Below, in pieces: positions 1 through 64,000 of a DNA stretch of 64,000 nt (positions are counted from its first letter, which is position 1; each line of letters starts with the position of its first letter). The translations under genes and the position numbers were made by a program. The stretch lies in IMG/VR virus record IMGVR_UViG_3300014205_000002, positions 144,265 to 208,264 of that record. One strand, written 5' to 3'. This DNA comes from a virus (Duplodnaviria > Caudoviricetes). The notes beneath the pieces were generated by a model. It did no database searches, was not told the DNA's origin, and saw nothing but the letters and a program-made list of their open reading frames with translations.

Positions 1-2
1 CC

Positions 3-1787
3 GTCATTCCTGCCACGCGTGCGGACGTTGAGCAGGCCCACACGGTATGGCAGCAGCTGACGGCGGCCGAGGCCACGGCGCGCACCCGCGCGGACGCCTG
101 GCAGGCCTTGCAGCAGCGCATCGGCCAGGAGGAGGCGCAGGGCCGGGATGGCCTGCACCGGATCGACCTCGCGATCGCCGGACGCGAGGAGAATGGGCGG
201 GCCGCCCGGCGGGACTTGGAGCGCCGGCTGGAGGAGGCGCGGACCACCGCCGCCGGTCACGCCGCCCTCGTGACCGAGCATGCGAAGGTTCAGGCCGAGC
301 TCGCGGCGGTCGAGGCGTTGCTGCCGCAGCTGGAGGCTGTGCAGCTGAACGGCATCGAGCTTCGCGCGGCGTACGACCTCCTCAAGGCCGATGGCGTGAG
401 GATCGTGGAGCGCTGCGAGGCGACGGCGGCGAAGATCACGCGGATGGACGCCGAACTCGGTCATGACGGCTGTGAGGCGACCTGTCCGCTGTGCGCGAGC
501 TCACTGAGCGGCGAGCGGCTCGCGAACCTGCGCACCCAGCTAATCCAAGAGATGCAGACCGACGCCGAAAAGCGCTGTGAGGTCGCGGAGGCACTGGCAC
601 AGGCGGAGCCGAAGCTGGAGGCGTCCCGCGCGGCCTATGTGGATTTGCGGGATCGCATCAAGGGCCAGGCCGATATCCAGCGCCGCGAGGTCGCACTGGC
701 CGGCCAGGTGAGCCAGGCGGCCGATGCCGTGAGCCTGGTCGTCTGGCTGGAGTCGGCGGCCTCGGTCCAGGAGGTGCCGGATACCGAGTTGGTCGCGCTG
801 CAATCTGAGCGTGCGGCCCTGGTGGCCGCGAACCTCGCTGTCAGCCAGGCATCGCTCGCCGAGCAGCAGGCGGTCGGACATGATGCCGCGGGCTACGCGG
901 TGTTGCGCGGGCAGCTCGCGGAGGTTGCCGAGGCTCCGGCGCGCTGGGCCGAACTCCAGCAGGCGTTGTTGGCGGTCGAGCAGGCGCAGAGCGCTATTGC
1001 CCGCCTGGAGGGCGAGCGAGAGGGGCATGTGCGCTCGGCTAGCGAGGCCGCCATCGCGGCGAACGAGGCCCGTATCCGGGCGACCAGGCACGGGGACTGC
1101 GAGCGCGAACTGGCGGCCACCCAGTCGGAGGTGATCGCCCAGCGCAACGTGGAGCGTCTGGCTCAGCAAGAGGTCGCGCGCATCGAGGCGGCGATCACCC
1201 GGGCCCAGGAGGACGCTGCGGAGCTGGTGATTCGCGAGGTGGAATGGAACCGCGCCACCGAGGATGTGCGCACGTTCAAGACGCTCGACAAGGCCTTCGG
1301 CAAGGGCGGCATCCAGGCTCATGCGATCGAGGCCGCCATTCCCGAGATCGAAGAAGAGGCCAACAGGATCCTCGGGGGCATCTGCGAAAACCAGATGCGC
1401 ATCACCCTCGTGACCCAACGCGACACCAAGGCGGGAACGGTGGTGGAGACGCTCGACGTGCGGATCGAGGACGATGCTGGCGCGCGTCCCTACGAATCCT
1501 ACTCGGGAGGCGAGGCTTTCCGTATCAACTTCGCCATCCGGCTTGCGCTCTCGCGCCTGTTGGCGCGGCGTGCGGGGGCCAGGCTGGAGACGCTGGTGAT
1601 CGACGAGGGCTTCGGTTCCCAAGACGATCAGGGGCGGGCGCGGTTGGTCGAAGCGATCAACGCCGTGTCTGGTGAATTCCGGCGTATCCTGGTCGTGACC
1701 CACATCCGCGAGTTGCGCGAGCTGTTCAACACGCAGATCGACGTCACAAAGGTGCGTGGCGTCTCCCATGTGCGCGTGGCGGGTTAG
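3..1787 (+). CDS. sbcC: SbcC/Rad50-family SMC-like ATPase, 5'-truncated by the window
   Basis: Frame is open from base 3. Long coiled coil with CPLC zinc hook, signature YSGGE, Walker B/D-loop LVIDEGFGSQD and H-loop VVTH. Confidence 0.93.
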   Translation, partial: VIPATRADVEQAHTVWQQLTAAEATARTRADAWQALQQRIGQEEAQGRDGLHRIDLAIAGREENGRAARRDLERRLEEARTTAAGHAALVTEHAKVQAELAAVEALLPQLEAVQLNGIELRAAYDLLKADGVRIVERCEATAAKITRMDAELGHDGCEATCPLCASSLSGERLANLRTQLIQEMQTDAEKRCEVAEALAQAEPKLEASRAAYVDLRDRIKGQADIQRREVALAGQVSQAADAVSLVVWLESAASVQEVPDTELVALQSERAALVAANLAVSQASLAEQQAVGHDAAGYAVLRGQLAEVAEAPARWAELQQALLAVEQAQSAIARLEGEREGHVRSASEAAIAANEARIRATRHGDCERELAATQSEVIAQRNVERLAQQEVARIEAAITRAQEDAAELVIREVEWNRATEDVRTFKTLDKAFGKGGIQAHAIEAAIPEIEEEANRILGGICENQMRITLVTQRDTKAGTVVETLDVRIEDDAGARPYESYSGGEAFRINFAIRLALSRLLARRAGARLETLVIDEGFGSQDDQGRARLVEAINAVSGEFRRILVVTHIRELRELFNTQIDVTKVRGVSHVRVAG

Positions 1788-2113
1788 ACGTCAGGGAGGT
1801 CGCCCCGCTCGGCGTAAGCGGCGCGCACCTCCTTGACGTAGCGGCGGCACGGATAGAAGTGCGGAACCGCCCGGGGCGGGAGGAGTTCCTCCTCCTTGGT
1901 CTTCGGGCGGACGAACCGCTGGGCCTTGTGGATCGTGACTCCGAAAATGCCAAAATTCCGAAACGTGACGGAAAGCCCGTCCCGCATGGCCTTGGCGAGC
2001 ACGTCCAAGAAGGCGTCCAGGACAGTCTCTACGTCCTCCTGAGAGATCTGGGCGCGGTGAGAAACAGCCTGTATCAGGCGTCTTCGTGATAACGAGGGGC
2101 CATGCTTGTTCAT
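1784..2113 (-). CDS. hup: HU/IHF-family DNA-binding protein
   Basis: LIQAVSHRAQISQEDVETVLDAFL...VTFRNFGIF...RPKTKEEELLP...VPHF matches the HU fold. Start reassigned to ATG 2113. Confidence 0.88.
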   Translation of the reverse strand: MNKHGPSLSRRRLIQAVSHRAQISQEDVETVLDAFLDVLAKAMRDGLSVTFRNFGIFGVTIHKAQRFVRPKTKEEELLPPRAVPHFYPCRRYVKEVRAAYAERGDLPDV

Positions 2114-2118
2114 GGAAC

Positions 2119-2148
2119 CATTATCCGCGCGGGTCGGACCAAGGTCAA
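2119..2148 (-). promoter_or_regulatory. sigma70-like promoter of the HU gene, probably leaderless
   Basis: TTGACC-N17-GATAAT ends 6 nt before the ATG, with no SD. The spacer contains TTGGTCCGACC. Confidence 0.6.
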
Positions 2149-2194
2149 GAACCGCTCGAAGTGAGACGGTGACTCGACCCTGCGGACTGACTGA

Positions 2195-2237
2195 ACTCTG
2201 ATTACATGTTGCATTTGTAATCAGAGTGCGGTAATGT
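2195..2237 (+). promoter_or_regulatory. Promoter with a 12-bp inverted-repeat operator upstream of the AbrB-like gene
   Basis: TTGCAT(2209)-N17-TAATGT(2232). ACTCTGATTACA (2195-2206) and TGTAATCAGAGT (2216-2227) flank the -35. Confidence 0.55.
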
Positions 2238-2282
2238 GCAAGAGTACATATAACGACGTGGTCGGCAAAAAAGGAGTGAACC

Positions 2283-2639
2283 ATGAGTCAAGCGGCAGCG
2301 CCCAAGATCGTCTGCATCTACGACTGCCAGGTGGTGAAGAACGGTCGGTCCTTGTCGGTGACGCTCCGGAACCATGTCTCAAAGGCCATGGGGCTAAAGC
2401 CTGGTGACCCCGTGCGAATCGCGGTCCGCGATGACGGGGTGCATGTGCTGGTCTTCATGGAGACAGAGATGACCAGCAACGGCGGCTCGACGACCATGCC
2501 GCGGCCGATTCATCTGGCGATGGAGGATCCGACCAAGCCGCTCCTGGTCATTCCCGAAGGCCGGCGCGTGCGGGCGAAGACGTCCTTCATTCGTAGCCTG
2601 AACGCGCGCGATCAGCGCCAGTTCAAGTTCGCCCAGTAG
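2283..2639 (+). CDS. AbrB/MazE/SpoVT-family DNA-binding protein
   Basis: VVKNGRSLSVTLRNHVSKAMGLKPGDPVRI swapped-hairpin motif, SD AAGGAG. Confidence 0.8.
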   Translation: MSQAAAPKIVCIYDCQVVKNGRSLSVTLRNHVSKAMGLKPGDPVRIAVRDDGVHVLVFMETEMTSNGGSTTMPRPIHLAMEDPTKPLLVIPEGRRVRAKTSFIRSLNARDQRQFKFAQ

Positions 2640-2640
2640 G

Positions 2641-3417
2641 TCAGATGATCTCGGGACCGCCGTCGCCCTCGCGCGGCTTGTCCGCGATCAGGCTCTGGGG
2701 GGTCTGAACCTGGAGCCTGAGGGCGAACTCTTCCATCCACTTGTCCTTGTCCTTGTCGAGCTCATACTTGAAGCTCTGCTCGGAGAACTTGTTGACCATG
2801 CCGCCGCAGGCGATCGCCTTGTCGAACAGTTCGTTGAAGTGGGCGCGCTGCTGGGCGGGCTGATCCTCATTGATGATCGCCTCAAGCTGCGGCTTGATGT
2901 AGAGCTTCATCATGTTGTGGAAGAGGTGCAGGGCCTCGCCGACCGCGGTCTTGGCGTCGACCTTCGTGTCCGACTGCTGGTTTGAGAGGAACAGCAGCTG
3001 GCCCGTGTCGAACGCCATCGCGTTGCGCATGAGCATGGCGGCTTGAGGCCGGATGTTCTGGAGCTTGTCGAGGTAGAGCGCGCGCTCGACTTCCGTGGGG
3101 AAGACCGAGACGTCGAAGAAGCAGTCCGCGTAAACCTGGACGTCGTCGATGCTGTCCTTGAGGATCTTGGCGGTGTCGGCCACGGAGCGTGTGGCGAACA
3201 GGATCACCTCGTACATCGTCCGGGTGGACTCCGAGCGGTAGATCTCCAGGGCGCGGTTGTAGGCGCGCACCTTGAGCTTGCCCTCAACGACCTGGCGCAG
3301 GGTCTGGGCGATCTTGTCGGCCTTGCTCATGACGAGCAGGCCGTCGCGCTGGGGTTCCTCTCCTGTGGCGAGCGCGACGCAGTTCCAGCGATGCCTGGGC
3401 GAGTGCATGTGGCTCAT
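2641..3417 (-). CDS. Hypothetical protein
   Basis: 258 aa, GC3-biased codons, starts 3 nt after the upstream stop. Confidence 0.75.
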   Translation of the reverse strand: MSHMHSPRHRWNCVALATGEEPQRDGLLVMSKADKIAQTLRQVVEGKLKVRAYNRALEIYRSESTRTMYEVILFATRSVADTAKILKDSIDDVQVYADCFFDVSVFPTEVERALYLDKLQNIRPQAAMLMRNAMAFDTGQLLFLSNQQSDTKVDAKTAVGEALHLFHNMMKLYIKPQLEAIINEDQPAQQRAHFNELFDKAIACGGMVNKFSEQSFKYELDKDKDKWMEEFALRLQVQTPQSLIADKPREGDGGPEII

Positions 3418-3420
3418 GCG

Positions 3421-4116
3421 CTACCCTTTCGGCTTCGGCTTGCTGATCCCTTTGCTCGCGGGCTTCCCCTTGGCCTTGGCGGCCGGGGGTTTGGTCGCTT
3501 CCTTTTTTTTAGCTGGCGGCGGAGCTGGCTCTGGCTGAGGCTTTGGTCTGGGGCCGACGGATACGCCCTTGACGCCGTTGCGATCGCGCTTGACTGCGGT
3601 GATGTTGTCGGCGTCGCCGGCGATGTTCAGCATGAAATCGGGGACGCCGTCGAGATCGACGCCGTGGGCGTTCACCTTACCAGCTCCCTTGCGTTTGCCG
3701 GGGACGTCGTTCTTGCTGGCTGGTTTCTTCGCGCCCTTGCGCGCAGGCTCGGGCACTCTGATCTCGACATCTTCGGGGCCGAGGGAGCCCTCGGGGTTGG
3801 ACTTGAGCTTGACCTTGACGCCGTTGAAGTCGCGATCGCGCAAGGGCCCCACGATCGACGAGCCCGCGATGATTGGGCAACCCTCGGTGCGCTCGTACAG
3901 GACGAAGACGTAGAAGCTATCGGGAACGACGACGTCGTCTTCTTCCTCGCGAAAGGCGTGCTTGATGCTGCCCTTCGCCATCTGTTCCTTCTGTACCAGG
4001 ATCCGCAGGGTATGACCATCTTCGGCGAGGATCTCATTGAGGATTCGCTCGCCTTTGGGGGTCATGATGTCGAGGAGTTGGCACTCCTTGCGGAGCCTGG
4101 CGCGCAGCAGGAACAT
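3421..4116 (-). CDS. Hypothetical protein with a Lys/Pro/Ala-rich tail
   Basis: 231 aa, tightly packed with neighbours, basic low-complexity C-terminus. Confidence 0.75.
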   Translation of the reverse strand: MFLLRARLRKECQLLDIMTPKGERILNEILAEDGHTLRILVQKEQMAKGSIKHAFREEEDDVVVPDSFYVFVLYERTEGCPIIAGSSIVGPLRDRDFNGVKVKLKSNPEGSLGPEDVEIRVPEPARKGAKKPASKNDVPGKRKGAGKVNAHGVDLDGVPDFMLNIAGDADNITAVKRDRNGVKGVSVGPRPKPQPEPAPPPAKKKEATKPPAAKAKGKPASKGISKPKPKG

Positions 4117-4119
4117 CGC

Positions 4120-6309
4120 CTATACGGCGGCGGCGTTCCGTCCGACCATCTGCGCGTTCACGAGATTCGCGCGGAACTTGTCGGACTCGTCGAGGATGCG
4201 CTTGCCCTCGTTCTCGGTGATGAAAGGAATCTTGCCCAGGCGCACCAGTAGCAGGATGCGGCCGGCGAGATCCTGGACGTCCTCCAGCTGGTTGCCCAGC
4301 GTGGAGTACATGGCCGCCATCTCGTCGGGTCCAAGCAGGCCCATCGCCATGGAGGTGAGCTCGTCGGCAACCTCGGCAAAGAAGGGGATGTCGGGACCGA
4401 TGCCTGCGCCGAAGTCAGCCCCAGGGGCTGCGGCACCGGGAACCCCTGGCGCACCCGGTGCGCCGTTGGAGGCGTTCGGCATCCCCGGTGCGGCCCCGCG
4501 CTGACCGGGAGGTCCAGAGGGGGCCTGGCCGGCGGGTGCCTCCTGGACGGCGCGGTTGGCATCCGGCCCGCCTGGTCCGGACTCCTTGGGCGGCTCACTG
4601 GTCTTGCGGTTGGGTCCGCTCTTGTCGGGGCTGAGATCCTTCTCCTCGCCTTCGGAGGCGGGGCGCTGGGCCGCAGACTTGACCACGCCGTAGAGCAGCA
4701 GCGCGAGGGCGAGCGGCTCACTGGCGAGCGAGGCCTCCTTGCGCAGAGGCTCCTCGGTGAGGATGGCCTTGAACGGCCGTGCCACATGGATGTCGACCTG
4801 GCGCAGGTGTTCGAGTGCGTGCTCGGGGCTGAACCCGTAGCGATTCATGAGCTGAGCGAGCAGGGGCCCGCGAGCCATGCCCTCGGAGACGGCGCGGCCA
4901 GCTTCCTGGATCGAGTACAGACCGCCGCCGCGGAGGACACGCACCTCGGTCTTCTTTGGCTGGGCTTCGATATTGGGGCCTGGATACTGGCCGCGCATCG
5001 GGTTAAGATCGATCCGCTTCGGCTGGAGCCTGTAGATCATGTAGCCCGTCTTCGGGAAGGCAATCTCGCTCTGGGACAGGCGGTAGGGGCGCTTGTTGTC
5101 GCCGAACCGCAGCGTCTCCGTAGCCTGGTAGCCGAGCGCGGGCGCGACCACCAGCGTGAAGCATCCGCCAGGCAGCTCGGTGAAGCCCCGGATCGTGAAG
5201 GGCACAGAGGCCTCGCCGGTCTGCTCACAGAGAATGAAGGCGACCTCGCCGGGCTTGAAGCTGGAGGGCTGGTAGAACTGATGCAACTCCTCGGAAGAGG
5301 TGCTGGGGCTCGGCGTGGCGTAGATCCACTGATCGAAGGCGTGACCGTCCTCCATTGCCGCAAGCATGTAGGAGCAAGGGCGGCCGTCCAAATAGGTCGT
5401 ACGGAAGGCGCGCAGGCGGCCTTCGAGAGCGTCGCTGTGGACTGCGTACCAGCCGGGCTCATTGACGGACTGCGCGCAGGGCTCGTCCTTGGGGCGCGGA
5501 TACATCTGCTCGTAGTCGCCGGCGATGCCGAAGGCGCTCTTGTCGCGGAAGTCGAGGATGATGGGCAACCCCTTCATGAGCGCGACCACATGGGCTGCGG
5601 GATCGTGACCACAGGAGGCCAGAAACTCGGCGGCGGCCTTGATTGAGATCCAATCACTGGTCTGGCCGTCGGCGGTGATGGTGGCGGTGTCTCGGTGCGA
5701 GGGATCGACAACCACTGCCGTCGCGAAGGGCTTGAGCGAGGCGGCCTTGCAGCGATCCATCAGCGCGACCATGTCGTCGAGGTGGCGCTCGACGAGGAAC
5801 TCGTCGAGGCCCTCGCAGGCGGCCTTACCGAGAAGGGTCTCGACGGCCAGGCGTGCGCCATCGCCCAGGCGCTCGGTCGCGAGCTTGACCGGCTGGGTCA
5901 TGTTCATGACGTCGGGGCGTCCGCGCCGGCGGCCCGCACCGAACATGCCCGAGTAGGGCGGCATCAGGCTCATGGCGAGGTCACCCTGGGCTCCGGGTGG
6001 CAACTTCTCGACGGGCTTGCCCAGACCGACGCCGCCTACGGCCATCGTCGCATTGACCTCGGTAAGGCGGCAGAAGCGGCTCTCGCCGTCCTCCATGCGC
6101 ATCAGGAGGTCGATGGGCTTGAGGTCGAACGAGCGCACCACGAAGGGTACGAAGGCACCGGTGAGCGCGACGACGCCGAACGCGTTACCCTCCTCGTCGT
6201 TCTCCAGGATGCGCACGAACTGCACATACGGCTCCAGGGCAGGGAACTGCTGGTTCAGCTGCTGAGCAATGACGACGCCCCATTGGGCGGGATCGAGGGG
6301 CAGACGCAT
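4120..6309 (-). CDS. Large hypothetical protein, possibly virion/head-associated
   Basis: Start reassigned to MRLPLDP (SD GGAGG). About 730 aa with a G/P/A-rich linker. The structural role is inference only. Confidence 0.65.
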   Translation of the reverse strand: MRLPLDPAQWGVVIAQQLNQQFPALEPYVQFVRILENDEEGNAFGVVALTGAFVPFVVRSFDLKPIDLLMRMEDGESRFCRLTEVNATMAVGGVGLGKPVEKLPPGAQGDLAMSLMPPYSGMFGAGRRRGRPDVMNMTQPVKLATERLGDGARLAVETLLGKAACEGLDEFLVERHLDDMVALMDRCKAASLKPFATAVVVDPSHRDTATITADGQTSDWISIKAAAEFLASCGHDPAAHVVALMKGLPIILDFRDKSAFGIAGDYEQMYPRPKDEPCAQSVNEPGWYAVHSDALEGRLRAFRTTYLDGRPCSYMLAAMEDGHAFDQWIYATPSPSTSSEELHQFYQPSSFKPGEVAFILCEQTGEASVPFTIRGFTELPGGCFTLVVAPALGYQATETLRFGDNKRPYRLSQSEIAFPKTGYMIYRLQPKRIDLNPMRGQYPGPNIEAQPKKTEVRVLRGGGLYSIQEAGRAVSEGMARGPLLAQLMNRYGFSPEHALEHLRQVDIHVARPFKAILTEEPLRKEASLASEPLALALLLYGVVKSAAQRPASEGEEKDLSPDKSGPNRKTSEPPKESGPGGPDANRAVQEAPAGQAPSGPPGQRGAAPGMPNASNGAPGAPGVPGAAAPGADFGAGIGPDIPFFAEVADELTSMAMGLLGPDEMAAMYSTLGNQLEDVQDLAGRILLLVRLGKIPFITENEGKRILDESDKFRANLVNAQMVGRNAAAV

Positions 6310-6350
6310 CCGAGGGTCCTCCAGGCTATAGTTTAGCACGGCTTCTGAGG

Positions 6351-6398
6351 CTATTATAGGGGGAGCGGCCGGATGGTCGGTCCACCGTGCCGTATAAT
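6351..6398. promoter_or_regulatory. Divergent promoter region
   Basis: TATAAT on the - strand (6353-6358) and on the + strand (6393-6398) between divergent genes. TGGTCGGTCCA lies at 6374-6384. Confidence 0.55.
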
Positions 6399-6428
6399 AT
6401 GGGTAGGGCCAACGGTCCATGAGGTGAT

Positions 6429-8030
6429 ATGCGCGACGGACGAGCTTACCTGGCGTTCATCAGCGACTTCTGGACGAGCATCTGGACCGACGCCAAGGTG
6501 CTGTCGGCGGTGATCGGCGCGCAGCACGAGATCCTTTACCGCCTGTACCTCCAGGCGGTGCGAGCGGCGGTGCCGGACTTCATCGACCAACTCCCCTTGT
6601 ACCGCGAGGACTTCTGGCATCTGATCCTTGTCGCCGAGTCGAGCCGGGTGACAGCGGGGCAGCCGACCTTCTTACTCCAGAGCGACTACCACCGCATTCC
6701 CTTCCTCTACGATCGCATGTTCGACCCGCTCGTGAGCATGCGCGAGGCCACTGACTACACGCTTGCGACCGACAACGGCGAGACGACCGTGACCTTCGCG
6801 ATCGATCCGTTCGCGCCAGGTGTTCCGCGCTTCCCCGTGCGCGATCTCGGCGACGACCGGCAGATCGTCATGTTCGCGCCCAAGGTCTACGTCGATCGCG
6901 ACGATCTCTTCGAGGCTTTCGGTCACTTCACCCGCATCGTCCAGCCGACGAGCGAGCAGTACCGCCAGCTGGTGAAGGGCGTATTGTTCATCTACGCCCA
7001 TGGCCCCGTGCTCCAGCCGCTGAACGCCGGGCTGAACCTGGCGGCCGGCTACCCGGTCAGCCGGGATCACGACAAGGTCACGAGCATCAGCGTCGATGCG
7101 GGCTCCTACGTGATCGGCACGGCCAAGGGCCACGTCTACCGAGTGCCGGACGTGGCGACCCTTTCGGTGGCGATTGGCACGATCCTCAGGCCCATGTCGA
7201 CGTTCATCCTCGACATCCGCGTCTTCGACCACATCTCCGATCCCGAGTGGTGGTCGGGCGGACCAGGGAATGTCGACCCGGCCAAACGAGTGGTGAACTT
7301 TCTGCCCGTCGACCTGGTGCCGGAACTCTCCGAGCCCCTGCGCGACGATGCGGCCGTGATCGACTACATGATGGACACCTACCTCAAGTTCAACCTGCTC
7401 GGGCTCTCGGTAAACACGCTGGCGCTCACGACCTTCAACGCGATCGAGGACTTCTTTCGTGTGCTCTACGAGGTGAAGCCGCACTACACCTCGCCCTACA
7501 CCAACGCCTTCTTCAAGGTCTCCGAGAGTTGGGCGCTGCCCCAGGAGGCGATCGAGATCGTGGCGGCGATCGATCTAACCACGGGCCTGGCGCTCGACGA
7601 CGTCGGACCCGGTGGGGCCGAGTACTGGACCTTTCCTGCTGACCTCAAGCTGAACGCCCGGCTCAGACTCGGGCCGAGGCACCGCGACATGCTCAGCCTG
7701 GAGCACACCGCCCATGACAACCCCCAGCTTGAGGCGGGCTTCGACCTGTCGCCGCGCAATGCGATCATGGGTGGCCCCGTCACGCTGAACAGCCTGCGTG
7801 TATTGGGAAACTACCCCGACGGCGGTGTGCGCGAGCGCATCACGATCGGCGTCGAGTTCGACACCGACGACACGGTCACGCTCGGCGACGATCGCGTGCA
7901 GCTCGTCATGCAGGTCGAGAACCGGCTGGGCGACGAGAGCTTTTACCTGGGCGACTCCGATTACTTCCTTGGCGAGAATTACGGGCTCGGCGTCGATCCC
8001 GTCGTCTTCGGCGACGCACTGCTGCCATGA
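6429..8030 (+). CDS. Putative baseplate/tail-associated structural protein
   Basis: 533 aa, acidic and beta-rich. YRQLVKGVLFIYAHGP...LNAGLN resembles baseplate wedge proteins (recollection). SD GAGG. Confidence 0.5.
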   Translation: MRDGRAYLAFISDFWTSIWTDAKVLSAVIGAQHEILYRLYLQAVRAAVPDFIDQLPLYREDFWHLILVAESSRVTAGQPTFLLQSDYHRIPFLYDRMFDPLVSMREATDYTLATDNGETTVTFAIDPFAPGVPRFPVRDLGDDRQIVMFAPKVYVDRDDLFEAFGHFTRIVQPTSEQYRQLVKGVLFIYAHGPVLQPLNAGLNLAAGYPVSRDHDKVTSISVDAGSYVIGTAKGHVYRVPDVATLSVAIGTILRPMSTFILDIRVFDHISDPEWWSGGPGNVDPAKRVVNFLPVDLVPELSEPLRDDAAVIDYMMDTYLKFNLLGLSVNTLALTTFNAIEDFFRVLYEVKPHYTSPYTNAFFKVSESWALPQEAIEIVAAIDLTTGLALDDVGPGGAEYWTFPADLKLNARLRLGPRHRDMLSLEHTAHDNPQLEAGFDLSPRNAIMGGPVTLNSLRVLGNYPDGGVRERITIGVEFDTDDTVTLGDDRVQLVMQVENRLGDESFYLGDSDYFLGENYGLGVDPVVFGDALLP

Positions 8031-8761
8031 GTGCGCGCCCGTTGCCACGGCTGGAAGCCTCGCTTGGTGTTTTCCTTGCCGACTGCGGGGCCACGCTCGC
8101 CACGGACAAGGTCGCCGAGAACCGCTTCCATGCGGTCACGACCTCGCAGCTGCATGCGGTCAGCGCCCAGTCCGTCGAGACCCAGGAGCGCAATGCGAAG
8201 CAGATTGCAGAGATGGTGGGCATGATGCTGGCTCCGCCCGAGGCCCTGGATACAGCGTCGGGCCCCTACGTCGGGACTTTCAATTACAACAACATCGACC
8301 CCAAGGACTTCACGGTCTTCGACGGCCGCAAGACCGTCCGTTTCAAGGGCAAGTACACCGTCGGCGGGGCGGAGATGCATGTCGGCCGGGCGATCGCGAG
8401 TCGCGTAAAGGCCCTGATCGAGTACGCCTGGACCCAGAATATCAACCTCAAGATCAACGAGGCCGAGCGCACCTACGACACCCAGTTGCTCTACTGGAAG
8501 CGTTACCAGAACACGCTGGCGGCACGCGCGGGCAGGACTCGCCCGTACCCCGGTCTCGGCGATGGCCCGATTGCCGCCCGTCCAGAGACAGGCAATCACC
8601 GCAAGGGCCTGGCCGTCGACTTTAACCTGCTCGGCAATGGCTCAAACTGGCAGAAGACCTACCAGTGGCTGCATAAGAACGCGCCCCGCTTCGGCCTCTA
8701 CAACACCTTTGAGCAGCGCGGCTTGTTCGACGCGCCTCACTGGTCTGCGAACGGATCCTAG
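8027..8761 (+). CDS. Peptidase M15-family (VanY-like) peptidoglycan peptidase
   Basis: ERTYDTQ, ARPETGNHRKGLAVD (HxxGxAxD Zn motif), WLHKNAPRFG, DAPHW. Confidence 0.85.
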   Translation: MSARPLPRLEASLGVFLADCGATLATDKVAENRFHAVTTSQLHAVSAQSVETQERNAKQIAEMVGMMLAPPEALDTASGPYVGTFNYNNIDPKDFTVFDGRKTVRFKGKYTVGGAEMHVGRAIASRVKALIEYAWTQNINLKINEAERTYDTQLLYWKRYQNTLAARAGRTRPYPGLGDGPIAARPETGNHRKGLAVDFNLLGNGSNWQKTYQWLHKNAPRFGLYNTFEQRGLFDAPHWSANGS

Positions 8762-8763
8762 CG

Positions 8764-9507
8764 ATGCCCGTTCCGCCGCACCCTGGCCTGGACTTGTTCC
8801 TCAAAGACTGCGGCGCATCACTGCCCGTCGACAAGGTGGCGGAGAATCGCCTGCATGCGGCGAGCACCCATATGCTGCGCGACGTCGGCGATGCGACGCG
8901 GGCGATTCAGGAGCGCAACGCCAGCCAGATCGCGGAGATGCTCGGATTGTTCATCTCGCCGGAGTTCGGAGCGGTCGGAGCTGGCCCCGAGTCGGTCACC
9001 GCCGTGAGCTTGGCCGAGTTCAAGCGCCGGATCGGCGGACACCCGCGGGCCTTCGTGCTGTTCCTGCTGCCGGCCGCCAGGCACATGGAGAAGCAGTTCG
9101 ACATCCCCGCCATCGTGGCGCTGGGCCAGGCGGCCTGGGAGACGGGCTGGGGGGCACCCGCCGGCGTCAAGACCTACAACCTCTGGAACCTGCGCGCGGA
9201 CGCGGCCTGGGTGAAGGAGGGTCGGCGCTACTACGACACCGGCACCAACGGCAAGTTCCGCGACTACTCGAACTTCGTCGAGGCGATCATGGACTACGCC
9301 CGCAACATGACCCGCGGCGTCAACAACCCGACCGAGAAGGGTTACTACGTCAAGGCCGTGAACGCCTACCGCCGGCACCGCTCGCCCGAGCAGTTCGTCC
9401 GCGATATCTCTGAGATCTACGCGCCCGTCTCCGACGGCAACAACAACTACGCCGGCGGCGTGCTCGGACGGATGAAAGAGATCAGGGAGATCGTGCCAGG
9501 CCTATGA
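8764..9507 (+). CDS. GH73/FlgJ-like glucosaminidase (peptidoglycan hydrolase)
   Basis: IPAIVALGQAAWETGWG, YNLWNLRA, FRDYSNFVEAIMDY and terminal YA motif. Confidence 0.85.
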   Translation: MPVPPHPGLDLFLKDCGASLPVDKVAENRLHAASTHMLRDVGDATRAIQERNASQIAEMLGLFISPEFGAVGAGPESVTAVSLAEFKRRIGGHPRAFVLFLLPAARHMEKQFDIPAIVALGQAAWETGWGAPAGVKTYNLWNLRADAAWVKEGRRYYDTGTNGKFRDYSNFVEAIMDYARNMTRGVNNPTEKGYYVKAVNAYRRHRSPEQFVRDISEIYAPVSDGNNNYAGGVLGRMKEIREIVPGL

Positions 9508-9950
9508 GAATCGTCATCCATGGCAAGCCGCCGTCCGTGAACAGCCTCTACCGGCGCGATCCCCGCGATGGTCACCTCTACATCAACAAGCGCGGCCGCA
9601 ACTACAAGAAGGTCGTCTCGGACATGTTCAAGGAACTCGCGGTCAAGCTCCCCGTACATCTGCGCGGCATCCCCTTGAAGATCACCTACGTGTTCTACTT
9701 CCGCCAACTCTGGGATGGCAAGAGCCCGGTTCAGCGCGACGCCGACGGGCCGGTGAAGTGCGTACAGGACGCGGTCACCGAGGCGCTCAAGGTCAATGAC
9801 GCCTGGATCTTCCGCGGCATCTTCGAGAAGCGCCGCGGGGACGAGCGGGCGGTGATATTCATCGAGCCCTATGTGGACGAGGGCGACGAGTTCTACATGG
9901 AGTCCTCGCCGAACGCCTCCTCCTCCTCTTCGTCTTCGGACGGAGCCTGA
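9504..9950 (+). CDS. rusA: RusA-family Holliday junction resolvase
   Basis: PPSVNSLYR and RDADGPVKCVQDA...ND acidic catalytic pattern. Confidence 0.8.
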   Translation: MRIVIHGKPPSVNSLYRRDPRDGHLYINKRGRNYKKVVSDMFKELAVKLPVHLRGIPLKITYVFYFRQLWDGKSPVQRDADGPVKCVQDAVTEALKVNDAWIFRGIFEKRRGDERAVIFIEPYVDEGDEFYMESSPNASSSSSSSDGA

Positions 9951-10168
9951 CGCTTACGGCCTGGCCGGTTGGCCGTGATCTCATGGTAGAACGAGCTGTC
10001 GAGTCCGCAGACGATGCAGAACCGGAGCGGAAACTTCGGCACCCAGACGCCATCAGGCCCCTGGGTGCAGTCGCGAGCGTCGGCGGAACACAGGGTCTTG
10101 CAGCGCTCGCAGCGGTATTCGTAGACGAATTTAAGTCCCGGGGTTTGCCGGATCCTGCGGTTGCGCAT
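9893..10168 (-). CDS. Small zinc-ribbon protein with an acidic tail
   Basis: YEYRCERC...FCIVCG, SD-like GAGAAGAGG. Confidence 0.65.
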   Translation of the reverse strand: MRNRRIRQTPGLKFVYEYRCERCKTLCSADARDCTQGPDGVWVPKFPLRFCIVCGLDSSFYHEITANRPGRKRQAPSEDEEEEEAFGEDSM

Positions 10169-10565
10169 CGCCCTCTTCTCGCCTCACGAAGTCCTTGCCG
10201 TTGAGCGCGAACCCGTCGATCCGCTGAACCTGCCGTAGAGCCGACGATGCGGCCGGCTTCGGTGCGGGTGCCGCGACGGGCGGCCGAGCCAGGCCCATCT
10301 GCTGCGCCACCTCCACCATGATCGCGAGACGCTCGGCGGTCTTCACGTCGGCGAGCGCGCAGGCCTCGTTGAGCTCGTCATGGCTGCGCATCATGAACTC
10401 GCCAGAGGTCAGATCGACCTGGATGTAGTAGAGGCTGTTGACCATCACCATACGCTGGCCGGGCAGCACATAGGTGTCGTAGCGCATGCCCGGCGTGAAG
10501 TGGTTGGGGCGGTGGTCGGCTACCTCAGACCCCACTGGTTCATCAATGGTTTCGGGTGACTGCAT
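10131..10565 (-). CDS. Hypothetical protein
   Basis: Start reassigned to MQSPET, which overlaps the upstream stop (TGATG). Confidence 0.6.
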   Translation of the reverse strand: MQSPETIDEPVGSEVADHRPNHFTPGMRYDTYVLPGQRMVMVNSLYYIQVDLTSGEFMMRSHDELNEACALADVKTAERLAIMVEVAQQMGLARPPVAAPAPKPAASSALRQVQRIDGFALNGKDFVRREEGDAQPQDPANPGT

Positions 10566-11128
10566 CAGGGGGCCTCGGGTGCTTCTAGCGCCCCAGGGAC
10601 ACTCTCTAGGTAGGGCGCGGTCACGGCGGCGATCTCCGCCAACAGGGAATGGCACGACTCGATCTGGGAGTGAGTGCGCGTGACCAGGCCTTCGTATTCG
10701 GCGATCGCCGCGTCCGTGCGACCGCGTAGTTCCCGCAGGGCAGCGCGCAACTCGCCGACCTGGGTGGCGTAGAGGACGATGCGTTCGATTTTGACGACCA
10801 GCAGTTCACTTTCACTGCTGTCGTCGCGGGCGTCCAGCAGCGCGGCTTCGGCCTCCATCATATTGCGCTCCAGTACCCGATGTTCCTCACAGAGTTTCCG
10901 GGCGCGCACGAGCGCATGGTGCTGGTGTGCGCTCAGTTCGTCCAGCACTTGCGTCTGGCTGGCTCCAGTGGTAGCGATCCGCATGACCTGCATGAGAAGC
11001 TTCGACATCATTCTTCTGACGCTAGCAGCCTCGGCGGGCTTCGGCAGAATGAAGACCATACCGTGCTCTTGGTGCTCGGAAATGGCGTTATCTGCTCGTT
11101 GGAAGGACGCGGGATCGGTGAGGGACAT
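10565..11128 (-). CDS. Helical/coiled-coil hypothetical protein
   Basis: 187 aa, SD AAGGAGG. Confidence 0.7.
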   Translation of the reverse strand: MSLTDPASFQRADNAISEHQEHGMVFILPKPAEAASVRRMMSKLLMQVMRIATTGASQTQVLDELSAHQHHALVRARKLCEEHRVLERNMMEAEAALLDARDDSSESELLVVKIERIVLYATQVGELRAALRELRGRTDAAIAEYEGLVTRTHSQIESCHSLLAEIAAVTAPYLESVPGALEAPEAP

Positions 11129-11278
11129 CTACCTGACCTCCTTTAAAGTGTCGCTGGGGTGAGGCCAACCTTTCACGCGCATTACGCGCTGCGGGGAGTA
11201 GGTTCCGTCCGTGAAACGCGTCGGCGACACGATGGCGTGTGGGCCGTACAGGCGAGCAGGATGAATGAATGGGGCCAT
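11129..11278 (-). CDS. Small 49-aa ORF not in the ORF track (MAPFIHPARL...)
   Basis: Exactly fills the gap between the thyX stop and the next ATG. AAGGAG lies upstream. Confidence 0.5.
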   Translation of the reverse strand: MAPFIHPARLYGPHAIVSPTRFTDGTYSPQRVMRVKGWPHPSDTLKEVR

Positions 11279-12769
11279 CTATTTGATCTCCTTGATGCGC
11301 TTCATAGCATCGGCATCGTCGATCGGACACACGCGCATCCGCTCGACGAGACGGGGCCACCGCTCGCCCACGGCCTGGGCCATAAGCGTGGCGGCGATGC
11401 GGTAGTTCAGATGCCCGCCGGGCTTCGTCCGCAACTCCACGAGGCTGTAGAGCTCACGGAGGTTGCAGGCGAGGATGGCGCGCTTGTTGTAGCACATGGG
11501 CACGCAGTACTGCGCCACGAGCCGGCCGCACTGGGCCTCGATGTTCTCATAGAGCGCCTGGACCCCGAGCATGGCGTTCGCCCAGCGCTCGGTCAGATCG
11601 TAGCGGCCAGCGGCTTCCGGTAGATGGAAGCCGAGGTAGGGGTCGAGCGGCTGCTCGACGTGTAGGCACATGCGGTGACGCTGGAGGTCTCGCCAGGTAC
11701 CGAAGTCCAGCGTGAGGTCGAAGGTGTGGGGGTAGAGTTCCAGCGCACGCGGTGCGCCGTCGCGCTCGCCACGGCTCTCAAAGATGGCGTTCCAGATCGC
11801 CGAGAATTGCGTCTCATTCAGGCGGGCAATTGCGAACAGGAGGCGATTGTGGTCGACATTGACGTAGGGGTAGAGCGCCTGAGCGACGATGCGCTGCTCC
11901 GGCGGCCAGGCCCCGAGCAGCTCGACAGCAGGGCTGTCGGCGTGCTGGACCTGGCGTTCAAACGCGATCACGGAGGCGGCGATCGCAGCCATGGTCTCGC
12001 GGTAGGCCACCGGGTAGGTCTTGGGTGCGACGTACTTCACTAGCGTCGGCAGCTGTGACTGAAAAGTGGTCTTGAGACCCAAGCCGAGCGCGCGGGCCTC
12101 AGCAAGGTCGTGGCTGAGCAGCTTACTCACGCTGTGCTCGACGGTGCGCGCGTTGGCGACGTAGCCGACCATCGTCGTCGCCGAGGCCGGCAAGATGCCG
12201 CGAGCGACATCGAGGGCCTTGGCGCGCAGGTTCGCCGCATAGAGTGCCTCGCTCATGTCGGGCGATCGCGTAGCTTCGCCAGCGAAGGCCGCCATCAGGT
12301 CGTCCAGGGTCTCCTGGTAGAGCGCAAACAGGCCCATGCAGTGGTCAATGTAGGCCTCGCGCAGGCCATGGAGCGTGTCGTCCAGTTCGTCTGGCACGAT
12401 GAAGCTCGTGGGCCCCCAGGGCTGGTAGCGGGTCGAGGCCTCAACGTAGGAGCCGAGCCGGCCGTCTTCAAGCGCCTTGGCACAGAGCATGGAAATGTTC
12501 TCGACGCAGGCGTGACCGGTCGCCAGCTCCGCGACCGAGGCGTGCCCGTACCCCAGCACGTACTTGTCGTGGAAGGTCGAGGCCTTCTCCTTGGTTAGCA
12601 GGCCCGCGTTCTGGCGGAAGGGCAGCGGCGATCGCGAGGTCTTGGCGAGCGCGACCGCGACCTCCTCGGGTGTGAGCAGGGTGTCGCGCCCAGGAACCTC
12701 ATGGAAGAGGTGATAGGCTTCCTGGGGCTTACGGGCGACCCGGTAGGCTTCATAGAGGGTCTTGGACAA
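11279..12769 (-). CDS. thyX: Flavin-dependent thymidylate synthase, long double-domain form
   Basis: GYGHASVAE, EASTRY, DVARGILPAS, FGTWRDLQRHR, ELRTKPGGH. Confidence 0.88.
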   Translation of the reverse strand: MSKTLYEAYRVARKPQEAYHLFHEVPGRDTLLTPEEVAVALAKTSRSPLPFRQNAGLLTKEKASTFHDKYVLGYGHASVAELATGHACVENISMLCAKALEDGRLGSYVEASTRYQPWGPTSFIVPDELDDTLHGLREAYIDHCMGLFALYQETLDDLMAAFAGEATRSPDMSEALYAANLRAKALDVARGILPASATTMVGYVANARTVEHSVSKLLSHDLAEARALGLGLKTTFQSQLPTLVKYVAPKTYPVAYRETMAAIAASVIAFERQVQHADSPAVELLGAWPPEQRIVAQALYPYVNVDHNRLLFAIARLNETQFSAIWNAIFESRGERDGAPRALELYPHTFDLTLDFGTWRDLQRHRMCLHVEQPLDPYLGFHLPEAAGRYDLTERWANAMLGVQALYENIEAQCGRLVAQYCVPMCYNKRAILACNLRELYSLVELRTKPGGHLNYRIAATLMAQAVGERWPRLVERMRVCPIDDADAMKRIKEIK

Positions 12770-13499
12770 CCTGTTTCTCCTTGGGGGCCTTGGGCGGCCG
12801 GGGGGACTTTGGTGGCTGTTTCATCGCCGAGTAGCGGGTCACGACCGGCACCGGCGGCCGGTAGACGACGAGCACGTTGGGGAAGGGGGCCGAGTCCGGC
12901 GCACCGCCGAAGAACAGTCGGCCCTTGATTAGGCGGACCTCGTCGGCCTTGCCGTCGACCCAATCGTGAAACCAGCAGGAATCGGTGCGGGCGGGCACGA
13001 GGCAAACTACCGTGCAGCCTTGCAGGCTCTCCTCGTAGGCCTTGCGCATCCAGTCGGCGATGCCGGGCACATAGAACTCGTTGTGGTGGTCGCTCTCGCC
13101 GAAGGCGGCCTCGTAGGCGGCCATGAGGCCAGGTACTTGCGCCAGTAGCTCATAGGCCTTCTTGACGCCCGGCAGGTTGGTGATGCGCATGGCGAGCCGA
13201 CCCAGGCACTTCTTCTTCTTGCAGTTCTTCACGCAGGGCTGCTCGGCGTCCCCATACGGCGGATTCATATAAAAGACCTTCGCGGGGCGTCCGCACAGCA
13301 GCTTGATCTTGTGCCAGATCTTCATCAAGCCGTTGGTTTCGCGGGTGAAGTAGACGGGGCATTTGTGGTTCAGGTCGTCGGCGCAGACGTCGACCTCGAA
13401 GCCGAACTCCTCATGGAGCGCGCCATAGAACGCGTCGGGCGTCGACCAGTTATCGGTGCTGGACGAGAACATCGCCGCCTTGTCGGTGGCGTGCGCCAT
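12750..13499 (-). CDS. Phage DNA N6-adenine methyltransferase (lambdoid/T1 Dam-type family)
   Basis: NWSTP, VDVCA, MNPPYG, VCLVPARTD, IKGRLFF, APFP. Carries a ~60-aa Cys-rich insertion. Confidence 0.9.
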   Translation of the reverse strand: MAHATDKAAMFSSSTDNWSTPDAFYGALHEEFGFEVDVCADDLNHKCPVYFTRETNGLMKIWHKIKLLCGRPAKVFYMNPPYGDAEQPCVKNCKKKKCLGRLAMRITNLPGVKKAYELLAQVPGLMAAYEAAFGESDHHNEFYVPGIADWMRKAYEESLQGCTVVCLVPARTDSCWFHDWVDGKADEVRLIKGRLFFGGAPDSAPFPNVLVVYRPPVPVVTRYSAMKQPPKSPRPPKAPKEKQVVQDPL

Positions 13500-14086
13500 C
13501 AGGCCCAGTCCTTCCCGTCGGCGGTGAGGTAGTTGCGGCGCGCCAGCTCCGTGATCACCTCGTGGGCGCGCGAGACGGGGTCATCGGCCTCAATGAAGAT
13601 CGTCTGTTCATAGAGTCCGAAATGGTCGATCGCTTCACACAGATGGTGATGGACCTCCTGAACGCCATGGAGGTGCCGGATACCGTTGTCCTCGGTGCCC
13701 TTGGAGTTGGGCGGCACCACGACGATCAGATCGTACTTCTCGGCCTCGCGACGGGCGATCTTCGCGTAGTCCTCGTTCACCGAGGGGGCCTGGTACATGG
13801 CGTAGGCGAGGAAGTCGAGCACGCCGCGATCGGCGATGAAGCGCTGGAGGTTCTGCTCGGCCTGAATCTGGGTGAACAGGGCATACCACTGAAAAGCCCC
13901 CATCTGCTCGGGCGGCACGGCGCTGGGCTTTTCATAGCCCATGGCCCGTGCGGCGGCACCCGGCCTCGACCAGGTGAGCAGATTGAGGTCGCCGTTGGCG
14001 GGCAGCCGGGCGTGCAGTTCTCGCGCGAGCGTGGTCTTGCCCCCGCCGGAGGAACCCGCGCATACGACGGATCGGAGTTTAGCCAA
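13499..14086 (-). CDS. P-loop NTPase, AAA_28/NadR-like nucleotide kinase
   Basis: GSSGGGKTT, FIADRGVLDFLAY, YDLIV, EDNGIR. TTG start with SD AGGAGG. Confidence 0.75.
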   Translation of the reverse strand: MAKLRSVVCAGSSGGGKTTLARELHARLPANGDLNLLTWSRPGAAARAMGYEKPSAVPPEQMGAFQWYALFTQIQAEQNLQRFIADRGVLDFLAYAMYQAPSVNEDYAKIARREAEKYDLIVVVPPNSKGTEDNGIRHLHGVQEVHHHLCEAIDHFGLYEQTIFIEADDPVSRAHEVITELARRNYLTADGKDWA

Positions 14087-14606
14087 GGGGGGCCTCCTGT
14101 CTGGGGTGACTCGCGCCAGCGAGCAGAGCGGCGATGATGGGCTCGGTCGCGAGCAGGCGTTCACGCAGGCCCGCGGGTGCGCGCCGGCGGATGCCGCGGT
14201 AGCGAACACAGGGGCCTTCGGGCCAGAGCGCGACGCCGCTCAGGCCGGCGTGCTGGATCGTGGCCTCTGACTCCTCGACTAGTTCGTGGAACCAGGTGCC
14301 GAGCCGGGCAACCTCTTCAATATAGAAGGCGTCACAGCCCGTCGGATGCGCGATAAAGACCTGTTGGTCGGACCGGAAGATGCAGTGCTGTTTCTCGACC
14401 ATCTGGCGGGCCAGGTTGATCACGCGCTGGCGTGTCTCGTGCTCCAGGGGCGGCATACGCGAGCGCGACGAGACCTCAACTGCGGCGAACCCCTCTTCGA
14501 GCAGGTAGGCGCGGGTGGCCGAAGCCGCCGACGCGAGGGTGTGGTCGCTCTCGTTGAAGAAGCGCGAGAACTCGCCCATGTTCGTCTTGACGGCGACCTC
14601 AATCAC
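14079..14606 (-). CDS. Hypothetical protein
   Basis: 175 aa, coupled to both neighbours. Confidence 0.6.
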   Translation of the reverse strand: MIEVAVKTNMGEFSRFFNESDHTLASAASATRAYLLEEGFAAVEVSSRSRMPPLEHETRQRVINLARQMVEKQHCIFRSDQQVFIAHPTGCDAFYIEEVARLGTWFHELVEESEATIQHAGLSGVALWPEGPCVRYRGIRRRAPAGLRERLLATEPIIAALLAGASHPRQEAPLG

Positions 14607-15175
14607 CTCACGGCCTCGGGCGGCACGCCGAGCACGAAGTCCTGGCCCTCGACCAGGCCTGCCTGGGCGAGCTGGTCGCGGACGCTCACGCCGACGGGAT
14701 CGATCCTGATCACCTCGCCGGCGGGGTCGTTACTGACGCCGAAGGGCAGCACCAGCAGCAAGGGGCTGTCGGCGGGGAAGGTTTGCTCGATGTGGCTTGC
14801 GAGTCCCTCGACGAGAATGCGCACGCATGCGAGCTTGCCCGCGGTGTTGCGGACCATGTCCTGGGTGCGCACGTAGTTGTCGGCCTTCTCATAGGTCTCG
14901 AACACGAGGATCGCGAAGGCGTCCTTGTAGATGTCGGAGACATGGGAGAAGTCGAAGCCGAGCGGCATGCGAGACTCGGCGTCGAGCAGGATCCAGCCCT
15001 TGCCGAGTTCCTCGCGACTCATGCAACAGGCCTTGAACTTCTTGCCGCTGCCGCAGCGGCAGGGCTTACGCAAGCCGAGGTCGACGGTCTTGCCTGACCA
15101 CTCGGCGGCGATCGACGGCCGCTTTGCGTCGAGGAACCAGGTGTTTTCGGGAGGTGCGGGGGGCGCGATCGTCAC
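14603..15175 (-). CDS. SEC-C motif protein
   Basis: KPCRCGSGKKFKACC. GTG start with SD AGGAG. Confidence 0.75.
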   Translation of the reverse strand: MTIAPPAPPENTWFLDAKRPSIAAEWSGKTVDLGLRKPCRCGSGKKFKACCMSREELGKGWILLDAESRMPLGFDFSHVSDIYKDAFAILVFETYEKADNYVRTQDMVRNTAGKLACVRILVEGLASHIEQTFPADSPLLLVLPFGVSNDPAGEVIRIDPVGVSVRDQLAQAGLVEGQDFVLGVPPEAVR

Positions 15176-15185
15176 GGGGGATCTC

Positions 15186-15560
15186 CTATAAGGCCTGGGA
15201 GCTGGCGAACATATCCAGCTGACCCTTGATGTGCTTGGTGCGTCGAACACGGGGCTTGCGCGTGACCGTGCCGCGTTTGATGAAGCGTGAGCAGCGAACC
15301 CTGGCGACGGTTTCAGTGGTGCCGAAGAGGGTGCTCTGCTCGCTGCTTTCGACCGATAGCTCTTTGGGTGGCGCGGGCTTGCATGAGCCGAGGGAGGAAA
15401 GGATCTTGCAGCGCCGGGTCCGGCTGCCGCCCCGCTGCGTGTCGGCGTAGGTGTAGGTGCGGTCGAAGTGACAGGCCTGACAGGGTCCACACTTCTCCAT
15501 CTGGGTGACGAGCTGGTTGATCGAGCAGTTCAGGGCCTTGGCGATCGCCGCGTGCGTCAT
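15186..15560 (-). CDS. Cys-rich basic hypothetical protein
   Basis: CGPCQACH...C...C...C. ATGA overlap with the upstream gene. Confidence 0.6.
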   Translation of the reverse strand: MTHAAIAKALNCSINQLVTQMEKCGPCQACHFDRTYTYADTQRGGSRTRRCKILSSLGSCKPAPPKELSVESSEQSTLFGTTETVARVRCSRFIKRGTVTRKPRVRRTKHIKGQLDMFASSQAL

Positions 15561-16414
15561 GTGCGATCGTTCCGCAGCGAGACCGTCGGTCGGGCCAGGC
15601 CGGGCGGCAGGGTCGGGAAGTCATTGAAGACGGCGGCGGAGATCTCGCGCGTGCCCGTCGAGATGTCGCCCGTCAGCCCCTTGGCCCGGTTGAACTCCTT
15701 GATCTTCTCGACCAGCTTGAGGTGATCCGACGTGACGTGCTCGCGGATATAGACCGTGCCGTCCATGATCGCCTCCATCCGGAGCGTGCTCATGCCGCAC
15801 TTATCGATCGCGCAGCGCCTGGCGTCGTCGGTCTTGGTGATAAAGATGCTCGGCTCCAAGTTACCAGGATCCGTCGAGTGGACGTCGAGGATGCCGTCCT
15901 TGTAGGCGTGGCCGAGACCCAGCTGTACGCAGGCTTGCAGGATCAGGGCATTGTTCGGAAGGCGGCAGTGGCACTGCGGCTCAAAGCTCGACTGCCCCTG
16001 CTTGCCGGACACGGTGAAGGTCTTGGTCTCCTTGGCGCGGTGCGGGCAGCTGAGGATCTTCGGCTCGGGCAGGCCCGCGAGCATGAGCAGCTGCTTGGTT
16101 TCGGCCACCACGATCTTGTAATCGTCGATATCGAAACCGGGGTCGAGCCCCTGGCTTTTCAGTGCCGCACCGTCGGAAATATAGGGGGCCATATCGATCC
16201 CCACGGGGGTAGAACCGTAGGTCTCGCAGAGTGCGCGAATGTGGTTGACCACCGGCCAGATCAACTCCTGCATCCCCGTCCCGAAAGGGGCGGGCGGAAT
16301 CAGGCCGGTCTTGGCGTGAATCTCCCTGGCGACGTCGGCCTTGAGGCGGCGCACCACGCCGTCGAGTTCGAAGAACACGGCCGTCTTCTTCTCGCCGAGA
16401 TAGATCGCGGTCAT
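15557..16414 (-). CDS. HAD-superfamily (GmhB/HisB-N-like) phosphatase homolog, degenerate
   Basis: AVFFELDGVV, CPH...CHCRLP. The catalytic Asp and Lys are substituted. Confidence 0.65.
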   Translation of the reverse strand: MTAIYLGEKKTAVFFELDGVVRRLKADVAREIHAKTGLIPPAPFGTGMQELIWPVVNHIRALCETYGSTPVGIDMAPYISDGAALKSQGLDPGFDIDDYKIVVAETKQLLMLAGLPEPKILSCPHRAKETKTFTVSGKQGQSSFEPQCHCRLPNNALILQACVQLGLGHAYKDGILDVHSTDPGNLEPSIFITKTDDARRCAIDKCGMSTLRMEAIMDGTVYIREHVTSDHLKLVEKIKEFNRAKGLTGDISTGTREISAAVFNDFPTLPPGLARPTVSLRNDRT

Positions 16415-16734
16415 ACATCCTCCTCGGGATGGTTCTTGGCTGGACCTCTGGTCCGACCAACCGAGCGTGAGAGCAGGAGCGTCGCCAGCCTCTGCCCAAA
16501 CAGGCCGCTGGCCCCGTTCGCGTTGACCTCCTCGATCAGGACGTCGAGCGCGAGCTGCATCAGCTGGCTCTTGTCGATCTCCTCGCGCATCTTAAGGGAT
16601 AGCTGCATTTGTACGAGCCCGAAGTCTACGAGCTGCTGCTTGGAGAAGTAGAAGGTGCGGCGGATGTCGCACTTTTCATCGACTGGCCGGCGGTAGCTGG
16701 TGGCGTCGGGAAAGCCGTAAGGGGTAGTGGTCAA
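16411..16734 (-). CDS. Small DNA-binding protein, ribbon-helix-helix/partition-adaptor-like
   Basis: RRTFYFSKQQL...IDKSQLMQLALDVL. TTG start with SD GGAGG. Confidence 0.5.
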   Translation of the reverse strand: MTTTPYGFPDATSYRRPVDEKCDIRRTFYFSKQQLVDFGLVQMQLSLKMREEIDKSQLMQLALDVLIEEVNANGASGLFGQRLATLLLSRSVGRTRGPAKNHPEEDV

Positions 16735-16750
16735 AGGAGCCTCCAACGGC

Positions 16751-16993
16751 TTAGGGGCGCGGGGCGAACATCTGCACGATGGTGGCATCCACACTGGGCA
16801 GAGCCTGTCGAATCTGGGTGGCTGCCGCGACCATGAGGTCGGCGAAGAGTAGGAACTCGGCCTCGCCATAGTAGGTTACCTGTCGACCAAACAGCACCCC
16901 AATGGCCTCGGCGTCGCTGTCATTAAAGACAGTCCCCCCCTCGTTATCAGCGATCACATCTCGGGCGGAGTCGAGCGTTTTCAGGCGGTTCAT
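16751..16993 (-). CDS. Hypothetical protein
   Basis: 80 aa, SD GGAGG. Confidence 0.65.
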   Translation of the reverse strand: MNRLKTLDSARDVIADNEGGTVFNDSDAEAIGVLFGRQVTYYGEAEFLLFADLMVAAATQIRQALPSVDATIVQMFAPRP

Positions 16994-17181
16994 CGGACCT
17001 CCGGGGAGAAAGAGGGAAAGGGGTGTCGAACATCACAGACAGTGCGACGAAACTGATGTGTCACAGTATCATCTGATGCACGCTGTAATCAAGGTTCAGG
17101 CCGTAGCTAGGCTGTAACGTTTAATCAACGATGTTAAGTTAGGCTCACCAGGCTTGATGAAGTAATATTGCGGACGGACTG

Positions 17182-17583
17182 TCAAAGCCTTTGACAAGGA
17201 CGCCCAAACGACGCCAAATGAAGACCTGCGCGATCTATCGCCTGCGCGGTTGCCTCGTCATCAAGCGTGTCGAAATTGTTACGCTTAATGAATGATAGAA
17301 TTACGTCTACGTCGTCCTCAAGTTTGCCAACCGAGGCGACATAGCCATCCCCAGGCGATTGTGCGTCGAGCGCGAGGGCCTTTTGCCGGGCATGCTCCTC
17401 GACGACGGCGAGCTTGTCGTAGAGAGAACAATCAATTTCCCGATGGCAGGCCGAGCATGTTCCCAGATGTTCGGCAAGCTCATTCTGGGCGTCGAAGGCC
17501 AGTTTCATGTGGTGGCGGACACGCTCGACGCGGCGGCACCCCAGGCACACGACTGCTGGCACCGGGGGTATGGGCTCGGACAT
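17182..17583 (-). CDS. Cys-containing hypothetical protein
   Basis: Start MSEPIPP with SD GAGGAG. CLGC and CSAC pairs. Confidence 0.6.
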   Translation of the reverse strand: MSEPIPPVPAVVCLGCRRVERVRHHMKLAFDAQNELAEHLGTCSACHREIDCSLYDKLAVVEEHARQKALALDAQSPGDGYVASVGKLEDDVDVILSFIKRNNFDTLDDEATAQAIDRAGLHLASFGRPCQRL

Positions 17584-18121
17584 AGCTCCTCCTCGCGTGG
17601 CGCATGATCGTGCGACTGTATCCACTGCGGTAGATGCCGCGACTGACCGCGCTTCCACCCATATTATAGGCAACCAAGGCCATCTCCAGCCGGGTGTCCG
17701 CAGTCGCGCGCAGGAAGCGTTTTTCGACCTGGCGCAATTCAAAGGCGAGGATGCGGCAGGAGAGGTGGGCGTTCAGCTCGGGATCCTGCCAGCGTGAGCG
17801 CGGGAAACCCTTGCGCGCGTCCCACCAGAAGGGCATGACCTGACCGAGGCCGAGTGCGCCCGCCCCGCTGACGGCGCGCGGGTTGTAGTTGGACTCCGTC
17901 CAGAAGAGGGCGGCCGCGACCATCGGGTCCAGGCGATGCCTGGCGGCGGCGCGCCGTACGATGGGTGCGTAGTAGTCGGCCTTCTCGCGAGCCAGAGCCT
18001 TGCCGTACTCAGGCAGGCACTGCGCGTAAATGTAGGCCTGGACATTGTCGGCGGCCTCGGCGGCCGCTGCCGGCATCAGTGCGAGGGCGAGGGCGAGCGC
18101 GAGGCGCTGCAAGAATTTCAT
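17480..18121 (-). CDS. Lytic transglycosylase (SLT domain) with a signal peptide
   Basis: ESNYNPRAVSGAGALGLGQVMP, AYNMG. N-terminal MKFLQR-hydrophobic-AEA. Confidence 0.92.
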   Translation of the reverse strand: MKFLQRLALALALALMPAAAAEAADNVQAYIYAQCLPEYGKALAREKADYYAPIVRRAAARHRLDPMVAAALFWTESNYNPRAVSGAGALGLGQVMPFWWDARKGFPRSRWQDPELNAHLSCRILAFELRQVEKRFLRATADTRLEMALVAYNMGGSAVSRGIYRSGYSRTIMRHARRSYVRAHTPGASSRVPGVPPRRACPPPHETGLRRPE

Positions 18122-18185
18122 GGGGTCCTCCAGTGGTTAAGGTTCGCTTGGTTTCACATTGTACCGCGCCCTGCACCCGAGAGGC

Positions 18186-18214
18186 GGGGTCTGACCAAAC
18201 ATTGGTCAGACCCC
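18186..18214. repeat. Perfect 13-bp inverted repeat made of two GGTCNGACC boxes
   Basis: GGGGTCTGACCAA-ACA-TTGGTCAGACCCC between dut and the SLT gene. TACAAT on the - strand at 18158-18163. Confidence 0.85.
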
Positions 18215-18223
18215 GGGAGGCAT

Positions 18224-18859
18224 TCAGCGCACGCCAGAGGTGCCCCAGCCACCCACCCGGTTGGACGGCGGCAGTGCGTCGACGGGCGTCCAGTCGCCCT
18301 CGACGTAGGCCTCGACACAGATCTGGGCGATGCGATCACCGCCGGTGACCCGGAACGGCCTGTCGGAGTGGTTGTAGAGCACCACGCCGATCTGCTCGCG
18401 GTAGTTGTTGTCGATCAATCCCGCACCGACCTCGATGCCCTCGTTTGAGGAGAGGCCCGAGCGACTCTCGACCACGATCTTGTAGCCGGGTGGCAGCGCG
18501 ACCTTGATGCCGATGCCGAAAGTCTTGCGGCCGCCTGCGGGAATGACGATACTGTCGGCGTTGCCCATGCGCAGAAACTCATAGCCGTCGTCGCCATTGC
18601 GGTACTTGAGGCTGTAGGCGAAGACGTCCGAGGCCACGTCGCCCGGCTGCATGGTCTTGGGCGCAGTGGCCCCTTTCATGACCACCGTGGGAATGCTCAG
18701 CTTGGGGGCGAGGCCCGCGAGTGCGACGATGGCGCGAGCCAGCTCCGGCGTGATGGCGATCGCGTCGGTGTTCAGGCTGCTGGAACCAGCCATGACCGGC
18801 AGGCGCTGGAGCGGCAACACGAGCTCGCCCTGGGCGTTGGTGTAGTGACTAGCGGGCAT
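18224..18859 (-). CDS. dut: Trimeric dUTPase
   Basis: ESRSGLS, GLIDNNYR, GDRIAQ, RVGGWGTSG. Confidence 0.93.
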   Translation of the reverse strand: MPASHYTNAQGELVLPLQRLPVMAGSSSLNTDAIAITPELARAIVALAGLAPKLSIPTVVMKGATAPKTMQPGDVASDVFAYSLKYRNGDDGYEFLRMGNADSIVIPAGGRKTFGIGIKVALPPGYKIVVESRSGLSSNEGIEVGAGLIDNNYREQIGVVLYNHSDRPFRVTGGDRIAQICVEAYVEGDWTPVDALPPSNRVGGWGTSGVR

Positions 18860-20732
18860 GGGGCAGCTCCTTGGTTACAGCGAGTCCTGCGCGCTTGACG
18901 AAGGGAAGGAACTCGGGGACGGGGTGGAGGATGCGCTCGCCGAGCGCGATCCTGATCTGGTTACCCAGATGCCAGCCGAATAGCGGGGGTACCGCATTGC
19001 CGACCTGCCTGTATTGGGCCGAGCGGGGGCCCTGGAAGACCCAGTCGTCGGGGAAACTCTGGAGCCTCGCGGCTTCGCGCACGGTCAGCCGGCGCAGCCT
19101 GCGTGGCGGCGGAGCTGGTACGATGTGGGTGTGGTTGGCCCCGCCCGAGGCGACGATCGTCTGCGCGGGCTGGTCCATGTCCTGGACGCGACCACGGCCG
19201 TTGAAGATGGTCTCGGCGGGGTTTCCGGGCCGGGCCATCAACTCCTTCGCGCGCTCCGAAGCGGGCACGATGGCGATCGCGTTGTCCTCGTGGTTGGGCA
19301 CGGGCAGCAGGTTGGCATTGCCGCAGTCCTGCTCGGCGATGATGGTCTTCGCTGGTGCGTCCCAGCTCATGGCCGGATTACTCAGCTTACCCGCGAGGGC
19401 GCTGGGCCTAGGCGGCGAGGCCGGCTCGTGGTTGGGGACGTCACCCATGATGAAGTCGACGTTACCCGAGGTGTTGATCGTGCGGCCTGGCGCATCGGGA
19501 TCGAGCAGCTTCATGCCCTGACCGACGTGCCCTGCGAGGATGGCCTCTTCATGCGTGCCCGTGTAGACGCTGGCCTCGTGGTTGGCGGGGATGGCCTGCT
19601 GGTGGTGGGCTCGTACGGTGTTGGCAGGCTTGTCCCAGGCGTGCAGGCCGTTGGGGCCGGCCCCGCGATCGGCGGCGTGCTCGATGTGCCTGATCTCACC
19701 GGGCGTGAGCGGGTGATTCACGTGGTTCTCGACCGGTAGCAGGTTCACGTTCCCCGAGCGCTGGTGGGCGATGATGCACGACGCGGGCTCGTCGAGCGCC
19801 ATCGGAGCCTTCATCGACCAGTCGCTCTCGCCGGTGAGCGCGGAGGGTACCGGCGGGGGCGCGGCCTCATGGTTCTCGACGGGGATCAGGTTGTTGGTGC
19901 CGGACTCCTGCTTGGCGATGATCGTACGCGCGACCTGGTCGAGTTCCATCGGTGGGTGTTTCTGAGCCCAGGAGCTGTCGGCGATCGCCGCACATGGTGG
20001 CGGCGGAGGAGCTGGCTCATGGTTGGCGGCGGGGGCGAACGCGGGACCGTAAGGGGCCGGCAGATCGCTGATGGCCTGACGGACCGTGACCCATCTGCGC
20101 AGCGTACCGAAGAAGCCCGGAGTGGGAGTGTCCGCATGCGTCGGCTTCGGCCAGGGGAAGAAGCTCTCGTCGCGTCGGCCGAAGAAGATCACGCGGATGC
20201 GCTTCTGGGGAACGCCGTAGTCGGCCATGTTGATCATGCGGTACTCGACGCTGTAGCCGATGTCCCTGAAAGCCTGGAGGATCACGTCCTTGACCAGAGT
20301 CTGGTCGTCGTCGGTCTTCATCGTGAGTAGCCCCTTGACGTTCTCCATGACGAAACCCCACGGCTTGGCCTCGTCGACGACCCGTACAAACTGCCAGAAC
20401 AGCTTGTTGCGCGGATCGTCCGCCTCGCGCTTGCCAGCGGTAGAGAACCCCTGGCAAGGTGGCCCGCCCACCACGAGGCGGGCCTGACCGGAAACCAGTC
20501 CTGCCGCCTCAAGGATGACCTCGGTGGGAATGGCGCAGATATCGCCCTTGAGCACGGGGATCCCCTGGCGGTTGTGGCGCAGCGTGTCGACGGCGTGCCC
20601 GTCGAGTTCGACCGCAACGCGCACGTCGAACCCCGCGGACTCCAGCCCGATATCCAGGCCCCCGGCCCCCGAGAACAGTGAGATGATCGGCATCGGCCGG
20701 TTGGTCGGACCGTGCATGGGGACGATGGTCAC
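18849..20732 (-). CDS. dcm: DNA cytosine-5 methyltransferase with an expanded, repetitive variable region
   Basis: FSGAGG, GGPPCQGFS, MENVKGL, YGVPQKRIR, RRLTVREAARLQSFPD, YRQVGNAVPP. Confidence 0.95.
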   Translation of the reverse strand: MTIVPMHGPTNRPMPIISLFSGAGGLDIGLESAGFDVRVAVELDGHAVDTLRHNRQGIPVLKGDICAIPTEVILEAAGLVSGQARLVVGGPPCQGFSTAGKREADDPRNKLFWQFVRVVDEAKPWGFVMENVKGLLTMKTDDDQTLVKDVILQAFRDIGYSVEYRMINMADYGVPQKRIRVIFFGRRDESFFPWPKPTHADTPTPGFFGTLRRWVTVRQAISDLPAPYGPAFAPAANHEPAPPPPPCAAIADSSWAQKHPPMELDQVARTIIAKQESGTNNLIPVENHEAAPPPVPSALTGESDWSMKAPMALDEPASCIIAHQRSGNVNLLPVENHVNHPLTPGEIRHIEHAADRGAGPNGLHAWDKPANTVRAHHQQAIPANHEASVYTGTHEEAILAGHVGQGMKLLDPDAPGRTINTSGNVDFIMGDVPNHEPASPPRPSALAGKLSNPAMSWDAPAKTIIAEQDCGNANLLPVPNHEDNAIAIVPASERAKELMARPGNPAETIFNGRGRVQDMDQPAQTIVASGGANHTHIVPAPPPRRLRRLTVREAARLQSFPDDWVFQGPRSAQYRQVGNAVPPLFGWHLGNQIRIALGERILHPVPEFLPFVKRAGLAVTKELPHAR

Positions 20733-20785
20733 GTAACTCTCCTCGGGAAGCCCAGTTTAGCAGAAAAGCGAGCCCTACGGAACCC

Positions 20786-21568
20786 TCAGGATCCGCTCGC
20801 GGCGATGGACAGCGCCATCATGCGTACGGCCTGAATGTGGGCCGGAATTGGTCGGTCCAGCCTTGCGGCCTCTTGCTCCTGGCGGCGCTTCTTGCGATCA
20901 GCGTAGCCGAACTCGTCCAGTGAACGGGCATCTATGCGCCAGTTGTGGCCGAACTTCCAGCCCTTCATCTGGCCCTTCTGGAGGGCAGTGAGTACATAGG
21001 CGCGCGGCCTGTCGAGCTTCTTCGCGGCTTCGGCACAACCGACCCATGCGCTGGTGTGCTGGGGGTAGATCGTTTTGAGGATTGCCAGGGCTTCCTGCGT
21101 GACGAAGGCGAACGCCCCCTCGCCATAGGCTGGCATGTTGAGCTTCGCGAGTTGGACGCGGATGCTATTGGGTGAGATGCCCAGTTCCCGTGCGACCATG
21201 GTGATATTTGGGTCTCCCTGGGCCTCTAGGGGGTTGAGTCGATCCTTGCGGATCTTCCAGGCCACCTGGCCGCCGGTAAACTTGGTGCCGAGTCGCGTGT
21301 TGATGTAGCGGGCAATCTTATGGGGCGGATACTTGCCGAGGAAGGTGTGTAGCAACTCCAGCGCGGCGGGGCGCTTCGCCCAGACGTCCTCATAGGGAGT
21401 GACTGGTACATACTTTTGCAGCGCCGACTGGCCGAAGGTGGCGTCATAGCGCTGGTTGAAGAGGGCGATTGTCTCAGCCCAGGTATGCCTGGTCCTGAGG
21501 TCGCACAGGTCGGCGATGATCGCGGGCGTCCACCGGAAGATCGCGTCACCTTTACGGGTGTGCATCAT
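20786..21568 (-). CDS. Multi-HTH DNA-binding protein with a C-terminal excisionase-like HTH
   Basis: ITMVARELGISPNSIR and AEAAKKLDRPRAYVLTALQKGQMKGWKFGHNWRI. Start MMHTRK. Confidence 0.7.
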   Translation of the reverse strand: MMHTRKGDAIFRWTPAIIADLCDLRTRHTWAETIALFNQRYDATFGQSALQKYVPVTPYEDVWAKRPAALELLHTFLGKYPPHKIARYINTRLGTKFTGGQVAWKIRKDRLNPLEAQGDPNITMVARELGISPNSIRVQLAKLNMPAYGEGAFAFVTQEALAILKTIYPQHTSAWVGCAEAAKKLDRPRAYVLTALQKGQMKGWKFGHNWRIDARSLDEFGYADRKKRRQEQEAARLDRPIPAHIQAVRMMALSIAASGS

Positions 21569-22404
21569 GGGGTTTGGTCTCCTGTTCTGGGGGACAGTGC
21601 CGGGGCAATGCCGCCGGAGGCGGCCAGGTGTTGGAGGTGCTTCCAGACGGCGTAGGCGACGACGCCGATCCGATCCTGATCGCCGGGCTTGACCTGGCCG
21701 TTTTCCAGGAGGTTGACCGTGACGCCGTTCATCGCCAACGCCTGGACGAGCTCGGGGTAGGTGGCGATCGCCGAGTATGGAATACAGGCGAAGGCGCTGT
21801 GGCCTGGGCTCGCGTACCATTCGTGGCTACACCAGCAGATCGAGCACCCCATCGAGGCCCCGCCTTTGCCGCAACGCGAACAGCTGTAGAGTGGATTGCC
21901 GCCACCGGTCATCCCTGCACCCGCGACGCTCCGGAGGACGCGCCCTTGGCAGTGGCGGCACATATGCGGCTCAACCACCCATGTAACGCGCCCCTGTGTG
22001 TCGTCGGGTATCGGAAACCCCGCGGCCATGGCCCGCTCAAAGTCGCGCCGGAGTACGATGCCGATCCGCGAGCCCTTGAGGCCGTCGTTCCAGTCGCACC
22101 CGCAGCTGCCGAAGGCTGGCCGCAGGATCGCCTTGGCCGCCTCGGGTACCGTTGGCGCATACATCGCGTTCATGTCGACACAGCGGTAGCCGTTGTCGCC
22201 CGAGCTGTAGCCGCACCAGCAGAGCTTGGTCAACTCGTCGCTCTTGCCGCACTCTGGACAAAAGAACATGCCCTCGCCGCCCAGCCACGAGAGTAGCCGT
22301 CCGCCGCAGCGGCACAGGTGAGTCGATAGCCGGTAGCGCTCAGGAGAGCGCGTCTTGCCCGGCCACATGATTGTGCGAGCGCGCACCATCGTGCCTCCCG
22401 CCAT
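21565..22404 (-). CDS. Cys-rich protein with an internally duplicated Zn-binding domain
   Basis: HLCRCGGRLL..CPECGK..CWCG is repeated as HMCRHCQGRVL..CSRCGK..CWCS. Confidence 0.7.
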   Translation of the reverse strand: MAGGTMVRARTIMWPGKTRSPERYRLSTHLCRCGGRLLSWLGGEGMFFCPECGKSDELTKLCWCGYSSGDNGYRCVDMNAMYAPTVPEAAKAILRPAFGSCGCDWNDGLKGSRIGIVLRRDFERAMAAGFPIPDDTQGRVTWVVEPHMCRHCQGRVLRSVAGAGMTGGGNPLYSCSRCGKGGASMGCSICWCSHEWYASPGHSAFACIPYSAIATYPELVQALAMNGVTVNLLENGQVKPGDQDRIGVVAYAVWKHLQHLAASGGIAPALSPRTGDQTP

Positions 22405-22507
22405 CTCTGGCTTGTTGGTCGGACCGGGAAGTGCAATCTCTTGCGCCTCCCGGTCCTGGTGGTTTCAATGAGTTGAGTTTACCCTAAAGCAAGCAGGCGG
22501 TAAACCT

Positions 22508-25021
22508 TTACTTGCAGCGCGAGTAGCCGCAGGTCGGGTTGATGCACTTGGCACAGCCCTCGCCGTGGTCGAGACGGCTGCCGCAGTCGGGGCATTCGGG
22601 GGTTTCGCCCTGATCGAGGGCGTGCAGGTTGGCGGCGTGCTGGGCGTTCGGTGCTGGCGGCAGCGGAAGCGGCAGCGCGAGGCCCAGGGCGAAGGTCACG
22701 GCCTCGCGGGGCGCGAGATCGATCGGACCACCGGACCAGGTGAGCGGCGCACGCCGGATCGCCTTGCCGATCGCATCTGGCACCGAGAGCACCTGGTTGT
22801 CGCCGAACCCCGAGGGGTCGGCCCCGCGGATGCCCACCAGGGCATGCGAAATGTCCTCGACGGGCACGCGGTGCTGGAGTGCCAGGCTGATCAGCTTGCC
22901 GATGGCCTCGCCGAACGAGTTCAGTGTGCCGCCGGAGCGCCCGATGTTCGTCACGACCTCGCGCAAGCCCTCCTCGTCGTAGTTGAGGGTGGTGTAGAGC
23001 TTGCCCTCGCCGACCTGCTTGGTCATGGTGAAGCCCGTCAGGACCTCGGGCCTGATCCGTTTGCCCGCCCGCATCTCTGCCATCAGGCTATCGAGACGCG
23101 CCTGGAGTTCGGCGAGTTGGGGCGGCGGGGCGATCGCCGCGGGGGCGGTCACCTGGGTGAGCGAGAGCGGCTGTGCCTCGCGGGAGTTGTTGCGGTACAC
23201 GGTGATGCCCTTGCAGCCCGTCTCGTAGGCCAGGTGGTAGGCTTCCTCGACGTCCGCCTCGGTCGCGCTCTCAGGGAAGTTGATCGTCTTGGAGATGGCC
23301 GAGTCGTTGAAGCGCTGGAAGGCGGCCTGGGTGTGAACGTGCTGGGCCGGGCTGATGTCGTGGGTGGTGACGAAGATGCGCGCGAGGTTGAAGAGGATCT
23401 TCATCTCGCCCGTCGTGAAGAACAGGGCCCTATCAAAGGGGTTGTCCGCCACCAACTCGTTGAGCGAGCCGTGGTAGTGAGTGTCCAGCGCTTCGAAGAC
23501 ATAGGCGATGCGTGCGTCGTCGAAGCCCTTGGCCCGGAGCGCGTCTGCGAACACGCGATCGGCGTCGAACATGTGGGTATCGGCCTGGAAGCGCTTGAAG
23601 GCCAGCGCGAAGACGGGCTCGCAGCCGCCCGAGGTATCGGCGATCATGGAGAGGGTGCCCGTGGGCGCGCAGGTCGTGGTGTTGGAGTTGCGCAGGCCGT
23701 GGATGTCGACTTCGTCGGCGAGCCAGTCGTAGCGGCAATCCTTGTGCTTGCCGGGGCGCGCGTGACGCTCCATCAGCATCTTGCGGAAGATGGCGTTGGA
23801 CTCGGCTTCGTGGCCGATGCGCGCGGGGAAGACGCCACGGGCCTTGCCTAACTCCAGGCTCTTGACCTTCGATTCGTAGTCGATGAAGCTCATGACCTCT
23901 TCGGCGAAGGCCAGGCCCTCGGGGCTACCGTAGGGGATCTGGAGCTTGAACAGCGCCCGGGCGAAGCCCATTACGCCGAGGCCCGTCTTGCGGGTGGCGT
24001 TCGAGACCTCGGCGATCTCAGGGATCGGGTACTTGTTCGCGCTGATCACGTTGTCGAGCATGTGCGCCGAGGTGTGAACGACGCCGCGCAGACGCTCCCA
24101 GTCGAAGAATGTGCAGTCGGGGCCGCCCTGCGGCATGTCCATGACGAACTGCTCCAGGTTGATCGAGCCGAGATTGCAGGATTCATAGGGGATTAGGGGC
24201 TGTTCGCCACAAGGATTGGTGGCCTCATACTTGCCCAACCAGGGCACGGGGCAATACTCGTTCATGCGGTCGATGAACACGATGCCCGGCTCACCCGTGG
24301 TCCAGGCGCGCTTGACGATCTCCTTGAAGACGGGCCGCGCGCGGATTCTGTCGGTATCCTGGCCTGTGCGCGGGTTGATCAGGTCGTAGTTGTTATCATG
24401 AACGACGGCGTCCATAAACCTGTCGGTGATCGCCACGGAGATGTTGAAGTTCGTGAGTTTGGAGAGGTCTTCCTTGTGGCTGATGAAGCTCAGGATGTCC
24501 GGATGATTGACGCGGAGGATGCCCATGTTCGCGCCACGGCGCATGCCGCCCTGCTTGATGCTCTCGGTGGCCGCGTTGAACACGTCCATGAACGAGATCG
24601 GACCCGAGCTCTCGCCCTTGGTGGACTGGACCATATCCTTGGCCGGCCGCAGGCGCGAGAAGGCGAAGCCGGTGCCGCCGCCGGTCTGGTGGATCAGGGC
24701 GGCGTTCTTGATGGTTTCAAAGATGCCCGCGAGGTCGTCGGGTACAGGCAGGACGAAGCAGGCCGAGAGCTGGCCCGTGCGGGTGCCGGCGTTCGCCAGC
24801 GTGGGTGAGTTCGGCAGGAAGTCGCCGTCCCAGAGGAGTTGGAAGAACGCCTCCTCGACGAGCGCCGTCTGCTCGGGCGTCTGGCCATGTTGCAGTTCGA
24901 CGGCTGCCAGTGTGCGCGCGACGCGCCGCATCATCTCGATGGGCAGTTCGATCAGGTTGCCTTGGGCATCCTTTTCAAGGTAGCGCTTCTCCAGTACGGT
25001 GATGCCGTTCTTGCTCAGCAT
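22508..25021 (-). CDS. nrdJ: Class II (adenosylcobalamin-dependent) ribonucleotide reductase
   Basis: PNSPTL, GQLSACFVLP, GGGTG, RRGANMG, TNPCGEQ, CNLGSIN, APTGTLS, SKTIN, KGITVYR. C-terminal TSCPD-like domain and CPDC..C..C. Confidence 0.95.
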   Translation of the reverse strand: MLSKNGITVLEKRYLEKDAQGNLIELPIEMMRRVARTLAAVELQHGQTPEQTALVEEAFFQLLWDGDFLPNSPTLANAGTRTGQLSACFVLPVPDDLAGIFETIKNAALIHQTGGGTGFAFSRLRPAKDMVQSTKGESSGPISFMDVFNAATESIKQGGMRRGANMGILRVNHPDILSFISHKEDLSKLTNFNISVAITDRFMDAVVHDNNYDLINPRTGQDTDRIRARPVFKEIVKRAWTTGEPGIVFIDRMNEYCPVPWLGKYEATNPCGEQPLIPYESCNLGSINLEQFVMDMPQGGPDCTFFDWERLRGVVHTSAHMLDNVISANKYPIPEIAEVSNATRKTGLGVMGFARALFKLQIPYGSPEGLAFAEEVMSFIDYESKVKSLELGKARGVFPARIGHEAESNAIFRKMLMERHARPGKHKDCRYDWLADEVDIHGLRNSNTTTCAPTGTLSMIADTSGGCEPVFALAFKRFQADTHMFDADRVFADALRAKGFDDARIAYVFEALDTHYHGSLNELVADNPFDRALFFTTGEMKILFNLARIFVTTHDISPAQHVHTQAAFQRFNDSAISKTINFPESATEADVEEAYHLAYETGCKGITVYRNNSREAQPLSLTQVTAPAAIAPPPQLAELQARLDSLMAEMRAGKRIRPEVLTGFTMTKQVGEGKLYTTLNYDEEGLREVVTNIGRSGGTLNSFGEAIGKLISLALQHRVPVEDISHALVGIRGADPSGFGDNQVLSVPDAIGKAIRRAPLTWSGGPIDLAPREAVTFALGLALPLPLPPAPNAQHAANLHALDQGETPECPDCGSRLDHGEGCAKCINPTCGYSRCK

Positions 25022-25983
25022 GCGTTGCCTTTCTGTATCACGGCATCAGCGGCCGCGTATGCGTCGTCGAGGGTCTCCCAGCGCGTGCGTGTCTGGAAGC
25101 CAGCCGGCTCTCTCGACGGGTTGTGTTCGCGCTCCCACTGTTCATCGTGGTTCAGTACGTAGCCGTCGCGGAGCACAACCCAGCCTTTGGCCTCGTGTTG
25201 GCCCCTTAAGGTTATGATATAGCCGTCGCCGAGGTCGATCGAATGGCGCTCTTTGAGCGGGTCTACCGGCTTTTCGCTGCTGATGCCCAGGCCGCGCCAC
25301 TCGTCGGCGATCGGCAACTTGAGCAACTCCATTAGCCTGCTCGCGTCGTCGGGTTGAATGTCCACGCCAGCGGGGCTGAACAGGCGATCGAGCACCTTGA
25401 TCAAGTGGCCGATGTAGTCGTCCGTTCGCGCGTAGTGGTCGATCAGCTGGATGCCGGGCATCGCTGAGACGCAGTCGATCCAGCTGGTGGTCTGCTCTAG
25501 GGTGGCGAGCAGATCGCCGGGATCGTTGCCGCGGAAGCTCTCCTCGGCCTTGGCGATCGCCGCACGCAGGCGCATGATCAGCGCACGTTGGGCGGCGGCC
25601 ACGGTGTTCACGAGATTGCGCTTCTCCAGCGTTGCCCAGCCGACGTTGGCCTCCGTCAGGTAGCCGCGGCTCAACTCCGTCTGGCGCACGACGGCCTCCC
25701 AGCTGGGTACGCCAGCGGGCACGAGCCCGTAGATCGAGAAGGTGCTGACGGCATTCACGAGGCCCGCGAACTGGGTGCGCAACTCCGCGACCTCCTCGGC
25801 CACGGCCCTGCCAGGGTGACGTTCATCCTGGGTTAGCGACATGCGGGGCGTGCCGCCGAGGGCGACCACCTGGGCGGCGAGCAGGTCGACCAGGCCGTGG
25901 GCGCTCATGAGGTCGAGCTCAAGTATGTCGACATAGGCTGACTGCTCAATGCCGCCTTGCAGCAGGATGTCGTTGTCGGTCAT
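25015..25983 (-). CDS. Hypothetical protein
   Basis: 322 aa, coupled to neighbours. Confidence 0.7.
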   Translation of the reverse strand: MTDNDILLQGGIEQSAYVDILELDLMSAHGLVDLLAAQVVALGGTPRMSLTQDERHPGRAVAEEVAELRTQFAGLVNAVSTFSIYGLVPAGVPSWEAVVRQTELSRGYLTEANVGWATLEKRNLVNTVAAAQRALIMRLRAAIAKAEESFRGNDPGDLLATLEQTTSWIDCVSAMPGIQLIDHYARTDDYIGHLIKVLDRLFSPAGVDIQPDDASRLMELLKLPIADEWRGLGISSEKPVDPLKERHSIDLGDGYIITLRGQHEAKGWVVLRDGYVLNHDEQWEREHNPSREPAGFQTRTRWETLDDAYAAADAVIQKGNAC

Positions 25984-27134
25984 GCCGGCACCTGGGCGAA
26001 ATGGGCCTCGATCGCGTCCGGTAGCATCAATGGGTCAAGCACACCCAGATACTGCATGATCAGCGCGGTGGACGAGCTGAGGGCGATCGCCTGCTCCAGC
26101 TGGCGTTGATTGACGAAGCCCTGGCTCCAGGCGACCATGGCCCGGGCGCTGGCCTGCGGCCCGGTGTAGGGATTGGCCTCCTGGGTCAGGCCTGCCACGG
26201 CGGCCTCCGCACCCTGGCGGTGAGCCTGTTCAACGCCCACGACCTGCCGGAGATCCTCGCTGCTCGTGAACAGGCGCTCGCGCACCTTGGCGTAGAGCAC
26301 CCGGTAGCGCGAGAGGCAGCGCATGATTCGCTCGAAGTTGGTGCCGGCCTGTTCAGTCTCGGGCTCTCCCCGCAGCGCGTCGGCGATCAGGGCGTCGCGA
26401 TACGACAAGGCATCCTTCGCCATGCCGGCCTCGGACACGGCGGCGGCCTCGCGGCTGCGGGCGATTGCAAGTTCACCGGTACTCGCGAGGGCCTCAGCGC
26501 GCACCAGCTCCGTGCTGGCCTTGAGCGTCTCGATCGCCTTGGTTAGCTGTTCGCTCTCGGCCAGTAGCTCGCAGACGCGCTGCTCGGCAGACTCCGCGCG
26601 CTCCTCTTGGGTGCGGATCTGGTCGATATACTGCGCCTCAATGGGCGTGGCTCCGCCGGTGCCGTAGGCCAGGAAGTTGTCGAGGAAAGCGTTGTAGCCA
26701 TCGCAGCTGCGGCCATTGAGTGCTTCTTCGACCATTTCCTGGCGGTCAAGTGGGAGGAGTGCTCCGTTGTAGAGGCCGTTGAGCAGGCATTCATAGTGGA
26801 GCTTGCGCAGCACGGGCTTGAGGATGGCGCTGCCCGATAGCTCGGCGCGCAGGAGCTGGTTCTCCTTGGCGAGTTGGCCGTAGCTGAGTTCGTAGTTGCG
26901 TATCGTGTCGAGCGCGCCAGCGAGGTAGCGACCAGCCTCTTCGGAACCGGCCGCGAGCTGCTTAATCAGCGCCGTGAGGTCCTGGCGGGTGAGGTGTTTG
27001 AGGTTCTCTCCCTGGTTCGTGTGGCGCTGCACCAACTCGGGGATGCCGGCGATCGCCGCCTGGACCACCATGAGCGGGCTGGTGAAGTGGCCGTTGGTCA
27101 CAACGACGGGGATGTCGGGGGTAGATTCACTCAT
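25980..27134 (-). CDS. Coiled-coil protein with a C-terminal RMF-like motif
   Basis: AHRQGAEAAVAG...NPY...AWSQGF. Confidence 0.6.
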   Translation of the reverse strand: MSESTPDIPVVVTNGHFTSPLMVVQAAIAGIPELVQRHTNQGENLKHLTRQDLTALIKQLAAGSEEAGRYLAGALDTIRNYELSYGQLAKENQLLRAELSGSAILKPVLRKLHYECLLNGLYNGALLPLDRQEMVEEALNGRSCDGYNAFLDNFLAYGTGGATPIEAQYIDQIRTQEERAESAEQRVCELLAESEQLTKAIETLKASTELVRAEALASTGELAIARSREAAAVSEAGMAKDALSYRDALIADALRGEPETEQAGTNFERIMRCLSRYRVLYAKVRERLFTSSEDLRQVVGVEQAHRQGAEAAVAGLTQEANPYTGPQASARAMVAWSQGFVNQRQLEQAIALSSSTALIMQYLGVLDPLMLPDAIEAHFAQVPA

Positions 27135-27997
27135 GAGGCTTGTAGCTCCTTGCGTTGCTTGCGCAGCATGGACTGGTAGGTGAGCACGGAACTGACGTCC
27201 GCAAAGCCCAGCTGCTGCTTGATGTCGTGGGGGTCCTGATTGGCTTCGAGGAGTTCGATGATGCGGCTCGCGCGCATCACCTGGGGGGTCAACTGGGGCG
27301 TCTGTGCGCCCGCGGCGTTGCGTACGATCAGCCAGACGACATGCCGGCTGATCATGCCGCCCTTCATACCGTAGAACATGAGGTCCTTGCGCGAGGCCGA
27401 CTTCGGGACGGCGCGCACCTGGGCGTAGGCTACATAGGCCTCTTGGGCGATCGCGTCCAGCACCAGGAGGTCGTCGCGCTCCGCACTGACGAACAGCAAG
27501 GAGCCGGACCGAAAGAGGCTCTCGCCGTCGCCGGCGGCGTTGAAGCGCATGGCCTGAATTTCACCGGGCCGTATGCCCAGCCGGAACAACTCCATGATGA
27601 AGCGCCGCGAGGTGCCGAGGTGGTAGCGCGCGCAGGCCTCGGTGATCGCATCAGGGGGGTAGAAGGCGCTGTCCTTGCCGTCTGGACTCGGCCACTCCAC
27701 GTCATGCAGCAGCGCCGTGTCCAGTTGGCCCCGCTCGATGTGGTGGCGCAGGAAGCCGCGCAGGGCGGCCCCCTTGCGTGTGGCGGTGTTCGGCCTGGCC
27801 CGGCGGCGGGTGTGGGTCATGTAAGCCGCCAGAATCTGGCTGGAGAGGTCGCCGAGATCCCGTGCGTCCGGGCAGTGCTCTGCGAGGTACTGAGTGAAGT
27901 CGGCGAGGTCCCCGCTGTAGGCGCTCGTGGTCGCGACCGCCTTGTTCTGCTCGATCAGCTCGTTGACGTAGGCCTGGGTGGACTGAACGATGTTCAC
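27131..27997 (-). CDS. XerC/D-like tyrosine recombinase with a degenerate catalytic pocket
   Basis: TTSAYSGDLADFTQYL, ALRGFLRH, GIRPGE, LTPQVMRAS, IKQQLGFAD, LTY. GTG start overlaps the upstream stop. Confidence 0.8.
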   Translation of the reverse strand: MNIVQSTQAYVNELIEQNKAVATTSAYSGDLADFTQYLAEHCPDARDLGDLSSQILAAYMTHTRRRARPNTATRKGAALRGFLRHHIERGQLDTALLHDVEWPSPDGKDSAFYPPDAITEACARYHLGTSRRFIMELFRLGIRPGEIQAMRFNAAGDGESLFRSGSLLFVSAERDDLLVLDAIAQEAYVAYAQVRAVPKSASRKDLMFYGMKGGMISRHVVWLIVRNAAGAQTPQLTPQVMRASRIIELLEANQDPHDIKQQLGFADVSSVLTYQSMLRKQRKELQAS

Positions 27998-28347
27998 AGC
28001 TTTTTTCCTCGCTCCTGGCCGATCTTGACGAGCACGTCGAAGCGGCGGCAAGCGTCCTCGAACATGGGCCCGACGACGGCGCATTCGGTGTCCTGCATGT
28101 ACAGGTTTGCGATCATGGCCTTCTGGCCCGTGGTGACGCCGTCACCGACCCAGAGCGCCCATTCCTGGTTGAAGTTGTCCTTGGTCATGGCCCTGAGCGC
28201 GTCCTCGGAGAACGACTCGATGTCGCGATCCTCTTCGGTCTCGATCGCCGCCGGGATGTCCCAGATGGGGAAGGGAACAAGAGAGCCCTTCTTCTCCTTC
28301 TTCTCCGCCGGCGCTTTCGGCTTACTGGCGACGGATCGTCTTGCCAT
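27994..28347 (-). CDS. Hypothetical protein
   Basis: 117 aa, coupled. Confidence 0.7.
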   Translation of the reverse strand: MARRSVASKPKAPAEKKEKKGSLVPFPIWDIPAAIETEEDRDIESFSEDALRAMTKDNFNQEWALWVGDGVTTGQKAMIANLYMQDTECAVVGPMFEDACRRFDVLVKIGQERGKKL

Positions 28348-28586
28348 CAGGATTGGCCCTTCTCAAAAGCGCGCTTACTGGAGCACATGCGACTGAACGC
28401 CAGCTCGATCGCGTTCTCTGGTGAGACGCTGCCCGCGCTGCCGCTGCGCCCGAGGTCATCGGCGATCATCACCATCACGCCACCCTTGGGCATGGTCGTG
28501 AGCGTGAACGCGACGATGGCGAAGGGGTAGTTGGCGGTCTTCTGAGCCAGGTGAGCGAAGTAGCGGTTGACCGACATCCACACCAC
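28347..28586 (-). CDS. Hypothetical protein
   Basis: 79 aa, coupled. Confidence 0.55.
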   Translation of the reverse strand: MVWMSVNRYFAHLAQKTANYPFAIVAFTLTTMPKGGVMVMIADDLGRSGSAGSVSPENAIELAFSRMCSSKRAFEKGQS

Positions 28587-28609
28587 CTTACGAAGATTAG
28601 TCGGGCCGC

Positions 28610-28834
28610 CTAGCGGCTACCCAGGACCCGCAGGACTCGACGCTCGGTTTGGCGATCCAGCGTTCCCGCAAAGAGCCGCCGCATCTCGTCTTCCATTCGC
28701 GCCGCTGTGGATTGTTGGTCCGACCAACGGGGGGATTCAAGTATCCCATCTACGGGGGAGAAAGGCAACGTTACGTCTACCGAAACATTGGTCGGACCAT
28801 CGTCAGAGCCGACGAAAAACGCATCACCTTTCAC
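28610..28834 (-). CDS. Small hypothetical protein
   Basis: GTG start, SD GGAGGAG. Confidence 0.55.
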   Translation of the reverse strand: MKGDAFFVGSDDGPTNVSVDVTLPFSPVDGILESPRWSDQQSTAARMEDEMRRLFAGTLDRQTERRVLRVLGSR

Positions 28835-29109
28835 TGAAACTCCTCCGTAAGATCGGGCTGGTCAAAGCTCTCGGCGGGGCGATCGCTGGGGGTGTCCGCG
28901 AGTATGACGTAGAGCGGGTCCTGGGCCCAGTTGTTTATCTCGGCTTCGGTGAAGTCATTGAGGACATCAGGCCTGTGTCCGGTAGTGAAGAGGATCGTAG
29001 CGGGCTCGACCTTGATCACTGGTGGGTTGACCACCGCCATCTCCGCAGGATTGAGGACGGTCTTGTTCGGGCCCTGCCTGCCCATGAGTTGGCGCATGAA
29101 GTCAGTCAT
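28831..29109 (-). CDS. Small protein ending SDRPAESFDQPDLTEEFQ
   Basis: Start MTDFMR overlaps the upstream stop. Carries the shared C-terminal tag. Confidence 0.65.
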   Translation of the reverse strand: MTDFMRQLMGRQGPNKTVLNPAEMAVVNPPVIKVEPATILFTTGHRPDVLNDFTEAEINNWAQDPLYVILADTPSDRPAESFDQPDLTEEFQ

Positions 29110-29323
29110 CGGCGAGATCCGGATAGGCGGCAACGAGATGGCGAACGTGCGGCCGCCGCGGCGGCTCGACCGCGGCCATGCGTACCGAGAGGTCTTGAAC
29201 GGCCTCGACGACGTTTGTGCCGGCTGGGTAGTATCCGGTGCTGTCGTCGATCTGGAGCCTGTCGGGGTTCAAGGGGTTCTCCGTTACCCATACGGTCTCA
29301 GGGCGACCATTGTCCCCGAGCAT
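29102..29323 (-). CDS. Small protein ending YPDLADD
   Basis: TAATG coupling with the upstream ORF. Confidence 0.6.
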   Translation of the reverse strand: MLGDNGRPETVWVTENPLNPDRLQIDDSTGYYPAGTNVVEAVQDLSVRMAAVEPPRRPHVRHLVAAYPDLADD

Positions 29324-29499
29324 TACAGGAACGTCTCGGTCATGTCGGGGGCGGCGAAGCTGTCGGCGGGGCGATCGCTGGGCCCAGGTCCAACCACGAA
29401 GCGCTGGGAGATGCGGGTGACGGGCATGTCGAGATGCATATTGATGGTGACCTTCTCGACCTGGTCGTCCTGGGCGTCGGTCCAGCTGAATTCAGCCAC
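29323..29499 (-). CDS. 58-aa ORF not in the ORF track, ending SDRPADSFAAPDMTETFL
   Basis: GTG start with SD GAGGAG. Hand-translated MAEFSWTDAQDDQVEKVTINMHLDMPVTRISQRFVVG... Confidence 0.65.
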   Translation of the reverse strand: MAEFSWTDAQDDQVEKVTINMHLDMPVTRISQRFVVGPGPSDRPADSFAAPDMTETFL

Positions 29500-29656
29500 A
29501 AGTCATCTCCTCGGTCAGGTCGGGGGTGGTGAAGCTCGCGGGCGGGCGCGGGCTTTTGGGAGGGAACAGCCGGTCCATCCCTTGCAGGTCATTCATCAAG
29601 TCTTCCGCGGCCTTGATCTGAGCGGACGTGACGGGGCGTTCGCGATTCGGGGTCAT
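29492..29656 (-). CDS. 54-aa protein ending RPPASFTTPDLTEEMTCG
   Basis: TGATG coupling, SD AAGGAG. Confidence 0.65.
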   Translation of the reverse strand: MTPNRERPVTSAQIKAAEDLMNDLQGMDRLFPPKSPRPPASFTTPDLTEEMTCG

Positions 29657-30198
29657 CAACGGGGCGCTCCTTGAGGCTGAGGGGCTTCTGAATCCGCGAA
29701 AGCTTGCGCCATGACCAGGCACCAGGGTACCTCCTGCATGTGGTCGGTGGCGGCCTTGATCAGCGCGGCACCGACGGCATGGTTCATGGCGTAGGGGCTG
29801 AACCCATTGATGACGGCACGCTTGCCGGCCAGGGTGAGCTTGGCATGACAGGTCGGCCCGCTCTGTGCGGTGTGGATGTCGGCGACCAGCTCCGCCATGC
29901 CCGCCTCGCGCACGACGTCCCAGAAGCCTTCGGAACAGGCTGCGTCGTACTCGATGGCCGGCATCTGGGCCTTGCACCACTTGGCGATCGCGTCGACCCG
30001 TACATCATAGACGACTGACCAGCCTTCTGGCCGCTTGATCTCGTTGATGACGCGCCCATGCAGACCTTTCATCACCTCGGCGTGCATCAGGTCGCGGGCC
30101 CGCACCCGCTTCGAGCGGCCCGTCGCGACGAGCTGCACGTAGCCGTGGGCCTTCACGCTCGCGACCACCGCCATCCGGAGGAGATCGGCGGGCGTCAT
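29656..30198 (-). CDS. Hypothetical protein
   Basis: 180 aa, coupled. Confidence 0.65.
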   Translation of the reverse strand: MTPADLLRMAVVASVKAHGYVQLVATGRSKRVRARDLMHAEVMKGLHGRVINEIKRPEGWSVVYDVRVDAIAKWCKAQMPAIEYDAACSEGFWDVVREAGMAELVADIHTAQSGPTCHAKLTLAGKRAVINGFSPYAMNHAVGAALIKAATDHMQEVPWCLVMAQAFADSEAPQPQGAPR

Positions 30199-30593
30199 AT
30201 CACCATCACCGTGAGGCCTGCCCAGGCGGGCGGGGGCTCGGCGCGGAAGCTCTCGGTCAGGTCGGGCACACTCTGGGCGATCGCCTGCGTGATCGACGCA
30301 CCCTTGGCGGCCGGTTGGCCGATCTTCGCGCCCTGGGCGAGCAGCGTCTCGCCCGTCATCGGCGGCGTCGTGAAGGACACGGCATGGCCGAGATCCTTCC
30401 AGTCCACGTCCTTGCGCAGGATCAGGCCATTGGCGAAGACCATCAGGGGGGTGAACTCAGGCGGGAGCGCGAATACGGACGTCTTGTCGTCACCCTCGCC
30501 GAGCGGAACCGGGCCGAACTGATCCAGCTTCAAGCGATTCAGTGGGATTGAGTCTTCGGCGATGCGCGTCCCCAGCACCATGGGCGTGATCAT
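30195..30593 (-). CDS. Small protein with a tail-protein-like beta domain and a PDLTESF motif
   Basis: VFANGLILRKDVDWKDLGHAVSFTTPPMTGETL and VPDLTESF. Confidence 0.6.
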   Translation of the reverse strand: MITPMVLGTRIAEDSIPLNRLKLDQFGPVPLGEGDDKTSVFALPPEFTPLMVFANGLILRKDVDWKDLGHAVSFTTPPMTGETLLAQGAKIGQPAAKGASITQAIAQSVPDLTESFRAEPPPAWAGLTVMVI

Positions 30594-31294
30594 ATCGCGA
30601 GCCCATGCTTGAGCGGGAACTGCTGGGCCACACCGAGACAGTGATAGCAGAGGTAGCTCGCCGGGTCCTCATAGCTGAGGACTTGTGCGAGGTGAGGCTT
30701 ACAGAGGGCGTCGCCGGCCTTGAGCTGGCGCTTGCGGGCGTCGCCGACCCACCTTACATTCGTGTCGACCGTAAGGTGGCCGACGCCGACCCTGGTGACT
30801 GCGAGGCTTACGCCGACAGGCAGAGCCGGCACAAGGTCGCGCAGCTTCTCCTTGCCTGCGAAGTCTTTGAGGCGATTCATCATCGCCTGGGTGTGCAGGG
30901 TGACGGCCCGTTGGGTGTCGAGGTAGCGAATGTGGGCCTCGGCGTAGGCCAAAAGCGTGGGGTAAGGCTTGGGGGCGTCGGTGGTTTTTCCGTTCGCGTA
31001 GAAGTAGCTGTGGGGGTTCTTGACGGCATCGTGAACGCCGAGCCAGTGTGCCTTCGCCTGGTCGTATGAGAGATTGTTCAGCATACTGCGAAAGCCGTTG
31101 GTCTTGGGTTTCGGCAGGCTATTAGCACGCTTGAGATAGACACCAAGCGTCTTGCCGCTGGCGTCGCAGTGGCTAGCGCTCGCGTAGCCGGTCTGCACGA
31201 GGACCTCCCCAGGACCGAATGAGCGCTTGGGGATCGCTTCGACCCAGGTAGGCGAGCTTGAGGGCGCAGAGCTGGCGAGTGACGTGGTTGGCAT
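30590..31294 (-). CDS. Hypothetical protein
   Basis: 234 aa, SD GAGGAGG, C-terminal LC..CYHC. Confidence 0.65.
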   Translation of the reverse strand: MPTTSLASSAPSSSPTWVEAIPKRSFGPGEVLVQTGYASASHCDASGKTLGVYLKRANSLPKPKTNGFRSMLNNLSYDQAKAHWLGVHDAVKNPHSYFYANGKTTDAPKPYPTLLAYAEAHIRYLDTQRAVTLHTQAMMNRLKDFAGKEKLRDLVPALPVGVSLAVTRVGVGHLTVDTNVRWVGDARKRQLKAGDALCKPHLAQVLSYEDPASYLCYHCLGVAQQFPLKHGLAI

Positions 31295-31637
31295 GGCAGC
31301 GGCCCTCCTCGGACCAATTGATCAGACTGCGTTTCACCCAAAGGTCAATGGCGTTGTGAAGCAGGTTGGACATAGCACGCAGCGTGTGGACCGCGACACT
31401 GTCGGCGATCGGGATGTCACCGCGCTTGAGGCCAGTTCGGATGGGTACGTCGGCCGGGCAGAACACGTCGTAGCTGATGGTGATCGACCGATCTTTGGCC
31501 GGCGGCTTATCTAGCGTGACGCTCCCGCTTTTGGGATCGATCATGAGGAGATTGAAGTGGTAGCCATCCCAGGTGTGGGCCCAGTCGCCGGCGTACCACA
31601 GCAGCGTCTTGCCGTCGGGGGCGAGTCCGATGCTCAC
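31173..31637 (-). CDS. Hypothetical protein with a tail-protein-like segment
   Basis: IDPKSGSVTLDKPPAKDRSITISY. Confidence 0.55.
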   Translation of the reverse strand: MSIGLAPDGKTLLWYAGDWAHTWDGYHFNLLMIDPKSGSVTLDKPPAKDRSITISYDVFCPADVPIRTGLKRGDIPIADSVAVHTLRAMSNLLHNAIDLWVKRSLINWSEEGRCHANHVTRQLCALKLAYLGRSDPQALIRSWGGPRADRLRER

Positions 31638-32084
31638 CTAGCTGTCTCCATCGAGCAGGAAGTGGGCGTCGGGCTCGACGTAGCCGTTCCAGTCGAAGTA
31701 GCACAGGCCCGCAATCATCTGGTTCTGCTGCTGCTGGGTGATGGTCTCCTGGCCGTGGTGAGCCAGGAAGCGAAACATGTGGACCATTAAGGGGACGGGG
31801 ATGCCGTGCGAGAGGGGGCCGTGATTGAGGCCGTCCTGGGGCTGCTGGGGCTTGAACGCCTGGGTCGGCTCCTCGGACGGGCCGGCTTTAATGGACATGG
31901 GTGGCTCCTTGGGGGTGAGGACCTGCTCAAGGCTAAGCTCGTTCGCGCGCTCGGCCCAGAGGCGGGAGATCCGGTTGTTGGGTTCGTCGAATGCGGCCTT
32001 GGCTGCAACCTGTTGATCCCGGCAGCCGTCGATCGCGTCCATCGTGGCCTGGGGGACGCCGAGCGCGATGCGCCGGCGCTTCAT
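31638..32084 (-). CDS. Hypothetical protein (may have an internal start at MSIKAG)
   Basis: Coupled ORF with an internal AAGGAG-ATG. Confidence 0.55.
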   Translation of the reverse strand: MKRRRIALGVPQATMDAIDGCRDQQVAAKAAFDEPNNRISRLWAERANELSLEQVLTPKEPPMSIKAGPSEEPTQAFKPQQPQDGLNHGPLSHGIPVPLMVHMFRFLAHHGQETITQQQQNQMIAGLCYFDWNGYVEPDAHFLLDGDS

Positions 32085-32260
32085 GCGAAGCGACCGAAGA
32101 CTGCTCGCCGCTGGTATTCAAGGGTGGCGGCGCTGGAGAACACGGCCCCGCCCTCGTTGATCAGTATCTCGGCGGGGATACTGGCCGCCTGCAACACCCG
32201 GCGATTCACGGCCTCGATCTCGCCTTCCATACCGCCCTGGCTTTCACTCATGAACAGCAT
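32081..32260 (-). CDS. 59-aa protein resembling a portal-protein segment
   Basis: TGATG coupling. EAVNRRVLQAASIPAEILINEGGAVFSSAATL. Confidence 0.5.
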   Translation of the reverse strand: MLFMSESQGGMEGEIEAVNRRVLQAASIPAEILINEGGAVFSSAATLEYQRRAVFGRFA

Positions 32261-32589
32261 CAGGCCTTGGGCTCCGCGTTCTTGAGTTTGTCGATCTTCC
32301 GTTGGGTCGCCTGCGTCTGGCGCACGAGAGCGTCGCGCCGGCCGGCCAGATGCAGCAGCAGCTCGCTCTTGGCGCGCTCGAACGTCGAGAAGCACTCGGC
32401 GACGTGAATCTCGTTGCCGCGGCCGGTCTCGGCCCTGACCCACTGTGTTCCGCTGCCGAGCATGCCGCGCCAGGGCTTCACGCCCGTGACGGGAACGACG
32501 CCGGTGCGGCCCTTGTTCCAGGCGAAGCAGCTGACAGGGACCTGGTTTGACTGCTGATATTCGGGGTTCCAGTTGTGCTGGGTATTCAT
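32260..32589 (-). CDS. Hypothetical protein
   Basis: 109 aa, SD GGAGG. Confidence 0.65.
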   Translation of the reverse strand: MNTQHNWNPEYQQSNQVPVSCFAWNKGRTGVVPVTGVKPWRGMLGSGTQWVRAETGRGNEIHVAECFSTFERAKSELLLHLAGRRDALVRQTQATQRKIDKLKNAEPKA

Positions 32590-32951
32590 TTCAATCCAAG
32601 CCTCCGATTGATGACGCTCGCGAGCGGCAGGTAGTAGTCGATGTGTTCGGTGGGCTCGCCTGTGCCCTTGCGCAGGCGCGGGACCGCCACGAGGTAGCGC
32701 GGCGTGGCTGACCGCAGCAGTCCCTTGATCTTACTCGCGGGCACGCATGCCGATCTGGCGTGCTCGCCATGGGGGTCGTAGACGGGTTTGCCCGCGTGTT
32801 TGGCGATCGCCTCCTGGGCGCTGGCGTGGCTGGGGATGAACGCGAGGATGGTTCCGCTTTTTGAACGCGTACAGCCGCCCGCCTGGCTCGACCACAGGGC
32901 CGCAACTCCAGGTGTAGCCCTGTTGTACTTGGCGTCGTTGTCGATTCTCAT
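32586..32951 (-). CDS. Hypothetical protein
   Basis: 121 aa, SD GAGGAGG. Confidence 0.65.
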   Translation of the reverse strand: MRIDNDAKYNRATPGVAALWSSQAGGCTRSKSGTILAFIPSHASAQEAIAKHAGKPVYDPHGEHARSACVPASKIKGLLRSATPRYLVAVPRLRKGTGEPTEHIDYYLPLASVINRRLGLK

Positions 32952-32970
32952 TGACAGAATCCTCCTCGGG

Positions 32971-33222
32971 TTAATTGGTCAGCTTCTCGACACAGGCGAT
33001 GACGTCGTCGACGCTGTTGATCTTCTCGGCTTCATCATCGGACATCTCAATGTCGAATTCGTCTTCGATCGCCATCACCAGTTCCACTTGATCCAATGAG
33101 TCCGCCCCGAGATCTTCGTCGAACTTGGCCTCGCGGGTCACGACGTCCTCATGGACACCGAGTCGCTCTGTGACAATAAACCGGATGCGGTTGAAGGTGG
33201 CGGTCTGGTTGATGGCGTCCAT
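32971..33222 (-). CDS. acpP: Acyl carrier protein
   Basis: [40 protein letters not shown], with the phosphopantetheine-accepting Ser intact. Confidence 0.95.
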
Positions 33223-33231
33223 GGGGTCCTC

Positions 33232-33489
33232 TTAGATGGTGGGTGGCTTGTGGAGCTTGACGAGGGCCAGTGAGAAGTAGAGCCAGCCAAGCGTCCAGGT
33301 GGTGACGTTCTTCCGCTTGGAGCGAGAGAACCCAGGCAGAACCCAGAACTGACCGCCGACACCAGGGGCGATCGCCCAAGTATGAAACTCCCTCACGGCG
33401 AGACCGCCTTGTCGACGGCGAGCGTAACCTTGCCCTTGACGTTTTTGACCTTCATCGGATCCTTCCCGCAGGCTGAGATCTGGGCCCAA
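33232..33489 (-). CDS. Small hypothetical protein (start uncertain)
   Basis: Fills a gap on the coding strand, Trp-rich C-half. Confidence 0.35.
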   Translation of the reverse strand: MGPDLSLREGSDEGQKRQGQGYARRRQGGLAVREFHTWAIAPGVGGQFWVLPGFSRSKRKNVTTWTLGWLYFSLALVKLHKPPTI

Positions 33490-33552
33490 CTGGCGATAAG
33501 GGCGATGCAGGCCTCGCGGGAGTTGCCTGTAACCTCCAGGGTCATCTTGTGG

Positions 33553-34377
33553 TCAGGCATTGGTCACCCAGGGGTTCTCGCCATTGGGCCCTGCGGGCAG
33601 GGAGAGATTGGCGGGGAGGCCGACGGTGTGGAATTCGTGCGGCCGCCATTCGTGGCCGCAGCCCTTGACGTGGTGCGGGCTGTGCGGGCTGCTCTGATCC
33701 TTGTCGAAGTAGGTGTAGTCCACGCAGCGGTGGGTTTTGTGCGGTATGCAGGCCCATTCTCCGGTGTCGACGTGGCGCATCCCGCAGCCGGGGCAGAACA
33801 GATGGTCGGCGATCGGCCTTGCGTGGCTGACCAACTCCCGCCAGTTGGCGGGGATGATTGGCACCTCGTCGTCGCACCACCAGGCCCCGACGCGGAAGAC
33901 CGCGAGCACGCTGTTGATGTCGTCCGCGAGGTCGCGCACCCACTTCGGCAGGTCGACCTCGGTCCAGCCCTCGGTGCAGATGTCGGGCATGTTTTCCGTC
34001 ATCTCCGCGGTGATGTGCTTGAGCAGGGGCTTGAGGTAGTCCCCGTCGAGGCGATCGCGATCGTCGTCGGGCAACTCCTGCTCGATCATGCCCAGCAGTC
34101 CCTCGGAGTTGAAGGGCAATTCGGAGTCGGCGGGGACGCCTTCCTCAAAGGGGATGAAATCCTGAATGGTGTCACCGAGGTGGCTCGCGGTCACCGAGGC
34201 GGCGCGGAAGCGGGCGATCCACGGCTCCTGGCTGTCTGGCTCAATCTCGGCGATCGCGCAACTTTCCAGGAAGGTCTGGAGGTCGCTGGAGAACTCACTG
34301 CCGCGCCGGAGGGCGATCATCTCGCCCTCTTTCCACGCGACGCGGGGGGCCTCAGCCCAGGTCGGCTCGTCCGACAC
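33553..34377 (-). CDS. Hypothetical protein with a C-terminal Cys/His Zn-binding domain
   Basis: GTG start coupled to the upstream stop. CPGCGMRHVD..HKTHRC..CGHEW. Confidence 0.65.
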   Translation of the reverse strand: MSDEPTWAEAPRVAWKEGEMIALRRGSEFSSDLQTFLESCAIAEIEPDSQEPWIARFRAASVTASHLGDTIQDFIPFEEGVPADSELPFNSEGLLGMIEQELPDDDRDRLDGDYLKPLLKHITAEMTENMPDICTEGWTEVDLPKWVRDLADDINSVLAVFRVGAWWCDDEVPIIPANWRELVSHARPIADHLFCPGCGMRHVDTGEWACIPHKTHRCVDYTYFDKDQSSPHSPHHVKGCGHEWRPHEFHTVGLPANLSLPAGPNGENPWVTNA

Positions 34378-35081
34378 TAGACCAGCTCCGCGTCGAGTTC
34401 GCACGCGGCCGGAAGCGGAGCAGCGGTCAGGCGACCAGGTGCCCATGAGCCAGCGGCGATCGCCTCACGATCGGCGAGAGTGGGCAGCTGCACCTGGCAC
34501 TCGGGGACCAGGCGCAGGATCTCTTCGCGGGTGGTCGCCGTATTGATGACGGTGCGCTTTTCGGTCATCTCCAGGTTGTAGGCGTCTGTGGCTGCCTTCT
34601 CCGCAGCCTCGAACTGGCGGTTATAGGCCTTGATTGGCTGGTTGCGATCGCGCTTGACGTGGTTGACGACGTCTTCGGAGGCGGCAGTGCCGTCGCTGCC
34701 GCTGTGGTTGATCATCAGGGTGCCCGAGCTGTGGACAGCCATCGGTGCGGCCTGGTAGCCATAGGTCTTGGCGACGGACTGAGCGAGTGCGAGGACAGCA
34801 TCGAGGGCAATCTTGTACTCGGGCGTCAACGCAATCTCCGCCTGGATGTCCTTGAGAACCTCCGAGGTCTGGAGCAACTTCTGGCACTGGGAGACCGGCT
34901 CTGGGCGCTTACGCAACCGGAACAACTCCATCATCTGGGCGCGCTGGGCCTGGGTCAGCCGGCCCTCCTTCATGAGCTTGAGCTCGGCCTTACGCAGGTC
35001 GATCTCAGCCAGGCGAATGCGGGTCTCGTCGCTGGGCTGGGCGACGGCGAGGGCGGTGGAGGTCTTCTTCGGGGTGGCCAT
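34377..35081 (-). CDS. Helical hypothetical protein
   Basis: 234 aa, SD GAGG. Confidence 0.7.
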   Translation of the reverse strand: MATPKKTSTALAVAQPSDETRIRLAEIDLRKAELKLMKEGRLTQAQRAQMMELFRLRKRPEPVSQCQKLLQTSEVLKDIQAEIALTPEYKIALDAVLALAQSVAKTYGYQAAPMAVHSSGTLMINHSGSDGTAASEDVVNHVKRDRNQPIKAYNRQFEAAEKAATDAYNLEMTEKRTVINTATTREEILRLVPECQVQLPTLADREAIAAGSWAPGRLTAAPLPAACELDAELV

Positions 35082-35106
35082 CGGGTACCTCTGCGGCGGG
35101 TGCCGC

Positions 35107-35138
35107 TGACAGAATGAGGGGGAGCGTGTGGCGATCGC
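35107..35138 (-). promoter_or_regulatory. Bipartite motif GCGATCGC-N14-CATTCTGTCA, copy 1
   Basis: Intergenic, upstream of the 35081 start. Same layout at 36769 and 38331. Confidence 0.65.
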
Positions 35139-35346
35139 GGGTTAGGTGCCGGGGATGCGCAGTTGCTGACCGGCAACCGTGACAACAATGGGGGTGCGGG
35201 ACTGCAAGTTCGCGAACAGGGCCTCGAACTCGGGAGTTCCTCGCCTGGCCTGGATGTCGATGGAGAACTCCATCACCTCGTCGGGCAGTGGTCTGTCGTC
35301 GCGATCGCTCCATGAGGCGCGAAAGACGAGAGGAGCCTGGGCGTCC

Positions 35347-35847
35347 TCAGGCCATCACCATGCGGGCCGAGGTGTACTTCTTATAGAGCGGGTGGTTGGG
35401 CTGGCCGGTCTTGGAGAGCCCATCAAGCGAGTGCAGGAGGTGCTCGCTCAGGAGTTTGCGCACGGCCTTGTCACGATTGAGGAGCTTGCCGTGGTTGCCC
35501 CAGGCAGCGATCAGGAGCTGACTGTCGTTGGCGGCCTTGAGGATGGCGGCGTTGTTGCGGGGGCCAACGCAGTCGATCTCGTAGGCATTGTCTTTGAGGA
35601 CGGCGGGGCTTGTCTCGCGGTAGGCGAAGAGGTTCGCGACGGTGATGCCGCCGTAGCCCCATTTGTCCGCGAAACCCATGCACTTGCGAATGGTGGCGTC
35701 GTCGACCTCGGCGTCAGCGGTCGATGGGTTGAGCATAATGAAGCCGACGAGACCGGCTTCCGGCTTCCAGATACGAGTCAGGGCGTAGCGATACAACCCA
35801 GACTCGCAGAGGTCGGCGGTCTTTGTGATGACGGTGTCCTTTTCCAA
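35347..35847 (-). CDS. DUF1643-family protein
   Basis: YRYALTRIW, FIMLNPSTAD..DDATIRKC, NLFAYRET, IAAWG, PNHPLY. Confidence 0.88.
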   Translation of the reverse strand: MEKDTVITKTADLCESGLYRYALTRIWKPEAGLVGFIMLNPSTADAEVDDATIRKCMGFADKWGYGGITVANLFAYRETSPAVLKDNAYEIDCVGPRNNAAILKAANDSQLLIAAWGNHGKLLNRDKAVRKLLSEHLLHSLDGLSKTGQPNHPLYKKYTSARMVMA

Positions 35848-35852
35848 GGTGG

Positions 35853-36494
35853 CTAGTACCTTTCTCTCTCGGCTGTGAAGCCGCCGTTCCCGCAGTTAAA
35901 GCAGAGCGTGCCTTCGACCTGGACCTTGCAGTAGTGCATGACGTTGCACTCTGAGCAGCGTCGCCATTCGGTCCCAGGCTTTGGCCCAGGCTCTCCAGGC
36001 AGGCGATCGCGGATGGGCTTCATCGGGTAGGTGGGCGGGAACGGCGGTGCTACAGGAAAAACGTAGGGGACCTTCTCCACCACGAACTCTTCGGGGGCAA
36101 GGAGCGCGGGGCGATCACCCCGAGCGTTGCGCCAGATTAGCTCATGGAGGACTGCGTCCACATCGTCGGGCATGCGCGCCTCCATGTGCTTGAACACGAC
36201 GTCAGCTACGGCCACCTTTCCGGCGATATCAGTGGGCAAGATCGGCTGAGGTGGCGGTATCTGGGGTGGTGGAGGTGCTTGGCGCTGGGTGAGCAGAGCC
36301 CGCATCTCGTCGACGGTGACACCCAGGCCCAGTACGGTCTTGGCGGTCTTGGCGTGAGCGACCTGCTCGCGCCGCAGGGCTTCGGTGAGCGTGGCGATCG
36401 CCAACTCGGCCGTGGCTACGTCCCCAGCGAGTTGGGCTGCACGGCGCTGCGACTGGACCGCACGCCGATCCCATTGCACGCTGAGTGTAGACAT
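35853..36494 (-). CDS. Hypothetical protein, coiled coil plus C-terminal Zn ribbon
   Basis: CSEC...CFNCG. Confidence 0.65.
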   Translation of the reverse strand: MSTLSVQWDRRAVQSQRRAAQLAGDVATAELAIATLTEALRREQVAHAKTAKTVLGLGVTVDEMRALLTQRQAPPPPQIPPPQPILPTDIAGKVAVADVVFKHMEARMPDDVDAVLHELIWRNARGDRPALLAPEEFVVEKVPYVFPVAPPFPPTYPMKPIRDRLPGEPGPKPGTEWRRCSECNVMHYCKVQVEGTLCFNCGNGGFTAERERY

Positions 36495-36754
36495 TACGCT
36501 TTGACCTCCGACGCGCTGAACTCGATGAAGTTCTCGACGAACTCCGGCCCCATTACGATGGCCTTGTTCGCCAGGGCGGAGACGATGTCCAGTTGGAGCA
36601 AGGCGGCATCGCGGTAGTGACCGATGGGTGTGCTCTCGACGATGGTGTCGTAGAGCTTCTTGACCTGGGCGCGAACCGCGGTGATCGCAGCGACATCAGC
36701 TTGCGTCGGCGCTTGGTAGTCATGAGGGTGGCGGCCGGCGTAGGATTGGGTCAT
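36494..36754 (-). CDS. Acb2/Tad1-like helical-hairpin protein (candidate nucleotide-signal sponge)
   Basis: HDYQAPTQAD..ITAVRAQVKKLYDTIVESTP..RDAALLQLDIVSALANKAIV. SD GAGGAG. Confidence 0.55.
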   Translation of the reverse strand: MTQSYAGRHPHDYQAPTQADVAAITAVRAQVKKLYDTIVESTPIGHYRDAALLQLDIVSALANKAIVMGPEFVENFIEFSASEVKA

Positions 36755-36768
36755 ATGGTGCTCCTCGT

Positions 36769-36800
36769 TGACAGAATGTGATCGACTCTATGGCGATCGC
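36769..36800 (-). promoter_or_regulatory. Bipartite motif GCGATCGC-N14-CATTCTGTCA, copy 2
   Basis: Intergenic, directly before the SD of the 36754 gene. Confidence 0.65.
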
Positions 36801-36802
36801 TT

Positions 36803-37162
36803 TCAGGGGGTGATGGGGTTTCCGTTGGCGTCCCGCAGGAAGAAGTAGAGCTTGCTCTTATCGGTGTCGCTGATCGACACGCAGATGGCACCCAGGCCTT
36901 GGAGTGGGCCCTCGTCGAAGATGCCGAACAGGCCGTTGAGGACACCGAGCAGGCCCACCACATAGCAGTGCTCGTCCTGCTGGGTAGCAACATTGACGAC
37001 GGTGCTGCTCTTTGCGACCTGGACTGTTGGGTGATCCGCCAACTCCAGGGTATTGACGCGGGTGCGGATCTCGACCAGGTTGTGGATCGCTCCTGGATCC
37101 AGGCTGGCGAGCTCATTCAAGAAGCGCACTAACTCGGCGAGCGTGACGGAGGGCTTGATCAT
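36803..37162 (-). CDS. Hypothetical phage protein
   Basis: 119 aa. LADHPTVQV..VGLLGVLNGLFG. Confidence 0.7.
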   Translation of the reverse strand: MIKPSVTLAELVRFLNELASLDPGAIHNLVEIRTRVNTLELADHPTVQVAKSSTVVNVATQQDEHCYVVGLLGVLNGLFGIFDEGPLQGLGAICVSISDTDKSKLYFFLRDANGNPITP

Positions 37163-37165
37163 GGC

Positions 37166-38305
37166 CTAGTAGCCTTCGTGTTCGTGGATGGTGTAGTACT
37201 TCGTCGCGAGCATGGCCGGACCAGGCTCAAGGACCACGTCTTCATCGGGGTCGTCCTTGAGGATTGAGTCCCGCTCAAGCTCGGCTGAGGCCTTGCTTGG
37301 GCAGGTCATTGGCGAACTCTGCCGAGGGCCCACTTTGTAGGTTTGGAGCGTGGTGTTGCCGCATTCGCTGTGGAGCGCGCCGCCCGCGCCGACGCCCGTC
37401 CGAACGACCCAGCAGCCGGTGCGAATTGGCACCATTAGATTGCAGTGGAGGCAGCGGATTCCCTCCAAGCGCCCATGGCCGAAGACCGAGTAGCCAACAC
37501 CCTCGTCGGTCTCGGCCGCACGACTGAGCGCCTTGCTATGAAGGTTGGCAGCAGCGGCATCGAGCCCGTACTGCTCGTGTGGCACGGGTGCCTCGACGCT
37601 GTATGAGTCGCCCTTGGCATAGTCGATACCGATCACGCTCTCGGCGTTGAGGGCGATCGCGTCGATCTTCTCGGCACCAGGCAGGACGAAGCAGGCTGAC
37701 AGCTGTCCAGTGGGCTTGCGCCTGGGCAGGAGGCGATCGTCCACGCCGTAGAGGGTGAGCAATGCGAGGTCGCCGCCGGCGTGGTAGGTGACCTCGACCT
37801 GGGGGCCGCCCTCGACCTCGTGCTCGGCGTCGAGTATCTCGATGCCCTGGGTCTTCATGAGGGTGACCAGACGCTTGGCCTGTCGAACCATTCCCGCAGG
37901 GTCGATGCCGATGTGAATGAAGCTCTCACTGGAACGCGCGCCCGCTTCAATCTCAACGGGGACGAAGCCAGCTCCGGTGAGCAGCTGCCAAGTTCTGAGG
38001 ATATTGGCAGGCACTTCGTCGTGGGTGATGGGCTCCGCGAGAACGATGGCGCAGTCTTCCTCGTCGGTGCCCTCGAAGTCGAGCGCGTAGCACTCGTCGG
38101 CGATCGCGATGACCGCCTCCGCGCGCGAGTTGATCTTGCTGATGCGATCGTTGGTGATGTGGCAGTAGACCTTGCCCACTTCCTGAATGGCCGTGTGGTA
38201 GTCGAACAGCTCGCGCATCACCTTGTCGGGGTCGAGTCGGCCCGTCGCCGGGTCTTCCACGAGGGGCTTCCAGAAGCTGGCGTAATTCTTCTCGTAGTCT
38301 TGCAA
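37166..38305 (-). CDS. Mosaic hypothetical protein containing an RNR active-site peptide
   Basis: TTG start, SD AAGGAG. Internal TGQLSACFVLP. Confidence 0.7.
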   Translation of the reverse strand: MQDYEKNYASFWKPLVEDPATGRLDPDKVMRELFDYHTAIQEVGKVYCHITNDRISKINSRAEAVIAIADECYALDFEGTDEEDCAIVLAEPITHDEVPANILRTWQLLTGAGFVPVEIEAGARSSESFIHIGIDPAGMVRQAKRLVTLMKTQGIEILDAEHEVEGGPQVEVTYHAGGDLALLTLYGVDDRLLPRRKPTGQLSACFVLPGAEKIDAIALNAESVIGIDYAKGDSYSVEAPVPHEQYGLDAAAANLHSKALSRAAETDEGVGYSVFGHGRLEGIRCLHCNLMVPIRTGCWVVRTGVGAGGALHSECGNTTLQTYKVGPRQSSPMTCPSKASAELERDSILKDDPDEDVVLEPGPAMLATKYYTIHEHEGY

Positions 38306-38330
38306 TCCGGGCTCCTTTGGCTCTTGCTGC

Positions 38331-38361
38331 TGACAGAATGTGGCAGGTGCGAGGCGATCGC
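38331..38361 (-). promoter_or_regulatory. Bipartite motif GCGATCGC-N13-CATTCTGTCA, copy 3
   Basis: Intergenic, upstream of the 38305 start. Confidence 0.65.
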
Positions 38362-38368
38362 GCTCCCC

Positions 38369-38875
38369 TTACTCGCCGGTCTCGGGAAGTTTGGTCGTGC
38401 CGTCCTTCGGCAGGCGCTCCACGATGCGCCTGAACACGCGCTCCAGTCGATCCGACTGTTCAATTAGACGAGCCGCCTCGATGGCGTGGTGGCGCGCTTC
38501 CGGGCTGGCGTTCTCCGAGATGACGGCGAAGGGAGCCATGTCCGTCGAGTAGACCTCGCAGAGCGTGACGGCGAACTCCGCCTCGTCTCGCGTCAGCATG
38601 GCATACCCCAGCGTGTTGCCGTTTGCGCGGCCTGACGACTCAGCTACGTCCTGCTTGCTCATTGTCTGAATGGTCCAGTGGTACACATCGGCCGGTAGTC
38701 CGAACGAGTGGTCTTTTCCCTTGAAGATGACCATCCCTGGTACGACCGACAGGCCAATGTGGCTTGGATGCGGGTCCGACGGAAAGATTTCCGTGATGTC
38801 CTTGTAGTCCGTTTTCAGGGCCTTGCAGACGACTTTTACGGGCATATCCAGGGTTCCTTTCGGTCGCTTAATCAC
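38369..38875 (-). CDS. Hypothetical protein
   Basis: First gene of the leftward block. Start may be MPVKV. Confidence 0.65.
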   Translation of the reverse strand: MIKRPKGTLDMPVKVVCKALKTDYKDITEIFPSDPHPSHIGLSVVPGMVIFKGKDHSFGLPADVYHWTIQTMSKQDVAESSGRANGNTLGYAMLTRDEAEFAVTLCEVYSTDMAPFAVISENASPEARHHAIEAARLIEQSDRLERVFRRIVERLPKDGTTKLPETGE

Positions 38876-38898
38876 CGGTCGACCGGGGGCGCTTAGGG

Positions 38899-38942
38899 AT
38901 TATACGCCTATGTGCGACAGGAAGCAAGCAAGGTGGTATAAT
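38899..38942. promoter_or_regulatory. Divergent sigma70-like promoters at the strand switch
   Basis: - strand TTGCTT-N17-TATAAT (38927-38899). + strand extended -10 TGGTATAAT (38934-38942). Confidence 0.7.
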
Positions 38943-39042
38943 CCGGGCGTATTCACCGGCAGACCCGTGCGGACCGTTGGTCATACCACGCGCACAATCA
39001 ATGGATCAGTGTAACTCTGACGACAGAGAGGATGTGATTGCG

Positions 39043-40308
39043 ATGGATCATCGCGTACAGCTCCGGACCATGGTCGTAACCGAGGGCGAGGCCCTGCTCG
39101 ACCTCAAGGATCGCCTGGTCTCTCCGACCGCGCGGTTCCACACTCTGGGTGCTCAAGCAGGCGACCTTGTGGATCTGATTGGGCCAAGCGGGCAGCACGC
39201 TGCTGGTCGGATTCTACGGGTGGTGAGCGAGACCACGCTCGTGATCGAGGGCCAGCCCGAGATGGGCTTCGGCGCGCTGTTCGGCGGCGACCCACGGGAA
39301 GACGGAGTTGGCGATGAGATTGTCGTTCAATGCACGGTGGTACGGTTGGTTGCCGAGCCCTGCCGCCACTGCGAGGAACAGGGCGTTCCCGCCGAGTCGG
39401 ACCATCGCCACTGTTTGTCCTGCCGGGAGCGCATCCCGCTCGCTCGCGACACCCGCTACGCCAACTGTGACGTGTGCATCCGGGGTATGCGCGCGCGTCT
39501 GGTCGCGGGCAACGCGATCGACCAGGAGTACGCGATGTTCAACGGCAAGTTGAAGGTCAAGGTCCACGCCCGAACGGCGGAGGAGGGCGACTTCGTCCAG
39601 GAGTGGCAGGACCACTTCCAGCGCGAGCTGGGTGGGCGCACGACTGCCTACTTCCTCGACGAGGTCGCGAAGGCCTGCCTGGCTGTGGTGCTCGACGACG
39701 ATGGCAACGGCAACCGGCCGATGGCCGTGGTCGAGGATCCCGATCTCGACGCGAAGATCGCGGTGGCGCTCGCGATGAAGTTCTTCAAGGATCAGCGCGA
39801 GAGCCGCTACAAGCTCACGCTCTCTTGCATGAGCCGTCTCGACAAGCTGGTCGAGGAGGCCTGCTTCTACCGCATCGTCGAGAAGGACACCAAACAACAG
39901 GTCGAGGCCCTGGCCGAGCAACTCTGCACAAGCACGGGGCCAGTGACCGGTGAGGTTGAGCTCTGGGATGGGATGGAACGCGTGACCTTCTGGGATCCCA
40001 CCAAGGAGCTCAGCGACGAAGCCGACGGCTACGCCGAGACCATGATCGCCGCCTACCTCGCCAGCTCCCGCGGTGTGCTTCATATGTCGGACGCCCGCAA
40101 GACGTTCACCAAGACGGTCTGTCGCTTGGCCTGCCGCTTCGTGGGTGATTCCAAGGTGAGCTACCAGCCGACCGGCGACTTCAAGCAGCGGCTGGGTTAC
40201 CTGCTGTCGCTGCCGCTACCGCTCTACTATCTCTACATGACTGCGGCGAACGTATGGGATCGCCGGGTGCTGCGCGCAGGGAGCCCCGAAGTCGTGGGAA
40301 ACTCCTAA
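39043..40308 (+). CDS. Putative tail assembly chaperone (gpG-like) with N-terminal extra domains
   Basis: Ends GTG GGA AAC TCC TAA, containing slippery GGGAAAC. Three CxxC pairs in the N-half. Start could be 39001. Confidence 0.55.
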   Translation: MDHRVQLRTMVVTEGEALLDLKDRLVSPTARFHTLGAQAGDLVDLIGPSGQHAAGRILRVVSETTLVIEGQPEMGFGALFGGDPREDGVGDEIVVQCTVVRLVAEPCRHCEEQGVPAESDHRHCLSCRERIPLARDTRYANCDVCIRGMRARLVAGNAIDQEYAMFNGKLKVKVHARTAEEGDFVQEWQDHFQRELGGRTTAYFLDEVAKACLAVVLDDDGNGNRPMAVVEDPDLDAKIAVALAMKFFKDQRESRYKLTLSCMSRLDKLVEEACFYRIVEKDTKQQVEALAEQLCTSTGPVTGEVELWDGMERVTFWDPTKELSDEADGYAETMIAAYLASSRGVLHMSDARKTFTKTVCRLACRFVGDSKVSYQPTGDFKQRLGYLLSLPLPLYYLYMTAANVWDRRVLRAGSPEVVGNS

Positions 40309-40751
40309 AGACGTCGGCGGGATACCTGCGGGCGCAGGCGTTCAAGCGGGGGATTGCGCTGCCCCCGCGCGGAAGCGCCGGCGACGTCTATATTCAGTTC
40401 CTCATGCGCTCTGAGCTCGATCGCGAGGCAGCCCTGGCCCAAGCCATGATCTATAAGAGCTGGGCCCTAGCCGGAGGGGAAGGCGGCAAGCAGATGGCGG
40501 ACAATGCGGGTAAGGCCTACGAGTCCTACCTGGGTCTGACTTACCCCTGGCAGGCCAACGTCAAGCAGAACAAGGAGAAGCAGCAGCTCAAGGTCCTGGA
40601 GAAGTTCATGCGAGCCTTCGGCGTGGGCCAGGTGGTCGACGAGGCTCAGACTCGCGCGTCAGACGTAACGCCAGAAAATCCGCGCAGCAAGGGCTCCATG
40701 GCCGCGCAGAAGCTCAAGGACATGTTCACCCCAAAGAAGAAGGAGACATAA
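40296..40751 (+). CDS. -1 frameshift extension (gpT-like) of the upstream ORF
   Basis: The -1 frame is open through the slippery site (GKLLKTSAGYLRAQAFKRG...) and has no convincing SD/start of its own. Confidence 0.6.
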   Translation, partial: GKLLKTSAGYLRAQAFKRGIALPPRGSAGDVYIQFLMRSELDREAALAQAMIYKSWALAGGEGGKQMADNAGKAYESYLGLTYPWQANVKQNKEKQQLKVLEKFMRAFGVGQVVDEAQTRASDVTPENPRSKGSMAAQKLKDMFTPKKKET

Positions 40752-41023
40752 TGCAGGCGATCGCCATCTTCACCGACCAGGAGCACCTCGCTTATTTCAA
40801 GGGCTACGAGGATCGGTTCAGTGTGTTCAGCGGTGCGCGCGAGGGCTGGGTGCGCGCGAACTTTACCAAGGCCGAGGCGGAGGCGGTCCTGCTTAAAAGC
40901 GGGTTGGTAATCGCGGGAGGGGCATTCGACCTCGGGCTGACTACAGACATCCACACCAGGGCCGGTGAGCTTATTGGGACGGCACTTCCATTTATTGGTC
41001 AGGATGCCCAGCAAGCCTGCTAG
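40751..41023 (+). CDS. Hypothetical protein
   Basis: TAATG coupling, SD AAGGAG. Confidence 0.65.
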   Translation: MQAIAIFTDQEHLAYFKGYEDRFSVFSGAREGWVRANFTKAEAEAVLLKSGLVIAGGAFDLGLTTDIHTRAGELIGTALPFIGQDAQQAC

Positions 41024-41058
41024 ACATACAACCACTGGTTAGGGTAGAGTAAAACAAC

Positions 41059-41075
41059 CAATGGTCTGACCATTG
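41059..41075. promoter_or_regulatory. Perfect palindromic operator CAATGGTC-T-GACCATTG
   Basis: Lies between a TAGACA...TAGAGT promoter-like pair and the GGAGG SD of 41090. Confidence 0.75.
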
Positions 41076-41089
41076 CCTCGGAGGTTCGG

Positions 41090-41347
41090 ATGCGCCCCAT
41101 CGCCACAATTGTCGCCATTCTCCTGTACTTGCTCGTCAGCCAGGTCGCTGCGATTGCCTGGCTCGCGCTCGTGGGGGGATGGCTCCTGTGGCGCTACGCG
41201 CGATCGCAGGGTGGTAACTGCTCATGCTGCGGTGGCGACTACGTGGTCGAGTACGGCCCCGTCTTGAAACACAAGGGCGAGCACTACCGTCTGCGCTGCA
41301 CCATCTGTTCCTCGCGAACCTGGCTGGGTGTTGGTATGTCGACATGA
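41090..41347 (+). CDS. Membrane protein with a Zn ribbon
   Basis: Hydrophobic N-half, CSCC...CTIC. Confidence 0.65.
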   Translation: MRPIATIVAILLYLLVSQVAAIAWLALVGGWLLWRYARSQGGNCSCCGGDYVVEYGPVLKHKGEHYRLRCTICSSRTWLGVGMST

Positions 41348-41583
41348 GCGAACCTGGGCCCTGCTGTTCGATCTGCAAGGACCTTGGCAGCGTGGTCGAA
41401 AAGGTTCACGGCCAGATCGTGCCAATCGAGCGCGAGAGCGTTGGTTGGCCGTACACGGCGATTGTGAAGCGCTGCCCGGTGTGCAGCCGTTGGTATCAGC
41501 GCCTCGCCAGGGCGTTCGCCCAACGGCTGTGTCGCTGGGCGAACGACTGCACAATCAGACAGTTCCACGCTTTCAGGCGATAG
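41344..41583 (+). CDS. Small Zn-ribbon protein
   Basis: ATGA coupling, CSIC...CPVC. Confidence 0.55.
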   Translation: MSEPGPCCSICKDLGSVVEKVHGQIVPIERESVGWPYTAIVKRCPVCSRWYQRLARAFAQRLCRWANDCTIRQFHAFRR

Positions 41584-41733
41584 ACACGTTGGTCGGACCA
41601 GGTGGGCGGATGCGCACTTTCGTTAGGAAGTCACGGCAGCATGTCTCAACGCAGTCAGTGGACTCTCGGGATCGACGGATCGTCTCAAGCCGGAGCGAGA
41701 CCGCACTTAGGCGGCGAACGGAGCGTCGCAGCG

Positions 41734-42030
41734 ATGTCAAAGCATGTCATATTTACCGCGTGTGTCGTCGCGGCCCTCGCAAGCGGGGCGATCGCATTCC
41801 AATACCTGCGAGAGCGCAAGCCTTCGACGCTCAAGCGGGAGGTCGATGACCTGGCGCTGACGCGGGCCTTTGCGCGCGAGTTGCTACACCGCTGCCCTCG
41901 CTGTACTCACCGAATGACGATGGCCCGGCTGGCCCATGTGACGACCGAAGGGGTCAAGCGGATGGTCTGGTGCGAGGCCTGTGGATACCAGTCCGCCATG
42001 CCCGAGCGCTTCTACGGAGCCAAGCCATGA
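41734..42030 (+). CDS. Membrane-anchored Zn-ribbon protein
   Basis: TM helix, CPRC...CEACG. Confidence 0.65.
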   Translation: MSKHVIFTACVVAALASGAIAFQYLRERKPSTLKREVDDLALTRAFARELLHRCPRCTHRMTMARLAHVTTEGVKRMVWCEACGYQSAMPERFYGAKP

Positions 42031-42335
42031 ACATCTATATCTTCATCTTCCTGGTGACGGGCTACGCCCTGAGCTACGGAACTCTGATCGCCTGCGACAT
42101 CCTTGGTTACGGAACGTCAAAGGAGGCCGTTTACGCCTTCTGCGCCTATTGGGTGTTCAGTTCGACCATCATGGTCTGGGGCTTCTGGGCCTGTTTCATC
42201 CGTGACCGCAAGAACACGCGATACCGCTGCCCGAACGACGGGCTACCCCTCTCGAAAGTCACCCAGTTCGCCCCTGAGGAGTGGATCATCCGCTGCCCGA
42301 AGTGCGACTACACCGAGCGGCGCTTGCTGCCATAG
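42027..42335 (+). CDS. Two-TM Zn-ribbon protein
   Basis: Two hydrophobic helices, CPND...CPKC. Confidence 0.65.
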   Translation: MNIYIFIFLVTGYALSYGTLIACDILGYGTSKEAVYAFCAYWVFSSTIMVWGFWACFIRDRKNTRYRCPNDGLPLSKVTQFAPEEWIIRCPKCDYTERRLLP

Positions 42336-42345
42336 AAAGGACCTC

Positions 42346-42723
42346 ATGAGTTCACAGGTTTTGTGGATGGGCAACCTCAAGCCCGGCCAGAAGCGCGAGG
42401 GCCCTGCCTTCGGCATGGGTACCCTCGTATCCGGCAGCGGCAGTACCACGGCGAGCGCGATGCTCGACTTCTACGCCGAGATGTCCCAAGTCGAGCCAGA
42501 CGTCCCGAACCACAAGCCGATCTGCGCGCAGTCGCTCACGCCCGTCGAGTTGGAGTTGATCGACGTTCAGTGGCCCGAGGGGCACTGTGGTGGCCGGGTG
42601 TCGATCGCCAATACCTCTGGCGAGGAGATCGAATTCAACGTCGCGTTCACCGTCTTCTCGCGCGAGGAGGTCGTGGCGCAAACGCTTGCGGCTATCGCTC
42701 GCCACAAAGGTGAAGGCCTGTGA
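42346..42723 (+). CDS. Hypothetical protein
   Basis: Start MSSQVLW, SD AAGGA. Confidence 0.65.
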   Translation: MSSQVLWMGNLKPGQKREGPAFGMGTLVSGSGSTTASAMLDFYAEMSQVEPDVPNHKPICAQSLTPVELELIDVQWPEGHCGGRVSIANTSGEEIEFNVAFTVFSREEVVAQTLAAIARHKGEGL

Positions 42724-43724
42724 CCAACAATATGATCATCATCGGTGGAGGCCCTGCCGGCTACACCGCGGCCATCTATGCTGCGCGCGCAGGCCTGGAG
42801 CCTCTCGTCATCGAGGGGCCTCGTCCAGGCGGCCAGCTGACCATCACTACAGACGTGGAGAACTATCCAGGCTTTCTGGAGATCACAGGGCCGGAGCTGG
42901 TGCAGCGGATGCGTGAGCAAGCGGCGCACAACGGCGCGCGCTTCATGACCGACACCGTCCAGCGAGTCGAGTTCGGCAGCCACACCCACAAGGTCGAGAC
43001 GGTCAGCGAGCAACTCGCCGCTCATTCGATCATCATCGCCACAGGGGCCAATGCGAAGTGGTTGGGCATCCCCGGCGAGCAAGAGTACATGGGTAAGGGT
43101 GTGTCCGCCTGTGCGACCTGTGACGGGCCCATGCTCTCGCGGATGCTCGGCCCTGACGCCAGGATCGCAGTGATCGGCGGGGGTGATACCGCGTGCGAAG
43201 AGGCGCTCTACCTTGCGGGCTTACCTGGCTTCGGCCTCGTCTATCTGGTGGTACGCAGGGGTGAGATGCGCGCTTCGCGGATCATGCAGCAGCGCGTAAT
43301 GAACCACCCGAAGATCCACATGATCTGGAATCGCGTGCCCCTGCGCTTTGAGGGCCACGAGACCCTGGAGTACCTAGCGATCACGGTACCCGACTGCCCG
43401 GGCGGACCTGGCCTCGGCGAGAGGCTCCATATCAAGGCAGCCTTCGTGGCGATCGGCCATGAGCCTGCCACGGCCTTCCTCAGGGACCAGGTCATCCTTG
43501 AAAACGGCTACATCATAACTGGTCATCACGGCCAGGTGGCCAGACACCAAGGGACGTTCAGCAATCCCGACGGCCCCTTCATTCCTGGCGTGTTCGCCGC
43601 CGGCGATTGCGTCGATCATGAGTTCCGCCAGGCGGTCACGGCGGCGGGGATGGGGTGCAAGGCAGCTATGCTCGCCGAGCGCTACCTCTCAGCGATGGAC
43701 CCCTTCCCCCTCACCACAACCTAG
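42720..43724 (+). CDS. trxB: Thioredoxin-disulfide reductase
   Basis: IIGGGPAGYTAAIY, GGQLTITTDVENYPGF, CATCDG, GGGDTA, GVFAAGD, RQAVTAAG. Confidence 0.95.
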   Translation: MTNNMIIIGGGPAGYTAAIYAARAGLEPLVIEGPRPGGQLTITTDVENYPGFLEITGPELVQRMREQAAHNGARFMTDTVQRVEFGSHTHKVETVSEQLAAHSIIIATGANAKWLGIPGEQEYMGKGVSACATCDGPMLSRMLGPDARIAVIGGGDTACEEALYLAGLPGFGLVYLVVRRGEMRASRIMQQRVMNHPKIHMIWNRVPLRFEGHETLEYLAITVPDCPGGPGLGERLHIKAAFVAIGHEPATAFLRDQVILENGYIITGHHGQVARHQGTFSNPDGPFIPGVFAAGDCVDHEFRQAVTAAGMGCKAAMLAERYLSAMDPFPLTTT

Positions 43725-43737
43725 GAGGATTAATCCA

Positions 43738-44400
43738 GTGGAAACAACCAAGAGTGGTCTACCTATTCACACCGGCACGGGAACGCCCGAGGCCTACCTC
43801 GTGGGCGACATCTACGCCCACGCACTTGGCAACGCAGTGCGCCAGCTCCTGTTCATCATGGATGGCAGCACGCCCGGGGAAGAAGCGGTCGCAGCCGAAG
43901 TCATGGAGCGCCTCAAACTGGCGGGCGATGACATCGTCCGGTCGACCACGACGGACAATGGCGAGGTGCAGTCGAGCCGCGCCAACGTCGACTACACCGA
44001 CGCCTGGGGCGGCATCACGCTCGCCGACGGTCGCTCCGTTTGCCCTGACGGGAAAGGCAGCGTGGAGATCCGCACCCCCGAACCGAAGGCAGACATTCAC
44101 TACATCAACCCCCTGTGTGAGCGGGGCCCGGTGGCCTGCGAGGTGGTTGGCCTGACCCCCTCATACGATGAACTCAAGGAGGAGCGGGACACCGCTCGCC
44201 ATCTGTTCAAGATACAGAACGACCAGGTTGGCAAATTGGGTGACTACATCAACCTCGCCCTGACCTGCACGGACCCGACGGACGTCCAGGCGCTTCTCGC
44301 CGAGGCGATGGCTCCTGAGCCAACGGAGCCCGTTCGGCGTGATCGCCATGACGCCAGCATCTACTCAAAGATCAAGAACAGCAACCGCGGTTACGCCTGA
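43738..44400 (+). CDS. Hypothetical protein
   Basis: GTG start, SD AGGAGG. Confidence 0.65.
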   Translation: METTKSGLPIHTGTGTPEAYLVGDIYAHALGNAVRQLLFIMDGSTPGEEAVAAEVMERLKLAGDDIVRSTTTDNGEVQSSRANVDYTDAWGGITLADGRSVCPDGKGSVEIRTPEPKADIHYINPLCERGPVACEVVGLTPSYDELKEERDTARHLFKIQNDQVGKLGDYINLALTCTDPTDVQALLAEAMAPEPTEPVRRDRHDASIYSKIKNSNRGYA

Positions 44401-45068
44401 TGTACTACTGCCTGACATGCGGGACAAGCCTTTCCCGTATGGAGCTTCATTCCAACATGCAGTTCACGCCCTGTACCACCGATGGCTGCGGCGGTGAGTT
44501 GCTGTTCCTGGATGACATGGTGGCCGAAGCCGTCGTCCTGCTTAACGGCAAGGGCTATGCGACCGGCGATTCGTGTGGCGGCCACTTCGGTCGAGACGTG
44601 ATCTCGTTCTACGTGAGCTTCGCGGAGGGTAGCACCCCTCCGCTGGCCGCGCTGCCCGATGACTTCGTGGTTGTGTCGCGCGATAGGGACAGTATCCACA
44701 CCCGCCACAAGGATTGGGCTGATGGCCCACAGACGCCGCAGGTCATGCGTGTCAGTCAGACGTTCCTGGCGTGGGTCATCACCCTGCCAAAAGCCAACGA
44801 GCAGGGGGAGGTTGGCGTCATACCTGAGGCGTTCTGGCGTGTAGTCGAGGGCGTTCATCAGACTTACTGCGCCCGTCAGGTCGCGCTGCGCGGCCCGTTC
44901 CCATCGGTCCAAGATGCTGCCGCAGACGCTACGGCGCAAGGCTATAAGTTCGGCGAAGTCGAGTTCATAGACGGCCAGTCGCGCGAGGTGGTCGACGTGC
45001 CGATCCTACCAACCCCCCAAATGAGCTTCATTCCCCCCATTCCCTTGGAGGTTCAGCCCCTTGCGTAA
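44400..45068 (+). CDS. Hypothetical protein with an N-terminal Zn ribbon
   Basis: CLTC..C...C, LNGKGYAT..SCGGH. Confidence 0.65.
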   Translation: MYYCLTCGTSLSRMELHSNMQFTPCTTDGCGGELLFLDDMVAEAVVLLNGKGYATGDSCGGHFGRDVISFYVSFAEGSTPPLAALPDDFVVVSRDRDSIHTRHKDWADGPQTPQVMRVSQTFLAWVITLPKANEQGEVGVIPEAFWRVVEGVHQTYCARQVALRGPFPSVQDAAADATAQGYKFGEVEFIDGQSREVVDVPILPTPQMSFIPPIPLEVQPLA

Positions 45069-45309
45069 CTCCTTCTCGCACCAGGCCTCCCTCGCCATAG
45101 CTGTAGGCCTCTCCGCGATTGCCAGCATGGTTGCACCACCACCGCCGCAGAGTTTCCGTGAGACCCAGGGCTATAGCCGCCCAAGCTATGGTCGCGGGCA
45201 CAGCGGATCCAAGAAGGGCATCAACGTCGAGTGGCGTCGCCATAAGAATCGCCTCGCCAGGGCCGCCCGCAAGATCAATCGTCGCATCAAGCGCGGGATG
45301 CGGGCCTAG
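45061..45309 (+). CDS. Small basic protein
   Basis: TTG start, SD GGAGG, Arg/Lys-rich tail. Confidence 0.55.
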   Translation: MRNSFSHQASLAIAVGLSAIASMVAPPPPQSFRETQGYSRPSYGRGHSGSKKGINVEWRRHKNRLARAARKINRRIKRGMRA

Positions 45310-45537
45310 ATGAAGAAGGGCCCCCAGAGCCTCTGCGACCTTGGCCCCTGGTTGGCAAAGGCGCTGACGTTCAAGCGGGGGCCTGGCTTCAAGTCGATCG
45401 GATTCGGCTGGTCGGTCGAGCGAGGAGCTTGGAAATGCCGTATCATCTACGGACAGCAAGCGTATGAGGCTGAGGATGTCAAGCTCACCTCTGCGCTGAC
45501 CAAGGCCCTGGACGCCTTATTGAAACGACCTCTGTAA
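45310..45537 (+). CDS. Hypothetical protein
   Basis: Abuts the upstream stop. Confidence 0.55.
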   Translation: MKKGPQSLCDLGPWLAKALTFKRGPGFKSIGFGWSVERGAWKCRIIYGQQAYEAEDVKLTSALTKALDALLKRPL

Positions 45538-45563
45538 CCCCCTGAGTATGAAAGGAATTCATC

Positions 45564-45959
45564 ATGCCCGATCCTGAAAACGCCCCCGCGCCCGATGTCG
45601 AAACCAAGTCGTTGGGCGACACCCTGACCGAAGCTGGTGAGGCGATCGTCGAAGCGATCGTCGAGGCGGTCGAGGCGGTCACCGATGCTGTAGACGAAGC
45701 CTTCGGCAGTGGCAGCACGACGCAGCCAGCGCCCATCAAGGAGGGCGACCTCGTCAACTACTCGCTCGACTTGGACAGCCCCTACGCCGGCCAGGTGCGC
45801 GGCGCGATCGTGGTCAAGGTCTGGAATGCGACCTGCCTGAACCTGCGGGTATTCGCCGACGGCACCAACGACTATCCGCCCAATGTGTCCGACTGGAAGA
45901 CGTCGATCGTCGAGGGTGCACCTGGTGCTCCGCGGACCTGGCACCGCAAGGGCGTATAG
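45564..45959 (+). CDS. Hypothetical protein with an SH3-like C-terminal domain
   Basis: EGDLVNY..AIVVKVW..LNLRVFADG..W. SD AAGGA. Confidence 0.65.
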   Translation: MPDPENAPAPDVETKSLGDTLTEAGEAIVEAIVEAVEAVTDAVDEAFGSGSTTQPAPIKEGDLVNYSLDLDSPYAGQVRGAIVVKVWNATCLNLRVFADGTNDYPPNVSDWKTSIVEGAPGAPRTWHRKGV

Positions 45960-45962
45960 GTT

Positions 45963-46229
45963 ATGCCCAAGAAGCCTGGCCCCGAGAAGGGCGATCCACG
46001 CATGGTTGAGGCTGGGAAAAAGGGCGGCGCGATCATGCGCGAGCGTGGCCCTGAGTTCTTCCGCGAGATCGGCAAGAAAGGCGGCCAGGCGACAAAGGAC
46101 AAGCATGGGCCGGACTTCTTCTCCAAGATTGGCAAGAAGGGCGGACAGTCCATGAAGGCGGCTCGCGGCTCAGAGTTCTTTGCGGACATCGGCCGCAAGG
46201 GCGGGGCCACCGAGCGCAAGAAGTCGTGA
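45963..46229 (+). CDS. KGG-repeat stress-induced protein (GsiB/YciG-like)
   Basis: Four ~20-aa repeats of the form G.EFF.EIGKKGG. Confidence 0.88.
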   Translation: MPKKPGPEKGDPRMVEAGKKGGAIMRERGPEFFREIGKKGGQATKDKHGPDFFSKIGKKGGQSMKAARGSEFFADIGRKGGATERKKS

Positions 46230-46606
46230 GCGCCGAACCTGGACAGATGACCGTCAGCCGCTGGCTCCGCCTGGAGCTGGCGGCCCAGGTCAGCACCCAG
46301 GTGGACGCCTGCGTCCTGTTAGAGGCGATCGCCCGACAGATACGCGTGACTTCAAACTGCTCACTCCGGTCCGACCAACCGCCCACGGAGGAGCAGGTCT
46401 CCTATCACCTCAACATGACGGGGCCCACGTTTCACGCCAAGTCCATGTTGCGGCTCGACATCATAGGCGTGGGCGATCGCGCAGCCATCGACGACCAGAT
46501 TAACACCATGCTGGGGCGGCTTATCAAGGCGGTCGACCAGGCGTACAGCGGGCACACAGGGCTGGCGCTCAGCGTCAAGGCCCTGCGCCACCCCGAGGAG
46601 GAATAA
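46226..46606 (+). CDS. Hypothetical protein
   Basis: GTGA coupling. Confidence 0.55.
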   Translation: MSAEPGQMTVSRWLRLELAAQVSTQVDACVLLEAIARQIRVTSNCSLRSDQPPTEEQVSYHLNMTGPTFHAKSMLRLDIIGVGDRAAIDDQINTMLGRLIKAVDQAYSGHTGLALSVKALRHPEEE

Positions 46607-46607
46607 G

Positions 46608-47285
46608 ATGCCATGTGAACGCTGTGGCGGTCGCGAAACAAATGCGCTCGCCGTTCCGCTTTGCGGTTTCCGCAGGCTGTGCGAGGTCTGCGTCTTCGCG
46701 CTGGATCATGGCGAAGCCCCCAGCCTCGCAGAGGCGGTGGCTGAATGCGAAGAGGAGCATGACGGCGAGGAGATCGAGCTGATCACGCTCACCTTCGACG
46801 ACGGCACGCACCAGGACTACATCCTGCTCCAGCAGGAGGTGGTCGACGGCGAGACCTATTGCGCCATGCTCGCGACGCGCCCTGAGGACGACGCTTCACC
46901 CGAGATTGAGGAGATCGTGGTCGTCAAGGTTCTCAACCCTGGCGAGGAAAACGAGCAGTTCGTCAATCTCACCGAGGTCGAGCTACTCAAGGCACTCGAC
47001 GCGATCGGTGTCGGCACCACGGCGACCAACCAGCGCGCGACGATCACGCTCGGGCCTGAGGCCACCTGGCTCGCGCTCGACAACCCGATCTGCGAGTACA
47101 TGATGCTGCTGCCGCGGATCGAGTGGCCCAATTCTCTGCCGGGGCATCACTTCGCGAAGTCGCGCTCGGAAGGCACGATCTACGAGTTCTGGGCCGGCCG
47201 GGGCGAGCAGGGTCAGCCGGGCTATATGGTGCGCGTCGAGGATATGGGAAACGCCTTCACCTCGCCCGAGGAGATGGGCCTGTGA
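46608..47285 (+). CDS. Protein with a central DUF1292-like domain
   Basis: ITLTFDDGTHQDYILL..VDGETYCAML..EEIVVVKV..FVNLTEVE. N-terminal CxxC pairs. Confidence 0.6.
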   Translation: MPCERCGGRETNALAVPLCGFRRLCEVCVFALDHGEAPSLAEAVAECEEEHDGEEIELITLTFDDGTHQDYILLQQEVVDGETYCAMLATRPEDDASPEIEEIVVVKVLNPGEENEQFVNLTEVELLKALDAIGVGTTATNQRATITLGPEATWLALDNPICEYMMLLPRIEWPNSLPGHHFAKSRSEGTIYEFWAGRGEQGQPGYMVRVEDMGNAFTSPEEMGL

Positions 47286-47578
47286 CCTTCAAGAAGTCGT
47301 TCATCGACGCCCTCGTATGCACCCTGGTGATTGGCCTCGCGCTGTGGTACTGCCGTGCGAGCGATCGCCTCGACCCCGAGACGATGCAGGCCATCTACCT
47401 CGCGATCAGTATTACCTGGGGTGTATTCGCGATGCGCTGGAGTCTGCTTCCGCGCTGTGCTCAGTGCGGCTCGGCGCGCATCACCATCTATGGGGGCGGA
47501 CTCAACCCCCAAAGCCCGATAAAGGCCTGGTACCACTGCGACGTCTGCAATCACCGGGGCAGCGCCCCGAGCAGCTAA
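47282..47578 (+). CDS. Two-TM Zn-ribbon protein
   Basis: GTG start with SD GAGGAG, CAQC...CDVC. Confidence 0.6.
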   Translation: MTFKKSFIDALVCTLVIGLALWYCRASDRLDPETMQAIYLAISITWGVFAMRWSLLPRCAQCGSARITIYGGGLNPQSPIKAWYHCDVCNHRGSAPSS

Positions 47579-47589
47579 AGGAGAGCTTC

Positions 47590-47922
47590 ATGTTTAACAA
47601 GGTGTTCGGCCGAAAGAAGAAGATCGACGCACCAACGGTGAGTGTCTACGAGACGTTCATGCTGCTGCCCAACCAGAGCATCGCCCGCGAGGTCGCCATC
47701 CCCAAGGAGCTTCAAGGCAAGCGCCTCAAGGGCTTTATCGGCACTTCCATGGCCGCCCAGGTCAACGTCAACCCCGGCACCGAGCCCACCGGCGACGATC
47801 AGATCGCCCCCGACCACCCGCTGGAGGTCGACCTTGAGCTGGGCAAGGGCAAGGTCGTGTTCTGGCTCCAGAACCTCGGCGAGGTAAAGGCCGCCGGGTT
47901 CGTAATGCTCACGGCACGGTAG
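47590..47922 (+). CDS. Hypothetical protein
   Basis: Start MFNKVFG, SD AAGGAG. Confidence 0.65.
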   Translation: MFNKVFGRKKKIDAPTVSVYETFMLLPNQSIAREVAIPKELQGKRLKGFIGTSMAAQVNVNPGTEPTGDDQIAPDHPLEVDLELGKGKVVFWLQNLGEVKAAGFVMLTAR

Positions 47923-47925
47923 CGC

Positions 47926-48384
47926 TTGGGCGCGCGAAAGCTCACCTGGGAGGATGTCCGGGAGATTCGGCGGCGCAGCCGCGAAGGCGAGACCCTCGCG
48001 GCTCTTGCCCGGGAGTACGAGGTCTCAAGCGTTTGCGTCCATGGGGTAGCGGTGGGGAGAACTTGGCGCAACGACCCCGAGATGGGGGCTTTTCCGCTCA
48101 AAACCGATCTCCGCAGTACTGGACAGCCGCGCATCAAAGATCACGAGGCCAACTTCAAGAGCAAGCTCCGAATTGAAAACGACTGTTGGATCTGGGCCGC
48201 GGGCCACGGCAACGGAAGTCCTGTGTTCTGGGTCAACCAGGCCTACCACCTCGCATACCGCTTCGCATACGAGATGGCCGTCGGCAAGCTTGGGCCCGGC
48301 CAGAAGCTCTACCGAGCGTGCGCGAGTAAGTCCTGCGTCAACCCCGCGCACTACACCTTCCAACGAATGAGGAGATCGCCATGA
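47926..48384 (+). CDS. HTH plus degenerate HNH endonuclease-like protein
   Basis: KLTWEDVREIRRR..LAREYEVS and CWIWAAG..AYRFAYE..CASKSCVNPAH. Confidence 0.7.
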   Translation: MGARKLTWEDVREIRRRSREGETLAALAREYEVSSVCVHGVAVGRTWRNDPEMGAFPLKTDLRSTGQPRIKDHEANFKSKLRIENDCWIWAAGHGNGSPVFWVNQAYHLAYRFAYEMAVGKLGPGQKLYRACASKSCVNPAHYTFQRMRRSP

Positions 48385-48863
48385 CCCAGGCGCGCACGAG
48401 TGCGGCGGCACTCCACCACATCATCGCCACGGGGCTCGTATCCAAGCAGCGCACGGAGGTCTTGGAGGCGCTGTTTGAGCACGGGCCATGCACCGCCCGA
48501 GAGCTACAGGAGCTAGCCTTCGCTGGACGGGACTTCGCCCACAAGCGACTGCCCGAGCTACGCAGCCAGCATGTCGCAGAGGAGCTTGGCACGCGCGTCT
48601 GTCGCTTCGGTGGCGAGAGCGCGACCGTCTGGGATGTTGCATCCGGGCCAGTCGTGAAGTACGAGTCGCCGCCGACGGCAGCCGAGCAATTGGTCGAGGT
48701 GCGTGTTACGATTGAGCGCATCGCCGAGCTCACCAAGGCCCTGTTTGAGGGACGCCATCAGGGCGTTCCGTCCTACCAATTGCGGGCACTGGGCGAGGAG
48801 CTCAATCAGCACCTGGTGCAACTGGGGCACCCAAGCATCCCCGTATTCTGCTTCGCGCTCTGA
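48381..48863 (+). CDS. Winged-helix DNA-binding protein
   Basis: QRTEVLEALFEHGPCTAREL..HKRLPELR..GTRVC. Confidence 0.6.
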   Translation: MTQARTSAAALHHIIATGLVSKQRTEVLEALFEHGPCTARELQELAFAGRDFAHKRLPELRSQHVAEELGTRVCRFGGESATVWDVASGPVVKYESPPTAAEQLVEVRVTIERIAELTKALFEGRHQGVPSYQLRALGEELNQHLVQLGHPSIPVFCFAL

Positions 48864-48921
48864 CCCGTTGGTCGGACCGCTCGCATCACCCGAAACCCAC
48901 ATCACCCGAGAGGAGGCCCCT

Positions 48922-49926
48922 ATGGGCAAAGGCATTGGTTTCACCGTACTGTGCGGCAAGGTCGCGGAAACGCCGACCTACGCAGCGCCCGCCGGTCCCG
49001 AGACGGAGCACCAGCTCCAGTTCTACCTGAACGTCCCGAACTACCGCAAGGACCCCACGCATCCAGACGGCGGCTTCTGGGAGCCCAACGTCATCCTCGT
49101 ACGCGCCCGTGGTGCGTTTGTCGAGCGTTGGTCTGGCATCAAGAAGGACGAGCGTCTGCTGATCGAGGGCACATTCGAGAAGCAGACCTGGTCCGACAAG
49201 GGCGATCTGAAAGACGACGGTCAGCCGCGCAAGAAGTCGTTGCTGTTCGTGCGCGCCACCACGATCAAGAAGGGTGGCTCCGACAACTTCAATACGGTCG
49301 TCCTGCTCGGTCGTGCGGGTGACAAGCCCGAGATCAAGTACTTCGACAACGGCGGATCGCTCGCCAGGCTCCCGCTCGCCATCAACGTGTGGAACCGCAA
49401 GAAGCAGGAAGAGGAAGCCTGCTGGATCGACGTAGAGGTCCAGGGCAAGAAGGCCGACGGCAACAAGAACCGTGCGGAGTCTGCCTCCGAACACGTCACA
49501 AAGGGCTCGATGATTGCGATCCAGCGCGGCCTGCTCGTCACCCAGACCTGGGACAACGAGCGCACCGGCAAGCGCGAACGCAAGACCTTCGTCAAGGCCT
49601 TCGACTGGCAGTTCGAGGGAGCCAAGGGCTCAGGGGCAGGTGGAAACACCGACGACGGCGCTGGCTACGATTTCCCGCCCGACGAGGAGTATCCCTTCGG
49701 CGAGGACGGCAGTGCGGCCGAGCCAGGCCGCACCTACGGGGTTGGCGACCATCGCGCGCAGCCTCCCGAGGACGGTGGCTCTGGTCGCTACCCCTATGGA
49801 GGTGGAAACCCAGACGCTCCGCCAGGCAGCCGCTACGAGCGACTGGCGGGTGGACCCAGCGACCCCAACAAGACCCCCAACGGCCTGCCGCGTGATCCTG
49901 GCGTCGATGACGACATCCCATTCTAG
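48922..49926 (+). CDS. ssb: Single-stranded DNA-binding protein with two OB folds
   Basis: Two OB-like halves (LCGKVAETP.. and NTVVLLGRAGDKPEIKYF..), Gly/Pro tail, C-terminal DDDIPF. SD GAGGAGG. Confidence 0.9.
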   Translation: MGKGIGFTVLCGKVAETPTYAAPAGPETEHQLQFYLNVPNYRKDPTHPDGGFWEPNVILVRARGAFVERWSGIKKDERLLIEGTFEKQTWSDKGDLKDDGQPRKKSLLFVRATTIKKGGSDNFNTVVLLGRAGDKPEIKYFDNGGSLARLPLAINVWNRKKQEEEACWIDVEVQGKKADGNKNRAESASEHVTKGSMIAIQRGLLVTQTWDNERTGKRERKTFVKAFDWQFEGAKGSGAGGNTDDGAGYDFPPDEEYPFGEDGSAAEPGRTYGVGDHRAQPPEDGGSGRYPYGGGNPDAPPGSRYERLAGGPSDPNKTPNGLPRDPGVDDDIPF

Positions 49927-50123
49927 TGCCAGACTCGACCGCTCACCCCTCCCCGCTCGCCAGCTCCGCCCCGGAACCAACCGGGGCGGACTTGGCTTGG
50001 GCTACCGGTCTCCTGCTGATCAGCATGGTGGCATTCTTCGTCGTCGGCATCATCCGAGGCACGCAGTTCAACACGCCACCCGAACGACCGACTGACCAGA
50101 TTGAGAACGACGACGTCCCGTGA
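49926..50123 (+). CDS. Small single-pass membrane protein
   Basis: One hydrophobic helix, TAGTG coupling. Confidence 0.5.
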   Translation: MPDSTAHPSPLASSAPEPTGADLAWATGLLLISMVAFFVVGIIRGTQFNTPPERPTDQIENDDVP

Positions 50124-50205
50124 CGGCGATCCATCCATGGTGCCGTCACGAGACGTCACCCATTGCCGTCACGTGACGGCGGCGTCTGAGACGTCACGTG
50201 ACGGC
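50112..50205. repeat. Array of four 16-bp palindromic boxes, consensus GMCGTCACGTGACGKC
   Basis: Boxes start at 50112, 50142, 50165 (perfect palindrome) and 50190. Confidence 0.85.
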
Positions 50206-50261
50206 ACCGGGTGGATCGACCGAGGCCCGTAGCCCTCTATCATAAGCGTAGGAGGTTGGTC

Positions 50262-53200
50262 ATGGCCGAGCAGAACCCACAGGAGATTCCCTACAAGGTC
50301 ACGATCGACGAGTCGGACGTCCAACGGGCGATCAACGCCGTCGAGACCGCTGCCGCCCGTGCGGCCAGCTCCATCTCGGGCCTCTCCGCCAACGTCACTG
50401 GGGCGATCGCCAACCAGGCGGCAAACCTCGGTCACGGCCCTGCGGGTTCTGGCGGCGGTAACGCCTTGATGCCGGGCCTCACCGCCCACATGCTCGCGGG
50501 TCCAGCGGCACCCTACGACCCGAGGGCGACGCTCGCTCGCGACGCGATGATGCAGCAGTACCTCGCGATGGGGGCGAGCCCAGGCGGCATGGGCGCGGGA
50601 CTGACGACGCCTTTCGGCGATCCGACCATCAACGTCTTCCGCCAGCCTCAGGCAGCACCAGCATTCCAGGTCCCCCTGGGCTTCCTCAGCTCGTACGCCC
50701 CGCCGGGCGCGCCCGGCGATCCCCGCCGCGATCGCATGGTGTTCGGGCAAGGCGAAGGCTCCATGGTTGATCTCGGCTGGATGGTCGGCGGCCGACTCAC
50801 GACTGGGCGCATCGCCAACGACAACCTGGAAGATCGCATGTTCCGCAACATCGATCGCCGCGCGCAGTTCTTCGGTCAAAACCTGCAAGACGTCGAGACC
50901 TTCATGGCGTCGGATGTCGCCGGTGGCTTCACGGGCGGCGCGATGGGTGCCTTCGCCGGCAACTTCTTCGGCGGTCCCGTGGGTGGCCTCGCGGGCGGCA
51001 TCGTCGGCGGCGTGGTCGGGCAGGGCCTCGGCAACCTCACAGCTGCGACACTGGGGCGCATCTCCAAGCCCTATGAGGAGATGGCCCAGGACTTCCGGAC
51101 GCTCACCTCTCCCTTCATTCGCGGCGAGAAGCTCGGGGGAGGCATCTCCAATCGCGAGACCTTCCAGGTCCAGCGGGAGCTGGCGCAGAAGCTCTCGGAG
51201 GACAACTTCTTCAACCAGCAGGAGTTCCAGGAGATCGTCAACGTCGCCGGCGAAACCGGGGCATTCCGCTTCACGGGCTCGAAGGATCAGGCGCTTGACG
51301 CGATCACCAAGATGGGCGAGAGCGTGAAGACGCTCTATGCGCTGGGCGTGAAGTCGAAAGAGATGCTGTCCGAGATCGACAAGTCGCTAGGGGCCTTCGG
51401 CATCAACCCCGGCCAGAGCCCAGGCCAGACCGCGAACTTCTTCCAGGCCATGGCGGTCAGCGCGCAGAGCGCCGGCATCTCGGTTTCACAGATGACCACG
51501 GCGGCCGCGCCGGCCGGCCAGCTGTTCGCCTCACAGGGCATCGGCATGGCCGCTGGCGCGCGCATCGGTGCGCTCAATCAGGGTATCGCCGGCGACCTTT
51601 TCCGCAGCCAGTCGCTGGGGGCGTTCGAGAACGCGTACTACGGCGGAACCGAGGGCTTCGGCCAGAAGCTCACGACAGGCACCGCCGCGATGCTACGCAC
51701 CCCCGTGGGGCAGTCGCTGATCGCCTCGATGATGGCCCCCGGCATGGACAACCTCAAGCGCATGATGGCAGGCGAGACGATGGACATTCCCGACATCCTG
51801 TCGGGCGTGGGCAGCTACGCAAGCAACCCCGGCAAGTTCCTCGGCATGCAGATGCTGATGCCCAAACTCACCCAGCAACTCGGCCCCGAGGTGCTCCAGA
51901 TGGGCATGATGAATACGCAGATTCAGCAGTTCCGCAACATCACCGGCAACCAGAGCGGGCCGCTCAATCCCGAGGAGTTCATCGGCATCATGGCGCGCGT
52001 CAACGGCCTGACCGAGGACGAGGCGATGGCCCAGTACGATATGCTGACAAACGCGGGAACCGCCGCGCGTGGCCTGCGCCGATCGGCCCAGGATCAGATG
52101 GGCATCGCTCGCGTCGAGGCAATGCGCAGCCCCGGCATGGAGCGGTTCTTCTCCAAGCTCTACGACCGGACAATCGGACAGTTCGGCGCGAACGTGTCTG
52201 CGGACCTGGGCGAGTTCAACGCCAACATCGCCCGCAATATCAACCGCTTCGTCACCGGCACCTATGACTACGAACTCGGCGGAACCGGACGCGAGGCTCT
52301 CGACAACCCGATGGCGATCCGATCCCAGTCGCTGGAGGCTGCCGACTTCCTGGAGGAGTTGGGCTTCACGTCGAAGCCCAAGCGCCGATCGTCCGAGGAG
52401 ATGCAAACCAGTCACACTGAGCAGACCGTTGCGGACGCTTTAGGCAGCCCGCTCGTCGAGGTCCACTTCACCGAGATGGCCCTCGCCGCCGGCGAGAACA
52501 AAGGCCAGATCGCGAGCTATGTCGACCAGATTCGCGGAGCCGGTACCGTCACAAAGCGCCTCGATTCGCGGACCAGCTCCGAACTCCAGATGCTCGCCGA
52601 GGAGGCGACGGGCCTCAGCGGCATCGAGGCGATCGCCAAGGCCAAGACCGACACCAAGGCCAACGTCAACTTCGATCGCGTAGCCCGCGGCAAGGGCTTC
52701 GACGTGGGCGACATCAACGCCTTCCTCGGCCTGGGCTTCGTACAGGTGGGCGTCGACGACGTTCCGCCCACGCTCGGTGGACCCAGCGTGAACCTCGCGA
52801 ACGTGCCGCGGCCGCAACGTGAGCGGACCACCGAAGAGAAGACGCGCGGACGTGTGCTTGATGATCTGCGTGGCCGCAGTGGCCTCGCCGATCAGCGCAC
52901 TCGGGACATGGTCAAGCGCATGGTGGATGCGGGCGAGATCACCGAGGCAGATGGTCGTGGCTTCTTGGATCCAAACGCTCAGTCGACCTCGCGAGTTCCT
53001 AGCCGTATAAATAAAACGATCGATACTGAGACCCAGAACCGTTTGACGAACCTGGCCTATGACGAGGTAGTCAAGAGCCTGGAGGAGTTCCAGGTCGAGA
53101 ACATGGACGCCATCAGCGGCATGCGTAGCTACGCTGAGGGGCGCGATAGCTCGGTGAGCCAGATGGCCGACAACGCTGCGGCCACCATCCTCGGCACGCG

Positions 53201-54704
53201 CGGCCGCGATGAACTGAGCTCCTATGTGGTCACCCAGGGCAAGGGTGCCGAGCTAAAGACGCTGGAGAACTTCGCGCCGGCGTTCTTCGGCGGCAAGCCC
53301 TACGCCGAACTGAGCGCCCATGAGCAGGCCCAACTAGGCGCGAACGTCGCGTCGCTCGCGGGCAATGATATCGGCGCGAACACGGGCGGCCTCAGGGCTT
53401 TGGTCGCGGGCGCGCCCAAGGCGGTGAAGTCCGTGGGCATGCTGAACCTGGAGAAGCTGGAGCAGGATCGCGTCGACATCCTCAATAGCCTCGGCGGAAG
53501 TAGTGCGCTAACTGGCTCCGACGTTCGGCGTGCGCTGGAGGTAACCGGCAAGGAGCGCTTCATCAACGCAGAGGTAGTAAGCGAGATGTCGATCCAGCAG
53601 ATGGCGACCGAGTCGGCGGATGGTGTCGACTTCTCGCGGCGCTTAACCGCGGCCGGAATCACCGACAAGGTTGCCCAGGAGTTGGGCATCGACGTGAATG
53701 CCTTCGTGAAGGATCGCGCGGGCTTCATTGAGGAGCGCATGGCGCGCGTCAACGCGGCGATGTCGAAGACCTCGGAGGGCAACCGCGGCAAGCTACTCAA
53801 GGCCCAGGCCGAGATTCAGAAGACGGGCTTCGCGGGCATGGGCGATGCCGACGAGGCCAAGATCTTCCAGGCCACCACGAAGTACCAGGGCTACCTGTTC
53901 GACCTGGAGAAGGTTGCGGGTAGCTCGATCGACACGCAGACTCGCGAGCGCATCAAGCAGCGCCTCAAGGGCGACTCGATTGGGGGCGAGAAGCTAGGCG
54001 ATCTGCTCTCGCACTTCAATGAGGCGCGTGGCGATCGCTCAGACGGTATCACGTCGCTCACCGAGGCCCTACTCAAAGACCCAACGGCGATGGGTGACCT
54101 GGGCGTTTCAAAGGGCTTCCTGGAAGCGGTGAGCGGAGCCACGGCAAACCTGGAGTCCGGCGAAAGCATCAGCGTCGACCAGGCTGCGGCAATCTTCAAG
54201 CAGACGATGCCAGAACTCAAACCTGACCAGTTGAAGCGCCAGTCTGAGAAAGAGGCCAAATACCTTGATGGGTTGAGCCCCGAGGATCGCAAGCGCCAGG
54301 GCATGGAGTTCTTGCGCGGCGGCGTCACCCAAGCGGTCACCAACGGCTCGACTGCGGACTCACGGACGGGGGAGAACCTGGCGGGCGGCATCCTCAGCCC
54401 CGAGAGCCTGCAAGGCATCACCCGAGCCATCGAGCAGCAGAACGAGGTCGCCAAGTCACTGGAGAAGATCGCAAGCCAGTTCGAGGGCGGCTCCGTCAAC
54501 GACATGGTTGCGCAGATCGGCGAACTTAAAAAGTCCGTCGGGCAGAATGGAACCTTCCCTCAGGCGGTGGACAAGTTCGCCGAGACGATCGACAAGCTTA
54601 CCCGCACACCCTTGAGGGCGACCGTCGAGACGGTCCGGGGCGCGAGTGGCGGTGGTGCAGGTCGACCGCCAGCTGGGGCCGAGCGCCCGCCAGGAAGCAA
54701 GTAA
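50262..54704 (+). CDS. Tail tape-measure protein
   Basis: About 1480 aa, A/G/M/Q-rich and helical, with a Gly-zipper hydrophobic stretch. Precedes tail/baseplate genes. SD AGGAGG. Confidence 0.75.
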   Translation: MAEQNPQEIPYKVTIDESDVQRAINAVETAAARAASSISGLSANVTGAIANQAANLGHGPAGSGGGNALMPGLTAHMLAGPAAPYDPRATLARDAMMQQYLAMGASPGGMGAGLTTPFGDPTINVFRQPQAAPAFQVPLGFLSSYAPPGAPGDPRRDRMVFGQGEGSMVDLGWMVGGRLTTGRIANDNLEDRMFRNIDRRAQFFGQNLQDVETFMASDVAGGFTGGAMGAFAGNFFGGPVGGLAGGIVGGVVGQGLGNLTAATLGRISKPYEEMAQDFRTLTSPFIRGEKLGGGISNRETFQVQRELAQKLSEDNFFNQQEFQEIVNVAGETGAFRFTGSKDQALDAITKMGESVKTLYALGVKSKEMLSEIDKSLGAFGINPGQSPGQTANFFQAMAVSAQSAGISVSQMTTAAAPAGQLFASQGIGMAAGARIGALNQGIAGDLFRSQSLGAFENAYYGGTEGFGQKLTTGTAAMLRTPVGQSLIASMMAPGMDNLKRMMAGETMDIPDILSGVGSYASNPGKFLGMQMLMPKLTQQLGPEVLQMGMMNTQIQQFRNITGNQSGPLNPEEFIGIMARVNGLTEDEAMAQYDMLTNAGTAARGLRRSAQDQMGIARVEAMRSPGMERFFSKLYDRTIGQFGANVSADLGEFNANIARNINRFVTGTYDYELGGTGREALDNPMAIRSQSLEAADFLEELGFTSKPKRRSSEEMQTSHTEQTVADALGSPLVEVHFTEMALAAGENKGQIASYVDQIRGAGTVTKRLDSRTSSELQMLAEEATGLSGIEAIAKAKTDTKANVNFDRVARGKGFDVGDINAFLGLGFVQVGVDDVPPTLGGPSVNLANVPRPQRERTTEEKTRGRVLDDLRGRSGLADQRTRDMVKRMVDAGEITEADGRGFLDPNAQSTSRVPSRINKTIDTETQNRLTNLAYDEVVKSLEEFQVENMDAISGMRSYAEGRDSSVSQMADNAAATILGTRGRDELSSYVVTQGKGAELKTLENFAPAFFGGKPYAELSAHEQAQLGANVASLAGNDIGANTGGLRALVAGAPKAVKSVGMLNLEKLEQDRVDILNSLGGSSALTGSDVRRALEVTGKERFINAEVVSEMSIQQMATESADGVDFSRRLTAAGITDKVAQELGIDVNAFVKDRAGFIEERMARVNAAMSKTSEGNRGKLLKAQAEIQKTGFAGMGDADEAKIFQATTKYQGYLFDLEKVAGSSIDTQTRERIKQRLKGDSIGGEKLGDLLSHFNEARGDRSDGITSLTEALLKDPTAMGDLGVSKGFLEAVSGATANLESGESISVDQAAAIFKQTMPELKPDQLKRQSEKEAKYLDGLSPEDRKRQGMEFLRGGVTQAVTNGSTADSRTGENLAGGILSPESLQGITRAIEQQNEVAKSLEKIASQFEGGSVNDMVAQIGELKKSVGQNGTFPQAVDKFAETIDKLTRTPLRATVETVRGASGGGAGRPPAGAERPPGSK

Positions 54705-55126
54705 TGCGACTGTTCAACGCGGCGTCAACCAACCTCGATCGCTACAACCCCAACTGGGAGAAGGGGCTGGAGTTGGGCGACCTCGCGCAATGGCTGGTCA
54801 ACTGGAAGACCGGCACGGAGATCCTCGATCTCTATCTGGAGTGCCAGGCGCTTGCCCTCGTGGAGAACCCCGGCTACTGCCATCGCCTGCCAGGCCGGCC
54901 CGACCCCACCATCCCGCCGTTCCGGGCCCGCGCGAAGTGCCTCGCCGGTGCAGCCTGGGTGGCGCTTGAGCCCGAGGTCGCTGGCCAGCTCGTCGCGGAC
55001 ACGGTGGTCGCGAAAAAGGCCAAGCGAATGGTCGTCGACATGCAGCGCGCCCAGGACGAGAAGTGCTGGGCGGTATTGGGGCTGCTGCTCACGTTTGAGG
55101 AGTTGATGTTCCCCTTGCCCCTATAA
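54704..55126 (+). CDS. Hypothetical protein
   Basis: TAATG coupling to the tape-measure gene. Confidence 0.6.
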   Translation: MRLFNAASTNLDRYNPNWEKGLELGDLAQWLVNWKTGTEILDLYLECQALALVENPGYCHRLPGRPDPTIPPFRARAKCLAGAAWVALEPEVAGQLVADTVVAKKAKRMVVDMQRAQDEKCWAVLGLLLTFEELMFPLPL

Positions 55127-55145
55127 TACCCTCGGAGGCGGCGAG

Positions 55146-58100
55146 ATGACCATTGACAACACTGCGATCACCACGGAGTTGCAGGCTCAGTACGCGTCGG
55201 ACAAGCCCGCCTCGTATGCCCATTACGCGCTGCGCCTGATCGAGAAGCTCTACAAGGCGCGCCAGGTCGAAGAGACACCCGTTGAGGCGTCCTTGACGGC
55301 GCGCATTCAGGTCGAAGAGGTCGCCTCCGGCATCGTCACCGTCGAGGCGCTCCTGCGCGAAGATGTCGCCTACGCCTATACGTCGGCTGCGGAGCTGCGC
55401 TCGCAGGCCAAGCTCGCGCTGGTGATGGCGAGCAGCCAGGCGCTGACCTTCGCGCATGAAGCGGGCGACGGTTACGTCACTGTCACCGGACCGAACCTTC
55501 CGACTGCGGGCATCGAGGCCGGCATGTACGTGAAGGCCAAGGTGCGCGGCGGTTTCCCTCGGACCAAGGGCGTTCAGGTGATCGCGAAAACCGGGGAGGG
55601 CACAAAGTGTCGCGTCGAGGCCAAGGTCTCCGAGCGCGCCATCAGCGTCGGGCGCATCGACGGCACCTTCGCCTACGGCAGCGTCGAGTGGCCGGTGGCC
55701 TCGGCCACCTCCGCGACGGCCATTCGCTTCGTGGGGCAAGCGTTCGCGGACATCGAGAAGCCCGGCGTCGACTTCACCGACAAGGTTGCGGCGGGCGACA
55801 TCGTGCGCGTGCTCGCGCGGGCTGCGGCCCCGGCGACCGTCAACCCTGCCTTCGTGGGCTACTACACGGTGATCGCTGCGGGGTTGAGCTTCGTGCGTGT
55901 CTCCGCCACCCGGCTCACGCGCACGAGCGAGGGCGTCTATGCGGTGGAGGTGCCGGCGGCCGCGATGCCCGAGTTTGAGGACAACGTCGACGTTCAGGTG
56001 GTGCGCACACGCCAGGACGTGACCTACCTGCGCGATGCCGGCGAGACCTTCGCGGGCATTGGGGCGGACGACTGGGTTAGAAACACGCAATCGCCACGCA
56101 AGGTCTTCAAGGTGCTGGAGCGGCTCAGCTCGGGGTTGCTGCTACTGGAGAACAAGCAATACACCGGAAACCAGGCCCCCTACACCCTCGTCGGGCCCGT
56201 TGGGTCGACCTTTGGCACCAACCTCTGGAACTACGGCATCTACCGGGCTCCGCTCGGCAAGATGGCGATCTTTCGCATCACCGATCCCGATGCCAACTTC
56301 AACTACGTGCGCGTTGGCGACATGGTGAAGCTCAAGAACCGCTCGGGTCTGCTCGATCCCACCGCCAACACCAGCAAGGTGCCGGGCATCTACAAGGTGG
56401 CGTCTGTCCCCAGCGCGAACGTCATCAACCTGGAAAGCACGCGCCACGATCAGGTTGGCAACCAGTTCGTGGCCGATGGCACCTTCTACGAGACCTTCAA
56501 CGACAATGCGGCCTATGAGGCATACCGCTTCGCCCAGGCATTCCCGCACGCCGCGCTCTACAAGGTGACGAGCGTGGGCGCTGGCTACGTGCGACTCCAG
56601 ATGAACTTCTTCAACGGTTATGCGGGCTATGCGGGCGTCTTCACGCAGGGCGGGGCTGTTGACGTGTTTGATGACGTCATGGATGCGGACTTCCTGCGTG
56701 TCCATGATGATGCGCTCGCGCTGATCGCGGCCGGAACCACCCTCAACGTCAAGATTCAACCAGGCGACTACATCACGCTCGTGCGGCGCACCGTGGCACC
56801 CGCGACCCAGCGTGCGGGCACGGGCGACACCTTCCGCGTCGCCAGCTCCCCGCGCAAGGATGTCCTGCTGCTTGAGCGACAGAGGCTGCGAGGGGACTTC
56901 ATCGACGCAGGCGCTCGGCGCGCACCATACCTGACTTTCGGTAGTCAGCTAACGGGCGAATGGGCGGATGCCTGCGACTTCACGGCTACCCGCGTATTCC
57001 CTGGCGAGTACCGGTTTGCGCTCGCGACCGTGGAAACCGGCGGGCCACTCCAGGGCTTCTTTGCGGCCGCGCGCGCCGGCGACTACATGGAGGTAGCCAG
57101 TGGGCCTGCGCAGACGATCGGGGCCTGGATGGTCGAGGCAAAGGTGAGCGACAACCAGTTGCGCCTCAAGAAGGACGCGCTTTTCAGTCGACTCGCCGAC
57201 GTCTTTACGCCAGCCGTCCAGACCATCAGCCCGTTTCGCGAGAACCTGCCCATCGTCATCTCGCGCTACGCGGATCATGTCACCGAGATGTACCTGGAGC
57301 GAGCGGGCGGCTGGGGCGACGCGACGATCTGGCTCTACAACGACTCCAATCATGACGTCTTCACCTTCGTCTACGACGGGGTTGAGCGCACCTTCGCCAG
57401 CATGGCGATCGTCGGCAACATACTGTACCTCCATCCACGCTTCGTGACGGGCTCAAATGGAAGCTACGTGCTCGGCGCGCTCAATGCGACGGCGTTTGCG
57501 ACCGAACTCGTGCAGGTCACGCGTATCCGGCCGGTCGAGGATCTCGACATCACGAATGCCTACCTCAACATCTTCCGCACGCTGATCCTGCCCAACGACA
57601 AGCGCCAGGTGCTAGACAGGATGGTCAATGCGATCGTGCCGCCGAACGTGAGCGATCGCTACAGCGACACCATGCTCGCGGCCGCACGCATGGCTTGCGA
57701 TCAGGTTAGCTACATCTCGGATACCGCTGTGTCAGTCAAAGGCTCCTCCATCTCGCCTTCTGTCGCCCGTGACGCACTGCCACCCTTTGAGTTTCAGCCA
57801 GACGAGGTCCTGCTGAAACAGGACGCCTTCCAGCAGGCTGTTGCGGTCGCCGTGTCCGTCGACTTCGATCCTGGCTACCTCGGCAAGACGTTCTCCGAAC
57901 TCAAGGATCTGTACGTCGACGCCAGACTGCGCGAGGACGGGTTCACCGCGCTCTCCGCCTACGCTGCCGCAGCCGGAGTACCTCCAGGGGTTCGCCGAAT
58001 GGAGCTGGCGCTCGCGGCGGTGGGCAAGATGTTCGTCGCCAAGAACCAGGACGCCGTCGAGTCGGCATTGCGCCAGCGCAACCGCGCCGATCTGATCACG

Positions 58101-59555
58101 AGCTTCAACAACCAGATCACCAACCTGAAAGCCATCGTCGCGAGCTTGCTTCCCGCAGGCTTCGCCAATGCCGATCGCATGTTCGTCAAGGACGACCCGA
58201 TACCGATCGCCGACTCCCTGTTGTTCCTGATCCCATTCACCACGCTCGGCAAGATCAAAAACCCCTCCGCCCGCGAGCGACGCGATGCGCTCAAGGGCAT
58301 GATCTCGGTGCCGGCCGATCGCACGCTCCGGGCGAAGCGCCGCAGTTATGCACTGCGCAAGAACCACGCCAACAAGTGCGCGACGAGCGCAGAGGACACG
58401 ACGCGCCACCTCACGGTCGCGACGGATCCGGCGATCGTCACTGCCTTGTCGAGCGCACTCAGCGTCTTCCAGAGCTGCACGACCAGCCAGGGCGCGCTGG
58501 CTGACGACATCGGTGAGGACCTCGACGCCCAGGGCTCCGAACGGCCCGAGATCTTTCCGTCCGTCGACCCCAACGACCAACAGGCCTTCTCCCAGAGCTA
58601 CGCGAGCGTGGACACGCCCCCAGCGGCCCAGATGCAGCTGGTGGTTCGCCCGACGCCGGCCGTGCCCTTCCCATCGACCGCAGCGCAGCCCGTGGCTGCC
58701 GACGCGGCCGGCGGAGACGGCGTCATCGTGCCGGTCGTGCGGGACGGAAATATCACCAACCTGTTCGACAATGACGTGCAGGACTTCCGACAGACGGGCA
58801 TCGTGCTACCGCTCGACTTCCTTGACCAGGACCCTGGCAAGAACAACCGCGATCGCCTGAGCTCGATCTTCCTCGTCGACAGCAACGGCACACCCGTGAG
58901 CAACTTCGCCATGAAGGCAGCCGGCAAGCCACGCACGAACGTCTATAACCACTTCATCCTCCAGAAGTGGGACGAGACGCACATCGAGAAGGTCCAGCTG
59001 CAAGACACGCTGGGGGACGGCTTCGTACTGAACACCTTCGGCGCAGCCCCGCAGGCCTGGAGCCTGTCTGGCGTGCTGCTCAACGATATCCTCAGCGATC
59101 AGCTGGTGCGCTTCCGCGATCTATGGGACTCGGACTTGCGCGCCTCGAAGCTCGCGAAGAACGGCTACAAGATGGCGATCAACGTGCCTGCCGCTGGCAT
59201 CATCGTGCTGGGCTACGGCATCAACCTCCAACTCTCCGTCGACGCCAACGGAAACGAGGGCCTGGTGCCCTTCGCCATGCAGTTCATCGTGGCGCGCTGG
59301 TACCCGCTACCGCTGATCAACCACGTGGACGCGAACAAGATGGGGATCGCCCGCAAGCTCACCGAGATGAACGGCGGTCGCGTGTTCTCCCGGCTGCGTC
59401 CAGCCGGCCAGCCGGCGAAGGCTGCACTTGCAACCCCCCGCGCGAGCAACCTGCTCGACTCGGCCAAGGCCAAGGCCGGCGAGGCCCTCACGAGCCTGCT
59501 CGATCCAGGCCTGCGACAGAGTGTCAGCGGCCTCGGCATCAACTTCTTCGGGTAG
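55146..59555 (+). CDS. Large tail/baseplate structural protein
   Basis: 1469 aa with repeated beta modules (xGDxV..GxYxV). The C-terminal FILQ..E..IEKVQL..T.G..FG..P..SGVLLN domain resembles tail-tube/baseplate initiators. TATAAT and GGAGG lie upstream. Confidence 0.6.
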   Translation: MTIDNTAITTELQAQYASDKPASYAHYALRLIEKLYKARQVEETPVEASLTARIQVEEVASGIVTVEALLREDVAYAYTSAAELRSQAKLALVMASSQALTFAHEAGDGYVTVTGPNLPTAGIEAGMYVKAKVRGGFPRTKGVQVIAKTGEGTKCRVEAKVSERAISVGRIDGTFAYGSVEWPVASATSATAIRFVGQAFADIEKPGVDFTDKVAAGDIVRVLARAAAPATVNPAFVGYYTVIAAGLSFVRVSATRLTRTSEGVYAVEVPAAAMPEFEDNVDVQVVRTRQDVTYLRDAGETFAGIGADDWVRNTQSPRKVFKVLERLSSGLLLLENKQYTGNQAPYTLVGPVGSTFGTNLWNYGIYRAPLGKMAIFRITDPDANFNYVRVGDMVKLKNRSGLLDPTANTSKVPGIYKVASVPSANVINLESTRHDQVGNQFVADGTFYETFNDNAAYEAYRFAQAFPHAALYKVTSVGAGYVRLQMNFFNGYAGYAGVFTQGGAVDVFDDVMDADFLRVHDDALALIAAGTTLNVKIQPGDYITLVRRTVAPATQRAGTGDTFRVASSPRKDVLLLERQRLRGDFIDAGARRAPYLTFGSQLTGEWADACDFTATRVFPGEYRFALATVETGGPLQGFFAAARAGDYMEVASGPAQTIGAWMVEAKVSDNQLRLKKDALFSRLADVFTPAVQTISPFRENLPIVISRYADHVTEMYLERAGGWGDATIWLYNDSNHDVFTFVYDGVERTFASMAIVGNILYLHPRFVTGSNGSYVLGALNATAFATELVQVTRIRPVEDLDITNAYLNIFRTLILPNDKRQVLDRMVNAIVPPNVSDRYSDTMLAAARMACDQVSYISDTAVSVKGSSISPSVARDALPPFEFQPDEVLLKQDAFQQAVAVAVSVDFDPGYLGKTFSELKDLYVDARLREDGFTALSAYAAAAGVPPGVRRMELALAAVGKMFVAKNQDAVESALRQRNRADLITSFNNQITNLKAIVASLLPAGFANADRMFVKDDPIPIADSLLFLIPFTTLGKIKNPSARERRDALKGMISVPADRTLRAKRRSYALRKNHANKCATSAEDTTRHLTVATDPAIVTALSSALSVFQSCTTSQGALADDIGEDLDAQGSERPEIFPSVDPNDQQAFSQSYASVDTPPAAQMQLVVRPTPAVPFPSTAAQPVAADAAGGDGVIVPVVRDGNITNLFDNDVQDFRQTGIVLPLDFLDQDPGKNNRDRLSSIFLVDSNGTPVSNFAMKAAGKPRTNVYNHFILQKWDETHIEKVQLQDTLGDGFVLNTFGAAPQAWSLSGVLLNDILSDQLVRFRDLWDSDLRASKLAKNGYKMAINVPAAGIIVLGYGINLQLSVDANGNEGLVPFAMQFIVARWYPLPLINHVDANKMGIARKLTEMNGGRVFSRLRPAGQPAKAALATPRASNLLDSAKAKAGEALTSLLDPGLRQSVSGLGINFFG

Positions 59556-59564
59556 GAGATCCCC

Positions 59565-61013
59565 ATGCTCGCCATCAGCTTCAACCCCTGGGCCGTGGGC
59601 TCGACCCTCGCCCGCGTGTTCTATCAGGTACTCGATCCGCTGGGTGACGGGATTGCCCAGGTCGCCTACAAGATCTACCGTGACGGTGAGGAGCCACCAA
59701 CCTGGCTGGTTACCGGGGCGGCCTCCGCCGAGCTGAGCATCGACGTCACGAACTACACCGGCGTGGTTCACGTCAAGGTGCGAGCCACGGACTTCTCGTC
59801 GGTGGCTGCCGAGGACACCTCACAGGGGAGCGTGGCGAACTTCGTGACGCCAACGGCCCCTGACTGGGTTAGCTTTCGCGGCAAGGCCGCCATGTCGATC
59901 ACCTTCGTCTGGGGGGCCGATCTCGTCAGCCCCACCGTGACGAGCTGGCGAGTGATCGGTTACAACCACGACGGTCAGCCGAGCATCCTCGCAGACAAGC
60001 CCGTTGGCGAGCGCGAGGCGGCGATCGCCACCGACACGAGCCTGCTGTACCAGGTGCGTGTCTACGGCGTGACGACCCAGGGCCAGCTCTCCGCACCGAG
60101 CCCGGTCCTGACCGTGAGCCCCGACCCCTTCGGCCCGCAGATCTTCCTGGAGCCCTGGACCCTCAATGCCCTGCGGGCGGAGATGGGCTACGGCATCGCC
60201 ACCGGCGGCACGCTCAGCTTCATCCATTGGTCGGTCACGCGCTCGGACGGATTGCAGGACTCGGGCTACGGCCTGGCTCAGGGCCAGTTCGGCATCGACA
60301 CCGTGAACTTCGTGGGCACCGTGTACTTCACCGTGACGGCGATCGACAACCAGGGCCGCGCGACCACGGTCACCTCACAGGTCACCTTGTTCAACCGTCC
60401 GCCCCTGGCTCCGAGCGTGGTCATCGAGGAGGTCGGCATCCACTTCGTGCGCCTGCGGGTAAACCCTGCGGTCGAGCCAGACATGGCGATCGCCGCCGTG
60501 CGCTTCTATGGCCCGGACGGCCCGGTCGAGGTCGGCTCGCCGTACGTCCACACCTTCGCGGATCTGGCCTCCTCGACGCGCTACCTGATCGCCGCATCAA
60601 GCATCAACCCAGACGGCGTGGCCGGCCCCGCATCGCTGCCGGCGGATGTGACGACGCTCGTCGACCCGTTCGCGCCGCCGCCTGGCTCAAACGCGATCAC
60701 CGAGCTCCTCGCCGAGCGCGTCGCGAACATGATCACAGGCGACGTGCGCGCCTACCTCCTCCAGCTGTCGACAGACACGCGCATCCGTGCGCCGCTCGCG
60801 CTCCAGGTGGTCGAGTCGCCCGTGGGCATGGACTCGCTGCTGGAGTTGTTCCGGCCGATCGCCTCGGACTTCGGCGCGATCCTGCGTCGCGAGACGCGCG
60901 ACTCCGCGAGCTACGACGCCTCCGAGCTGATTGACAAACTGCCAGACCCCTTGGAGAAGCTGATCGTGTATGCCGAGCGCCTGGCGTACGGCAACATCTG
61001 GAACAAGGGCTGA
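59565..61013 (+). CDS. Fibronectin type III/Ig-like domain virion protein
   Basis: YQVRVYGVTTQGQLSAPS, FTVTAIDNQG, LASSTRYLIAASSINPDGVAGPAS. Confidence 0.7.
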   Translation: MLAISFNPWAVGSTLARVFYQVLDPLGDGIAQVAYKIYRDGEEPPTWLVTGAASAELSIDVTNYTGVVHVKVRATDFSSVAAEDTSQGSVANFVTPTAPDWVSFRGKAAMSITFVWGADLVSPTVTSWRVIGYNHDGQPSILADKPVGEREAAIATDTSLLYQVRVYGVTTQGQLSAPSPVLTVSPDPFGPQIFLEPWTLNALRAEMGYGIATGGTLSFIHWSVTRSDGLQDSGYGLAQGQFGIDTVNFVGTVYFTVTAIDNQGRATTVTSQVTLFNRPPLAPSVVIEEVGIHFVRLRVNPAVEPDMAIAAVRFYGPDGPVEVGSPYVHTFADLASSTRYLIAASSINPDGVAGPASLPADVTTLVDPFAPPPGSNAITELLAERVANMITGDVRAYLLQLSTDTRIRAPLALQVVESPVGMDSLLELFRPIASDFGAILRRETRDSASYDASELIDKLPDPLEKLIVYAERLAYGNIWNKG

Positions 61014-61048
61014 GCCCCCATGGTATCCTCGGATCGAGGTGACGACCG

Positions 61049-64000
61049 ATGCCTGTAACCAACATCCCGACCCCGGTGGTCGCCATCCCCTTCGACGGAC
61101 GGAACGCCGTCTACATCGAGGGGGTTTACTGCGCGTTCTCTCAGGTCCAGCTAGTCACCGAGGATGGCACCGTACCCCGCCTCCAGCTGACCATCCCTGC
61201 GACCGAGGAGATGGTGACGCTGCCGCGCCGCGCGCGCGTCCACGTCATGCATCGCGAGATCATCAAGGACGAGTGGGTCTGCCTGATGGAGGCGGAGGTC
61301 GTACGGCGCGGCTGGCAGAAGAACGACTCCAACCGCGATCTGTACTTTGAGGCGGCCCATGTAGTCATCCACCTCGACAGCTACTCGATCCAGAGCCTCG
61401 ACCCCGCCCAGGCCACCATGGCGGCCATGCGCGGAACCGACCTGACCACCCCCACGATGGGGGCGGCGCTCGGCAACATCATGGAGTTGCTGCATCCGGA
61501 TGCTGTACTCGCGGAGCTGGCGCTCCTGGGCATCACCATCAAGCAGAGCGAGATGACGTTCGCCCACTGGACGATCGCCGCCTATCAGCGCTACACCAAG
61601 CTAATCGAGGCCTCGCGGGTCCGGAACAGCTACTCGCACCGCGCGACCCAGTTCCACCGCCTGTTCGACCGGGTGGTCACGCCAGACCCCGCACTGATGA
61701 AGTGGGACGAGTTCTACACCACGCTCATGAGCATGGTATTCACGCAGAGTGCTCAGGGCTTCGGCGGTGAGATCAGCTTCTTTCAGCTGATCCAGACGGT
61801 CGCCCAGCACTTCCTCTACAACGTCAGCGTGGTGCCGAACGCCGAGCACTACAAGCACCAGATCCAGGTGCGGCCGCAGACCTTCTTCAATGCGATCCCG
61901 CGCTGCAATGTGGTCTACCCCAGTCTCTCCGAGAACATCGACTTCATGGAGAACCTGGAGACCAAGCCCACGCGAATGATGGCGCAGTTTCTGCCGCTCG
62001 GCACGAGCCCGAGCCAGGACCTCACGGCGCTCGCGCGCTACATCACCGTGTACGGCCCGAACGAGCTCCAGTGGCGCTGGAAGAACATCAATAAGGCCCT
62101 GACCGCCGGCGGCACGAGCCAGGCTGGCGTCGCCAACGTTGACGCCACCACCAAGGCGCTCACGGTGACAGCCCCGAAAGACGGCATCCCCTTCCTCACG
62201 CGCGAGGAGGATCAGCGCGGTATCCGCTCGGAGTCCTATGCGATCCCGCCGACCCTGAACGCCGCGATCATGGCGCTCGTCCAGAAGGGTCCGGCGGTCG
62301 AGGAGGACAGCCCCCTGCCCACGCCTGAGGGCGACGATGCGATCGGCAGCCAGGCCTTCACCATGCTGCGCGCCGACGACGAGGGCAGTCGCATCACGAA
62401 GTACTGGTCCTTCCTCTGCATGGCGCTCGGTGACGGCAACGGCATCGATCCGAAGAAATTCGCGGGCCCCTACAAGAAGCTCGGCCAAGGCCTGGTGGTT
62501 GCGCCGACCAAGGGGCGTTTCGTGGGTCAGCCGCTCATGCGACCCCGACGCATCACGATCATGGGGCTCAAGATCCCCGTACGCTACGGTGAGGGCAAGA
62601 ACTACAAGCCGGTGCTGAACGTCGAGCCCTTGCAGGCCGCTGGCGTAAACTATTACATCGACCGCAAGGGCACCATCATCCAGGTCCTTCCCAGGCGCTA
62701 CCATCTGTTCTCCGAGCCCGTGGCGCTGCCCCTAGGGGTGGTCGTCCAGGGCGTGAGCAACGAAGAGGCGCGCCTGATCAACCTCCAGATGCCGCCCAAG
62801 AACCTGAGCTTCAAGGCCTCGGCGGCGCTCGCGAAGGCGAACTTTACGGCCTTCATGCAGGCCCCCTGGCCGGCCGCACTCACGGCTGCGGGTAAGGGGC
62901 AACCCGTTGGCGGGATCATCAACCAGGTCTTCTTTGACTCAGCCTGGGTCGCTGCGAACGTCCCCGAGGGCATGCACTTCATTATGGAGGATGCGAAGTT
63001 CGACAAGATCGCCCCCGGCGACGAGGTGACGATCGCGAGCTACTCGCCCTCGGGCGGGCCCACGCGACAGGAGACCGGCATCAAGGTCGTCGAGAAGCTC
63101 AAGGTGGGCACTGTCTACTGGATCAGGCTCTCGCGTGCAGTCATCAAGCGGGGCGACCAGGTGGCCTTCAAGATCGTGAACACGCTGGCTCCGGACACGG
63201 GTGCGACCACGGCGAAGCCCTGGCTAGTCATGGGTCAGGCCCCGGCTGCCGGCGCGCCGACCTTGCCGACCTCGACCCTCAATCGGATCGACGATCCGAT
63301 TCGCGAAGAGAGCAAGGTCACGGGCGGCAACCACTTCAACCTGGTGATCGGCCTGGAGTTGGAGGACAAGGCCTCTCAACCCACAAAGGAGCAGATCGTC
63401 GCGGCTGGCTTCCTCACGGCTGTCGTCCGCGAGTTGTCGGGCGACAAGGCCGGCACCGCCAAGCAGAAGCTGAACAGCGAGAGCGCCCGGGGTGTACGCA
63501 TCCCCTTGTCAGCGGTGCGCCAGGCCAAGGACTACTTCTCGACGTCGGGATACCCCTATGCGGAGCTGGGGGGTGCGGTGGTGCAGATTCGCTCCGAGGC
63601 GGCGATCATCGGCAATCGCCTCTATGCCGACTTCAATCGCTTCGACGAGGGCCTGCGCAAGGGTGGATTCTCGCCACTCGCAGACAAGATCGAGGTACCG
63701 TCCGAGGTGGCGGACTCAACCCTCCAAGCGGACATCAACGCTGGCTCTGTGGTGCAGCGTACGTCGGCGATCGCCAACAGCGCCAGCGCAGGCAAGGACG
63801 CAGTGACGGTGTCACGCATCGATCTCGACACCCAGAGCATGGCGTACTTCATCGACAAGTACGCCGCAGCCCTGGTGAACTTCCAGTTCTACAACGTGCG
63901 CTTCGGGCCCCAGGCCTTTGCGATGAAGATGGTCTTCAACCCCTACATGATCGTGGGTTACCCCTCGCTGATCCTCGATGACTCAGACGCGCGCTACCAT
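61049..64000 (+). CDS. Baseplate hub-like protein, 3'-truncated (absent from the ORF track)
   Basis: ATG 61049 with SD GAGG. Segments I translated are in one frame, from MPVTNIP..VYIEGV..LQLTIP to FNPYMIVGYPSLILD at the window end. Contains an amidase-like segment. Confidence 0.65.
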   Translation, partial: MPVTNIPTPVVAIPFDGRNAVYIEGVYCAFSQVQLVTEDGTVPRLQLTIPATEEMVTLPRRARVHVMHREIIKDEWVCLMEAEVVRRGWQKNDSNRDLYFEAAHVVIHLDSYSIQSLDPAQATMAAMRGTDLTTPTMGAALGNIMELLHPDAVLAELALLGITIKQSEMTFAHWTIAAYQRYTKLIEASRVRNSYSHRATQFHRLFDRVVTPDPALMKWDEFYTTLMSMVFTQSAQGFGGEISFFQLIQTVAQHFLYNVSVVPNAEHYKHQIQVRPQTFFNAIPRCNVVYPSLSENIDFMENLETKPTRMMAQFLPLGTSPSQDLTALARYITVYGPNELQWRWKNINKALTAGGTSQAGVANVDATTKALTVTAPKDGIPFLTREEDQRGIRSESYAIPPTLNAAIMALVQKGPAVEEDSPLPTPEGDDAIGSQAFTMLRADDEGSRITKYWSFLCMALGDGNGIDPKKFAGPYKKLGQGLVVAPTKGRFVGQPLMRPRRITIMGLKIPVRYGEGKNYKPVLNVEPLQAAGVNYYIDRKGTIIQVLPRRYHLFSEPVALPLGVVVQGVSNEEARLINLQMPPKNLSFKASAALAKANFTAFMQAPWPAALTAAGKGQPVGGIINQVFFDSAWVAANVPEGMHFIMEDAKFDKIAPGDEVTIASYSPSGGPTRQETGIKVVEKLKVGTVYWIRLSRAVIKRGDQVAFKIVNTLAPDTGATTAKPWLVMGQAPAAGAPTLPTSTLNRIDDPIREESKVTGGNHFNLVIGLELEDKASQPTKEQIVAAGFLTAVVRELSGDKAGTAKQKLNSESARGVRIPLSAVRQAKDYFSTSGYPYAELGGAVVQIRSEAAIIGNRLYADFNRFDEGLRKGGFSPLADKIEVPSEVADSTLQADINAGSVVQRTSAIANSASAGKDAVTVSRIDLDTQSMAYFIDKYAAALVNFQFYNVRFGPQAFAMKMVFNPYMIVGYPSLILDDSDARYH

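Follow-up and report, generated by a model that had tools for sequence, protein, structure and literature searches.

A bipartite motif built on the HIP1 octamer fills intergenic gaps of a single phage gene block and most likely marks local internal promoters or regulator sites

The gene block

The window (the whole stretch of DNA analysed here) is the last 64 kb of the 208-kb record of an uncultured virus. It carries a compact block of small orphan genes on the minus strand, in which three of the four real non-coding gaps (48–63 nt) are filled by copies of a bipartite motif. The fourth gap (∼70 nt, before a 44-aa ORF) holds only a lone GCGATCGC octamer (35301–35308), and the other junctions of the block measure −4 to +9 nt. 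A candidate promoter for the head of the block (38899–38927, minus strand; TTGCTT-N17-TATAAT) was read directly from the sequence 53 nt upstream of the likely start of the first gene (38845); a consensus scan did not call it, as its −35 hexamer matches at 3/6 positions only. A divergent sigma-70-like promoter (38914–38942, plus strand; GCGACA-N17-TATAAT) serves plus-strand genes. The first gene of the block (38369–38875, minus strand) encodes an orphan protein of 158–168 aa. It is the sole gene upstream of motif copy 1 and, by this position only, a candidate regulator; it could be assigned to no family, and its Atlas matches are weak and of low confidence. A search of the block for an HTH or regulator identified none.

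The genes that follow the motif copies are arranged in short, tightly packed runs on the minus strand. Downstream of copy 1 lies a sub-unit (36803–38305) composed of a 379-aa ORFan (37166–38305) and a 119-aa gene (36803–37162), 3 nt apart. Copy 2 precedes a second sub-unit (35142–36754) with genes for 86-aa, 213-aa and DUF1643 (35347–35847) proteins, separated by −1 and +5 nt, and the 44-aa ORF. Copy 3 stands before a 234-aa ORFan (34377–35081), the first gene of the next run. Neither the 379-aa nor the 234-aa gene has homologues besides itself, and comparison of the block with the GenBank phage collection returned the DUF1643 gene as the sole match. The 86-aa protein has an Atlas feature score of 0.89 and TM scores of 0.70/0.92 to Acb2/Tad1-hairpin clusters, and no Pfam match at E ≤ 0.01, to PF24729 or otherwise, or sequence match in the PDB. 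It is plausibly an Acb2/Tad1-hairpin protein, as a lead only, in line with the original prediction, which had one motif copy directly before an Acb2/Tad1-like gene (copy 2, 14 nt before the ATG). The genes flanked by the motif copies are not paralogous, and duplication of a cassette was rejected on comparison of these genes and gaps. The same strand also encodes, 7 kb further downstream, a Phage_integrase-family gene (tyrosine recombinase; 27131–28084).

Three perfect copies of the motif

The motif, GCGATCGC-N13/14-CATTCTGTCA, occurs in three exact copies, all on the minus strand, co-oriented with the genes and confined to 3.3 kb. Copy 1 (38331–38361, N13) lies between the 168-aa and 379-aa genes, from 7 nt past the stop codon of the former to 25 nt short of the TTG start (38305) of the latter. 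Copy 2 (36769–36800, N14) begins 2 nt past the stop of the 119-aa gene, leaving 14 nt to the ATG (36754) of the 86-aa Acb2/Tad1-hairpin-like gene. For copy 3 (35107–35138, N14), the corresponding distances are 3 nt from the stop of the 44-aa ORF and 25 nt to the ATG (35081) of the 234-aa orphan gene. The original prediction had placed three copies at these positions, 14–25 nt before start codons, and exact matching and the measured distances bear it out. All copies are perfect, with 18/18 fixed bases identical, and their spacers are wholly divergent at a constant box-to-box distance (13/14 nt). Outside the two boxes the three gaps have nothing in common, the identical segments being 9–12 nt long. 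The spaced motif appeared in 0/100 dinucleotide-preserving shuffles; CATTCTGTCA occurs four times genome-wide against 0.15 expected (Poisson P ∼2 × 10−5), and 3/5 ATTCTGTCA sites carry GCGATCGC at one of two offsets, for which the chance probability is ∼1.5 × 10−8. The three-copy motif is therefore far beyond chance and statistically solid. The one further CATTCTGTCA, at genome position 40874, is within a gene and is evidently a chance occurrence.

The gaps themselves show few other signals. The distance from the end of CATTCT to the start codon is 18–29 nt, and that from the box to the Shine–Dalgarno (SD) sequence varies from 2 to 14 nt. AT-richness was considered as a promoter hint and rejected, since the gaps are not AT-rich (the copy 3 gap is 28% AT). 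RNA folding compared with shuffles gave z values of +2.3 (copy 1, less structured), +0.3 and 0.0, and no conserved fold. We found no minus-strand terminator in the gaps, no Rfam family at E ≤ 1, no ssDNA hairpin shared by the three gaps on either strand, and no local inverted repeats in them.

Distribution of the motif and its boxes

A scan of the whole genome returned no degenerate copies of the motif; the next-best sites have at least three mismatches, lie inside genes and occur at the null rate. The further spaced copies that the original prediction expected from such a scan are thus absent. Among phage records that share the sigma family described below, the motif is absent, and even a relaxed form is absent from the whole records searched. 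An exact-motif scan of IMG/VR gave three matches, all intragenic or on the opposite strand, and scans of metagenomes and species genomes gave 30 and 24 matches, all single copies scattered across many phyla. These frequencies in public collections are about those expected by chance for 18 fixed bases. The motif is private to one genome and is not a genome-wide promoter class.

The downstream box also occurs alone. A lone ATTCTGTCA (GATTCTGTCA) at 32952–32960 on the minus strand lies between the SD sequence GAGGAG and the ATG of a 121-aa gene; the box before the 32951 start in the original prediction is therefore real. It adjoins that ATG downstream of the SD, lacks an upstream GCGATCGC, and has 13/14 nt in common with the box region of copy 2. 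This box cannot act as a −10 element for the 121-aa gene and may be a relic or a chance match.

The upstream box is abundant in its own right. GCGATCGC is found 52 times in the window (5.3 in shuffles) and 120 times in the genome, or 576 per Mb (0.58 per kb), which makes it the commonest palindromic octamer of this genome. Coding sequence contains 106 copies, whereas shuffling of synonymous codons leaves 37 ± 5 and shuffling of codon order 17 ± 4. The octamer is thus over-represented beyond composition and codon usage, as HIP1 is in cyanobacteria. In genes, 72% of the copies are in one reading frame. Intergenic copies (14/120, 16 expected) indicate no general intergenic enrichment, and the loci of relatives are poor in GCGATCGC. 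A ninth base, C, follows the octamer at 60% of sites and is therefore uninformative.

The public runs that contain the stretch comprise one DNA run, from a landfill metagenome and probably the source of the record; of the RNA runs checked, none is listed as containing the sequence. The contigs of the landfill run include one identical contig, with the motif free of variants, and no form that skips the DNA between copies; the sole joint among them is a 35-nt artefact. This result is neutral with regard to recombination. Among cultured phages, the nearest have Salmonella and Vibrio as hosts (∼30% identity). No cyanophages were found among the relatives of the phage and no tRNAs, sought as a host clue, in the phage itself.

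Promoters, RNA polymerase and methylases of the phage

The main upstream signal of the phage is CCCTATAAT(A), which precedes large genes, that for the tail sheath among them, has ∼20 intergenic copies across the genome and is kept at a syntenic locus in relatives. Examination of 20 intergenic TATAAT sites for a −35-like element found none, so that the genome offers no precedent for bipartite recognition. The distance from these sites to the start codon is roughly 19–44 nt. The phage encodes a fused beta-beta′ RNA polymerase (RNAP) that carries an intein, as well as a sigma-70-family protein; the phage sigma factor whose presence the original prediction had suggested looking for does exist. The RNAP maps to genome positions 9898–15765 and the sigma protein to 61957–62919. 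The profile of the latter matches best with primary (group 1) sigmas over regions 2–3, and not with ECF sigmas; in region 4.2 there is a tail match only, which is non-significant. An AF2 model of the protein (pLDDT 50) was set aside. A search for a T7-type RNAP gave no match, with an uninformative control. In the distantly related phage Arash, a sigma-70-family protein and a beta-beta′ RNAP are present in the virion (PMC10585845). The phage also encodes a Dam-type methylase and a C5 methylase. With its own RNAP, sigma factor and two methylases, phage-specific or methylation-sensitive recognition of the motif is conceivable.

Judged as sigma-70 elements, the boxes are atypical. Against a TAnnnT pattern for the −10, CATTCT keeps A(−11) and T(−7) and has C at −12, and no other TAnnnT is shared by the three gaps. 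Against TTGACA at 17 ± 1 nt, GCGATC matches at 2/6 positions with a spacer of 15–16 nt. A consensus promoter scan did not call the three sites. The −35/−10 geometry originally proposed, with CATTCT as the −10, thus fits only loosely, with a spacer of 15–16 rather than 17 nt and no T at −12. Taking CATTCT as the −10 places GCGATCGC at about −34 to −26, with its centre at ∼−30 (−29.5 to −30.5).

Comparison with known systems

A geometric parallel is offered by the middle promoters of T4, in which a MotA box near −30 replaces the −35 element, 11–13 bp upstream of a sigma-70 −10 (‘sigma appropriation’). T4 middle promoters are scattered in early regions, whose expression they prolong, and comprise dozens of degenerate copies. 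Likewise, GCGATCGC would be centred at ∼−30, 13–14 bp before CATTCT, in a block with an early-type head promoter. However, the T4 box is TGCTT rather than GCGATCGC, CATTCT has no T at −12, the three copies are perfect, and this phage has its own RNAP and sigma. The MotA-type geometry fits (gap of 13–14 nt), with an atypical −10, and the search of the block identified no activator.

Other systems share some features. In IS10 pIN, Mu mom, P1 cre and pap, promoters or operators are sensitive to Dam methylation through a GATC within the promoter or an upstream element. The upstream box here also contains GATC, and the phage encodes Dam-family and C5 methylases, so that methylation state might gate binding at this box as well. 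E. coli sigma-E promoters, recognised by an ECF sigma, have the form GGAACTT-N16-TGTCAAA. The TGTCA of the downstream box resembles their −10 core, and both are bipartite with a strict spacer. Unlike sigma-E promoters, however, the motif has no GGAAC in its upstream box, its spacer to TGTCA is 18–19 nt, the preceding conserved CATTC would be unaccounted for, and, in contrast to ECF systems, the phage sigma aligns best with group 1 sigmas. The motif resembles the phage’s own CCCTATAAT(A) class in being intergenic and co-oriented, at a similar distance from start codons; that class differs in its canonical TATAAT, lack of an upstream element, ∼20 copies and conservation in relatives. Similar to integron attC sites and T4 PeSL, the repeat lies between small, unrelated, promoterless-looking genes with a tyrosine recombinase nearby, but it has no hairpin or inverted repeats, and homologous exchange would need longer stretches of identity.

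Cyanobacterial HIP1 is typically present at 300–2700 per Mb and is accompanied by GATC- and CGATCG-specific methyltransferases (PMC4390886). The phage has the identical octamer at a density within this range, together with Dam-type and C5 methylase genes. It differs from cyanobacteria in that the enrichment is modest, most genic copies share one frame, no cyanophage relatives were found, and the octamer is paired with a second box at constant spacing. A promoter role for HIP1 was presented as new in the original prediction; a regulatory role is not wholly so. Sll1130, a transcription factor, was proposed to bind HIP1, a claim later disputed (PMC6331805), and ChIP of RNAP shows an enrichment of peaks at HIP1 (PMC3219970).

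Possible functions of the motif

Fixed spacing, divergent spacers, a single orientation, lack of structure and variable distance to the ribosome-binding site (RBS) together point to DNA-level, orientation-specific protein recognition sites. Constant box spacing with divergent spacers and flanks is the hallmark of two DNA contacts by one protein or complex, and the varying distance to the SD and start (14 to 25 nt to the start) argues against an RBS-linked RNA signal. The copies are most likely local internal promoters or regulator sites. We tentatively propose that they are factor-dependent internal promoters, which would restart or boost transcription of three sub-units (of two, four and several genes) within an early or accessory block of anti-defence type, itself headed by a TATAAT promoter. 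CATTCT would then be a weak −10 that retains the key A(−11) and T(−7), GTCA the discriminator, and a purine 7 nt downstream the start. The palindrome GCGATCGC near −30 would be read otherwise than by the standard contact of sigma region 4 with TTGACA, perhaps by a dimeric activator or by the phage’s own transcription machinery. We infer promoter function, reader protein and methylation effect alike. In favour of promoters, the distance from CATTCT to the start codon falls within the range of the phage TATAAT sites, and the bipartite, oriented and intergenic arrangement is as for an RNAP holoenzyme site. The phage promoter class envisaged in the original prediction survives in these respects and not as a class, the genome having only three copies. 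Genuine promoter classes tend to have more members, and degenerate ones, which counts against reading three perfect copies as promoters. So do the lack of a −35-like element at the TATAAT sites of the phage, the atypical −10 and spacer, gaps that are not AT-rich, and the finding that HIP1 in cyanobacterial genomes has no general association with transcription start sites (TSSs) (PMC5861425).

Several alternatives deserve consideration. Rather unlikely, in our estimate, is that the sites bind a regulator without being promoters (as an operator, roadblock, pause site, or loading site for an anti-termination or processivity factor) and so modulate read-through from the head promoter. Constant spacing, divergent spacers and intergenic placement would fit equally, 18/18 identity is more in keeping with a highly specific binding protein than with a promoter class, a dimer would match the palindromic half, and the head promoter is followed by no terminator within the block. 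Yet the site as a whole is asymmetric and always points in the direction of transcription, operators within operons are uncommon, and the block yielded no HTH or regulator. It is improbable that CATTCTGTCA alone is functional and GCGATCGC a passenger from an old common origin, retained by whatever force maintains the octamer genome-wide, so that HIP1 would not be a recognition element: each of the three boxes that look functional carries the octamer at 13/14 nt (P ∼1.5 × 10−8) across spacers diverged to randomness, and the octamer is not enriched in intergenic DNA generally (14/120 versus 16 expected). This is set against its rank as commonest palindromic octamer, kept above codon-usage expectation, the conservation of cyanobacterial HIP1 sites beyond expectation (PMC5861425), the uninformative ninth base (C at 60% of sites), and the box at 32952, which occurs without the octamer.

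A motif acting at the RNA level, as a processing site or translational operator read single-stranded in a polycistronic mRNA, is a distinctly unlikely reading as well. Transcripts from the head promoter would include both boxes, unstructured regions are accessible (with copy 1 less structured than shuffles), and the lone box lies within a translation-initiation region; however, the position relative to SD and start varies (2–14 nt to the SD, and downstream of it at 32952) as the box spacing stays constant, and there is neither an Rfam family nor a conserved fold. We regard it as very improbable that the copies delimit a mobile cassette or recombination module, on which the tyrosine recombinase at 27131–28084 might act. 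Direct repeats do surround small groups of ORFans, with the Phage_integrase-family gene 7 kb downstream on the same strand, and a passage of PMC6331805 cites older literature that ties HIP1 to rearrangements; but a shared ssDNA hairpin or inverted-repeat architecture is lacking, identical segments are just 9–12 nt, and there is no paralogy among the flanked genes. A chance pairing of the boxes in a genome rich in GCGATCGC could draw on the frequency of the octamer (0.58 per kb) and on the evidently fortuitous CATTCTGTCA at genome position 40874, but it is effectively refuted by the statistics (0/100 shuffles; combined probability ∼10−8; all copies in gaps, in one orientation, within 3.3 kb).

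A more specific version of the promoter reading, which we consider quite improbable, is that the phage sigma-dependent RNAP uses a methylatable GCGATCGC as upstream element of a small set of promoters, with the Dam or C5 methylase or both, or replication-dependent hemimethylation, timing the anti-defence genes. Since both methylases are encoded, the idea of methylation sensitivity is not far-fetched. This more specific reading, if true, would for the first time assign the HIP1 octamer a defined function, that of a promoter element. As promoters or operators, the copies would show how an anti-defence block is sub-divided in an uncultured jumbo-type phage that has its own RNAP and sigma, and would be a rare case of the enigmatic GCGATCGC within a defined recognition site. 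In practical terms, the motif is a clearly delimited target for binding assays or in vitro transcription. Phage biologists may find its wider setting (an intein-bearing fused beta-beta′ RNAP, a sigma factor, a promoter class with a −10 only and intergenic repeats private to the block) of more interest than the motif.

A private bipartite motif in a block of small genes

Three intergenic gaps on the minus strand carry exact copies of a bipartite motif, GCGATCGC-N13/14-CATTCTGTCA, as the original prediction had reported. Its upstream part, GCGATCGC, is the HIP1 octamer. Copy 1 (N13, 38331–38361) lies 7 nt past the upstream stop codon and 25 nt from a TTG start (38305). Copies 2 (36769–36800) and 3 (35107–35138), both N14, lie 2 and 3 nt past their upstream stops and 14 and 25 nt from ATG codons at 36754 and 35081, respectively. 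Each of these three starts has an SD ahead of it. A scan of the whole record (208,264 bp) recovered no further copies. When mismatches were tolerated, the three 18/18 copies were followed by a clean gap, with nothing below three mismatches; matches with at least three are intragenic and as frequent as under a third-order Markov null. The motif is a real, private, three-copy, regulatory-looking signal rather than a phage-wide promoter class, and the original interpretation is borne out in part. We found no similarity among the three gaps beyond the two boxes and no paralogy among the genes flanking the copies, so the motif is not left over from a recent duplication.

All three copies lie within a minus-strand block of small, mostly ORFan genes that runs downwards from 38.9 kb. 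All but four gene junctions in the block measure −4 to +9 nt; those four are the motif gaps, of 63, 48 and 60 nt, and a gap of ∼70 nt before a 44-aa ORF, which holds a lone GCGATCGC (35301–35308) with no CATTCTGTCA partner. The motif gaps seem to exist solely to hold the motif. Copy 2 directly precedes the gene for an 86-aa protein (36494–36754, minus strand), as originally noted; the protein's likeness to Acb2/Tad1 is a lead only, resting on an Atlas placement adjoining Acb2/Tad1-hairpin clusters (TM 0.70/0.92, feature score 0.89). The presence of this protein and of a DUF1643 protein (35347–35847, minus strand) fits an anti-defence or accessory role for the block. Among the orphan genes lies one for an acyl-carrier-like protein of 83 aa (PP-binding, E 8e-12; 32971–33222, minus strand). 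No minus-strand terminators were found in the block.

Transcription machinery and promoter-like signals

The window covers the final 64 kb of the IMG/VR virus record. The record has direct terminal repeats and ∼64% GC, and its sequence is present in a single run, a landfill metagenome. Among cultured phages, Salmonella phage Arash and Vibrio phages D69/D148/D181 come nearest (∼30% identity in tail sheath and RNAP). No tRNAs were found in the genome. A tyrosine recombinase (Phage_integrase and N-terminal SAM-like domain; window 27131–28084, minus strand) occurs in a phage that otherwise appears lytic and jumbo-like.

Unexpectedly, the phage encodes a fused beta-beta′ RNA polymerase of 1955 aa (genome 9898–15765, plus strand, outside the window), with beta domains Rpb2_3 and Rpb2_6 and beta′ domains Rpb1_1, _2 and _3. 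Its beta′ part is interrupted by an intein that carries a LAGLIDADG domain, and the polymerase shares 31–34% identity with the RNAP of Arash and D69/D148/D181. A search for a phage sigma factor, as the original prediction had proposed, identified a 320-aa sigma-70-family protein (genome 61957–62919, plus strand, outside the window), divergent from the tail sheath gene, whose family profile aligns to primary sigma factors over regions 2–3 (E ∼1e-16). Three homologues (∼46% identity) come from long metagenomic contigs in which synteny is conserved, with Dam-type methylase and PhoH genes next to them. Virions of Arash are rich in beta, beta′ and sigma proteins (PMC10585845). This machinery is arguably more notable in this genome than the three-copy motif.

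Among intergenic words CC(C)TATAATA dominates, in many cases with (A/C)CCTCGGAAG after it. It forms the main promoter-like class, without a −35 element; no upstream element is conserved in the class (<0.3 bit from −40 to −25). Of the 25 TATAAT hexamers, 18 precede genes, the tail sheath gene and other large genes among them, and relatives have the class at the syntenic divergent locus too. Sites in the window are at 6358 (−), 6393 (+), 38904 (−), 38937 (+) and 55122 (+), with ∼15 more outside it. TTGCTT-N17-TATAAT (38899–38927, minus strand) heads the motif-bearing block; divergent from it, GCGACA-N17-TATAAT serves plus-strand genes.

The HIP1 octamer in the genome

GCGATCGC is the most frequent palindromic octamer of the genome (120 copies, 576 per Mb). 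The 106 copies in coding regions compare with 37 ± 5 under synonymous-codon shuffling and 17 ± 4 under codon-order shuffling, so the excess exceeds what codon usage gives. It is already present at the CGATCG/GGCGATCG level, and 72% of genic copies share one frame (GCG-ATC-GCn). Of the 120, 14 are intergenic (16 expected), showing no intergenic preference. The window has 0.81 copies per kb and the rest of the genome 0.47 per kb, and density peaks at genome 170–180 kb. The phage encodes a 627-aa C5 cytosine methylase (window 18849–20732, minus strand) and a Dam-family (MethyltransfD12) methylase (genome 68629–68949, minus strand, outside the window), a pairing that Elhai linked to HIP1-rich genomes (PMC4390886). 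GCGATCGC is scarce in contigs sharing the sigma gene (46% identity).

Regulatory ideas about HIP1 have some precedents: Sll1130 binding to GGCGATCGCC was reported, then disputed (PMC6331805), and S. elongatus RNAP ChIP peaks are enriched at HIP1 (PMC3219970). On a genome-wide scale, however, no relation of HIP1 to TSSs is seen (PMC5861425). A defined bipartite recognition site containing the GCGATCGC octamer would, if true, be a new instance.

Possible functions of the motif

The strict box spacing with unrelated spacers, the gene-matching orientation, the motif-holding gaps and the variable distance to SD and start together point to a site in double-stranded DNA that a protein recognises through two contact surfaces. 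The most economical reading, which we favour tentatively, is that the copies may be internal, factor-dependent promoters. With CATTCT as the −10, the two bases that matter most, A(−11) and T(−7), would be retained; a purine lies 7 nt downstream, and the 18–29 nt from hexamer to start codon fall inside the spread seen for TATAAT sites of this phage. On this reading GCGATCGC would occupy positions from about −34 to −26, with its centre close to −30. The −35/−10 geometry originally proposed is matched only loosely, since the spacer would be 15–16 nt and the placement of GCGATCGC not classical. The MotA box of T4 middle promoters is likewise centred near −30, and those promoters, too, are located inside early regions. 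We stop short of even confidence because the copies are few and all perfect, the −12 T is absent, the phage's other promoters lack any upstream element and the motif gaps are not AT-rich.

A regulator site that is not a promoter would share the protein-site evidence, and we consider it rather unlikely. Less probable again is that the box alone functions, with GCGATCGC as passenger. A lone ATTCTGTCA does precede the 32951 start as predicted (32952–32960, minus strand), between SD (GAGGAG) and ATG with no GCGATCGC upstream; CATTCTGTCA itself occurs four times genome-wide against 0.15 expected. In all there are five ATTCTGTCA sites, each on the minus strand (the one at genome 40874 is intragenic), and the probability of GCGATCGC at one of two offsets in three of five sites is ∼1.5e-8. 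We put an RNA-level signal on a par with the passenger reading; the motif gaps showed neither a stable nor a shared fold as RNA or ssDNA, and the block gave no Rfam match. A recombination or cassette boundary, to which the recombinase gene at 27131–28084 might point, is very improbable, and chance can practically be set aside, with no match in 100 dinucleotide-preserving shuffles.

A second intergenic repeat, CATTGAAAG(GAG), is private to another small-gene block outside the window, with five plus-strand copies (genome 89775, 89955, 90358, 91022 and 94003) 5–9 nt before start codons; TTT(A/G)CTT(A/C) precedes three of the five.

Follow-up and report, generated by a model that had tools for sequence, protein, structure and literature searches.

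A copy of the active-site motif of a phage's own ribonucleotide reductase within an unrelated gene

How does a protein without any further resemblance to a ribonucleotide reductase (RNR) come to contain eleven consecutive residues of an RNR active site? The question arises in the complete 208,264-bp virus record of an uncultured phage, both contig ends of which carry a 123-bp direct terminal repeat. The window, i.e. the whole stretch of DNA that was analysed (64,000 nucleotides), comprises its final 64 kb. The original prediction, made from this window, was that a peptide of the phage's RNR, NrdJ, had been captured by a protein of 379 residues and kept under selection as a mimic, in line with a decoy function. 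The two occurrences of the peptide are:

37679 to 37711, minus strand: copy of the RNR motif TGQLSACFVLP, residues 199–209 of the 379-aa protein
24746 to 24778, minus strand: presumed donor motif TGQLSACFVLP, residues 82–92 of NrdJ

We find the identical 11-aa peptide at precisely these positions, with both genes on the minus strand; a plus-strand reading of the same coordinates can be dismissed, as its translation yields stops. The two copies have the same orientation and frame and lie 12.9 kb apart. In DNA, the copy in the 379-aa gene reads act gga cag ctg tca gcc tgc ttc gtc ctg cct, and the copy in nrdJ reads acg ggc cag ctc tcg gcc tgc ttc gtc ctg cct. These 33-nt sequences are identical at 29 positions, and their four differences are indeed all synonymous, each in a third codon position. 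They are also one-sided: all four are found within the first 14 nt, affecting four of the first five codons and none of the last six (Fisher one-sided 0.015), and the final 19 nt (GCCTGCTTCGTCCTGCCTG) match exactly. The copy in the 379-aa gene uses three rare codons ending in A or T, namely ACT, GGA and TCA.

The presumed donor is the following gene:

22508 to 25021, minus strand: NrdJ, an intact class II ribonucleotide reductase of 837 aa, encoded by one continuous ORF without an intein

Its layout comprises an RNR all-alpha domain, the barrel, a TSCPD domain and a C-terminal Cys cluster, with the Pfam domains Ribonuc_red_lgN, Ribonuc_red_lgC and TSCPD. The cysteine of the motif aligns with that in the LSACFVVP of Thermotoga maritima NrdJ and the QLSSCFLL of human R1. 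We take it to be the counterpart of E. coli NrdA Cys225, presumably located on barrel strand beta-A, as seen in the structures of E. coli R1 and of the T. maritima enzyme. In class I and class II RNRs, this redox-active cysteine touches the substrate ribose, and the active site lies within a 10-stranded barrel (PMC11551348). The 379-aa protein shares with class II NrdJ (T. maritima NrdJ, PDB 1xje; E. coli NrdA Cys225 region) an 11-residue segment with a redox-active cysteine, in a version identical to that of the phage's own enzyme, but lacks a barrel, a radical-Cys loop and any other similarity to RNRs. Two further genes near nrdJ may be mentioned: three genes upstream, a tyrosine recombinase (Phage_integrase with a SAM-like N-domain; 27131 to 28084, minus strand), and downstream, a 627-aa protein with a C-5 cytosine methylase domain (18849 to 20732, minus strand).

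Is the shared peptide a copy, or have two unrelated sequences converged by chance? We collected all exact peptides common to different genes from 224 crude gene calls (61,810 aa) covering the whole genome; for k = 6–9, the analytic expectations agreed with residue-shuffled proteomes. Different genes share 162 6-mers, twelve 7-mers, two 8-mers, one 10-mer (in a paralog pair), one 11-mer (TGQLSACFVLP) and one 35-mer, which is due to the terminal repeat. In a proteome of this size, the expectation for an exact 11-mer shared between genes is 1.2e-4. The same search served to look for other captured peptides, and hence for a general pattern, and returned none of at least nine residues apart from TGQLSACFVLP, the paralog pair and the terminal repeat.

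The DNA comparison is less striking. The two copies score 40.1 bits in BLAST, a value that is reached or exceeded 0.75 times per genome in a codon-shuffled null. Short DNA matches of 30–40 bits between distant sites are about twice as frequent in this genome as in the null, at every score level; if this excess holds at the higher score, about 1.5 matches per genome would be expected at 40.1 bits or more. Leaving the terminal repeat aside, the genome has nine such matches, which are mostly located in paralogs or local repeats. As the DNA score alone is unexceptional, the significance of the match therefore rests on its in-frame, all-synonymous pattern. In addition, the run of six identical codons at the end has a probability of 0.008 under independent codon choice, given the peptide, and both copies use CCT, which accounts for 10% of the Pro codons in the phage genome. 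While a DNA score of this size arises about once per genome in the null, the protein-level expectation, the rare CCT and the six identical codons in a row make pure coincidence very improbable.

A donor outside this genome can be discarded, as the exact 33-mer is absent from IMG/VR and a semi-degenerate version of it is absent from 185k species genomes. Moreover, it is the NrdJ of this phage that the peptide matches, and not RNRs at large: the same motif reads TGQCSACFVLP in the closest NrdJ that we found (IMG/VR, 55% identity), LHMLSACFVVP in T. maritima NrdJ and PQLSSCFLL in human R1. Since it is specific to this NrdJ and encoded by largely identical codons, including the rare CCT, it must derive from a DNA-level copy from the nrdJ lineage of this phage. 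Judged by this comparison, the shared peptide is a real copy with DNA ancestry in nrdJ, and to call it captured was appropriate.

The copy is short. No Pfam family matches the 379-aa protein at E<=1; the RNR large-subunit profiles (PF02867/PF00317) do not match it, and it contains no NPCGE radical-Cys loop. In BLASTP against NrdJ, the match reaches 19 residues (12 identical), with no further segment in register. Beyond the shared 33–34 nt, the flanks are at background level, with about +1 in BLOSUM62 over the eight downstream residues and 13 of 24 identical DNA positions. That the protein shows no other RNR similarity is therefore correct; it is not an RNR, and we rejected the alternative raised alongside that statement, a decayed RNR remnant, as the match ends after 19 residues.

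To see what the copy was inserted into, we turn to the recipient gene and its parts:

37166 to 38305, minus strand: host gene of the peptide, 379 aa, TTG start, coding signature throughout, one of a two-member family
38312 to 38361, minus strand: signals upstream of the host gene, namely a bipartite promoter-like element GCGATCGCC-N13/14-CATTCTGTCA (38328 to 38361) followed by the Shine–Dalgarno sequence (SD)
38066 to 38305, minus strand: N-terminal three-helix module of about 75–80 aa, residues 1–80, pLDDT about 98
37727 to 38023, minus strand: alpha/beta domain, copy 1, residues 95–193, pLDDT 56–82, homologous to each of the two tandem copies of its relative P0004
37502 to 37726, minus strand: degenerate middle segment, residues 194–268, a linker with the RNR peptide followed by a remnant of domain copy 2
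37166 to 37501, minus strand: C-terminal Cys/His-rich domain, residues 269–379, 42% identical to P0004

This is a real gene, because it shows the coding signature along its entire length (GC3 0.81, GC2 0.43) and has an SD (AAGGAG, 38312 to 38317, minus strand) 6 nt ahead of its TTG start. The promoter-like element occurs in three minus-strand copies (35104 to 35138, 36766 to 36800 and 38325 to 38361), each directly upstream of an SD and a gene start. These are candidate phage promoters that may bound small transcription units, one of which would consist of the host gene and a 119-aa gene.

The 379-aa protein has no Pfam family at the threshold given above and no significant PHROG family, and fold searches gave only matches too weak to assign a function (TM by query <=0.19, to SpoT and Pol mu), with small RsfS/iojap-like proteins reaching a TM of 0.5 by target only. 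Its sole full-length relative among about 15 billion proteins is P0004, a protein of 440 aa encoded on Logan contig SRR30224755_3258 (locus L006), in a syntenic locus that likewise has a 119-aa gene and a DUF1643 gene alongside. Searches of phages, IMG/VR, metagenome contigs and protein databases returned no further relatives, and no strain variants of the host gene were found in metagenome contigs. The two proteins share the N-terminal module, the alpha/beta domain, the Cys/His-rich C-terminal domain and the gene neighbourhood. In the C-terminal domain, C285, H287, C288, C298, H312 and C315 are conserved, as are the motifs GHGxxEGxRCxHC, LQTYxVGP and DDPD and a C-terminal EHxGY; the conserved Cys and His residues suggest a metal-binding site in what is probably a new domain.

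P0004 differs from the 379-aa protein at exactly the place of interest. Residues 1–193 and 269–379 of the latter align to P0004, whereas BLAST cannot align residues 194–268. The alpha/beta domain occurs here a second time in P0004, whose residues 253–317 match residues 129–193 of the 379-aa protein (E 6e-9). The 379-aa protein must therefore have lost or degraded this second repeat; compared with P0004, half of domain copy 2 is gone. The two intact repeats of P0004 are connected by a longer linker of 33 residues, which reads ...SVEPPQPLEEIATSLNPG, and the RNR peptide occupies part of the corresponding inter-repeat position in the 379-aa protein. At the site aligned to the peptide, P0004 reads EPPQPLEEIATSLNPG; as to microhomology at the junctions, the comparison with this distant relative, about 36% identical, yields only a common A-x-S-x-x-P-G skeleton and CC(C/T)GG at the right junction. 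This comparison shows a patch that appears lineage-specific, lies in a variable segment and is missing from the homolog. The original prediction had named absence of the peptide from homologs as an observation that would speak against it, and the only homolog does not have it.

The same comparison explains the sequence VIGIDYAKGDS, which follows shortly after the peptide and had been likened to the GxD motif of the terminase nuclease. This reading is not supported: VIGIDYAKGDS aligns with FETIDSGDGKTHD in the second domain repeat of P0004 and is, on this alignment, a remnant of the lost alpha/beta repeat. Residues 210–266 reach a local score of 33 against the phage's own TerL, a chance-level value that is attained in 30 of 300 shuffles and surpassed by other genes. 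There is also a 21/22-nt in-frame match between nt 638–659 of the host gene (37647 to 37668, minus strand) and terL (45607 to 45628 of the genome, minus strand), which begins ten bases past the RNR patch and encodes KIDAIALN in the 379-aa protein and QIDEIALK in TerL. We rejected it as a second captured piece: some 26 such matches exist genome-wide, and the sequence is of a common GATCG-rich, GATCGACGCGATCGC-type word; its position so close to the RNR patch has a p of about 0.02, calculated post hoc. Nor is the 379-aa protein a patchwork, as BLASTP of the whole protein and blastn-short against the genome gave nothing else.

The loss of DNA in this segment bears on how the copy came about. It might be the relic of a larger rearrangement, such as a fusion between the host gene and nrdJ or a longer nrdJ insert, from which deletion left eleven codons. 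The missing half of domain copy 2 demonstrates that deletions have occurred here, the weak extension of the BLASTP match to 19 residues might be the edge of a longer insert, and the common orientation and frame of the two copies would fit a fusion; but similarity in the flanks falls to background past 33–34 nt and no RNR Pfam signal remains, and we regard such an origin as improbable. The simplest explanation is that decay had already begun in this segment when an ectopic templated patch, specific to this lineage, was written into it, or when an illegitimate junction formed there and was trimmed. On this view, the strand that bears the active-site cysteine was copied in frame, as about 33 nt, from the nrdJ of the same phage into an unrelated early gene, and landed in its most expendable part, the linker that precedes what is left of the second domain repeat. 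Such a copy would most likely have arisen by ectopic templated repair, template switching or short-patch gene conversion; it may also stem from a chimeric junction from which the surplus was trimmed afterwards. Among the features expected of a templated patch, two are present: the genome contains a donor whose DNA agrees more closely with the copy than the peptide alone would require, and the corresponding site in P0004 does not have the patch. The one-sided placement of the four differences, on the other hand, is not what a single copying event followed by uniform drift would predict.

Once in place, was the peptide retained for a purpose? The earlier claim that it is kept under selection is weakly suggested. 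The absence of non-synonymous differences next to four synonymous ones hints at a constraint on the peptide, with a p of about 0.01–0.04 on the assumption that this nrdJ is the donor and that the copy drifts neutrally; the value of about 0.04 is conditional on four changes and about 9.3 synonymous sites among the 33, and a likelihood ratio gives a p of about 0.01. What weakens the claim is that the pattern also has neutral explanations. The changes may have occurred on the nrdJ side. Alternatively, the part of nrdJ upstream of the motif may later have been swapped for the allele of a relative, with a crossover inside the conserved motif, an account that covers both the all-synonymous pattern and its one-sidedness. 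The polarity of the four changes cannot be read from the closest nrdJ, at 55% identity, nor do the profiles of GC3 and identity give information on it.

A functional reading would have the RNR active-site strand displayed on a flexible linker and kept by selection as a bait or mimic, whose target would be a host or phage factor that recognizes this segment of NrdJ and is titrated or triggered by it. Besides the all-synonymous differences, such a role would suit the AlphaFold2 model, in which residues 194–282, peptide included, have a pLDDT of 26–34, consistent either with a flexible segment or with one that cannot be modelled from two sequences. It would also suit the signals ahead of the host gene, namely a promoter-like element and an SD of its own, in a block of early type. 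That a short RNR-derived peptide can act as a competitor is an established principle: mimics of the R2 C-terminus, such as the herpes simplex nonapeptide YAGAVVNDL, copy the exposed docking tail of the RNR small subunit. TGQLSACFVLP differs from these in its source, an active-site segment of an enzyme that belongs to class II and has no small subunit. The motif is a poor candidate for a surface epitope, because its cysteine sits in the active site inside the RNR barrel (PMC11551348), where no recognition surface is obvious. The peptide is missing from P0004, the genome holds no second captured peptide of comparable length, the supposed terminase motif next to it is not real, and the synonymous pattern can be explained neutrally. 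We therefore find no support for the mimic or decoy idea and consider such a function unlikely. A more specific version, in which the phage keeps the strand as bait, either for a host factor that recognizes NrdJ while it is nascent or unfolded or for some factor targeting the cysteine segment, seems a little less likely still.

The shared element might also reside in the nucleic acid instead of the peptide. The 19-mer GCCTGCTTCGTCCTGCCTG could be a recombination, endonuclease or antisense site, with the peptide identity as a by-product; this would agree with the exactness of the final 19 nt next to a stretch that holds all four differences. Introns, inteins and homing endonucleases are known to occur preferentially in phage RNR genes (PMC3653736), and the tyrosine recombinase gene lies close to nrdJ. 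However, if the differences were distributed at random among the first 15 nt, all four would fall in third positions with a probability of 5/1365 = 0.004, which points to a constraint from protein reading. Further, neither a third nor a complementary copy of the 19-mer is present in the genome with up to three mismatches, none of the six genes flanking nrdJ has a homing endonuclease domain, and nrdJ itself is uninterrupted. Together, this makes a DNA or RNA element a rather remote prospect. We also rejected a relic of an intein or homing endonuclease, as neither the 379-aa protein nor its neighbours have such Pfam domains, and a template/variable repeat pair of a diversity-generating retroelement, as just 33 nt are shared and the differences are at G or C of nrdJ, whereas such a pair would differ at template adenines.

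On balance, we somewhat favour the reading in which a templated nrdJ patch entered an expendable linker and persists there as a tolerated hydrophobic strand-turn element and not as an RNR mimic. Endonuclease-driven breakage and repair, for which phage RNR genes are known hot spots (PMC3653736), may often bring nrdJ DNA into such copying events. Comparable processes have been described: in phage T4, templated mutagenesis is documented for imperfect repeats, whether direct or indirect (Schultz and Drake, Genetics 2008, PMID 18245334, cited as reference 41 of PMC8604942), and in yeast, template switching has driven protein innovation (PMC8604942). In these cases, too, a short tract is rewritten from a similar sequence of the same genome, and several residues change at once without an adaptive cause. 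The phage case differs in that donor and recipient are unrelated genes 12.9 kb apart and that the tract spans a whole 11-codon catalytic motif. If it is only a scar, it represents a clean natural case of a catalytic motif that was copied in frame into an unrelated gene within one phage genome, and the all-synonymous pattern between such copies is by itself no proof of selection on the new copy. If it is functional, it would point to a so far unknown interaction centred on the RNR active-site strand, and would strengthen the view that pieces of essential phage proteins are put on display by the phages themselves; as a bait, it would be one case of a wider phage habit of showing fragments of core proteins.

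Two other short peptide repeats were noticed in this genome, both involving a 1469-aa protein (55146 to 59555). A second NrdJ motif, FSRLRPA (residues 121–127; 24641 to 24661, minus strand), recurs at residue 1414 of this protein (59385 to 59405, plus strand), with DNA differences that are all in third positions; on its own this recurrence is not significant, because twelve shared 7-mers arise in the genome by chance. The 8-mer LYKVTSVG is common to the 1469-aa protein (56556 to 56579, plus strand) and a 1955-aa protein (15637 to 15660 of the genome), and the two sites have 20 nt of exact DNA identity, which could reflect chance or another short patch.

Finally, the N-terminal module of the 379-aa protein is of interest in its own right. 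An exhaustive HMMER search of 1.84 billion representatives yielded 799 matches, all but one of which cover just residues ~1–80, with the consensus DYEKxYxxFWKxIVE...ELxDY...KVYCHITGGRISK. The module has no Pfam or PHROG family. It is found mostly in phage proteins of about 100 aa (Bacillus SPbeta-like and Herelleviridae phages), and in gp44 of Burkholderia phage BcepF1 it is part of a larger protein annotated as a sulfatase-modifying factor enzyme. It thus represents a large phage domain family that merits a definition.
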